The notes under the pieces were generated by a model. The model was not told the DNA's origin and did not search any database. It worked only from the letters and a program-made list of their open reading frames with translations. Shown here in pieces: positions 1 through 64,000 of a DNA stretch of 64,000 nucleotides (position 1 is the first letter of the stretch; every line of letters begins with the position of its first letter). The stretch is taken from positions 24,554,001-24,618,000 of the forward strand of contig OZ249436.1 of NCBI GenBank assembly GCA_965235115.1, in the 5' to 3' direction. The DNA comes from Laetmonice hystrix (taxonomy: Eukaryota). Both the position numbers and the translations under genes were made by a program.

Positions 1-112
1 AACATTTATCCACGGTCTGGCCCAATAACGTGCAACAAGGCATAGTAAGTCAATGCGACCTCGCATGTCAAACCTAACCCGCCCCCCAGCACATGAGCTG
101 GAGATATTCAAA

Positions 113-970
113 TAGCTTGAAAACTAGAATATAGCTTTGCTTAATACCATTATACCATCAACTCGCATTACAGGCCTAATGCGAAGCTCCCAGCCTAAAA
201 CGAGTTTCCAATTAATTTAAAGTTAACAAGATGCACTAATAATCGATTCCAAGCCTAATTAGGCCATTGCTAGTTGGATAACCAAATCTCATACAAAATA
301 CACCCTCCCGGCAGATGACCTGAGAATATTCAACTCTTATGTCCGATATATCCCTGTCCGCTTAGTAGCACCCAGCCGGGCCCCCATTTTGACATTGCAA
401 CACCAATACAGCAAGTGCCCAGCTAACAGCACAAATAACAGGATTCAGGGCTTCCTACCACGTTACAAGTCACAATAGATTGCTGCCTGTCGTAAAAATA
501 TACCAGACCATTTTAAAAAGTCACAGAACCCCAATCCGGCCCTAATATGTCACTCCCAGTACCAATAGACGCTGGAAGCACCATCAACTGAAATTCAGGC
601 CTAGAACCCACCTCTCTCTACCAATATCATGCACCTAGTCCGTATACGAGGTTGTAATTTACTTTAATCAACGGGCTGCGCCGCAGCAACCCACTCTGGT
701 CTTTGCAATCTTTTTCAATATGCGTTAACATTTGTGACCAGCTCAACGCGCCTTGTAAAATTTTTCAAAGTGCGTAAAAGTGTGTGTCCACCCCGACACG
801 CTTTCCAAACCACTATACCCACCGAGCGACATCCACTCAAATACAGGCTTCGACCGATCCTCACTGTGCCAATAATCCGCCACAAGGCAAATTCAGTCAA
901 TGCAAGCTGGAAAATCGAATGTCAAACCTAATGCTCCCCCCCCCCAGCACGTTAACTGAAAATAATCAAC
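113..970. repeat. Monomer A (about 858 bp) of the dimeric unit; first copy shown, phase arbitrary
   Basis: Starts at the 27-bp box tagcttgaaaactagaatatagctttg (113), which recurs at 971. Colinear with monomer B through many shared blocks (ccatcaactcgcat, gctcccagcctaaaacga, ataaccaaatctca, tagtagcaccca, aagtgcgtaaaa, cactatacccacc, atgtcaaacctaa). Confidence 0.93.
936..945 (+). repeat. Length-variable poly-C tract (8-13 C), one per unit
   Basis: 10 C at 936-945, 8 C near 58084, 12 C near 59705 and 13 C near 61330; it accounts for most of the 1752-1757 bp period variation. Confidence 0.9.
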
Positions 971-1866
971 TAGCTTGAAAACTAGAATATAGCTTTGTTA
1001 AGCTAACAATCTACTCTCCCAGCGCCATCAACTCGCATACAGGCGTAAAAGCAAACGCACTGCCCCATATAATGCTCCCAGCCTAAAACGATGTTGCAAT
1101 TAATTTAAAATTAACAAGATGCACTAGTAATCCGATCCAAGCCTAATTACGTCATTGCTAGTTTCATAACCAAATCTCACAGAAAATACCCCACCCGCGC
1201 ACATAACCTGAAAATATTCAACTTTTATCTCCAATGTATCCCTGTGCACCTAGTAGCACCCAAGCGGGCCCAATTTTGACATTCCAACACAAATACCGCA
1301 AATACCCGCCTAATGGCACAAAAAACTTTCTACCCCGTTGCAAGTCACATTAGCTTGCTGCTTGTCGTAAAAAATGGTGCAGACCATTTCTAAAGTCACA
1401 GTACCCCATTCCCGGCCTAATATTACGTTTCAGTATCCATATACGCTGCAAGCGGCAGGAACTCGAATACAGGCCTAAAAGTAACCCCAGTCTAGCAATA
1501 TCATACTCTCATGCCATATACGAGCTTGTAATTATCTTTAATTAATGGGCTCCGCAGCACCAACCCACTGCATTAACATTTGTTTAACAGCTTAACGCAC
1601 CTTGTAAAAAATTTTCAAGTGCGTAAAAATGCGTGTCCACCTCCACATACTTTAAACATCACTATACCCACCCAGCGACATTCACTCTAATACACGCCTA
1701 AGAGGAACTTCACTGTCCCATTTGATTCTCCAGCACGTATAGGATGTTTCAAGTAACATTTATCCACGGTCTGGCCCAATAACGTGCAACAAGGCATAGT
1801 AAGTCAATGCGACCTCGCATGTCAAACCTAACCCGCCCCCCAGCACATGAGCTGGAGATATTCAAA
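971..1866. repeat. Monomer B (about 896 bp) of the dimeric unit; first copy shown; carries the TTAA insertion site
   Basis: Starts at the second 27-bp box (971); the next box is at 1867. Segment 1074-1189 aligns without gaps to 186-301 with about 14 mismatches by hand count; other parts are more diverged and contain indels. Confidence 0.93.
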
Positions 1867-4800
1867 TAGCTTGAAAACTAGAATATAGCTTTGCTTAATA
1901 CCATTATACCATCAACTCGCATTACAGGCCTAATGCGAAGCTCCCAGCCTAAAACGAGTTTCCAATTAATTTAAAGTTAACAAGATGCACTAATAATCGA
2001 TTCCAAGCCTAATTAGGCCATTGCTAGTTGGATAACCAAATCTCATACAAAATACACCCTCCCGGCAGATGACCTGAGAATATTCAACTCTTATGTCCGA
2101 TATATCCCTGTCCGCTTAGTAGCACCCAGCCGGGCCCCCATTTTGACATTGCAACACCAATACAGCAAGTGCCCAGCTAACAGCACAAATAACAGGATTC
2201 AGGGCTTCCTACCACGTTACAAGTCACAATAGATTGCTGCCTGTCGTAAAAATATACCAGACCATTTTAAAAAGTCACAGAACCCCAATCCGGCCCTAAT
2301 ATGTCACTCCCAGTACCAATAGACGCTGGAAGCACCATCAACTGAAATTCAGGCCTAAAACCCACCTCTCTCTACCAATATCATGCACCTAGTCCGTATA
2401 CGAGGTTGTAATTTACTTTAATCAACGGGCTGCGCCGCAGCAACCCACTCTGGTCTTTGCAATCTTTTTCAATATGCGTTAACATTTGTGACCAGCTCAA
2501 CGCGCCTTGTAAAATTTTTCAAAGTGCGTAAAAGTGTGTGTCCACCCCGACACGCTTTCCAAACCACTATACCCACCGAGCGACATCCACTCAAATACAG
2601 GCTTCGACCGATCCTCACTGTGCCAATAATCCGCCACAAGGCAAATTCAGTCAATGCAAGCTGGAAAATCGAATGTCAAACCTAATGCTCCCCCCCCCAG
2701 CACGTTAACTGAAAAAAATCAACTAGCTTGAAAACTAGAATATAGCTTTGTTTAGCTAACAATCTACTCTCCCAGCGCCATCAACTCGCATACAGGCGTA
2801 AAAGCAAACGCACTGCCCCATATAATGCTCCCAGCCTAAGACGATGTTGCAATTAATTTAAGATTAACAAGATGCACTAGTAATCCGATCCAAGCCTAAT
2901 TACGTCATTGCTAGTTTCATAACCAAATCTCACAGAAAATACCCCACCCGCGCACATAACCTGAAAATATTTAACTTTTATCTCCAATGTATCCCTGTGC
3001 ACCTAGTAGCACACAAGCGGGCCCAATTTTGACATCCCAACACAAATACCGCAAATACCCGCCTAATGGCACAAAAAACTTTCTACCCCGTTGCAAGTCA
3101 CATTAGCGTGCTGCTTGTCGTAAAAAATGGTGCAGACCATTTCTAAAGTCACAGTACCCCACTCCCGGCCTAATATTACGTTTCAGTATCCATATACGCT
3201 GCAAGCGGCAGGAACTCGAATACAGGCCTAAAAGTAACCTCAGTCTAGCAATATCATACTCCCATGCCATATACGAGCTTGTAATTATCTTTAATTAATG
3301 GGCTCCGCAGCACCAACCCACTGCATTAACATTTGTTTAACAGCTTAACGCACCTTGTAAAATTTTTTCAAGTGCGTAAAAATGCGTGTCCACCTCCACA
3401 TACTTTAAAAATCACTATACCCACCCAGCGACATCCACTCTAATACACGCCTAAAAGGAACTTCACTGTCCCATTTGATTCTCCAGCACGTATAGGATGT
3501 TTCAAGTAACATTCATCCACGGTCTGGCCCAATAACGTGCAGCAAGGCATAGTAAGTCAATGCGAGCTCGCATGTCAAACCTAACCCGCCCCCAAGCACA
3601 TGAGCTGAAAATATTCAAATAGCTTGAAAACTAGAATATAGCTTTGCTTAATACCATTATACCATCAACTCGCATTACAGGCCTAATGCGAAGCTCCCAG
3701 CCTAAAACGAGTTTCCAATTAATTTAAAGTTAACAAGATGCACTAATAATCGATTCCAAGCCTAATTAGGCCATTGCTAGTTGGATAACCAAATCTCATA
3801 CAAAATACACCCTCCCGGCAGATGACCTGAGAATATTCAACTCTTATGTCCGATATATCCCTGTCCGCTTAGTAGCACCCAGCCGGGCCCCCATTTTGAC
3901 ATTGCAACACCAATACAGCAAGTGCCCAGCTAACAGCACAAATAACAGGATTCAGGGCTTCCTACCACGTTACAAGTCACAATAGATTGCTGCCTGTCGT
4001 AAAAATATACCAGACCATTTTAAAAAGTCACAGAACCCCAATCCGGCCCTAATATGTCACTCCCAGTACCAATACACGCTGGAAGCACCATCAACTGAAA
4101 TTCAGGCCTAGAACCCACCTCTCTCTACCAATATCATGCACCTAGTCCGTATACGAGGTTGTAATTTACTTTAATCAACGGGCTGCGCCGCAGCAACCCA
4201 CTCTGGTCTTTGCAATCTTTTTCAATATGCGTTAACATTTGTGACCAGCTCAACGCGCCTTGTAAAATTTTTCAAAGTGCGTAAAAGTGTGTGTCCACCC
4301 CGACACGCTTTCCAAACCACTATACCCACCGAGCGACATCCACTCAAATACAGGCTTCGACCGATCCTCACTGTGCCAATAATCCGCCACAAGGCAAATT
4401 CAGTCAATGCAAGCTGGAAAATCGAATGTCAAACCTAATACTCCCCCCCCCAGCACGTTAACTGAAAATAATCAACTAGCTTGAAAACTAGAATATAGCT
4501 TTGTTTAGCTAACAATCTACTCTCCCAGCGCCATCAACTCGCATACAGGCGTAAAAGCAAACGCACTGCCCCATATAATGCTCCCAGCCTAAAACGATGT
4601 TGCAATTAATTTAAAATTAACAAGATGCACTAGTAATCCGATCCAAGCTTAATTACGTCATTGCTAGTTTCATAACCAAATCTCACAGAAAATACCCCAC
4701 CCGGGCACATAACCTGAAAATATTCAACTTTTATCTCCAATGTATCCCTGTGCACCTAGTAGCACCCAAGCGGGCCCAATTTTGACATCCCAACACAAAT

Positions 4801-7800
4801 ACCGCAAATACCCGCCTAATGGCACAAAAAACTTTCTACCCCGTTGCAAGTCACATTAGCGTGCTGCTTGTCGTAAAAAATGGTGCAGACCATTTCTAAA
4901 GTCACAGTACCCCACTCCCGGCCTAATATTACGTTTCAGTATCCATATACGCTGCAAGCGGCAGGAACTCGAATACAGGCCTAAAAGTAACCTCAGTCTA
5001 GCAATATCATACTCCCATGCCATATACGAGCTTGTAATTATCTTTAATTAATGGGCTCCGCAGCACCAACCCACTGCATTAACATTTGTTTAACAGCTTA
5101 ACACACCTTGTAAAATTTTTTCAAGTGCGTAAAAATGCGTGTCCACCTCCACATACTTTAAAAATCACTATACCCACCCAGCGACATCCACTCTAATACA
5201 CGCCTAAAAGGAACTTCACTGTCCCATTTGATTCTCCAGCACGTATAGGATGTTTCAAGTAACATTCATCCACGGTCTGGCCCAATAACGTGCAACAAGG
5301 CATAGTAAGTCAATGCGAGCTCGCATGTCAAACCTAACCCGCCCCCAAGCACATGAGCTGAAAATATTCAAATAGCTTGAAAACTAGAATATAGCTTTGC
5401 TTAATACCATTATACCATCAACTCGCATTACAGGCCTAATGCGAAGCTCCCAGCCTAAAACGAGTTTCCAATTAATTTAAAGTTAACAAGATGCACTAAT
5501 AATCGATTCCAAGCCTAATTAGGCCATTGCTAGTTGGATAACCAAATCTCATACAAAATACACCCTCCCGGCAGATGACCTGAGAATATTCAACTCTTAT
5601 GTCCGATATATCCCTGTCCGCTTAGTAGCACCCAGCCGGGCCCCCATTTTGACATTGCAACACCAATACAGCAAGTGCCCAGCTAACAGCACAAATAACA
5701 GGATTCAGGGCTTCCTACCACGTTACAAGTCACAATAGATTGCTGCCTGTCGTAAAAATATACCAGACCATTTTAAAAAGTCACAGAACCCCAATCCGGC
5801 CCTAATATGTCACTCCCAGTACCAATAGACGCTGGAAGCACCATCAACTGAAATTCAGGCCTAGAACCCACCTCTCTCTACCAATATCATGCACCTAGTC
5901 CGTATACGAGGTTGTAATTTCCTTTAATCAACGGGCTGCGCCGCAGCAACCCACTCTGGTCTTTGCAATCTTTTTCAATATGCGTTAACATTTGTGACCA
6001 GCTCAACGCGCCTTGTAAAATTTTTCAAAGTGCGTAAAAGTGTGTGTCCACCCCGACACGCTTTCCAAACCACTATACCCACCGAGCGACATCCACTCAA
6101 ATACAGGCTTCGACCGATCCTCACTGTGCCAATAATCCGCCACAAGGCAAATTCAGTCAATGCAAGCTAGAAAATCGAATGTCAAACCTAATGCTCCCCC
6201 CCCCAGCACGTTAACTGAAAATAATCAACTAGCTTGAAAACTAGAATATAGCTTTGTTAAGCTAACAATCTACTCTCCCAGCGCCATCAACTCGCATACA
6301 GGCGTAAAAGCAAACGCACTGCCCCATATAATGCTTCCAGCCTAAAACGATGTTGCAATTAATTTAAAATTAACAAGATGCACTAGTAATCCGATCCAAG
6401 CCTAATTACGTCATTGCTAGTTTCATAACCAAATCTCACAGAAAATACCCCACCCGCGCACATAACCTGAAAATATTCAACTTTTATCTCCAATGTATCC
6501 CTGTGCACCTAGTAGCACCCAAGCGGGCCCAATTTTGACATTCCAACACAAATACCGCAAATACCCGCCTAATGGCACAAAAAACTTTCTACCCCGTTGC
6601 AAGTCACATTAGCTTGCTGCTTGTCGTAAAAAATGGTGCAGACCATTTCTAAAGTCACAGTACCCCACTCCCGGCCTAATATTACGTTTCAGTATCCATA
6701 TACGCTGCAAGCGGCAGGAACTCGAATACAGGCCTAAAAGTAACCCCAGTCTAGCAATATCATACTCTCATGCCATATACGAGCTTGTAATTATCTTTAA
6801 TTAATGGGCTCCGCAGCACCAACCCACTGCATTAACATTTGTTTAACAGCTTAACGCACCTTGTAAAAAATTTTCAAGTGCGTAAAAATGCGTGTCCACC
6901 TCCACATACTTTAAAAATCACTATACCCACCCAGCGACATTCACTCTAATACACGCCTAAGAGGAACTTCACTGTCCCATTTGATTCTCCAGCACGTATA
7001 GGATGTTTCAAGTAACATTTATCCACGGTCTGGCCCAATAACGTGCAACAAGGCATAGTAAGTCAATGCGACCTCGCATGTCAAACCTAACCCGCCCCCC
7101 AGCACATGAGCTGGAGATATTCAAATAGCTTGAAAACTAGAACATAGCTTTGCTTAATACCATTATACCATCAACTCGCATTACAGGCCTAATGCGAAGC
7201 TCCCAGCCTAAAACGAGTTTCCAATTAATTTAAAGTTAACAAGATGCACTAATAATCGATTCCAAGCCTAATTAGGCCATTGCTAGTTGGATAACCAAAT
7301 CTCATACAAAATACACCCTCCCGGCAGATGACCTGAGAATATTCAACTCTTATGTCCGATATATCCCTGTCCGCTTAGTAGCACCCAGCCGGGCCCCCAT
7401 TTTGACATTGCAACACCAATACAGCAAGTGCCCAGCTAACAGCACAAATAACAGGATTCAGGGCTTCCTACCACGTTACAAGTCACAATAGATTGCTGCC
7501 TGTCGTAAAAATATACCAGACCATTTTAAAAAGTCACAGAACCCCAATCCGGCCCTAATATGTCACTCCCAGTACCAATAGACGCTGGAAGCACCATCAA
7601 CTGAAATTCAGGCCTAGAACCCACCTCTCTCTACCAATATCATGCACCTAGTCCGTATACGAGGTTGTAATTTACTTTAATCAACGGGCTGCGCCGCAGC
7701 AACCCACTCTGGTCTTTGCAATCTTTTTCAATATGCGTTAACATTTGTGACCAGCTCAACGCGCCTTGTAAAATTTTTCAAAGTGCGTAAAAGTGTGTGT

Positions 7801-10800
7801 CCACCCCGACACGCTTTCCAAACCACTATACCCACCGAGCGACATCCACTCAAATACAGGCTTCGACCGATCCTCACTGTGCCAATAATCCGCCACAAGG
7901 CAAATTCAGTCAATGCAAGCTGGAAAATCGAATGTCAAACCTAATGCTCCCCCCCCCCCAGCACGTTAACTGAAAATAATCAACTAGCTTGAAAACTAGA
8001 ATATAGCTTTGTTAAGCTAACAATCTACTCTCCCAGCGCCATCAACTCGCATACAGGCGTAAAAGCAAACGCACTGCCCCATATAATGCTCCCAGCCTAA
8101 AACGATGTTGCAATTAATTTAAAATTAACAAGATGCACTAGTAATCCGATCCAAGCCTAATTACGTCATTGCTAGTTTCATAACCAAATCTCACAGAAAA
8201 TACCCCACCCGCGCACATAACCTGAAAATATTCAACTTTTATCTCCAATGTATCCCTGTGCACCTAGTAGCACCCAAGCGGGCCCAATTTTGACATTCCA
8301 ACACAAATACCGCAAATACCCGCCTAATGGCACAAAAAACTTTCTACCCCGTTGCAAGTCACATTAGCTTGCTGCTTGTCGTAAAAAATGGTGCAGACCA
8401 TTTCTAAAGTCACAGTACCCCACTCCCGGCCTAATATTACGTTTCAGTATCCATATACGCTGCAAGCGGCAGGAACTCGAATACAGGCCTAAAAGTAACC
8501 CCAGTCTAGCAATATCATACTCTCATGCCATATACGAGCTTGTAATTATCTTTAATTAATGGGCTCCGCAGCACCAACCCACTGCATTAACATTTGTTTA
8601 ACAGCTTAACGCACCTTGTAAAAAATTTTCAAGTGCGTAAAAATGCGTGTCCACCTCCACATACTTTAAACATCACTATACCCACCCAGCGACATTCACT
8701 CTAATACACGCCTAAGAGGAACTTCACTGTCCCATTTGATTCTCCAGCACGTATAGGATGTTTCAAGTAACATTTATCCACGGTCTGGCCCAATAACGTG
8801 CAACAAGGCATAGTAAGTCAATGCGACCTCGCATGTCAAACCTAACCCGCCCCCCAGCACATGAGCTGGAGATATTCAAATAGCTTGAAAACTAGAATAT
8901 AGCTTTGCTTAATACCATTATACCATCAACTCGCATTACAGGCCTAATGCGAAGCTCCCAGCCTAAAACGAGTTTCCAATTAATTTAAAGTTAACAAGAT
9001 GCACTAATAATCGATTCCAAGCCTAATTAGGCCATTGCTAGTTGGATAACCAAATCTCATACAAAATACACCCTCCCGGCAGATGACCTGAGAATATTCA
9101 ACTCTTATGTCCGATATATCCCTGTCCGCTTAGTAGCACCCAGCCGGGCCCCCATTTTGACATTGCAACACCAATACAGCAAGTGCCCAGCTAACAGCAC
9201 AAATAACAGGATTCAGGGCTTCCTACCACGTTACAAGTCACAATAGATTGCTGCCTGTCGTAAAAATATACCAGACCATTTTAAAAAGTCACAGAACCCC
9301 AATCCGGCCCTAATATGTCACTCCCAGTACCAATAGACGCTGGAAGCACCATCAACTGAAATTCAGGCCTAGAACCCACCTCTCTCTACCAATATCATGC
9401 ACCTAGTCCGTATACGAGGTTGTAATTTACTTTAATCAACGGGCTGCGCCGCAGCAACCCACTCTGGTCTTTGCAATCTTTTTCAATATGCGTTAACATT
9501 TGTGACCAGCTCAACGCGCCTTGTAAAATTTTTCAAAGTGCGTAAAAGTGTGTGTCCACCCCGACACGCTTTCCAAACCACTATACCCACCGAGCGACAT
9601 CCACTCAAATACAGGCTTCGACCGATCCTCACTGTGCCAATAATCCGCCACAAGGCAAATTCAGTCAATGCAAGCTGGAAAATCGAATGTCAAACCTAAT
9701 GCTCCCCCCCCCCAGCACGTTAACTGAAAATAATCAACTAGCTTGAAAACTAGAATATAGCTTTGTTAAGCTAACAATCTACTCTCCCAGCGCCATCAAC
9801 TCGCATACAGGCGTAAAAGCAAACGCACTGCCCCATATAATGCTCCCAGCCTAAAACGATGTTGCAATTAATTTAAAATTAACAAGATGCACTAGTAATC
9901 CGATCCAAGCCTAATTACGTCATTGCTAGTTTCATAACCAAATCTCACAGAAAATACCCCACCCGCGCACATAACCTGAAAATATTCAACTTTTATCTCC
10001 AATGTATCCCTGTGCACCTAGTAGCACCCAAGCGGGCCCAATTTTGACATTCCAACACAAATACCGCAAATACCCGCCTAATGGCACAAAAAACTTTCTA
10101 CCCCGTTGCAAGTCACATTAGCTTGCTGCTTGTCGTAAAAAATGGTGCAGACCATTTCTAAAGTCACAGTACCCCACTCCCGGCCTAATATTACGTTTCA
10201 GTATCCATATACGCTGCAAGCGGCAAGAACTCGAATACAGGCCTAAAAGTAACCCCAGTCTAGCAATATCATACTCTCATGCCATATACGAGCTTGTAAT
10301 TATCTTTAATTAATGGGCTCCGCAGCACCAACCCACTGCATTAACATTTGTTTAACAGCTTAACGCACCTTGTAAAAAATTTTCAAGTGCGTAAAAATGC
10401 GTGTCCACCTCCACATACTTTAAAAATCACTATACCCACCCAGCGACATTCACTCTAATACACGCCTAAGAGGAACTTCACTGTCCCATTTGATTCTCCA
10501 GCACGTATAGGATGTTTCAAGTAACATTCATCCACGGTCTGGCCCAATAACGTGCAACAAGGCATAGTAAGTCAATGCGAGCTCGCATGTCAAACCTAAC
10601 CCGCCCCCCAGCACATGAGCTGAAAATATTCAAATAGCTTGAAAACTAGAATATAGCTTTGCTTAATACCATTATACCATCAACTCGCATTACAGGCCTA
10701 ATGCGAAGCTCCCAGCCTAAAACGAGTTTCCAATTAATTTAAAGTTAACAAGATGCACTAATAATCGATTCCAAGCCTAATTAGGCCATTGCTAGTTGGA

Positions 10801-13800
10801 TAACCAAATCTCATACAAAATACACCCTCCCGGCAGATGACCTGAGAATATTCAACTCTTATGTCCGATATATCCCTGTCCGCTTTGTAGCACCCAGCCG
10901 GGCCCCCATTTTGACATTGCAACACCAATACAGCAAGTGCCCAGCTAACAGCACAAATAACAGGATTCAGGGCTTCCTACCACGTTACAAGTCACAATAG
11001 ATTGCTGCCTGTCGTAAAAATATACCAGACCATTTTAAAAAGTCACAGAACCCCAATCCGGCCCTAATATGTCACTCCCAGTACCAATACACTCTGGAAG
11101 CACCATCAACTGAAATTCAGGCCTAGAACCCACCTCTCTCTACCAATATCATGCACCTAGTCCGTATACGAGGTTGTAATTTACTTTAATCAACGGGCTG
11201 CGCCGCAGCAACCCACTCTGGTCTTTGCAATCTTTTTCAATATGCGTTAACATTTGTAACCAGCTCAACGCGCCTTGTAAAATTTTTCAAAGTGCGTAAA
11301 AGTGTGTGTCCACCCCGACACGCTTTCCAAACCACTATACCCACCGAGCGACATCCACTCAAATACAGGCTTCGACCGATCCTCACTGTGCCAATAATCC
11401 GCCACAAGGCAAATTCAGTCAATGCAAGCTGGAAAATCGAATGTCAAACCTAATACTCCCCCCCCAGCACGTTAACTGAAAATAATCAACTAGCTTGAAA
11501 ACTAGAATATAGCTTTGTTTAGCTAACAATCTACTCTCCCAGCGCCATCAACTCGCATACAGGCGTAAAAGCAAACGCACTGCCCCATATAATGCTCCCA
11601 GCCTAAAACGATGTTGCAATTAATTTAAAATTAACAAGATGCACTAGTAATCCGATCCAAGCTTAATTACGTCATTGCTAGTTTCATAACCAAATCTCAC
11701 AGAAAATACCCCACCCGGGCACATAACCTGAAAATATTCAACTTTTATCTCCAATGTATCCCTGTGCACCTAGTAGCACCCAAGCGGGCCCAATTTTGAC
11801 ATCCCAACACAAATACCGCAAATACCCGCCTAATGGCACAAAAAACTTTCTACCCCGTTGCAAGTCACATTAGCGTGCTGCTTGTCGTAAAAAATGGTGC
11901 AGACCATTTCTAAAGTCACAGTACCCCACTCCCGGCCTAATATTACGTTTCAGTATCCATATACGCTGCAAGCGGCAGGAACTCGAATACAGGCCTAAAA
12001 GTAACCTCAGTCTAGCAATATCATACTCCCATGCCATATACGAGCTTGTAATTATCTTTAATTAATGGGCTCCGCAGCACCAACCCACTGCATTAACATT
12101 TGTTTAACAGCTTAACACACCTTGTAAAATTTTTTCAAGTGCGTAAAAATGCGTGTCCACCTCCACATACTTTAAAAATCACTATACCCACCCAGCGACA
12201 TCCACTCTAATACACGCCTAAAAGGAACTTCACTGTCCCATTTGATTCTCCAGCACGTATAGGATGTTTCAAGTAACATTCATCCACGGTCTGGCCCAAT
12301 AACGTGCAACAAGGCATAGTAAGTCAATGCGAGCTCGCATGTCAAACCTAACCCGCCCCCAAGCACATGAGCTGAAAATATTCAAATAGCTTGAAAACTA
12401 GAATATAGCTTTGCTTAATACCATTATACCATCAACTCGCATTACAGGCCTAATGCGAAGCTCCCAGCCTAAAACGAGTTTCCAATTAATTTAAAGTTAA
12501 CAAGATGCACTAATAATCGATTCCAAGCCTAATTAGGCCATTGCTAGTTGGATAACCAAATCTCATACAAAATACACCCTCCCGGCAGATGACCTGAGAA
12601 TATTCAACTCTTATGTCCGATATATCCCTGTCCGCTTAGTAGCACCCAGCCGGGCCCCCATTTTGACATTGCAACACCAATACAGCAAGTGCCCAGCTAA
12701 CAGCACAAATAACAGGATTCAGGGCTTCCTACCACGTTACAAGTCACAATAGATTGCTGCCTGTCGTAAAAATATACCAGACCATTTTAAAAAGTCACAG
12801 AACCCCAATCCGGCCCTAATATGTCACTCCCAGTACCAATAGACGCTGGAAGCACCATCAACTGAAATTCAGGCCTAGAACCCACCTCTCTCTACCAATA
12901 TCATGCACCTAGTCCGTATACGAGGTTGTAATTTCCTTTAATCAACGGGCTGCGCCGCAGCAACCCACTCTGGTCTTTGCAATCTTTTTCAATATGCGTT
13001 AACATTTGTGACCAGCTCAACGCGCCTTGTAAAATTTTTCAAAGTGCGTAAAAGTGTGTGTCCACCCCGACACGCTTTCCAAACCACTATACCCACCGAG
13101 CGACATCCACTCAAATACAGGCTTCGACCGATCCTCACTGTGCCAATAATCCGCCACAAGGCAAATTCAGTCAATGCAAGCTGGAAAATCGAATGTCAAA
13201 CCTAATGCTCCCCCCCCCCAGCACGTTAACTGAAAATAATCAACTAGCTTGAAAACTAGAATATAGCTTTGTTTAGCTAACAATCTACTCTCCCAGCGCC
13301 ATCAACTCGCATACAGGCGTAAAAGCAAACGCACTGCCCCATATAATGCTCCCAGCATAAAACGATGTTGCAATTAATTTAAAATTAACAAGATGCACTA
13401 GTAATCCGATCCAAGCCTAATTACGTCATTGCTAGTTTCATAACCAAATCTCACAGAAAATACCCCACCCGCGCACATAACCTGAAAATATTCAACTTTT
13501 ATCTCCAATGTATCCCTGTGCACCTAGTAGCACCCAAGCGGGCCCAATTTTGACATTCCAACACAAATACCGCAAATACCCGCCTAATGGCACAAAAAAC
13601 TTTCTACCCCGTTGCAAGTCACATTAGCTTGCTGCTTGTCGTAAAAAATGGTGCAGACCATTTCTAAAGTCACAGTACCCCACTCCCGGCCTAATATTAC
13701 GTTTCAGTATCCATATACGCTGCAAGCGGCAGGAACTCGAATACAGGCCTAAAAGTAACCCTAGTCTAGCAATATCATACTCTCATGCCATATACGAGCT

Positions 13801-16800
13801 TGTAATTATCTTTAATTAATGGGCTCCGCAGCACCAACCCACTGCATTAACATTTGTTTAACAGCTTAACGCACCTTGTAAAAAAATTTTCAAGTGCGTA
13901 AAAATGCGTGTCCACCTCCACATACTTTAAAAATCACTATACCCACCCAGCGACATTCACTCTAATACACGCCTAAGAGGAACTTCACTGTCCCATTTGA
14001 TTCTCCAGCACGTATAGGATGTTTCAAGTAACATTCATCCACGGTCTGGCCCAATAACGTGCAACAAGGCATAGTAAGTCAATGCGAGCTCGCATGTCAA
14101 ACCTAACCCGCCCCCCAGCACATGAGCTGAAAATATTCAAATAGCTTGAAAACTAGAATATAGCTTTGCTTAATACCATTATACCATCAACTCGCATTAC
14201 AGGCCTAATGCGAAGCTCCCAGCCTAAAACGAGTTTCCAATTAATTTAAAGTTAACAAGATGCACTAATAATCGATTCCAAGCCTAATTAGGCCATTGCT
14301 AGTTGGATAACCAAATCTCATACAAAATACACCCTCCCGGCAGATGACCTGAGAATATTCAACTCTTATGTCCGATATATCCCTGTCCGCTTTGTAGCAC
14401 CCAGCCGGGCCCCCATTTTGACATTGCAACACCAATACAGCAAGTGCCCAGCTAACAGCACAAATAACAGGATTCAGGGCTTCCTACCACGTTACAAGTC
14501 ACAATAGATTGCTGCCTGTCGTAAAAATATACCAGACCATTTTAAAAAGTCACAGAACCCCAATCCGGCCCTAATATGTCACTCCCAGTACCAATAGACG
14601 CTGGAAGCACCATCAACTGAAATTCAGGCCTAGAACCCACCTCTCTCTACCAATATCATGCACCTAGTCCGTATACGAGGTTGTAATTTACTTTAATCAA
14701 CGGGCTGCGCCGCAGCAACCCACTCTGGTCTTTGCAATCTTTTTCAATATGCGTTAACATTTGTGACCAGCTCAACGCGCCTTGTAAAATTTTTCAAAGT
14801 GCGTAAAAGTGTGTGTCCACCCCGACACGCTTTCCAAACCACTATACCCACCGAGCGACATCCACTCAAATACAGGCTTCGACCGATCCTCACTGTGCCA
14901 ATAATCCGCCACAAGGCAAATTCAGTCAATGCAAGCTGGAAAATCGAATGTCAAACCTAATGCTCCCCCCCCCCAGCACGTTAACTGAAAAAAATCAACT
15001 AGCTTGAAAACTAGAATATAGCTTTGTTTAGCTAACAATCTACTCTCCCAGCGCCATCAACTCGCATACAGGCGTAAAAGCAAACGCACTGCCCCATATA
15101 ATGCTCCCAGCCTAAGACGATGTTGCAATTAATTTAAGATTAACAAGATGCACTAGTAATCCGATCCAAGCCTAATTACGTCATTGCTAGTTTAATAACC
15201 AAATCTCACAGAAAATACCCCACCCGCGCACATAACCTGAAAATATTTAACTTTTATCTCCAATGTATCCCTGTGCACCTAGTAGCACACAAGCGGGCCC
15301 AATTTTGACATCCCAACACAAATACCGCAAATACCCGCCTAATGGCACAAAAAACTTTCTACCCCGTTGCAAGTCACATTAGCGTGCTGCTTGTCGTAAA
15401 AAATGGTGCAGACCATTTCTAAAGTCACAGTACCCCACTCCCGGCCTAATATTACGTTTCAGTATCCATATACGCTGCAAGCGGCAGGAACTCGAATACA
15501 GGCCTAAAAGTAACCTCAGTCTAGCAATATCATACTCCCATGCCATATACGAGCTTGTAATTATCTTTAATTAATGGGCTCCGCAGCACCAACCCACTGC
15601 ATTAACATTTGTTTAACAGCTTAACGCACCTTGTAAAATTTTTTCAAGTGCGTAAAAATGCGTGTCCACCTCCACATACTTTAAAAATCACTATACCCAC
15701 CCAGCGACATCCACTCTAATACACGCCTAAAAGGAACTTCACTGTCCCATTTGATTCTCCAGCACGTATAGGATGTTTCAAGTAACATTCATCCACGGTC
15801 TGGCCCAATAACGTGCAGCAAGGCATAGTAAGTCAATGCGAGCTCGCATGTCAAACCTAACCCGCCCCCAAGCACATGAGCTGAAAATATTCAAATAGCT
15901 TGAAAACTAGAATATAGCTTTGCTTAATACCATTATACCATCAACTCGCATTACAGGCCTAATGCGAAGCTCCCAGCCTAAAACGAGTTTCCAATTAATT
16001 TAAAGTTAACAAGATGCACTAATAATCGATTCCAAGCCTAATTAGGCCATTGCTAGTTGGATAACCAAATCTCATACAAAATACACCCTCCCGGCAGATG
16101 ACCTGAGAATATTCAACTCTTATGTCCGATATATCCCTGTCCGCTTTGTAGCACCCAGCCGGGCCCCCATTTTGACATTGCAACACCAATACAGCAAGTG
16201 CCCAGCTAACAGCACAAATAACAGGATTCAGGGTTTCCTACCACGTTACAAGTCACAATAGATTGCTGCCTGTCGTAAAAATATACCAGACCATTTTAAA
16301 AAGTCACAGAACCCCAATCCGGCCCTAATATGTCACTCCCAGTACCAATACACTCTGGAAGCACCATCAACTGAAATTCAGGCCTAGAACCCACCTCTCT
16401 CTACCAATATCATGCACCTAGTCCGTATACGAGGTTGTAATTTACTTTAATCAACGGGCTGCGCCGCAGCAACCCACTCTGGTCTTTGCAATCTTTTTCA
16501 ATATGCGTTAACATTTGTAACCAGCTCAACGCGCCTTGTAAAATTTTTCAAAGTGCGTAAAAGTGTGTGTCCACCCCGACACGCTTTCCAAACCACTATA
16601 CCCACCGAGCGACATCCACTCAAATACAGGCTTCGACCGATCCTCACTGTGCCAATAATCCGCCACAAGGCAAATTCAGTCAATGCAAGCTGGAAAATCG
16701 AATGTCAAACCTAATACTCCCCCCCCCCAGCACGTTAACTGAAAATAATCAACTAGCTTGAAAACTAGAATATAGCTTTGTTTAGCTAACAATCTACTCT

Positions 16801-19800
16801 CCCAGCGCCATCAACTCGCATACAGGCGTAAAAGCAAACGCACTGCCCCATATAATGCTCCCAGCCTAAAACGATGTTGCAATTAATTTAAAATTAACAA
16901 GATGCACTAGTAATCCGATCCAAGCTTAATTACGTCATTGCTAGTTTCATAACCAAATCTCACAGAAAATACCCCACCCGCGCACATAACCTGAAAATAT
17001 TCAACTTTTATCTCCAATGTATCCCTGTGCACCTAGTAGCACCCAAGCGGGCCCAATTTTGACATCCCAACACAAATACCGCAAATACCCGCCTAATGGC
17101 ACAAAAAACTTTCTACCCCGTTGCAAGTCACATTAGCGTGCTGCTTGTCGTAAAAAATGGTGCAGACCATTTCTAAAGTCACAGTACCCCACTCCCGGCC
17201 TAATATTACGTTTCAGTATCCATATACGCTGCAAGCGGCAGGAACTCGAATACAGGCCTAAAAGTAACCTCAGTCTAGCAATATCATACTCCCATGCCAT
17301 ATACGAGCTTGTAATTATCTTTAATTAATGGGCTCCGCAGCACCAACCCACTGCATTAACATTTGTTTCACAGCTTAACACACCTTGTAAAATTTTTTCA
17401 AGTGCGTAAAAATGCGTGTCCACCTCCACATACTTTAAAAATCACTATACCCACCCAGCGACATCCACTCTAATACACGCCTAAAAGGAACTTCACTGTC
17501 CCATTTGATTCTCCAGCACGTATAGGATGTTTCAAGTAACATTCATCCACGGTCTGGCCCAATAACGTGCAACAAGGCATAGTAAGTCAATGCGAGCTCG
17601 CATGTCAAACCTAACCCGCCCCCAAGCACATGAGCTGAAAATATTCAAATAGCTTGAAAACTAGAATATAGCTTTGCTTAATACCATTATACCATCAACT
17701 CGCATTACAGGCCTAATGCGAAGCTCCCAGCCTAAAACGAGTTTCCAATTAATTTAAAGTTAACAAGATGCACTAATAATCGATTCCAAGCCTAATTAGG
17801 CCATTGCTAGTTGGATAACCAAATCTCATACAAAATACACCCTCCCGGCAGATGACCTGAGAATATTCAACTCTTATGTCCGATATATCCCTGTCCGCTT
17901 AGTAGCACCCAGCCGGGCCCCCATTTTGACATTGCAACCCCAATACAGCAAGTGCCCAGCTAACAGCACAAATAACAGGATTCAGGGCTTCCTACCACGT
18001 TACAAGTCACAATAGATTGCTGCCTGTCGTAAAAATATACCAGACCATTTTAAAAAGTCACAGAACCCCAATCCGGCCCTAATATGTCACTCCCAGTACC
18101 AATAGACGCTGGAAGCACCATCAACTGAAATTCAGGCCTAGAACCCACCTCTCTCTACCAATATCATGCACCTAGTCCGTATACGAGGTTGTAATTTCCT
18201 TTAATCAACGGGCTGCGCCGCAGCAACCCACTCTGGTCTTTGCAATCTTTTTCAATATGCGTTAACATTTGTGACCAGCTCAACGCGCCTTGTAAAATTT
18301 TTCAAAGTGCGTAAAAGTGTGTGTCCACCCCGACACGCTTTCCAAACCACTATACCCACCGAGCGACATCCACTCAAATACAGGCTTCGACCGATCCTCA
18401 CTGTGCCAATAATCCGCCACAAGGCAAATTCAGTCAATGCAAGCTGGAAAATCGAATGTCAAACCTAATGCTCCCCCCCCAGCACGTTAACTGAAAAAAA
18501 TCAACTAGCTTGAAAACTAGAATATAGCTTTGTTTAGCTAACAATCTACTCTCCCAGCGCCATCAACTCGCATACAGGCGTAAAAGCAAACGCACTGCCC
18601 CATATAATGCTCCCAGCCTAAGACGATGTTGCAATTAATTTAAGATTAACAAGATGCACTAGTAATCCGATCCAAGCCTAATTACGTCATTGCTAGTTTC
18701 ATAACCAAATCTCACAGAAAATACCCCACCCGCGCACATAACCTGAAAATATTCAACTTTTATCTCCAATGTATCCCTGTGCACCTAGTAGCACCCAAGC
18801 GGGCCCAATTTTGACATTCCAACACAAATACCGCAAATACCCGCCTAATGGCACAAAAAACTTTCTACCCCGTTGCAAGTCACATTAGCTTGCTGCTTGT
18901 CGTAAAAAATGGTGCAGACCATTTCTAAAGTCACAGTACCCCACTCCCGGCCTAATATTACGTTTCAGTATCCATATACGCTGCAAGCGGCAGGAACTCG
19001 AATACAGGCCTAAAAGTAACCCCAGTCTAGCAATATCATACTCTCATGCCATATACGAGCTTGTAATTATCTTTAATTAATGGGCTCCGCAGCACCAACC
19101 CACTGCATTAACATTTGTTTAACAGCTTAACGCACCTTGTAAAAAATTTTCAAGTGCGTAAAAATGCGTGTCCACCTCCACATACTTTAAACATCACTAT
19201 ACCCACCCAGCGACATTCACTCTAATACACGCCTAAGAGGAACTTCACTGTCCCATTTGATTCTCCAGCACGTATAGGATGTTTCAAGTAACATTTATCC
19301 ACGGTCTGGCCCAATAACGTGCAACAAGGCATAGTAAGTCAATGCGAGCTCGCATGTCAAACCTAACCCGCCCCCCAGCACATGAGCTGAAAATATTCAA
19401 ATAGCTTGAAAACTAGAATATAGCTTTGCTTAATACCATTATACCATCAACTCGCATTACAGGCCTAATGCGAAGCTCCCAGCCTAAAACGAGTTTCCAA
19501 TTAATTTAAAGTTAACAAGATGCACTAATAATCGATTCCAAGCCTAATTAGGCCATTGCTAGTTGGATAACCAAATCTCATACAAAATACACCCTCCCGG
19601 CAGATGACCTGAGAATATTCAACTCTTATGTCCGATATATCCCTGTCCGCTTAGTAGCACCCAGCCGGGCCCCCATTTTGACATTGCAACACCAATACAG
19701 CAAGTGCCCAGCTAACAGCACAAATAACAGGATTCAGGGCTTCCTACCACGTTACAAGTCACAATAGATTGCTGCCTGTCGTAAAAATATACCAGACCAT

Positions 19801-22043
19801 TTTAAAAAGTCACAGAACCCCAATCCGGCCCTAATATGTCACTCCCAGTACCAATAGACGCTGGAAGCACCATCAACTGAAATTCAGGCCTAGAACCCAC
19901 CTCTCTCTACCAATATCATGCACCTAGTCCGTATACGAGGTTGTAATTTCCTTTAATCAACGGGCTGCGCCGCAGCAACCCACTCTGGTCTTTGCAATCT
20001 TTTTCAATATGCGTTAACATTTGTGACCAGCTCAACGCGCCTTGTAAAATTTTTCAAAGTGCGTAAAAGTGTGTGTCCACCCCGACACGCTTTCCAAACC
20101 ACTATACCCACCGAGCGACATCCACTCAAATACAGGCTTCGACCGATCCTCACTGTGCCAATAATCCGCCACAAGGCAAATTCAGTCAATGCAAGCTGGA
20201 AAATCGAATGTCAAACCTAATGCTCCCCCCCCAGCACGTTAACTGAAAAAAATCAACTAGCTTGAAAACTAGAATATAGCTTTGTTTAGCTAACAATCTA
20301 CTCTCCCAGCGCCATCAACTCGCATACAGGCGTAAAAGCAAACGCACTGCCCCATATAATGCTCCCAGCATAAAACGATGTTGCAATTAATTTAAAATTA
20401 ACAAGATGCACTAGTAATCCGATCCAAGCCTAATTACGTCATTGCTAGTTTCATAACCAAATCTCACAGAAAATACCCCACCCGCGCACATAACCTGAAA
20501 ATATTCAACTTTTATCTCCAATGTATCCCTGTGCACCTAGTAGCACCCAAGCGGGCCCAATTTTGACATTCCAACACAAATACCGCAAATACCCGCCTAA
20601 TGGCACAAAAAACTTTCTACCCCGTTGCAAGTCACATTAGCTTGCTGCTTGTCGTAAAAAATGGTGCAGACCATTTCTAAAGTCACAGTACCCCACTCCC
20701 GGCCTAATATTACGTTTCAGTATCCATATACGCTGCAAGCGGCAGAAACTCGAATACAGGCCTAAAAGTAACCCCAGTCTAGCAATATCATACTCTCATG
20801 CCATATACGAGCTTGTAATTATCTTTAATTAATGGGCTCCGCAGCACCAACCCACTGCATTAACATTTGTTTAACAGCTTAACGCACCTTGTAAAAAAAT
20901 TTTCAAGTGCGTAAAAATGCGTGTCCACCTCCACATACTTTAAAAATCACTATACCCACCCAGCGACATTCACTCTAATACACGCCTAAGAGGAACTTCA
21001 CTGTCCCATTTGATTCTCCAGCACGTATAGGATGTTTCAAGTAACATTTATCCACGGTCTGGCCCAATAACGTGCAACAAGGCATAGTAAGTCAATGCGA
21101 GCTCGCATGTCAAACCTAACCCGCCCCCCAGCACATGAGCTGAAAATATTCAAATAGCTTGAAAACTAGAATATAGCTTTGCTCAATACCATTATACCAT
21201 CAACTCGCATTACAGGCCTAATGCGAAGCTCCCAGCCTAAAACGAGTTTCCAATTAATTTAAAGTTAACAAGATGCACTAATAATCGATTCCAAGCCTAA
21301 TTAGGCCATTGCTAGTTGGATAACCAAATCTCATACAAAATACACCCTCCCGGCAGATGACCTGAGAATATTCAACTCTTATGTCCGATATATCCCTGTC
21401 CGCTTAGTAGCACCCAGCCGGGCCCCCATTTTGACATTGCAACACCAATACAGCAAGTGCCCAGCTAACAGCACAAATAACAGGATTCAGGGCTTCCTAC
21501 CACGTTACAAGTCACAATAGATTGCTGCCTGTCGTAAAAATATACCAGACCATTTTAAAAAGTCACAGAACCCCAATCCGGCCCTAATATGTCACTCCCA
21601 GTACCAATACACGCTGGAAGCACCATCAACTGAAATTCAGGCCTAGAACCCACCTCTCTCTACCAATATCATGCACCTAGTCCGTATACGAGGTTGTAAT
21701 TTACTTTAATCAACGGGCTGCGCCGCAGCAACCCACTCTGGTCTTTGCAATCTTTTTCAATATGCGTTAACATTTGTAACCAGCTCAACGCGCCTTGTAA
21801 AATTTTTCAAAGTGCGTAAAAGTGTGTGTCCACCCCGACACGCTTTCCAAACCACTATACCCACCGAGCGACATCCACTCAAATACAGGCTTCGACCGAT
21901 CCTCACTGTGCCAATAATCCGCCACAAGGCAAATTCAGTCAATGCAAGCTGGAAAATCGAATGTCAAACCTAATGCTCCCCCCCCCCAGCACGTTAACTG
22001 AAAATAATCAACTAGCTTGAAAACTAGAATATAGCTTTGTTAA

Positions 22044-23172
22044 AGCCAAATGCAACAATCCAGCTACCTTATACCTTCCCATATGCCTTATACAATAAAG
22101 AATAACATCAGCAATAAATGCAGGTCAATAGGTTTTACATAAACGAGAATGCCAACCTTAAACTACGAGTACCGTACCTCTAGCCGAGAAATGAACTCGG
22201 CGCCATTTTACATCACATTATCACATGGGAGATTGATTTAGCCAATCAAAAACAGTCAGGTCACCCGGAAGTGTGACGTCGCCAGAGCCGCGAGTTTCCA
22301 CCAGCTGTCAGATCGGGTGAGGATACAAGGTAGTCAGAGAGTCTAGACTGAGAGCTGCGAGTAAGATTATCCGTGTCATAGTACTAGGAGACCGATCAGC
22401 AGGTCTAACCACACCACTGACTTGGTGCTGATCCTTCGTGAAGATATGCCTGGGTGTGCTAGCTGAACGGTAGCCCGACGCTTTGACAGTGGCAGTGCAC
22501 GCCATGTCCCCGGCCGTAGACTGCCGTAGTCTGTCACTACTGTCAGACTCCATCCATGACCCAACCAGTGTACATTTCATTCTCTAGTTGACAATTCTCC
22601 GTATAAATAATAGCTTTCAGCCACCATTTCATGCGTTGGAGGGTATTGCGACGAATTTCTGTTCGTTTAAGCGCCCGGTAAGAGATTTTTCAATACGTTG
22701 TCGATCGACCAAATTGGCATGTCTGGCCCCGTCCAACCACCAGTGCACGCCCGTCGGGAGCACCGTGCTGCCCCGTTGTTGACTTCCCCACCTGACTCGG
22801 GTGTCGGGGTGAGTGAGGCATGGAGCCTGGGACAGGGCACGCATGAAGGGGACATGAAGTCATGTAATCGACATGGGCCGAGATAACCATGGTCCGAGTT
22901 CACCAGTAACCATTATTGTACATAGTGTCCGTGAAGATGGTTGACCAACACAGTGATGGGGGAATGGGGTAGGCTCTAGGGACGCCATTTTTTAAGGTCT
23001 CACGGCAGTGAATTTCGGCAAGATGGACGCCGTGAGCAAACGGGCAACTGTCAGTTTCTATCGGGGATTACTTTTAACACACAGACTTTGTGGGAATTAG
23101 ATGGTGGCAGGTAAAAGGCACTATACCATGGTTATCCATGGGCCCTATTGCTAGTGGCGGTTTCGGATCGCT
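22044..23172. mobile_element. Non-autonomous TTAA-targeting DNA transposon, 1,129 bp (Kolobok-like ends), copy 1
   Basis: Empty site is ctttg-TTAA-gctaac; filled site is ctttg-TTAA(22040-22043)-AGCCAAATGC...CGGATCGCT-TTAA(23173-23176)-gctaac. Unit spacing rises by exactly 1133 bp. No credible ORF. Family assignment is inferred from the TTAA duplication and RR...YY ends. Confidence 0.85.
22199..22280 (+). promoter_or_regulatory. Putative Pol II promoter motif cluster inside the element (YY1-like, CCAAT, ETS, CRE-like); present in all four copies
   Basis: ggcgccatttt (22199-22209), agccaatca (22240-22248), ccggaagtg (22265-22273) and tgacgtc (22274-22280) lie within 82 bp. Motif matches only, with no functional evidence. 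Confidence 0.45.
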
Positions 23173-26100
23173 TTAAGCTAACAATCTACTCTCCCAGCGC
23201 CATCAACTCGCATACAGGCGTAAAAGCAAACGCACTGCCCCATATAATGCTCCCAGCCTAAAACGATGTTGCAATTAATTTAAAATTAACAAGATGCACT
23301 AGTAATCCGATCCAAGCCTAATTACGTCATTGCCAGTTTCATAACCAAATCTCACAGAAAATACCCCACCCGCGCACATAACCTGAAAATATTCAACTTT
23401 TATCTCCAATGTATCCCTGTGCACCTAGTAGCACCCAAGCGGGCCCAATTTTGACATTCCAACACAAATACCGCAAATACCCGCCTAATGGCACAAAAAA
23501 CTTTCTACCCCGTTGCAAGTCACATTAGCTTGCTGCTTGTCGTAAAAAATGGTGCAGACCATTTCTAAAGTCACAGTACCCCACTCCCGGCCTAATATTA
23601 CGTTTCAGTATCCATATACGCTGCAAGCGGCAGGAACTCGAATACAGGCCTAAAAGTAACCCCAGTCTAGCAATATCATACTCTCATGCCATATACGAGC
23701 TTGTAATTATCTTTAATTAATGGGCTCCGCAGCACCAACCCACTGCATTAACATTTGTTTAACAGCTTAACGCACCTTGTAAAAAATTTTCAAGTGCGTA
23801 AAAATGCGTGTCCACCTCCACATACTTTAAAAATCACTATACCCACCCAGCGACATTCACTCTAATACACGCCTAAGAGGAACTTCACTGTCCCATTTGA
23901 TTCTCCAGCACGTATAGGATGTTTCAAGTAACATTTATCCACGGTCTGGCCCAATAACGTGCAACAAGGCATAGTAAGTCAATGCGACCTCGCATGTCAA
24001 ACCTAACCCGCCCCCCAGCACATGAGCTCGAGATATTCAAATAGCTTGAAAACTAGAATATAGCTTTGCTTAATACCATTATACCATCAACTCGCATTAC
24101 AGGCCTAATGCGAAGCTCCCAGCCTAAAACGAGTTTCCAATTAATTTAAAGTTAACAAGATGCACTAATAATCGATTCCAAGCCTAATTAGGCCATTGCT
24201 AGTTGGATAACCAAATCTCATACAAAATACACCCTCCCGGCAGATGACCTGAGAATATTCAACTCTTATGTCCGATATATCCCTGTCCGCTTAGTAGCAC
24301 CCAGCCGGGCCCCCATTTTGACATTGCAACACCAATACAGCAAGTGCCCAGCTAACAGCACAAATAACAGGATTCAGGGCTTCCTACCACGTTACAAGTC
24401 ACAATAGATTGCTGCCTGTCGTAAAAATATACCAGACCATTTTAAAAAGTCACAGAACCCCAATCCGGCCCTAATATGTCACTCCCAGTACCAATACACT
24501 CTGGAAGCACCATCAACTGAAATTCAGGCCTAGAACCCACCTCTCTCTACCAATATCATGCACCTAGTCCGTATACGAGGTTGTAATTTACTTTAATCAA
24601 CGGGCTGCGCCGCAGCAACCCACTCTGGTCTTTGCAATCTTTTTCAATATGCGTTAACATTTGTAACCAGCTCAACGCGCCTTGTAAAATTTTTCAAAGT
24701 GCGTAAAAGTGTGTGTCCACCCCGACACGCTTTCCAAACCACTATACCCACCGAGCGACATCCACTCAAATACAGGCTTCGACCGATCCTCACTGTGCCA
24801 ATAATCCGCCACAAGGCAAATTCAGTCAATGCAAGCTGGAAAATCGAATGTCAAACCTAATACTCCCCCCCCCCAGCACGTTAACTGAAAATAATCAACT
24901 AGCTTGAAAACTAGAATATAGCTTTGTTTAGCTAACAATCTACTCTCCCAGCGCCATCAACTCGCATACAGGCGTAAAAGCAAACGCACTGCCCCATATA
25001 ATGCTCCCAGCCTAAAACGATGTTGCAATTAATTTAAAATTAACAAGATGCACTAGTAATCCGATCCAAGCTTAATTACGTCATTGCTAGTTTCATAACC
25101 AAATCTCACAGAAAATACCCCACCCGGGCACATAACCTGAAAATATTCAACTTTTATCTCCAATGTATCCCTGTGCACCTAGTAGCACCCAAGCGGGCCC
25201 AATTTTGACATCCCAACACAAATACCGCAAATACCCGCCTAATGGCACAAAAAACTTTCTACCCCGTTGCAAGTCACATTAGCGTGCTGCTTGTCGTAAA
25301 AAATGGTGCAGACCATTTCTAAAGTCACAGTACCCCACTCCCGGCCTAATATTACGTTTCAGTATCCATATACGCTGCAAGCGGCAGGAACTCGAATACA
25401 GGCCTAAAAGTAACCTCAGTCTAGCAATATCATACTCCCATGCCATATACGAGCTTGTAATTATCTTTAATTAATGGGCTCCGCAGCACCAACCCACTGC
25501 ATTAACATTTGTTTAACAGCTTAACACACCTTGTAAAATTTTTTCAAGTGCGTAAAAATGCGTGTCCACCTCCACATACTTTAAAAATCACTATACCCAC
25601 CCAGCGACATCCACTCTAATACACGCCTAAAAGGAACTTCACTGTCCCATTTGATTCTCCAGCACGTATAGGATGTTTCAAGTAACATTCATCCACGGTC
25701 TGGCCCAATAACGTGCAACAAGGCATAGTAAGTCAATGCGAGCTCGCATGTCAAACCTAACCCGCCCCCAAGCACATGAGCTGAAAATATTCAAATAGCT
25801 TGAAAACTAGAATATAGCTTTGCTTAATACCATTATACCATCAACTCGCATTACAGGCCTAATGCGAAGCTCCCAGCCTAAAACGAGTTTCCAATTAATT
25901 TAAAGTTAACAAGATGCACTAATAATCGATTCCAAGCCTAATTAGGCCATTGCTAGTTGGATAACCAAATCTCATACAAAATACACCCTCCCGGCAGATG
26001 ACCTGAGAATATTCAACTCTTATGTCCGATATATCCCTGTCCGCTTAGTAGCACCCAGCCGGGCCCCCATTTTGACATTGCAACACCAATACAGCAAGTG

Positions 26101-29100
26101 CCCAGCTAACAGCACAAATAACAGGATTCAGGGCTTCCTACCACGTTACAAGTCACAATAGATTGCTGCCTGTCGTAAAAATATACCAGACCATTTTAAA
26201 AAGTCACAGAACCCCAATCCGGCCCTAATATGTCACTCCCAGTACCAATACACTCTGGAAGCACCATCAACTGAAATTCAGGCCTAGAACCCACCTCTCT
26301 CTACCAATATCATGCACCTAGTCCGTATACGAGGTTGTAATTTACTTTAATCAACGGGCTGCGCCGCAGCAACCCACTCTGGTCTTTGCAATCTTTTTCA
26401 ATATGCGTTAACATTTGTAACCAGCTCAACGCGCCTTGTAAAATTTTTCAAAGTGCGTAAAAGTGTGTGTCCACCCCGACACGCTTTCCAAACCACTATA
26501 CCCACCGAGCGACATCCACTCAAATACAGGCTTCGACCGATCCTCACTGTGCCAATAATCCGCCACAAGGCAAATTCAGTCAATGCAAGCTGGAAAATCG
26601 AATGTCAAACCTAATGCTCCCCCCCCCAGCACGTTAACTGAAAATAATCAACTAGCTTGAAAACTAGAATATAGCTTTGTTAAGCTAACAATCTACTCTC
26701 CCAGCGCCATCAACTCGCATACAGGCGTAAAAGCAAACGCACTGCCCCATATAATGCTTCCAGCCTAAAACGATGTTGCAATTAATTTAAAATTAACAAG
26801 ATGCACTAGTAATCCGATCCAAGCCTAATTACGTCATTGCTAGTTTCATAACCAAATCTCACAGAAAATACCCCACCCGCGCACATAACCTGAAAATATT
26901 CAACTTTTATCTCCAATGTATCCCTGTGCACCTAGTAGCACCCAAGCGGGCCCAATTTTGACATTCCAACACAAATACCGCAAATACCCGCCTAATGGCA
27001 CAAAAAACTTTCTACCCCGTTGCAAGTCACATTAGCTTGCTGCTTGTCGTAAAAAATGGTGCAGACCATTTCTAAAGTCACAGTACCCCACTCCCGGCCT
27101 AATATTACGTTTCAGTATCCATATACGCTGCAAGCGGCAGGAACTCGAATACAGGCCTAAAAGTAACCCCAGTCTAGCAATATCATACTCTCATGCCATA
27201 TACGAGCTTGTAATTATCTTTAATTAATGGGCTCCGCAGCACCAACCCACTGCATTAACATTTGTTTAACAGCTTAACGCACCTTGTAAAAAATTTTCAA
27301 GTGCGTAAAAATGCGTGTCCACCTCCACATACTTTAAAAATCACTATACCCACCCAGCGACATTCACTCTAATACACGCCTAAGAGGAACTTCACTGTCC
27401 CATTTGATTCTCCAGCACGTATAGGATGTTTCAAGTAACATTTATCCACGGTCTGGCCCAATAACGTGCAACAAGGCATAGTAAGTCAATGCGACCTCGC
27501 ATGTCAAACCTAACCCGCCCCCCAGCACATGAGCTCGAGATATTCAAATAGCTTGAAAACTAGAATATAGCTTTGCTTAATACCATTATACCATCAACTC
27601 GCATTACAGGCCTAATGCGAAGCTCCCAGCCTAAAACGAGTTTCCAATTAATTTAAAGTTAACAAGATGCACTAATAATCGATTCCAAGCCTAATTAGGC
27701 CATTGCTAGTTGGATAACCAAATCTCATACAAAATACACCCTCCCGGCAGATGACCTGAGAATATTCAACTCTTATGTCCGATATATCCCTGTCCGCTTA
27801 GTAGCACCCAGCCGGGCCCCCATTTTGACATTGCAACACCAATACAGCAAGTGCCCAGCTAACAGCACAAATAACAGGATTCAGGGCTTCCTACCACGTT
27901 ACAAGTCACAATAGATTGCTGCCTGTCGTAAAAATATACCAGACCATTTTAAAAAGTCACAGAACCCCAATCCGGCCCTAATATGTCACTCCCAGTACCA
28001 ATACACTCTGGAAGCACCATCAACTGAAATTCAGGCCTAGAACCCACCTCTCTCTACCAATATCATGCACCTAGTCCGTATACGAGGTTGTAATTTACTT
28101 TAATCAACGGGCTGCGCCGCAGCAACCCACTCTGGTCTTTGCAATCTTTTTCAATATGCGTTAACATTTGTAACCAGCTCAACGCGCCTTGTAAAATTTT
28201 TCAAAGTGCGTAAAAGTGTGTGTCCACCCCGACACGCTTTCCAAACCACTATACCCACCGAGCGACATCCACTCAAATACAGGCTTCGACCGATCCTCAC
28301 TGTGCCAATAATCCGCCACAAGGCAAATTCAGTCAATGCAAGCTGGAAAATCGAATGTCAAACCTAATACTCCCCCCCCCAGCACGTTAACTGAAAATAA
28401 TCAACTAGCTTGAAAACTAGAATATAGCTTTGTTTAGCTAACAATCTACTCTCCCAGCGCCATCAACTCGCATACAGGCGTAAAAGCAAACGCACTGCCC
28501 CATATAATGCTCCCAGCCTAAAACGATGTTGCAATTAATTTAAAATTAACAAGATGCACTAGTAATCCGATCCAAGCTTAATTACGTCATTGCTAGTTTC
28601 ATAACCAAATCTCACAGAAAATACCCCACCCGGGCACATAACCTGAAAATATTCAACTTTTATCTCCAATGTATCCCTGTGCACCTAGTAGCACCCAAGC
28701 GGGCCCAATTTTGACATCCCAACACAAATACCGCAAATACCCGCCTAATGGCACAAAAAACTTTCTACCCCGTTGCAAGTCACATTAGCGTGCTGCTTGT
28801 CGTAAAAAATGGTGCAGACCATTTCTAAAGTCACAGTACCCCACTCCCGGCCTAATATTACGTTTCAGTATCCATATACGCTGCAAGCGGCAGGAACTCG
28901 AATACAGGCCTAAAAGTAACCTCAGTCTAGCAATATCATACTCCCATGCCATATACGAGCTTGTAATTATCTTTAATTAATGGGCTCCGCAGCACCAACC
29001 CACTGCATTAACATTTGTTTAACAGCTTAACACACCTTGTAAAATGTTTTCAAGTGCGTAAAAATGCGTGTCCACCTCCACATACTTTAAAAATCACTAT

Positions 29101-32100
29101 ACCCACCCAGCGACATCCACTCTAATACACGCCTAAAAGGAACTTCACTGTCCCATTTGATTCTCCAGCACGTATAGGATGTTTCAAGTAACATTCATCC
29201 ACGGTCTGGCCCAATAACGTGCAACAAGGCATAGTAAGTCAATGCGAGCTCGCATGTCAAACCTAACCCGCCCCCAAGCACATGAGCTGAAAATATTCAA
29301 ATAGCTTGAAAACTAGAATATAGCTTTGCTTAATACCATTATACCATCAACTCGCATTACAGGCCTAATGCGAAGCTCCCAGCCTAAAACGAGTTTCCAA
29401 TTAATTTAAAGTTAACAAGATGCACTAATAATCGATTCCAAGCCTAATTAGGCCATTGCTAGTTGGATAACCAAATCTCATACAAAATACACCCTCCCGG
29501 CAGATGACCTGAGAATATTCAACTCTTATGTCCGATATATCCCTGTCCGCTTAGTAGCACCCAGCCGGGCCCCCATTTTGACATTGCAACACCAATACAG
29601 CAAGTGCCCAGCTAACAGCACAAATAACAGGATTCAGGGCTTCCTACCACGTTACAAGTCACAATAGATTGCTGCCTGTCGTAAAAATATACCAGACCAT
29701 TTTAAAAAGTCACAGAACCCCAATCCGGCCCTAATATGTCACTCCCAGTACCAATAGACGCTGGAAGCACCATCAACTGAAATTCAGGCCTAGAACCCAC
29801 CTCTCTCTACCAATATCATGCACCTAGTCCGTATACGAGGTTGTAATTTCCTTTAATCAACGGGCTGCGCCGCAGCAACCCACTCTGGTCTTTGCAATCT
29901 TTTTCAATATGCGTTAACATTTGTGACCAGCTCAACGCGCCTTGTAAAATTTTTCAAAGTGCGTAAAAGTGTGTGTCCACCCCGACACGCTTTCCAAACC
30001 ACTATACCCACCGAGCGACATCCACTCAAATACAGGCTTCGACCGATCCTCACTGTGCCAATAATCCGCCACAAGGCAAATTCAGTCAATGCAAGCTGGA
30101 AAATCGAATGTCAAACCTAATGCTCCCCCCCCAGCACGTTAACTGAAAAAAATCAACTAGCTTGAAAACTAGAATATAGCTTTGTTTAGCTAACAATCTA
30201 CTCTCCCAGCGCCATCAACTCGCATACAGGCGTAAAAGCAAACGCACTGCCCCATATAATGCTCCCAGCATAAAACGATGTTGCAATTAATTTAAAATTA
30301 ACAAGATGCACTAGTAATCCGATCCAAGCCTAATTACGTCATTGCTAGTTTCATAACCAAATCTCACAGAAAATACCCCACCCGCGCACATAACCTGAAA
30401 ATATTCAACTTTTATCTCCAATGTATCCCTGTGCACCTAGTAGCACCCAAGCGGGCCCAATTTTGACATTCCAACACAAATACCGCAAATACCCGCCTAA
30501 TGGCACAAAAAACTTTCTACCCCGTTGCAAGTCACATTAGCTTGCTGCTTGTCGTAAAAAATGGTGCAGACCATTTCTAAAGTCACAGTACCCCACTCCC
30601 GGCCTAATATTACGTTTCAGTATCCATATACGCTGCAAGCGGCAGGAACTCGAATACAGGCCTAAAAGTAACCCCAGTCTAGCAATATCATACTCTCATG
30701 CCATATACGAGCTTGTAATTATCTTTAATTAATGGGCTCCGCAGCACCAACCCACTGCATTAACATTTGTTTAAGAGCTTAACGCACCTTGTAAAAAAAT
30801 TTTCAAGTGCGTAAAAATGCGTGTCCACCTCCACATACTTTAAAAATCACTATACCCACCCAGCGACATTCACTCTAATACACGCCTAAGAGGAACTTCA
30901 CTGTCCCATTTGATTCTCCAGCACGTATAGGATGTTTCAAGTAACATTTATCCACGGTCTGGCCCAATAACGTGCAACAAGGCATAGTAAGTCAATGCGA
31001 GCTCGCATGTCAAACCTAACCCGCCCCCCAGCACATGAGCTGAAAATATTCAAATAGCTTGAAAACTAGAATATAGCTTTGCTTAATACCATTATACCAT
31101 CAACTCGCATTACAGGCCTAATGCGAAGCTCCCAGCCTAAAACGAGTTTCCAATTAATTTAAAGTTAACAAGATGCACTAATAATCGATTCCAAGCCTAA
31201 TTAGGCCATTGCTAGTTGGATAACCAAATCTCATACAAAATACACCCTCCCGGCAGATGACCTGAGAATATTCAACTCTTATGTCCGATATATCCCTGTC
31301 CGCTTAGTAGCACCCAGCCGGGCCCCCATTTTGACATTGCAACACCAATACAGCAAGTGCCCAGCTAACAGCACAAATAACAGGATTCAGGGCTTCCTAC
31401 CACGTTACAAGTCACAATAGATTGCTGCCTGTCGTAAAAATATACCAGACCATTTTAAAAAGTCACAGAACCCCAATCCGGCCCTAATATGTCACTCCCA
31501 GTACCAATACACGCTGGAAGCACCATCAACTGAAATTCAGGCCTAGAACCCACCTCTCTCTACCAATATCATGCACCTAGTCCGTATACGAGGTTGTAAT
31601 TTACTTTAATCAACGGGCTGCGCCGCAGCAACCCACTCTGGTCTTTGCAATCTTTTTCAATATGCGTTAACATTTGTAACCAGCTCAACGCGCCTTGTAA
31701 AATTTTTCAAAGTGCGTAAAAGTGTGTGTCCACCCCGACACGCTTTCCAAACCACTATACCCACCGAGCGACATCCACTCAAATACAGGCTTCGACCGAT
31801 CCTCACTGTGCCAATAATCCGCCACAAGGCAAATTCAGTCAATGCAAGCTGGAAAATCGAATGTCAAACCTAATGCTCCCCCCCCCCAGCACGTTAACTG
31901 AAAATAATCAACTAGCTTGAAAACTAGAATATAGCTTTGTTAAGCTAACAATCTACTCTCCCAGCGCCATCAACTCGCATACAGGCGTAAAAGCAAACGC
32001 ACTGCCCCATATAATGCTTCCAGCCTAAAACGATGTTGCAATTAATTTAAAATTAACAAGATGCACTAGTAATCCGATCCAAGCCTAATTACGTCATTGC

Positions 32101-33697
32101 TAGTTTCATAACCAAATCTCACAGAAAATACCCCACCCGCGCACATAACCTGAAAATATTCAACTTTTATCTCCAATGTATCCCTGTGCACCTAGTAGCA
32201 CCCAAGCGGGCCCAATTTTGACATTCCAACACAAATACCGCAAATACCCGCCTAATGGCACAAAAAACTTTCTACCCCGTTGCAAGTCACATTAGCTTGC
32301 TGCTTGTCGTAAAAAATGGTGCAGACCATTTCTAAAGTCACAGTACCCCACTCCCGGCCTAATATTACGTTTCAGTATCCATATACGCTGCAAGCGGCAG
32401 GAACTCGAATACAGGCCTAAAAGTAACCCCAGTCTAGCAATATCATACTCTCATGCCATATACGAGCTTGTAATTATCTTTAATTAATGGGCTCCGCAGC
32501 ACCAACCCACTGCATTAACATTTGTTTAACAGCTTAACGCACCTTGTAAAAAATTTTCAAGTGCGTAAAAATGCGTGTCCACCTCCACATACTTTAAAAA
32601 TCACTATACCCACCCAGCGACATTCACTCTAATACACGCCTAAGAGGAACTTCACTGTCCCATTTGATTCTCCAGCACGTATAGGATGTTTCAAGTAACA
32701 TTTATCCACGGTCTGGCCCAATAACGTGCAACAAGGCATAGTAAGTCAATGCGACCTCGCATGTCAAACCTAACCCGCCCCCCAGCACATGAGCTCGAGA
32801 TATTCAAATAGCTTGAAAACTAGAATATAGCTTTGCTTAATACCATTATACCATCAACTCGCATTACAGGCCTAATGCGAAGCTCCCAGCCTAAAACGAG
32901 TTTCCAATTAATTTAAAGTTAACAAGATGCACTAATAATCGATTCCAAGCCTAATTAGGCCATTGCTAGTTGGATAAACAAATCTCATACAAAATACACC
33001 CTCCCGGCAGATGACCTGAGAATATTCAACTCTTATGTCCGATATATCCCTGTCCGCTTAGTAGCACCCAGCCGGGCCCCCATTTTGACATTGCAACACC
33101 AATACAGCAAGTGCCCAGCTAACAGCACAAATAACAGGATTCAGGGCTTCCTACCACGTTACAAGTCACAATAGATTGCTGCCTGTCGTAAAAATATACC
33201 AGACCATTTTAAAAAGTCACAGAACCCCAATCCGGCCCTAATATGTCACTCCCAGTACCAATAGACGCTGGAAGCACCATCAACTGAAATTCAGGCCTAG
33301 AACCCACCTCTCTCTACCAATATCATGCACCTAGTCCGTATACGAGGTTGTAATTTACTTTAATCAACGGGCTGCGCCGCAGCAACCCACTCTGGTCTTT
33401 GCAATCTTTTTCAATATGCGTTAACATTTGTGACCAGCTCAACGCGCCTTGTAAAATTTTTCAAAGTGCGTAAAAGTGTGTGTCCACCCCGACACGCTTT
33501 CCAAACCACTATACCCACCGAGCGACATCCACTCAAATACAGGCTTCGACCGATCCTCACTGTGCCAATAATCCGCCACAAGGCAAATTCAGTCAATGCA
33601 AGCTGGAAAATCGAATGTCAAACCTAATGCTCCCCCCCCCCAGCACGTTAACTGAAAATAATCAACTAGCTTGAAAACTAGAATATAGCTTTGTTAA

Positions 33698-34826
33698 AGC
33701 CAAATGCAACAATCCAGCTACCTTATACCTTCCCATATGCCTTATACAATAAAGAATAACATCAGCAATAAATGCAGGTCAATAGGTTTTACATAAACGA
33801 GAATGCCAACCTTAAACTACGAGTACCGTACCTCTAGCCGAGAAATGAACTCGGCGCCATTTTACATCACATTATCACATGGGAGATTGATTCAGCCAAT
33901 CAAAAACAGTCAGGTCACCCGGAAGTGTGACGTCGCCAGAGCCGCGAGTTTCCACCAGCTGTCAGATCGGGTGAGGATACAAGGTAGTCAGAGAGTCTAG
34001 ACTGAGAGCTGCGAGTAAGATTATCCGTGTCATAGTACTAGGAGACCGATCAGCAGGTCTAACCACACCACTGACTTGGTGCTGATCCTTCGTGAAGATA
34101 TGCCTGGGTGTGCTAGCTGAACGGTAGCCCGACGCTTTGACAGTGGCAGTGCACGCCATGTCCCCGGCCGTAGACTGCCGTAGTCTGTCACTACTGTCAG
34201 ACTCCATCCATGACCCAACCAGTGTACATTTCATTCTCTAGTTGACAATTCTCCGTATAAATAATAGCTTTCAGCCACCATTTCATGCGTTGGAGGGTAT
34301 TGCGACGAATTTCTGTTCGTTTAAGCGCCCGGTAAGAGATTTTTCAATACGTTGTCGATCGACCAAATTGGCATGTCTGGCCCCGTCCAACCACCAGTGC
34401 ACGCCCGTCGGGAGCACCGTGCTGCCCCGTTGTTGACTTCCCCACCTGACTCGGGTGTCGGGGTGAGTGAGGCATGGAGCCTGGGACAGGGCACGCATGA
34501 AGGGGACATGAAGTCATGTAATCGACATGGGCCGAGATAACCATGGTCCGAGTTCACCAGTAACCATTATTGTACATAGTGTCCGTGAAGATGGTTGACC
34601 AACACAGTGATGGGGGAATGGGGTAGGCTCTAGGGACGCCATTTTTTAAGGTCTCACGGCAGTGAATTTCGGCAAGATGGACGCCGTGAGCAAACGGGCA
34701 ACTGTCAGTTTCTATCGGGGATTACTTTTAACACACAGACTTTGTGGGAATTAGATGGTGGCAGGTAAAAGGCACTATACCATGGTTATCCATGGGCCCT
34801 ATTGCTAGTGGCGGTTTCGGATCGCT
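33698..34826. mobile_element. Same 1,129-bp element, copy 2
   Basis: TTAA at 33694-33697 and 34827-34830; same site and orientation as copy 1; ORF-track entries repeat at an offset of 11,654 bp. Confidence 0.85.
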
Positions 34827-37800
34827 TTAAGCTAACAATCTACTCTCCCAGCGCCATCAACTCGCATACAGGCGTAAAAGCAAACGCACTGCCCCATATA
34901 ATGCTCCCAGCCTAAAACGATGTTGCAATTAATTTAAAATTAACAAGATGCACTAGTAATCCGATCCAAGCCTAATTACGTCATTGCTAGTTTCATAACC
35001 AAATCTCACAGAAAATACCCCACCCGCGCACATAACCTGAAAATATTCAACTTTTATCTCCAATGTATCCCTGTGCACCTAGTAGCACCCAAGCGGGCCC
35101 AATTTTGACATTCCAACACAAATACCGCAAATACCCGCCTAATGGCACAAAAAACTTTCTACCCCGTTGCAAGTCACATTAGCTTGCTGCTTGTCGTAAA
35201 AAATGGTGCAGACCATTTCTAAAGTCACAGTACCCCACTCCCGGCCTAATATTACGTTTCAGTATCCATATACGCTGCAAGCGGCAGGAACTCGAATACA
35301 GGCCTAAAAGTAACCCCAGTCTAGCAATATCATACTCTCATGCCATATACGAGCTTGTAATTATCTTTAATTAATGGGCTCCGCAGCACCAACCCACTGC
35401 ATTAACATTTGTTTAACAGCTTAACGCACCTTGTAAAAAATTTTCAAGTGCGTAAAAATGCGTGTCCACCTCCACATACTTTAAAAATCACTATACCCAC
35501 CCAGCGACATTCACTCTAATACACGCCTAAGAGGAACTTCACTGTCCCATTTGATTCTCCAGCACGTATAGGATGTTTCAAGTAACATTTATCCACGGTC
35601 TGGCCCAATAACGTGCAACAAGGCATAGTAAGTCAATGCGACCTCGCATGTCAAACCTAACCCGCCCCCCAGCACATGAGCTCGAGATATTCAAATAGCT
35701 TGAAAACTAGAATATAGCTTTGCTTAATACCATTATACCATCAACTCGCATTACAGGCCTAATGCGAAGCTCCCAGCCTAAAACGAGTTTCCAATTAATT
35801 TAAAGTTAACAAGATGCACTAATAATCGATTCCAAGCCTAATTAGGCCATTGCTAGTTGGATAACCAAATCTCATACAAAATACACCCTCCCGGCAGATG
35901 ACCTGAGAATATTCAACTCTTATGTCCGATATATCCCTGTCCGCTTAGTAGCACCCAGCCGGGCCCCCATTTTGACATTGCAACACCAATACAGCAAGTG
36001 CCCAGCTAACAGCACAAATAACAGGATTCAGGGCTTCCTACCACGTTACAAGTCACAATAGATTGCTGCCTGTCGTAAAAATATACCAGACCATTTTAAA
36101 AAGTCACAGAACCCCAATCCGGCCCTAATATGTCACTCCCAGTACCAATACACTCTGGAAGCACCATCAACTGAAATTCAGGCCTAGAACCCACCTCTCT
36201 CTACCAATATCATGCACCTAGTCCGTATACGAGGTTGTAATTTACTTTAATCAACGGGCTGCGCCGCAGCAACCCACTCTGGTCTTTGCAATCTTTTTCA
36301 ATATGCGTTAACATTTGTAACCAGCTCAACGCGCCTTGTAAAATTTTTCAAAGTGCGTAAAAGTGTGTGTCCACCCCGACACGCTTTCCAAACCACTATA
36401 CCCACCGAGCGACATCCACTCAAATACAGGCTTCGACCGATCCTCACTGTGCCAATAATCCGCCACAAGGCAAATTCAGTCAATGCAAGCTGGAAAATCG
36501 AATGTCAAACCTAATACTCCCCCCCCCCAGCACGTTAACTGAAAATAATCAACTAGCTTGAAAACTAGAATATAGCTTTGTTTAGCTAACAATCTACTCT
36601 CCCAGCGCCATCAACTCGCATACAGGCGTAAAAGCAAACGCACTGCCCCATATAATGCTCCCAGCCTAAAACGATGTTGCAATTAATTTAAAATTAACAA
36701 GATGCACTAGTAATCCGATCCAAGCTTAATTACGTCATTGCTAGTTTCATAACCAAATCTCACAGAAAATACCCCACCCGGGCACATAACCTGAAAATAT
36801 TCAACTTTTATCTCCAATGTATCCCTGTGCACCTAGTAGCACCCAAGCGGGCCCAATTTTGACATCCCAACACAAATACCGCAAATACCCGCCTAATGGC
36901 ACAAAAAACTTTCTACCCCGTTGCAAGTCACATTAGCGTGCTGCTTGTCGTAAAAAATGGTGCAGACCATTTCTAAAGTCACAGTACCCCACTCCCGGCC
37001 TAATATTACGTTTCAGTATCCATATACGCTGCAAGCGGCAGGAACTCGAATACAGGCCTAAAAGTAACCTCAGTCTAGCAATATCATACTCCCATGCCAT
37101 ATACGAGCTTGTAATTATCTTTAATTAATGGGCTCCGCAGCACCAACCCACTGCATTAACATTTGTTTAACAGCTTAACACACCTTGTAAAATTTTTTCA
37201 AGTGCGTAAAAATGCGTGTCCACCTCCACATACTTTAAAAATCACTATACCCACCCAGCGACATCCACTCTAATACACGCCTAAAAGGAACTTCACTGTC
37301 CCATTTGATTCTCCAGCACGTATAGGATGTTTCAAGTAACATTCATCCACGGTCTGGCCCAATAACGTGCAACAAGGCATAGTAAGTCAATGCGAGCTCG
37401 CATGTCAAACCTAACCCGCCCCCAAGCACATGAGCTGAAAATATTCAAATAGCTTGAAAACTAGAATATAGCTTTGCTTAATACCATTATACCATCAACT
37501 CGCATTACAGGCCTAATGCGAAGCTCCCAGCCTAAAACGAGTTTCCAATTAATTTAAAGTTAACAAGATGCACTAATAATCGATTCCAAGCCTAATTAGG
37601 CCATTGCTAGTTGGATAACCAAATCTCATACAAAATACACCCTCCCGGCAGATGACCTGAGAATATTCAACTCTTATGTCCGATATATCCCTGTCCGCTT
37701 AGTAGCACCCAGCCGGGCCCCCATTTTGACATTGCAACACCAATACAGCAAGTGCCCAGCTAACAGCACAAATAACAGGATTCAGGGCTTCCTACCACGT

Positions 37801-40092
37801 TACAAGTCACAATAGATTGCTGCCTGTCGTAAAAATATACCAGACCATTTTAAAAAGTCACAGAACCCCAATCCGGCCCTAATATGTCACTCCCAGTACC
37901 AATAGACGCTGGAAGCACCATCAACTGAAATTCAGGCCTAGAACCCACCTCTCTCTACCAATATCATGCACCTAGTCCGTATACGAGGTTGTAATTTCCT
38001 TTAATCAACGGGCTGCGCCGCAGCAACCCACTCTGGTCTTTGCAATCTTTTTCAATATGCGTTAACATTTGTGACCAGCTCAACGCGCCTTGTAAAATTT
38101 TTCAAAGTGCGTAAAAGTGTGTGTCCACCCCGACACGCTTTCCAAACCACTATACCCACCGAGCGACATCCACTCAAATACAGGCTTCGACCGATCCTCA
38201 CTGTGCCAATAATCCGCCACAAGGCAAATTCAGTCAATGCAAGCTGGAAAATCGAATGTCAAACCTAATGCTCCCCCCCCAGCACGTTAACTGAAAAAAA
38301 TCAACTAGCTTGAAAACTAGAATATAGCTTTGTTTAGCTAACAATCTACTCTCCCAGCGCCATCAACTCGCATACAGGCGTAAAAGCAAACGCACTGCCC
38401 CATATAATGCTCCCAGCATAAAACGATGTTGCAATTAATTTAAAATTAACAAGATGCACTAGTAATCCGATCCAAGCCTAATTACGTCATTGCTAGTTTC
38501 ATAACCAAATCTCACAGAAAATACCCCACCCGCGCACATAACCTGAAAATATTCAACTTTTATCTCCAATGTATCCCTGTGCACCTAGTAGCACCCAAGC
38601 GGGCCCAATTTTGACATTCCAACACAAATACCGCAAATACCCGCCTAATGGCACAAAAAACTTTCTACCCCGTTGCAAGTCACATTAGCTTGCTGCTTGT
38701 CGTAAAAAATGGTGCAGACCATTTCTAAAGTCACAGTACCCCACTCCCGGCCTAATATTACGTTTCAGTATCCATATACGCTGCAAGCGGCAGGAACTCG
38801 AATACAGGCCTAAAAGTAACCCCAGTCTAGCAATATCATACTCTCATGCCATATACGAGCTTGTAATTATCTTTAATTAATGGGCTCCGCAGCACCAACC
38901 CACTGCATTAACATTTGTTTAACAGCTTAACGCACCTTGTAAAAAAAATTTCAAGTGCGTAAAAATGCGTGTCCACCTCCACATACTTTAAAAATCACTA
39001 TACCCACCCAGCGACATTCACTCTAATACACGCCTAAGAGGAACTTCACTGTCCCATTTGATTCTCCAGCACGTATAGGATGTTTCAAGTAACATTTATC
39101 CACGGTCTGGCCCAATAACGTGCAACAAGGCATAGTAAGTCAATGCGAGCTCGCATGTCAAACCTAACCCGCCCCCCAGCACATGAGCTGAAAATATTCA
39201 AATAGCTTGAAAACTAGAATATAGCTTTGCTTAATACCATTATACCATCAACTCGCATTACAGGCCTAATGCGAAGCTCCCAGCCTAAAACGAGTTTCCA
39301 ATTAATTTAAAGTTAACAAGATGCACTAATAATCGATTCCAAGCCTAATTAGGCCATTGCTAGTTGGATAACCAAATCTCATACAAAATACACCCTCCCG
39401 GCAGATGACCTGAGAATATTCAACTCTTATGTCCGATATATCCCTGTCCGCTTAGTAGCACCCAGCCGGGCCCCCATTTTGACATTGCAACACCAATACA
39501 GCAAGTGCCCAGCTAACAGCACAAATAACAGGATTCAGGGCTTCCTACCACGTTACAAGTCACAATAGATTGCTGCCTGTCGTAAAAATATACCAGACCA
39601 TTTTAAAAAGTCACAGAACCCCAATCCGGCCCTAATATGTCACTCCCAGTACCAATAGACGCTGGAAGCACCATCAACTGAAATTCAGGCCTAGAACCCA
39701 CCTCTCTCTACCAATATCATGCACCTAGTCCGTATACGAGGTTGTAATTTACTTTAATCAACGGGCTGCGCCGCAGCAACCCACTCTGGTCTTTGCAATC
39801 TTTTTCAATATGCGTTAACATTTGTGACCAGCTCAACGCGCCTTGTAAAATTTTTCAAAGTGCGTAAAAGTGTGTGTCCACCCCGACACGCTTTCCAAAC
39901 CACTATACCCACCGAGCGACATCCACTCAAATACAGGCTTCGACCGATCCTCACTGTGCCAATAATCCGCCACAAGGCAAATTCAGTCAATGCAAGCTGG
40001 AAAATCGAATGTCAAACCTAATGCTCCCCCCCCCCCAGCACGTTAACTGAAAATAATCAACTAGCTTGAAAACTAGAATATAGCTTTGTTAA

Positions 40093-41221
40093 AGCCAAAT
40101 GCAACAATCCAGCTACCTTATACCTTCCCATATGCCTTATACAATAAAGAATAACATCAGCAATAAATGCAGGTCAATAGGTTTTACATAAACGAGAATG
40201 CCAACCTTAAACTACGAGTACCGTACCTCTAGCCGAGAAATGAACTCGGCGCCATTTTACATCACATTATCACATGGGAGATTGATTCAGCCAATCAAAA
40301 ACAGTCAGGTCACCCGGAAGTGTGACGTCGCCAGAGCCGCGAGTTTCCACCAGCTGTCAGATCGGGTGAGGATACAAGGTAGTCAGAGAGTCTAGACTGA
40401 GAGCTGCGAGTAAGATTATCCGTGTCATAGTACTAGGAGACCGATCAGCAGGTCTAACCACACCACTGACTTGGTGCTGATCCTTCGTGAAGATATGCCT
40501 GGGTGTGCTAGCTGAACGGTAGCCCGACGCTTTGACAGTGGCAGTGCACGCCATGTCCCCGGCCGTAGACTGCCGTAGTCTGTCACTACTGTCAGACTCC
40601 ATCCATGACCCAACCAGTGTACATTTCATTCTCTAGTTGACAATTCTCCGTATAAATAATAGCTTTCGGCCACCATTTCATGCGTTGGAGGGTATTGCGA
40701 CGAATTTCTGTTCGTTTAAGCGCCCGGTAAGAGATTTTTCAATACGTTGTCGATCGACCAAATTGGCATGTCTGGCCCCGTCCAACCACCAGTGCACGCC
40801 CGTCGGGAGCACCGTGCTGCCCCGTTGTTGACTTCCCCACCTGACTCGGGTGTCGGGGTGAGTGAGGCATGGAGCCTGGGACAGGGCACGCATGAAGGGG
40901 ACATGAAGTCATGTAATCGACATGGGCCGAGATAACCATGGTCCGAGTTCACCAGTAACCATTATTGTACATAGTGTCCGTGAAGATGGTTGACCAACAC
41001 AGTGATGGGGGAATGGGGTAGGCTCTAGGGACGCCATTTTTTAAGGTCTCACGGCAGTGAATTTCGGCAAGATGGACGCCGTGAGCAAACGGGCAACTGT
41101 CAGTTTCTATCGGGGATTACTTTTAACACACAGACTTTGTGGGAATTAGATGGTGGCAGGTAAAAGGCACTATACCATGGTTATCCATGGGCCCTATTGC
41201 TAGTGGCGGTTTCGGATCGCT
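40093..41221. mobile_element. Same 1,129-bp element, copy 3
   Basis: TTAA at 40089-40092 and 41222-41225; one private A>G change seen at 40668. Confidence 0.85.
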
Positions 41222-44200
41222 TTAAGCTAACAATCTACTCTCCCAGCGCCATCAACTCGCATACAGGCGTAAAAGCAAACGCACTGCCCCATATAATGCT
41301 CCCAGCCTAAAACGATGTTGCAATTAATTTAAAATTAACAAGATGCACTAGTAATCCGATCCAAGCCTAATTACGTCATTGCTAGTTTCATAACCAAATC
41401 TCACAGAAAATACCCCACCCGCGCACATAACCTGAAAATATTCAACTTTTATCTCCAATGTATCCCTGTGCACCTAGTAGCACCCAAGCGGGCCCAATTT
41501 TGACATTCCAACACAAATACCGCAAATACCCGCCTAATGGCACAAAAAACTTTCTACCCCGTTGCAAGTCACATTAGCTTGCTGCTTGTCGTAAAAAATG
41601 GTGCAGACCATTTCTAAAGTCACAGTACCCCACTCCCGGCCTAATATTACGTTTCAGTATCCATATACGCTGCAAGCGGCAGGAACTCGAATACAGGCCT
41701 AAAAGTAACCCCAGTCTAGCAATATCATACTCTCATGCCATATACGAGCTTGTAATTATCTTTAATTAATGGGCTCCGCAGCACCAACCCACTGCATTAA
41801 CATTTGTTTAACAGCTTAACGCACCTTGTAAAAAATTTTCAAGTGCGTAAAAATGCGTGTCCACCTCCACATACTTTAAAAATCACTATACCCACCCAGC
41901 GACATTCACTCTAATACACGCCTAAGAGGAACTTCACTGTCCCATTTGATTCTCCAGCACGTATAGGATGTTTCAAGTAACATTTATCCACGGTCTGGCC
42001 CAATAACGTGCAACAAGGCATAGTAAGTCAATGCGACCTCGCATGTCAAACCTAACCCGCCCCCCAGCACATGAGCTCGAGATATTCAAATAGCTTGAAA
42101 ACTAGAATATAGCTTTGCTTAATACCATTATACCATCAACTCGCATTACAGGCCTAATGCGAAGCTCCCAGCCTAAAACGAGTTTCCAATTAATTTAAAG
42201 TTAACAAGATGCACTAATAATCGATTCCAAGCCTAATTAGGCCATTGCTAGTTGGATAACCAAATCTCATACAAAATACACCCTCCCGGCAGATGACCTG
42301 AGAATATTCAACTCTTATGTCCGATATATCCCTGTCCGCTTAGTAGCACCCAGCCGGGCCCCCATTTTGACATTGCAACACCAATACAGCAAGTGCCCAG
42401 CTAACAGCACAAATAACAGGATTCAGGGCTTCCTACCACGTTACAAGTCACAATAGATTGCTGCCTGTCGTAAAAATATACCAGACCATTTTAAAAAGTC
42501 ACAGAACCCCAATCCGGCCCTAATATGTCACTCCCAGTACCAATACACTCTGGAAGCACCATCAACTGAAATTCAGGCCTAGAACCCACCTCTCTCTACC
42601 AATATCATGCACCTAGTCCGTATACGAGGTTGTAATTTACTTTAATCAACGGGCTGCGCCGCAGCAACCCACTCTGGTCTTTGCAATCTTTTTCAATATG
42701 CGTTAACATTTGTAACCAGCTCAACGCGCCTTGTAAAATTTTTCAAAGTGCGTAAAAGTGTGTGTCCACCCCGACACGCTTTCCAAACCACTATACCCAC
42801 CGAGCGACATCCACTCAAATACAGGCTTCGACCGATCCTCACTGTGCCAATAATCCGCCACAAGGCAAATTCAGTCAATGCAAGCTGGAAAATCGAATGT
42901 CAAACCTAATACTCCCCCCCCCCCCAGCACGTTAACTGAAAATAATCAACTAGCTTGAAAACTAGAATATAGCTTTGTTTAGCTAACAATCTACTCTCCC
43001 AGCGCCATCAACTCGCATACAGGCGTAAAAGCAAACGCACTGCCCCATATAATGCTCCCAGCCTAAAACGATGTTGCAATTAATTTAAAATTAACAAGAT
43101 GCACTAGTAATCCGATCCAAGCTTAATTACGTCATTGCTAGTTTCATAACCAAATCTCACAGAAAATACCCCACCCGGGCACATAACCTGAAAATATTCA
43201 ACTTTTATCTCCAATGTATCCCTGTGCACCTAGTAGCACCCAAGCGGGCCCAATTTTGACATCCCAACACAAATACCGCAAATACCCGCCTAATGGCACA
43301 AAAAACTTTCTACCCCGTTGCAAGTCACATTAGCGTGCTGCTTGTCGTAAAAAATGGTGCAGACCATTTCTAAAGTTACAGTACCCCACTCCCGGCCTAA
43401 TATTACGTTTCAGTATCCATATACGCTGCAAGCGGCAGGAACTCGAATACAGGCCTAAAAGTAACCTCAGTCTAGCAATATCATACTCCCATGCCATATA
43501 CGAGCTTGTAATTATCTTTAATTAATGGGCTCCGCAGCACCAACCCACTGCATTAACATTTGTTTAACAGCTTAACACACCTTGTAAAATTTTTTCAAGT
43601 GCGTAAAAATGCGTGTCCACCTCCACATACTTTAAAAATCACTATACCCACCCAGCGACATCCACTCTAATACACGCCTAAAAGGAACTTCACTGTCCCA
43701 TTTGATTCTCCAGCACGTATAGGATGTTTCAAGTAACATTCATCCACGGTCTGGCCCAATAACGTGCAACAAGGCATAGTAAGTCAATGCGAGCTCGCAT
43801 GTCAAACCTAACCCGCCCCCAAGCACATGAGCTGAAAATATTCAAATAGCTTGAAAACTAGAATATAGCTTTGCTTAATACCATTATACCATCAACTCGC
43901 ATTACAGGCCTAATGCGAAGCTCCCAGCCTAAAACGAGTTTCCAATTAATTTAAAGTTAACAAGATGCACTAATAATCGATTCCAAGCCTAATTAGGCCA
44001 TTGCTAGTTGGATAACCAAATCTCATACAAAATACACCCTCCCGGCAGATGACCTGAGAATATTCAACTCTTATGTCCGATATATCCCTGTCCGCTTAGT
44101 AGCACCCAGCCGGGCCCCCATTTTGACATTGCAACACCAATACAGCAAGTGCCCAGCTAACAGCACAAATAACAGGATTCAGGGCTTCCTACCACGTTAC

Positions 44201-47200
44201 AAGTCACAATAGATTGCTGCCTGTCGTAAAAATATACCAGACCATTTTAAAAAGTCACAGAACCCCAATCCGGCCCTAATATGTCACTCCCAGTACCAAT
44301 AGACGCTGGAAGCACCATCAACTGAAATTCAGGCCTAGAACCCACCTCTCTCTACCAATATCATGCACCTAGTCCGTATACGAGGTTGTAATTTCCTTTA
44401 ATCAACGGGCTGCGCCGCAGCAACCCACTCTGGTCTTTGCAATCTTTTTCAATATGCGTTAACATTTGTGACCAGCTCAACGCGCCTTGTAAAATTTTTC
44501 AAAGTGCGTAAAAGTGTGTGTCCACCCCGACACGCTTTCCAAACCACTATACCCACCGAGCGACATCCACTCAAATACAGGCTTCGACCGATCCTCACTG
44601 TGCCAATAATCCGCCACAAGGCAAATTCAGTCAATGCAAGCTGGAAAATCGAATGTCAAACCTAATGCTCCCCCCCCAGCACGTTAACTGAAAAAAATCA
44701 ACTAGCTTGAAAACTAGAATATAGCTTTGTTTAGCTAACAATCTACTCTCCCAGCGCCATCAACTCGCATACAGGCGTAAAAGCAAACGCACTGCCCCAT
44801 ATAATGCTCCCAGCATAAAACGATGTTGCAATTAATTTAAAATTAACAAGATGCACTAGTAATCCGATCCAAGCCTAATTACGTCATTGCTAGTTTCATA
44901 ACCAAATCTCACAGAAAATACCCCACCCGCGCACATAACCTGAAAATATTCAACTTTTATCTCCAATGTATCCCTGTGCACCTAGTAGCACCCAAGCGGG
45001 CCCAATTTTGACATTCCAACACAAATACCGCAAATACCCGCCTAATGGCACAAAAAACTTTCTACCCCGTTGCAAGTCACATTAGCTTGCTGCTTGTCGT
45101 AAAAAATGGTGCAGACCATTTCTAAAGTCACAGTACCCCACTCCCGGCCTAATATTACGTTTCAGTATCCATATACGCTGCAAGCGGCAGGAACTCGAAT
45201 ACAGGCCTAAAAGTAACCCCAGTCTAGCAATATCATACTCTCATGCCATATACGAGCTTGTAATTATCTTTAATTAATGGGCTCCGCAGCACCAACCCAC
45301 TGCATTAACATTTGTTTAACAGCTTAACGCACCTTGTAAAAAAATTTTCAAGTGCGTAAAAATGCGTGTCCACCTCCACATACTTTAAAAATCACTATAC
45401 CCACCCAGCGACATTCACTCTAATACACGCCTAAGAGGAACTTCACTGTCCCATTTGATTCTCCAGCACGTATAGGATGTTTCAAGTAACATTTATCCAC
45501 GGTCTGGCCCAATAACGTGCAACAAGGCATAGTAAGTCAATGCGAGCTCGCATGTCAAACCTAACCCGCCCCCCAGCACATGAGCTGAAAATATTCAAAT
45601 AGCTTGAAAACTAGAATATAGCTTTGCTTAATACCATTATACCATCAACTCGCATTACAGGCCTAATGCGAAGCTCCCAGCCTAAAACGAGTTTCCAATT
45701 AATTTAAAGTTAACAAGATGCACTAATAATCGATTCCAAGCCTAATTAGGCCATTGCTAGTTGGATAACCAAATCTCATACAAAATACACCCTCCCGGCA
45801 GATGACCTGAGAATATTCAACTCTTATGTCCGATATATCCCTGTCCGCTTAGTAGCACCCAGCCGGGCCCCCATTTTGACATTGCAACACCAATACAGCA
45901 AGTGCCCAGCTAACAGCACAAATAACAGGATTCAGGGCTTCCTACCACGTTACAAGTCACAATAGATTGCTGCCTGTCGTAAAAATATACCAGACCATTT
46001 TAAAAAGTCACAGAACCCCAATCCGGCCCTAATATGTCACTCCCAGTACCAATACACGCTGGAAGCACCATCAACTGAAATTCAGGCCTAGAACCCACCT
46101 CTCTCTACCAATATCATGCACCTAGTCCGTATACGAGGTTGTAATTTACTTTAATCAACGGGCTGCGCCGCAGCAACCCACTCTGGTCTTTGCAATCTTT
46201 TTCAATATGCGTTAACATTTGTAACCAGCTCAACGCGCCTTGTAAAATTTTTCAAAGTGCGTAAAAGTGTGTGTCCACCCCGACACGCTTTCCAAACCAC
46301 TATACCCACCGAGCGACATCCACTCAAATACAGGCTTCGACCGATCCTCACTGTGCCAATAATCCGCCACAAGGCAAATTCAGTCAATGCAAGCTGGAAA
46401 ATCGAATGTCAAACCTAATGCTCCCCCCCCCCCCAGCACGTTAACTGAAAATAATCAACTAGCTTGAAAACTAGAATATAGCTTTGTTAAGCTAACAATC
46501 TACTCTCCCAGCGCCATCAACTCGCATACAGGCGTAAAAGCAAACGCACTGCCCCATATAATGCTTCCAGCCTAAAACGATGTTGCAATTAATTTAAAAT
46601 TAACAAGATGCACTAGTAATCCGATCCAAGCCTAATTACGTCATTGCTAGTTTCATAACCAAATCTCACAGAAAATACCCCACCCGCGCACATAACCTGA
46701 AAATATTCAACTTTTATCTCCAATGTATCCCTGTGCACCTAGTAGCACCCAAGCGGGCCCAATTTTGACATTCCAACACAAATACCGCAAATACCCGCCT
46801 AATGGCACAAAAAACTTTCTACCCCGTTGCAAGTCACATTAGCTTGCTGCTTGTCGTAAAAAATGGTGCAGACCATTTCTAAAGTCACAGTACCCCACTC
46901 CCGGCCTAATATTACGTTTCAGTATCCATATACGCTGCAAGCGGCAGGAACTCGAATACAGGCCTAAAAGTAACCCCAGTCTAGCAATATCATACTCTCA
47001 TGCCATATACGAGCTTGTAATTATCTTTAATTAATGGGCTCCGCAGCACCAACCCACTGCATTAACATTTGTTTAACAGCTTAACGCACCTTGTAAAAAA
47101 TTTTCAAGTGCGTAAAAATGCGTGTCCACCTCCACATACTTTAAAAATCACTATACCCACCCAGCGACATTCACTCTAATACACGCCTAAGAGGAACTTC

Positions 47201-48244
47201 ACTGTCCCATTTGATTCTCCAGCACGTATAGGATGTTTCAAGTAACATTTATCCACGGTCTGGCCCAATAACGTGCAACAAGGCATAGTAAGTCAATGCG
47301 ACCTCGCATGTCAAACCTAACCCGCCCCCCAGCACATGAGCTCGAGATATTCAAATAGCTTGAAAACTAGAATATAGCTTTGCTTAATACCATTATACCA
47401 TCAACTCGCATTACAGGCCTAATGCGAAGCTCCCAGCCTAAAACGAGTTTCCAATTAATTTAAAGTTAACAAGATGCACTAATAATCGATTCCAAGCCTA
47501 ATTAGGCCATTGCTAGTTGGATAACCAAATCTCATACAAAATACACCCTCCCGGCAGATGACCTGAGAATATTCAACTCTTATGTCCGATATATCCCTGT
47601 CCGCTTAGTAGCACCCAGCCGGGCCCCCATTTTGACATTGCAACACCAATACAGCAAGTGCCCAGCTAACAGCACAAATAACAGGATTCAGGGCTTCCTA
47701 CCACGTTACAAGTCACAATAGATTGCTGCCTGTCGTAAAAATATACCAGACCATTTTAAAAAGTCACAGAACCCCAATCCGGCCCTAATATGTCACTCCC
47801 AGTACCAATAGACGCTGGAAGCACCATCAACTGAAATTCAGGCCTAGAACCCACCTCTCTCTACCAATATCATGCACCTAGTCCGTATACGAGGTTGTAA
47901 TTTACTTTAATCAACGGGCTGCGCCGCAGCAACCCACTCTGGTCTTTGCAATCTTTTTCAATATGCGTTAACATTTGTGACCAGCTCAACGCGCCTTGTA
48001 AAATTTTTCAAAGTGCGTAAAAGTGTGTGTCCACCCCGACACGCTTTCCAAACCACTATACCCACCGAGCGACATCCACTCAAATACAGGCTTCGACCGA
48101 TCCTCACTGTGCCAATAATCCGCCACAAGGCAAATTCAGTCAATGCAAGCTGGAAAATCGAATGTCAAACCTAATGCCCCCCCCCCCCAGCACGTTAACT
48201 GAAAATAATCAACTAGCTTGAAAACTAGAATATAGCTTTGTTAA

Positions 48245-49373
48245 AGCCAAATGCAACAATCCAGCTACCTTATACCTTCCCATATGCCTTATACAATAAA
48301 GAATAACATCAGCAATAAATGCAGGTCAATAGGTTTTACATAAACGAGAATGCCAACCTTAAACTACGAGTACCGTACCTCTAGCCGAGAAATGAACTCG
48401 GCGCCATTTTACATCACATTATCACATGGGAGATTGATTCAGCCAATCAAAAACAGTCAGGTCACCCGGAAGTGTGACGTCGCCAGAGCCGCGAGTTTCC
48501 ACCAGCTGTCAGATCGGGTGAGGATACAAGGTAGTCAGAGAGTCTAGACTGAGAGCTGCGAGTAAGATTATCCGTGTCATAGTACTAGGAGACCGATCAG
48601 CAGGTCTAACCACACCACTGACTTGGTGCTGATCCTTCGTGAAGATATGCCTGGGTGTGCTAGCTGAACGGTAGCCCGACGCTTTGACAGTGGCAGTGCA
48701 CGCCATGTCCCCGGCCGTAGACTGCCGTAGTCTGTCACTACTGTCAGACTCCATCCATGACCCAACCAGTGTACATTTCATTCTCTAGTTGACAATTCTC
48801 CGTATAAATAATAGCTTTCAGCCACCATTTCATGCGTTGGAGGGTATTGCGACGAATTTCTGTTCGTTTAAGCGCCCGGTAAGAGATTTTTCAATACGTT
48901 GTCGATCGACCAAATTGGCATGTCTGGCCCCGTCCAACCACCAGTGCACGCCCGTCGGGAGCACCGTGCTGCCCCGTTGTTGACTTCCCCACCTGACTCG
49001 GGTGTCGGGGTGAGTGAGGCATGGAGCCTGGGACAGGGCACGCATGAAGGGGACATGAAGTCATGTAATCGACATGGGCCGAGATAACCATGGTCCGAGT
49101 TCACCAGTAACCATTATTGTACATAGTGTCCGTGAAGATGGTTGACCAACACAGTGATGGGGGAATGGGGTAGGCTCTAGGGACGCCATTTTTTAAGGTC
49201 TCACGGCAGTGAATTTCGGCAAGATGGACGCCGTGAGCAAACGGGCAACTGTCAGTTTCTATCGGGGATTACTTTTAACACACAGACTTTGTGGGAATTA
49301 GATGGTGGCAGGTAAAAGGCACTATACCATGGTTATCCATGGGCCCTATTGCTAGTGGCGGTTTCGGATCGCT
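48245..49373. mobile_element. Same 1,129-bp element, copy 4
   Basis: TTAA at 48241-48244 and 49374-49377; no difference from copy 2 noticed by eye. Confidence 0.85.
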
Positions 49374-52300
49374 TTAAGCTAACAATCTACTCTCCCAGCG
49401 CCATCAACTCGCATACAGGCGTAAAAGCAAACGCACTGCCCCATATAATGCTCCCAGCCTAAAACGATGTTGCAATTAATTTAAAATTAACAAGATGCAC
49501 TAGTAATCCGATCCAAGCCTAATTACGTCATTGCTAGTTTCATAACCAAATCTCACAGAAAATACCCCACCCGCGCACATAACCTGAAAATATTCAACTT
49601 TTATCTCCAATGTATCCCTGTGCACCTAGTAGCACCCAAGCGGGCCCAATTTTGACATTCCAACACAAATACCGCAAATACCCGCCTAATGGCACAAAAA
49701 ACTTTCTACCCCGTTGCAAGTCACATTAGCTTGCTGCTTGTCGTAAAAAATGGTGCAGACCATTTCTAAAGTCACAGTACCCCACTCCCGGCCTAATATT
49801 ACGTTTCAGTATCCATATACGCTGCAAGCGGCAGGAACTCGAATACAGGCCTAAAAGTAACCCCAGTCTAGCAATATCATACTCTCATGCCATATACGAG
49901 CTTGTAATTATCTTTAATTAATGGGCTCCGCAGCACCAACCCACTGCATTAACATTTGTTTAACAGCTTAACGCACCTTGTAAAAAATTTTCAAGTGCGT
50001 AAAAATGCGTGTCCACCTCCACATACTTTAAAAATCACTATACCCACCCAGCGACATTCACTCTAATACACGCCTAAGAGGAACTTCACTGTCCCATTTG
50101 ATTCTCCAGCACGTATAGGATGTTTCAAGTAACATTTATCCACGGTCTGGCCCAATAACGTGCAACAAGGCATAGTAAGTCAATGCGACCTCGCATGTCA
50201 AACCTAACCCGCCCCCCAGCACATGAGCTGGAGATATTCAAATAGCTTGAAAACTAGAATATAGCTTTGCTTAATACCATTATACCATCAACTCGCATTA
50301 CAGGCCTAATGCGAAGCTCCCAGCCTAAAACGAGTTTCCAATTAATTTAAAGTTAACAAGATGCACTAATAATCGATTCCAAGCCTAATTAGGCCATTGC
50401 TAGTTGGATAACCAAATCTCATACAAAATACACCCTCCCGGCAGATGACCTGAGAATATTCAACTCTTATGTCCGATATATCCCTGTCCGCTTAGTAGCA
50501 CCCAGCCGGGCCCCCATTTTGACATTGCAACACCAATACAGCAAGTGCCCAGCTAACAGCACAAATAACAGGATTCAGGGCTTCCTACCACGTTACAAGT
50601 CACAATAGATTGCTGCCTGTCGTAAAAATATACCAGACCATTTTAAAAAGTCACAGAACCCCAATCCGGCCCTAATATGTCACTCCCAGTACCAATAGAC
50701 GCTGGAAGCACCATCAACTGAAATTCAGGCCTAGAACCCACCTCTCTCTACCAATATCATGCACCTAGTCCGTATACGAGGTTGTAATTTACTTTAATCA
50801 ACGGGCTGCGCCGCAGCAACCCACTCTGGTCTTTGCAATTTTTTTCAATATGCGTTAACATTTGTGACCAGCTCAACGCGCCTTGTAAAATTTTTCAAAG
50901 TGCGTAAAAGTGTGTGTCCACCCCGACACGCTTTCCAAACCACTATACCCACCGAGCGACATCCACTCAAATACAGGCTTCGACCGATCCTCACTGTGCC
51001 AATAATCCGCCACAAGGCAAATTCAGTCAATGCAAGCTGGAAAATCGAATGTCAAACCTAATGCTCCCCCCCCCCCAGCACGTTAACTGAAAATAATCAA
51101 CTAGCTTGAAAACTAGAATATAGCTTTGTTAAGCTAACAATCTACTCTCCCAGCGCCATCAACTCGCATACAGGCGTAAAAGCAAACGCACTGCCCCATA
51201 TAATGCTCCCAGCCTAAAACGATGTTGCAATTAATTTAAAATTAACAAGATGCACTAGTAATCCGATCCAAGCCTAATTACGTCATTGCTAGTTTCATAA
51301 CCAAATCTCACAGAAAATACCCCACCCGCGCACATAACCTGAAAATATTCAACTTTTATCTCCAATGTATCCCTGTGCACCTAGTAGCACCCAAGCGGGC
51401 CCAATTTTGACATTCCAACACAAATACCGCAAATACCCGCCTAATGGCACAAAAAACTTTCTACCCCGTTGCAAGTCACATTAGCTTGCTGCTTGTCGTA
51501 AAAAATGGTGCAGACCATTTCTAAAGTCACAGTACCCCACTCCCGGCCTAATATTACGTTTCAGTATCCATATACGCTGCAAGCGGCAGGAACTCGAATA
51601 CAGGCCTAAAAGTAACCCCAGTCTAGCAATATCATACTCCCATGCCATATACGAGCTTGTAATTATCTTTAATTAATGGGCTCCGCAGCACCAACCCACT
51701 GCATTAACATTTGTTTAACAGCTTAACGCACCTTGTAAAATTTTTTCAAGTGCGTAAAAATGCGTGTCCACCTCCACATACTTTAAAAATCACTATACCC
51801 ACCCAGCGACATTCACTCTAATACACGCCTAAGAGGAACTTCACTGTCCCATTTGATTCTCCAGCACGTATAGGATGTTTCAAGTAACATTTATCCACGG
51901 TCTGGCCCAATAACGTGCAACAAGGCATAGTAAGTCAATGCGACCTCGCATGTCAAACCTAACCCGCCCCCCAGCACATGAGCTGGAGATATTCAAATAG
52001 CTTGAAAACTAGAATATAGCTTTGCTTAATACCATTATACCATCAACTCGCATTACAGGCCTAATGCGAAGCTCCCAGCCTAAAACGAGTTTCCAATTAA
52101 TTTAAAGTTAACAAGATGCACTAATAATCGATTCCAAGCCTAATTAGGCCATTGCTAGTTGGATAACCAAATCTCATACAAAATACACCCTCCCGGCAGA
52201 TGACCTGAGAATATTCAACTCTTATGTCCGATATATCCCTGTCCGCTTAGTAGCACCCAGCCGGGCCCCCATTTTGACATTGCAACACCAATACAGCAAG

Positions 52301-55300
52301 TGCCCAGCTAACAGCACAAATAACAGGATTCAGGGCTTCCTACCACGTTACAAGTCACAATAGATTGCTGCCTGTCGTAAAAATATACCAGACCATTTTA
52401 AAAAGTCACAGAACCCCAATCCGGCCCTAATATGTCACTCCCAGTACCAATAGACGCTGGAAGCACCATCAACTGAAATTCAGGCCTAGAACCCACCTCT
52501 CTCTACCAATATCATGCACCTAGTCCGTATACGAGGTTGTAATTTACTTTAATCAACGGGCTGCGCCGCAGCAACCCACTCTGGTCTTTGCAATTTTTTT
52601 CAATATGCGTTAACATTTGTGACCAGCTCAACGCGCCTTGTAAAATTTTTCAAAGTGCGTAAAAGTGTGTGTCCACCCCGACACGCTTTCCAAACCACTA
52701 TACCCACCGAGCGACATCCACTCAAATACAGGCTTCGACCGATCCTCACTGTGCCAATAATCCGCCACAAGGCAAATTCAGTCAATGCAAGCTGGAAAAT
52801 CGAATGTCAAACCTAATGCTCCCCCCCCCCCCAGCACGTTAACTGAAAAAAATCAACTAGCTTGAAAACTAGAATATAGCTTTGTTTAGCTAACAATCTA
52901 CTCTCCCAGCGCCATCAACTCGCATACAGGCGTAAAAGCAAACGCACTGCCCCATATAATGCTCCCAGCCTAAGACGATGTTGCAATTAATTTAAGATTA
53001 ACAAGATGCACTAGTAATCCGATCCAAGCCTAATTACGTCATTGCTAGTTTCATAACCAAATCTCACAGAAAATACCCCACCCGCGCACATAACCTGAAA
53101 ATATTCAACTTTTATCTCCAATGTATCCCTGTGCACCTAGTAGCACACAAGCGGGCCCAATTTTGACATCCCAACACAAATACCGCAAATACCCGCCTAA
53201 TGGCACAAAAAACTTTCTACCCCGTTGCAAGTCACATTAGCGTGCTGCTTGTCGTAAAAAATGGTGCAGACCATTTCTAAAGTCACAGTACCCCACTCCC
53301 GTCCTAATATTACGTTTCAGTATCCATATACGCTGCAAGCGGCAGGAACTCGAATACAGGCCTAAAAGTAACCTCAGTCTAGCAATATCATACTCCCATG
53401 CCATATACGAGCTTGTAATTATCTTTAATTAATGGGCTCCGCAGCACCAACCCACTGCATTAACATTTGTTTAACAGCTTAACACACCTTGTAAAATTTT
53501 TTCAAGTGCGTAAAAATGCGTGTCCACCTCCACATACTTTAAAAATCACTATACCCACCCAGCGACATCCACTCTAATACACGCCTAAAAGGAACTTCAC
53601 TGTCCCATTTGATTCTCCAGCACGTATAGGATGTTTCAAGTAACATTCATCCACGGTCTGGCCCAATAACGTGCAACAAGGCATAGTAAGTCAATGCGAG
53701 CTCGCATGTCAAACCTAACCCGCCCCCAAGCACATGAGCTGAAAATATTCAAATAGCTTGAAAACTAGAATATAGCTTTGCTTAATACCATTATACCATC
53801 AACTCGCATTACAGGCCTAATGCGAAGCTCCCAGCCTAAAACGAGTTTCCAATTAATTTAAAGTTAACAAGATGCACTAATAATCGATTCCAAGCCTAAT
53901 TAGGCCATTGCTAGTTGGATAACCAAATCTCATACAAAATACACCCTCCCGGCAGATGACCTGAGAATATTCAACTCTTATGTCCGATATATCCCTGTCC
54001 GCTTAGTAGCACCCAGCCGGGCCCCCATTTTGACATTGCAACACCAATACAGCAAGTGCCCAGCTAACAGCACAAATAACAGGATTCAGGGCTTCCTACC
54101 ACGTTACAAGTCACAATAGATTGCTGCCTGTCGTAAAAATATACCAGACCATTTTAAAAAGTCACAGAACCCCAATCCGGCCCTAATATGTCACTCCCAG
54201 TACCAATAGACGCTGGAAGCACCATCAACTGAAATTCAGGCCTAGAACCCACCTCTCTCTACCAATATCATGCACCTAGTCCGTATACGAGGTTGTAATT
54301 TCCTTTAATCAACGGGCTGCGCCGCAGCAACCCACTCTGGTCTTTGCAATCTTTTTCAATATGCGTTAACATTTGTGACCAGCTCAACGCGCCTTGTAAA
54401 ATTTTTCAAAGTGCGTAAAAGTGTGTGTCCACCCCGACACGCTTTCCAAACCACTATACCCACCGAGCGACATCCACTCAAATACAGGCTTCGACCGATC
54501 CTCACTGTGCCAATAATCCGCCACAAGGCAAATTCAGTCAATGCAAGCTGGAAAATCGAATGTCAAACCTAATGCTCCCCCCCCAGCACGTTAACTGAAA
54601 ATAATCAACTAGCTTGAAAACTAGAATATAGCTTTGTTTAGCTAACAATCTACTCTCCCAGCGCCATCAACTCGCATACAGGCGTAAAAGCAAACGCACT
54701 GCCCCATATAATGCTCCCAGCATAAAACGATGTTGCAATTAATTTAAAATTAACAAGATGCACTAGTAATCCGATCCAAGCCTAATTACGTCATTGCTAG
54801 TTTCATAACCAAATCTCACAGAAAATACCCCACCCGCGCACATAACCTGAAAATATTCAACTTTTATCTCCAATGTATCCCTGTGCACCTAGTAGCACCC
54901 AAGCGGGCCCAATTTTGACATTCCAACACAAATACCGCAAATACCCGCCTAATGGCACAAAAAACTTTCTACCCCGTTGCAAGTCACATTAGCTTGCTGC
55001 TTGTCGTAAAAAATGGTGCAGACCATTTCTAAAGTCACAGTACCCCACTCCCGGCCTAATATTACGTTTCAGTATCCATATACGCTGCAAGCGGCAGGAA
55101 CTCGAATACAGGCCTAAAAGTAACCCCAGTCTAGCAATATCATACTCTCATGCCATATACGAGCTTGTAATTATCTTTAATTAATGGGCTCCGCAGCACC
55201 AACCCACTGCATTAACATTTGTTTAACAGCTTAACGCACCTTGTAAAAAAATTTTCAAGTGCGTAAAAATGCGTGTCCACCTCCACATACTTTAAAAATC

Positions 55301-58300
55301 ACTATACCCACCCAGCGACATTCACTCTAATACACGCCTAAGAGGAACTTCACTGTCCCATTTGATTCTCCAGCACGTATAGGATGTTTCAAGTAACATT
55401 TATCCACGGTCTGGCCCAATAACGTGCAACAAGGCATAGTAAGTCAATGCGAGCTCGCATGTCAAACCTAACCCGCCCCCCAGCACATGAGCTGAAAATA
55501 TTCAAATAGCTTGAAAACTAGAATATAGCTTTGCTTAATACCATTATACCATCAACTCGCATTACAGGCCTAATGCGAAGCTCCCAGCCTAAAACGAGTT
55601 TCCAATTAATTTAAAGTTAACAAGATGCACTAATAATCGATTCCAAGCCTAATTAGGCCATTGCTAGTTGGATAACCAAATCTCATACAAAATACACCCT
55701 CCCGGCAGATGACCTGAGAATATTCAACTCTTATGTCCGATATATCCCTGTCCGCTTAGTAGCACCCAGCCGGGCCCCCATTTTGACATTGCAACACCAA
55801 TACAGCAAGTGCCCAGCTAACAGCACAAATAACAGGATTCAGGGCTTCCTACCACGTTACAAGTCACAATAGATTGCTGCCTGTCGTAAAAATATACCAG
55901 ACCATTTTAAAAAGTCACAGAACCCCAATCCGGCCCTAATATGTCACTCCCAGTACCAATACACGCTGGAAGCACCATCAACTGAAATTCAGGCCTAGAA
56001 CCCACCTCTCTCTACCAATATCATGCACCTAGTCCGTTAACGAGGTTGTAATTTACTTTAATCAACGGGCTGCGCCGCAGCAACCCACTCTGGTCTTTGC
56101 AATCTTTTTCAATATGCGTTAACATTTGTAACCAGCTCAACGCGCCTTGTAAAATTTTTCAAAGTGCGTAAAAGTGTGTGTCCACCCCGACACGCTTTCC
56201 AAACCACTATACCCACCGAGCGACATCCACTCAAATACAGGCTTCGACCGATCCTCACTGTGCCAATAATCCGCCACAAGGCAAATTCAGTCAATGCAAG
56301 CTGGAAAATCGAATGTCAAACCTAATGCTCCCCCCCCCCAGCACGTTAACTGAAAATAATCAACTAGCTTGAAAACTAGAATATAGCTTTGTTAAGCTAA
56401 CAATCTACTCTCCCAGCGCCATCAACTCGCATACAGGCGTAAAAGCAAACGCACTGCCCCATATAATGCTTCCAGCCTAAAACGATGTTGCAATTAATTT
56501 AAAATTAACAAGATGCACTAGTAATCCGATCCAAGCCTAATTACGTCATTGCTAGTTTCATAACCAAATCTCACAGAAAATACCCCACCCGCGCACATAA
56601 CCTGAAAATATTCAACTTTTATCTCCAATGTATCCCTGTGCACCTAGTAGCACCCAAGCGGGCCCAATTTTGACATTCCAACACAAATACCGCAAATACC
56701 CGCCTAATGGCACAAAAAACTTTCTACCCCGTTGCAAGTCACATTAGCTTGCTGCTTGTCGTAAAAAATGGTGCAGACCATTTCTAAAGTCACAGTACCC
56801 CACTCCCGGCCTAATATTACGTTTCAGTATCCATATACGCTGCAAGCGGCAGGAACTCGAATACAGGCCTAAAAGTAACCCCAGTCTAGCAATATCATAC
56901 TCTCATGCCATATACGAGCTTGTAATTATCTTTAATTAATGGGCTCCGCAGCACCAACCCACTGCATTAACATTTGTTTAACAGCTTAACGCACCTTGTA
57001 AAAAATTTTCAAGTGCGTAAAAATGCGTGTCCACCTCCACATACTTTAAAAATCACTATACCCACCCAGCGACATTCACTCTAATACACGCCTAAGAGGA
57101 ACTTCACTGTCCCATTTGATTCTCCAGCACGTATAGGATGTTTCAAGTAACATTTATCCACGGTCTGGCCCAATAACGTGCAACAAGGCATAGTAAGTCA
57201 ATGCGACCTCGCATGTCAAACCTAACCCGCCCCCCAGCACATGAGCTGGAGATATTCAAATAGCTTGAAAACTAGAATATAGCTTTGCTTAATACCATTA
57301 TACCATCAACTCGCATTACAGGCCTAATGCGAAGCTCCCAGCCTAAAACGAGTTTCCAATTAATTTAAAGTTAACAAGATGCACTAATAATCGATTCCAA
57401 GCCTAATTAGGCCATTGCTAGTTGGATAACCAAATCTCATACAAAATACACCCTCCCGGCAGATGACCTGAGAATATTCAACTCTTATGTCCGATATATC
57501 CCTGTCCGCTTAGTAGCACCCAGCCGGGCCCCCATTTTGACATTGCAACACCAATACAGCAAGTGCCCAGCTAACAGCACAAATAACAGGATTCAGGGCT
57601 TCCTACCACGTTACAAGTCACAATAGATTGCTGCCTGTCGTAAAAATATACCAGACCATTTTAAAAAGTCACAGAACCCCAATCCGGCCCTAATATGTCA
57701 CTCCCAGTACCAATAGACGCTGGAAGCACCATCAACTGAAATTCAGGCCTAGAACCCACCTCTCTCTACCAATATCATGCACCTAGTCCGTATACGAGGT
57801 TGTAATTTACTTCAATCAACGGGCTGCGCCGCAGCAACCCACTCTGGTCTTTGCAATCTTTTTCAATATGCGTTAACATTTGTGACCAGCTCAACGCGCC
57901 TTGTAAAATTTTTCAAAGTGCGTAAAAGTGTGTGTCCACCCCGACACGCTTTCCAAACCACTATACCCACCGAGCGACATCCACTCAAATACAGGCTTCG
58001 ACCGATCCTACCTGTGCCAATAATCCGCCACAAGGCAAATTCAGTCAATGCAAGCTGGAAAATCGAATGTCAAACCTAATGCTCCCCCCCCAGCACGTTA
58101 ACTGAAAATAATCAACTAGCTTGAAAACTAGAATATAGCTTTGTTAAGCTAACAATCTACTCTCCCAGCGCCATCAACTCGCATACAGGCGTAAAAGCAA
58201 ACGCACTGCCCCATATAATGCTCCCAGCCTAAAACGATGTTGCAATTAATTTAAAATTAACAAGATGCACTAGTAATCCGATCCAAGCCTAATTACGTCA

Positions 58301-58523
58301 TTGCTAGTTTCATAACCAAATCTCACAGAAAATACCCCACCCGCGCACATAACCTGAAAATATTCAACTTTTATCTCCAATGTATCCCTGTGCACCTAGT
58401 AGCACCCAAGCGGGCCCAATTTTGACATTCCAACACAAATACCGCAAATACCCGCCTAATGGCACAAAAAACTTTCTACCCCGTTGCAAGTCACATTAGC
58501 TTGCTGCTTGTCGTAAAAAATGG

Positions 58524-58525
58524 TC
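58524..58525. other. Junction of a 131-bp deletion in monomer B
   Basis: Reads aaaaaatggt|catgccatata, whereas intact units have 131 bp between these (1379-1509 in unit 1). Local period is 1621 bp. Confidence 0.95.
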
Positions 58526-60148
58526 ATGCCATATACGAGCTTGTAATTATCTTTAATTAATGGGCTCCGCAGCACCAACCCACTGCATTAACATTTGTTT
58601 AACAGCTTAACGCACCTTGTAAAAAAATTTCAAGTGCGTAAAAATGCGTGTCCACCTCCACATACTTTAAAAATCACTATACCCACCCAGCGACATTCAC
58701 TCTAATACACGCCTAAGAGGAACTTCACTGTCCCATTTGATTCTCCAGCACGTATAGGATGTTTCAAGTAACATTTATCCACGGTCTGGCCCAATAACGT
58801 GCAACAAGGCATAGTAAGTCAATGCGACCTCGCATGTCAAACCTAACCCGCCCCCCAGCACATGAGCTGGAGATATTCAAATAGCTTGAAAACTAGAATA
58901 TAGCTTTGCTTAATACCATTATACCATCAACTCGCATTACAGGCCTAATGCGAAGCTCCCAGCCTAAAACGAGTTTCCAATTAATTTAAAGTTAACAAGA
59001 TGCACTAATAATCGATTCCAAGCCTAATTAGGCCATTGCTAGTTGGATAACCAAATCTCATACAAAATACACCCTCCCGGCAGATGACCTGAGAATATTC
59101 AACTCTTATGTCCGATATATCCCTGTCCGCTTAGTAGCACCCAGCCGGGCCCCCATTTTGACATTGCAACACCAATACAGCAAGTGCCCAGCTAACAGCA
59201 CAAATAACAGGATTCAGGGCTTCCTACCACGTTACAAGTCACAATAGATTGCTGCCTGTCGTAAAAATATACCAGACCATTTTAAAAAGTCACAGAACCC
59301 CAATCCGGCCCTAATATGTCACTCCCAGTACCAATAGACGCTGGAAGCACCATCAACTGAAATTCAGGCCTAGAACCCACCTCTCTCTACCAATATCATG
59401 CACTTAGTCCGTATACGAGGTTGTAATTTACTTTAATCAACGGGCTGCGCCGCAGCAACCCACTCTGGTCTTTGCAATCTTTTTCAATATGCGTTAACAT
59501 TTGTGACCAGCTCAACGCGCCTTGTAAAATTTTTCAAAGTGCGTAAAAGTGTGTGTCCACCCCGACACGCTTTCCAAACCACTATACCCACCGAGCGACA
59601 TCCACTCAAATACAGGCTTCGACCGATCCTCACTGTGCCAATAATCCGCCACAAGGCAAATTCAGTCAATGCAAGCTGGAAAATCGAATGTCAAACCTAA
59701 TGCTCCCCCCCCCCCCAGCACGTTAACTGAAAATAATCAACTAGCTTGAAAACTAGAATATAGCTTTGTTAAGCTAACAATCTACTCTCCCAGCGCCATC
59801 AACTCGCATACAGGCGTAAAAGCAAACGCACTGCCCCATATAATGCTCCCAGCCTAAAACGATGTTGCAATTAATTTAAAATTAACAAGATGCACTAGTA
59901 ATCCGATCCAAGCCTAATTACGTCATTGCTAGTTTCATAACCAAATCTCACAGAAAATACCCCACCCGCGCACATAACCTGAAAATATTCAACTTTTATC
60001 TCCAATGTATCCCTGTGCACCTAGTAGCACCCAAGCGGGCCCAATTTTGACATTCCAACACAAATACCGCAAATACCCGCCTAATGGCACAAAAAACTTT
60101 CTACCCCGTTGCAAGTCACATTAGCTTGCTGCTTGTCGTAAAAAATGG

Positions 60149-60150
60149 TC
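60149..60150. other. Second copy of the same 131-bp deletion junction
   Basis: Identical junction aaaaaatggt|catgccatata in the next unit; local period is 1625 bp. Confidence 0.95.
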
Positions 60151-63100
60151 ATGCCATATACGAGCTTGTAATTATCTTTAATTAATGGGCTCCGCAGCAC
60201 CAACCCACTGCATTAACATTTGTTTAACAGCTTAACGCACCTTGTAAAAAATTTTCAAGTGCGTAAAAATGCGTGTCCACCTCCACATACTTTAAAAATC
60301 ACTATACCCACCCAGCGACATTCACTCTAATACACGCCTAAGAGGAACTTCACTGTCCCATTTGATTCTCCAGCACGTATAGGATGTTTCAAGTAACATT
60401 TATCCACGGTCTGGCCCAATAACGTGCAACAAGGCATAGTAAGTCAATGCGACCTCGCATGTCAAACCTAACCCGCCCCCCAGCACATGAGCTGGAGATA
60501 TTCAAATAGCTTGAAAACTAGAATATAGCTTTGCTTAATACCATTATACCATCAACTCGCATTACAGGCCTAATGCGAAGCTCCCAGCCTAAAACGAGTT
60601 TCCAATTAATTTAAAGTTAACAAGATGCACTAATAATCGATTCCAAGCCTAATTAGGCCATTGCTAGTTGGATAACCAAATCTCATACAAAATACACCCT
60701 CCCGGCAGATGACCTGAGAATATTCAACTCTTATGTCCGATATATCCCTGTCCGCTTAGTAGCACCCAGCCGGGCCCCCATTTTGACATTGCAACACCAA
60801 TACAGCAAGTGCCCAGCTAACAGCACAAATAACAGGATTCAGGGCTTCCTACCACGTTACAAGTCACAATAGATTGCTGCCTGTCGTAAAAATATACCAG
60901 ACCATTTTAAAAAGTCACAGAACCCCAATCCGGCCCTAATATGTCACTCCCAGTACCAATAGACGCTGGAAGCACCATCAACTGAAATTCAGGCCTAGAA
61001 CCCACCTCTCTCTACCAATATCATGCACTTAGTCCGTATACGAGGTTGTAATTTACTTTAATCAACGGGCTGCGCCGCAGCAACCCACTCTGGTCTTTGC
61101 AATCTTTTTCAATATGCGTTAACATTTGTGACCAGCTCAACGCGCCTTGTAAAATTTTTCAAAGTGCGTAAAAGTGTGTGTCCACCCCGACACGCTTTCC
61201 AAACCACTATACCCACCGAGCGACATCCACTCAAATACAGGCTTCGACCGATCCTCACTGTGCCAATAATCCGCCACAAGGCAAATTCAGTCAATGCAAG
61301 CTGGAAAATCGAATGTCAAACCTAATGCTCCCCCCCCCCCCCAGCACGTTAACTGAAAATAATCAACTAGCTTGAAAACTAGAATATAGCTTTGTTAAGC
61401 TAACAATCTACTCTCCCAGCGCCATCAACTCGCATACAGGCGTAAAAGCAAACGCACTGCCCCATATAATGCTCCCAGCCTAAAACGATGTTGCAATTAA
61501 TTTAAAATTAACAAGATGCACTAGTAATCCGATCCAAGCCTAATTACGTCATTGCTAGTTTCATAACCAAATCTCACAGAAAATACCCCACCCGCGCACA
61601 TAACCTGAAAATATTCAACTTTTATCTCCAATGTATCCCTGTGCACCTAGTAGCACCCAAGCGGGCCCAATTTTGACATTCCAACACAAATACCGCAAAT
61701 ACCCGCCTAATGGCACAAAAAACTTTCTACCCCGTTGCAAGTCACATTAGCTTGCTGCTTGTCGTAAAAAATGGTGCAGACCATTTCTAAAGTCACAGTA
61801 CCCCACTCCCGGCCTAATATTACGTTTCAGTATCCATATACGCTGCAAGCGGCAGGAACTCGAATACAGGCCTAAAAGTAACCTCAGTCTAGCAATATCA
61901 TACTCCCATGCCATATACGAGCTTGTAATTATCTTTAATTAATGGGCTCCGCAGCACCAACCCACTGCATTAACATTTGTTTAACAGCTTAACACACCTT
62001 GTAAAATTTTTTCAAGTGCGTAAAAATGCGTGTCCACCTCCACATACTTTAAAAATCACTATACCCACCCAGCGACATCCACTCTAATACACGCCTAAAA
62101 GGAACTTCACTGTCCCATTTGATTCTCCAGCACGTATAGGATGTTTCAAGTAACATTTATCCACGGTCTGGCCCAATAACGTGCAACAAGGCATAGTAAG
62201 TCAATGCGACCTCGCATGTCAAACCTAACCCGCCCCCAAGCACATGAGCTGAAAATATTCAAATAGCTTGAAAACTAGAATATAGCTTTGCTTAATACCA
62301 TTATACCATCAACTCGCATTACAGGCCTAATGCGAAGCTCCCAGCCTAAAACGAGTTTCCAATTAATTTAAAGTTAACAAGATGCACTAATAATCGATTC
62401 CAAGCCTAATTAGGCCATTGCTAGTTGGATAACCAAATCTCATACAAAATACACCCTCCCGGCAGATGACCTGAGAATATTCAACTCTTATGTCCGATAT
62501 ATCCCTGTCCGCTTAGTAGCACCCAGCCGGGCCCCCATTTTGACATTGCAACACCAATACAGCAAGTGCCCAGCTAACAGCACAAATAACAGGATTCAGG
62601 GCTTCCTACCACGTTACAAGTCACAATAGATTGCTGCCTGTCGTAAAAATATACCAGACCATTTTAAAAAGTCACAGAACCCCAATCCGGCCCTAATATG
62701 TCACTCCCAGTACCAATAGACGCTGGAAGCACCATCAACTGAAATTCAGGCCTAGAACCCACCTCTCTCTACCAATATCATGCACCTAGTCCGTATACGA
62801 GGTTGTAATTTCCTTTAATCAACGGGCTGCGCCGCAGCAACCCACTCTGGTCTTTGCAATCTTTTTCAATATGCGTTAACATTTGTGACCAGCTCAACGC
62901 GCCTTGTAAAATTTTTCAAAGTGCGTAAAAGTGTGTGTCCACCCCGACACGCTTTCCAAACCACTATACCCACCGAGCGACATCCACTCAAATACAGGCT
63001 TCGACCGATCCTCACTGTGCCAATAATCCGCCACAAGGCAAATTCAGTCAATGCAAGCTGGAAAATCGAATGTCAAACCTAATGCTCCCCCCCCAGCACG

Positions 63101-64000
63101 TTAACTGAAAATAATCAACTAGCTTGAAAACTAGAATATAGCTTTGTTTAGCTAACAATCTACTCTCCCAGCGCCATCAACTCGCATACAGGCGTAAAAG
63201 CAAACGCACTGCCCCATATAATGCTCCCAGCATAAAACGATGTTGCAATTAATTTAAAATTAACAAGATGCACTAGTAATCCGATCCAAGCCTAATTACG
63301 TCATTGCTAGTTTCATAACCAAATCTCACAGAAAATACCCCACCCGCGCACATAACCTGAAAATATTCAACTTTTATCTCCAATGTATCCCTGTGCACCT
63401 AGTAGCACCCAAGCGGGCCCAATTTTGACATTCCAACACAAATACCGCAAATACCCGCCTAATGGCACAAAAAACTTTCTACCCCGTTGCAAGTCACATT
63501 AGCTTGCTGCTTGTCGTAAAAAATGGTGCAGACCATTTCTAAAGTCACAGTACCCCACTCCCGGCCTAATATTACGTTTCAGTATCCATATACGCTGCAA
63601 GCGGCAGGAACTCGAATACAGGCCTAAAAGTAACCCCAGTCTAGCAATATCATACTCTCATGCCATATACGAGCTTGTAATTATCTTTAATTAATGGGCT
63701 CCGCAGCACCAACCCACTGCATTAACATTTGTTTAACAGCTTAACGCACCTTGTAAAAAAATTTTCAAGTGCGTAAAAATGCGTGTCCACCTCCACATAC
63801 TTTAAAAATCACTATACCCACCCAGCGACATTCACTCTAATACACGCCTAAGAGGAACTTCACTGTCCCATTTGATTCTCCAGCACGTATAGGATGTTTC
63901 AAGTAACATTTATCCACGGTCTGGCCCAATAACGTGCAACAAGGCATAGTAAGTCAATGCGAGCTCGCATGTCAAACCTAACCCGCCCCCCAGCACATGA

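Follow-up and report, generated by a model that had tools for sequence, protein, structure and literature searches.

The window, the stretch of 64,000 nucleotides from Laetmonice hystrix analysed here, is one tandem array (positions 1-64000) with a dimeric satellite unit of 1,754 bp throughout. Within this array lies a non-coding stretch of 1,129 bp whose similarity to the satellite does not exceed that of shuffled sequences. The locus raises the question of whether this stretch is a mobile element and, if so, which kind of enzyme moves it.

Insertion site within the satellite array

A representative host unit at 23177..24930 (plus strand) consists of two monomers of 896 and 858 bp, which are 82% alike over aligned columns. 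Open frames in the array are all short (up to 87 aa), the strand bias is strong with a GC skew of about -0.3, and recurring unit types suggest a loose higher-order repeat. Two consecutive units at 58148-61398 (1,625 and 1,626 bp) share a deletion of about 130 bp and thus provide a second marker of local duplication.

The element occupies positions 22044..23172 and is flanked by one TTAA copy on each side, the left at 22040..22043 and the right at 23173..23176 (all three features unstranded). The filled satellite site exceeds the empty one by 1,133 bp, and the word common to both element edges is exactly 4 bp long. This comparison confirms the length and the TTAA duplication given in the initial annotation. 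The duplication had been described there as clean against empty sites in neighbouring units; it holds, but the two nearest equivalent sites read TTTA instead of TTAA.

Four copies of the element are present in the window, at 22040, 33694, 40089 and 48241. The second (33694..34830), third (40089..41225) and fourth (48241..49377), all on the plus strand, are each bounded by both TTAA words. All four copies occupy the same satellite site in the same orientation, although each unit offers 17 other TTAA words. Among the 34 equivalent satellite sites 18 are empty and read TTTA, 12 are empty and read TTAA, and four are filled. Pairwise, the copies differ by 0-2 bases in 1,129, and the satellite units by 0.8% on average (33 units compared). 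The left neighbours of the copies belong to two unit types, while three of the four right neighbours are of one type. From this arrangement we infer that a single young insertion was amplified together with the array by unequal exchange. Consequently, the copies in the window all derive from one insertion and give no evidence of mobility.

Dispersed copies in contigs of public sequencing runs

Evidence from other loci was obtained from public sequencing runs. Of the sampled words, a fraction of 0.70-0.79 occurs in four runs that come from a single sample, as compared to 0.15 and 0.04 in two marine metagenomes from other studies. The contigs of four of the six runs, including those denoted X1, X3, X5 and X6, were compared with the element; X1 and X3 stem from one sample, possibly the one behind the assembly of the window.

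In run X1 the element ends are joined to sequences other than the satellite. At the left boundary one contig keeps the TTAA copy and carries 207 loose letters before 22040. At the right boundary two contigs have loose ends starting behind 23176, with flanks that agree at only 0.62, as for two unrelated flanks, and one contig, about 95% like the element, has a loose end starting behind 23177. The listed non-satellite junctions thus amount to one flank on the left and at least three on the right, and TTAA is kept in 4/4. Three words taken from the boundary flanks have no match in the window at three mismatches, one of them being a consensus of two contigs and hence a weaker test. Furthermore, one contig of 364 nt, which equals 22813-23176 letter for letter, terminates precisely with the final A of TTAA, where flanks would branch. 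As non-satellite flanks meet the element ends at TTAA, the element is repeated at several unrelated loci and is mobile. The dispersed TTAA-flanked copies by which the initial annotation had proposed to judge its reading are therefore present in X1. A duplication of TA only, combined with a 4-bp terminal inverted repeat, was considered as well and rejected because the whole TTAA recurs at all four listed non-satellite junctions.

The dispersed junctions come from the single run X1, since the six rows listed out of 148 loose ends in X3 all lie in satellite flanks (satellite variants), none of them at the element ends. The joint of the empty site is present in X3 as well, along with variants that carry indels and single contigs lacking internal parts. 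One of the latter passes over 788 bp (22081 to 22870) and retains 38 bp at the left end and about 300 bp at the right; it is possibly a shorter derivative that would bound the minimal left end. Pieces of the element are also found alongside satellite pieces in X5 (284 nt, two differences) and in X6 (covering 22324-22483), a co-occurrence by which the host is likely to be marine.

Run X1 (58 million letters) holds almost no satellite, yet it covers the element. One of its contigs (785 nt, depth 654, a value that does not convey copy number) links the left half of the element (22040-22617) with a flank outside the satellite. Such a contig could stem from transcription out of, or into, a dispersed copy, although contigs cannot show strand, start or level. 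Other X1 contigs are about 80-95% like 22567-22785 and leave the element at 22567, 22598 and 22663 into other sequence. Judged from these similarities, the segment may be common to older relatives or to other families.

Termini and internal anatomy

The element begins with AG and ends with CT (AGC...GCT), as read directly and in agreement with the ends reported earlier. Aligning the left end with the reverse complement of the right end gives 3/3, 8/13 and 8/16 identical positions, whereby the earlier count of eight matches in 13 is reproduced. The left arm of this imperfect 13-bp terminal inverted repeat (TIR) lies at 22044..22056 on the plus strand, starts with AG and agrees with the right arm at positions 1-3, 5, 9 and 11-13. 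The right arm (23160..23172) starts with AG on the minus strand and is identical in the contig stopping at 23176. The match is modestly above chance, with a binomial P of 0.006, rising to 0.016 if any prefix of 8-25 bp is allowed and to 0.034 with the first two letters fixed. Local alignment of the terminal 60-250 bp revealed no inverted repeat beyond shuffles (P=0.35-0.59), and no direct repeat between the element halves was found beyond shuffles either (P=0.37). Similarly, the hairpin scan in 80-bp windows gave an unconvincing best z of -2.7 among 27 windows. With its length of 1.1 kb and no hairpin structure, the element is not a classic MITE. Since it occurs at several unrelated loci with TTAA kept at all four listed junctions, the poorly matched ends are a trait of the family and not a consequence of decay of the window copy.

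Inside the termini, an 8-bp box is found in three copies, with no others within the element. Two of them are located near the left end at 22067..22074 and 22086..22093 (plus strand), and a single inverted copy with one mismatch is located near the right end at 23111..23118 (minus strand). These subterminal boxes are candidate transposase binding sites. A pattern of two plus one boxes arose in 0.36% of 5,000 shuffles of the ends, with windows that were picked after the pattern had been seen.

The left part of the element further contains an 80-bp promoter-like cluster at 22201..22280 (plus strand), composed of words which we take to be YY1-, CCAAT-, ETS- and CRE-like. Four motif types within 100 bp occurred in one of 3,000 dinucleotide shuffles, the motif list being post hoc; the satellite unit has a maximum of two motif types as against four in the element cluster. 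A second YY1-like word at 22983..22991 (plus strand) is identical to 22201-22209, and splice-donor-like words are located downstream of the cluster at 22315 and 22359. As far as sequence motifs can indicate, the boxes together with the promoter-like cluster would fit an internal-deletion derivative that has retained a putative transposase promoter and binding boxes.

The initial annotation had assigned no coding capacity to the element, which is borne out by the frame lengths and by Pfam. Fourteen stop-to-stop frames of at least 40 aa overlap 22000-23250, the longest of 91 aa, and none of the 12 that lie wholly within the element, as opposed to the two extending into the satellite, matches Pfam at E<=1. 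Likewise, Rfam gave no match at E<=1 in 20000-25000, ARAGORN no tRNA gene and Tandem Repeats Finder no repeat (period limit 500). A bacterial promoter scan returned three promoters against 1.5 expected, its model being irrelevant to an animal host. Close to the right end, at 23125-23153, two overlapping 6-bp palindromes adjoin a word that may resemble the ends of non-autonomous animal Cryptons; this region has a 7-bp inverted partner near 22109 and a 12-bp inverted copy at 22882-22893.

Superfamily assignment and its implications

As set out in PMC9587614, the features that define Kolobok, in contrast to piggyBac, are the duplication of TTAA and RR..YY termini. The element shows the TTAA duplication, the RR..YY termini and the interspersed copies of a Kolobok transposon. 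As to the short TIR of the superfamily, the 8/13 match (P=0.006-0.034) ranks below the Xenopus pairs and above the shortest KolobokP TIRs described below. It differs from the superfamily as described there in having neither a transposase nor an accessory gene, and its short, imperfect TIR is at the low end. Kolobok transposons occur in marine invertebrates, among them annelids and molluscs.

A further comparison is provided by Xenopus. All ten full-length Xenopus Kolobok copies in the available text of PMC6004289 have AG termini and left and right ends which differ from each other. The T2-MITEs and XKol elements described there thus resemble the element in the TTAA target, the AG termini and the unlike ends, while the T2-MITE ends read AGGRR as opposed to AGC. 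With the termini given in that part of the source, the Xenopus ends match at 10-12 of 13 positions over six subfamily pairs, and the 8/13 of the element lies below all of them. When scored against a profile built from the 12 Xenopus termini, each element end is weakly better than random (positions 3-13, P=0.04 for either end); of the 12 Xenopus ends scored after being left out, three are comparable to it and two are worse. In part 1 of 2 of Table S1 of PMC9587614, 8/176 KolobokP families have TIRs of 1-4 bp by hand count. The ends had earlier been called unusually asymmetric, and this was overstated, as the Xenopus ends are imperfect and some KolobokP TIRs measure only 1-4 bp, yet the match does fall below the six Xenopus pairs. 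The odd ends are real, but they are within the published Kolobok range.

Taken together, the element probably belongs to Kolobok as a non-autonomous DNA transposon that moves by cut and paste. The initial reading as a non-autonomous Kolobok-like element is thereby supported, namely by the dispersed TTAA-bounded copies and the RR..YY definition. The family would be a new addition to Kolobok if it has no entry in Dfam or Repbase so far. No paper was linked to the family by literature searches, text searches being unable to match sequence. A 17-base left-end word was found at four viral loci, where the similarity ends at 17-20 bases and is taken as chance, and a 21-base right-end word was found at one bacterial locus in prokaryote contigs with no similarity further out. 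The left- and right-end words have no locus in metagenome contigs, and blastn of the element against phages gave no match. Neither a real relative nor a coding partner thus emerged from the viral, metagenome and prokaryote contigs, which counts against the assignment.

The same termini can also be read as the substrate of a different enzyme. It is unlikely that a tyrosine recombinase or an unnamed transposase mobilises it as an active animal element with TTAA as target; in that event, which we rate no higher, the joined ends would form an asymmetric recombination site (two 13-bp arms with eight matches, placed around TTAA) helped by the two plus one boxes. A non-autonomous Crypton-type element, circularised and crossed over at its TTAA target by a tyrosine recombinase, is quite improbable, and equally so the notion that the two 13-bp arms around one TTAA are an imperfect recombination site. 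Joining the element ends does produce 13-bp arms with eight matching positions. Some later Repbase Crypton families are bounded by TTAA, and the word near 23143-23153 may resemble their ends. However, AG at both ends is a Kolobok hallmark, the element has no significant long subterminal inverted repeat, and the 14 joints listed include none that would close a circle from 23172 to 22044, contigs being apt to drop rare forms. The available parts of PMC3212892 describe Cryptons with terminal direct repeats of 4 or 6 bp and Crypton-type recombinases acting on inverted arms of 11-13 bp around a spacer of 6-8 bp. The non-autonomous Cryptons covered there resemble the element in having no clear TIR and a short direct repeat at both ends. 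Their published terminal repeats are not TTAA, and animal Cryptons yielded none. The TTAA of the element could be taken for such a direct repeat, but it goes together with a weak TIR. By hand count of supplement 1 of PMC3212892, none of the 94 tabulated families has TTAA terminal repeats and 12/12 animal rows are without determined terminal repeats; the main text contains no match to TTAA at a word start. The Crypton option offered in the initial annotation thus finds no support in these families.

About as improbable is a non-autonomous member of another TTAA-using DDE group, be it an atypical piggyBac, Sola3 or an unnamed lineage. TTAA is the piggyBac target as well, and in having more subterminal boxes at one end than at the other the element resembles piggyBac end anatomy. 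Sola3 is characterised by long TIRs and GAG termini; by this description it is set apart from the element, which has no long inverted repeat and whose ends start with AGC. With regard to piggyBac, the TTAA duplication is present, but the pyrimidine-starting YY..RR termini are not (both ends AG), and in the available parts of PMC9587614 it is the RR..YY configuration, here AG..CT, that separates Kolobok from piggyBac. Nevertheless, TTAA combined with AG could serve another enzyme.

KolobokP solo LTDRs, as described in the available parts of PMC9587614, are non-coding Kolobok-type units like the element, and some families have TIRs of 1-4 bp, including non-autonomous ones of the annelid Owenia. 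They measure about 450 or about 660 bp as compared to 1,129 bp, and those listed start with GG and have target duplications varying from 3 to 5 bp, in contrast to AG and TTAA in the element. Three of six element end words are absent from the available KolobokP supplements, and the four passages found for the others are internal, although line breaks may hide matches. Membership in KolobokP was therefore rejected on account of the size of the element, the missing long direct repeat and end words that have no terminal counterpart in those supplements. Captured non-mobile DNA that was copied into the satellite when a break was repaired through a fortuitous match of 4 bp, or else a solo repeat of a KolobokP or LTR element, is very improbable: it would agree with the origin of all window copies from one event, but it is largely refuted by the four non-satellite junctions stopping at TTAA, and a solo repeat is further opposed by the length, which is neither of the two LTDR sizes, by the missing long internal direct repeat and by the six end words. 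SINEs are marked by a tRNA or 5S head and a poly(A) tail, and solo LTRs by TG..CA termini. The element has neither poly(A) tail nor tRNA head, with no tRNA gene and no Rfam match as given above, and its ends are not TG..CA.

Returning to the Kolobok assignment, a mechanism may be proposed. Kolobok transposases, which contain the domains THAP, H2CH and DDE, are believed to act in trans on T2-MITEs, so that the Xenopus system offers a case of non-autonomous derivatives moved by an enzyme encoded elsewhere (PMC6004289, available parts). A Kolobok DDE transposase acting in trans would bind both element ends via the short shared terminal positions, perhaps aided by the three subterminal boxes, and would excise the element and insert it at TTAA, thereby duplicating this word. 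The element itself may have originated by internal deletion of a coding element, in which the promoter-like region of the left arm would have been retained. One copy would then have recently entered a satellite unit of the TTAA type, and unequal exchange within the array would have multiplied and reshuffled this single insertion.

In the likely case the element is one more non-autonomous Kolobok family, which in itself matters little. It is, however, a marker of turnover in a long-unit satellite, as a young insertion present at 4/34 sites with reshuffled flanks. In addition, its copies are young, their TIRs are weak and three subterminal boxes are present, which makes it well suited for establishing which terminal features a Kolobok transposase needs; no such mapping is contained in the available parts of PMC9587614 and PMC6004289. 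The finding would matter more if the partner enzyme were other than a Kolobok transposase. Should a tyrosine recombinase or an unnamed transposase move the element, some non-autonomous families that are called Kolobok-like by their ends only would be misassigned, and this young family would provide a substrate with which such an activity could be assayed.
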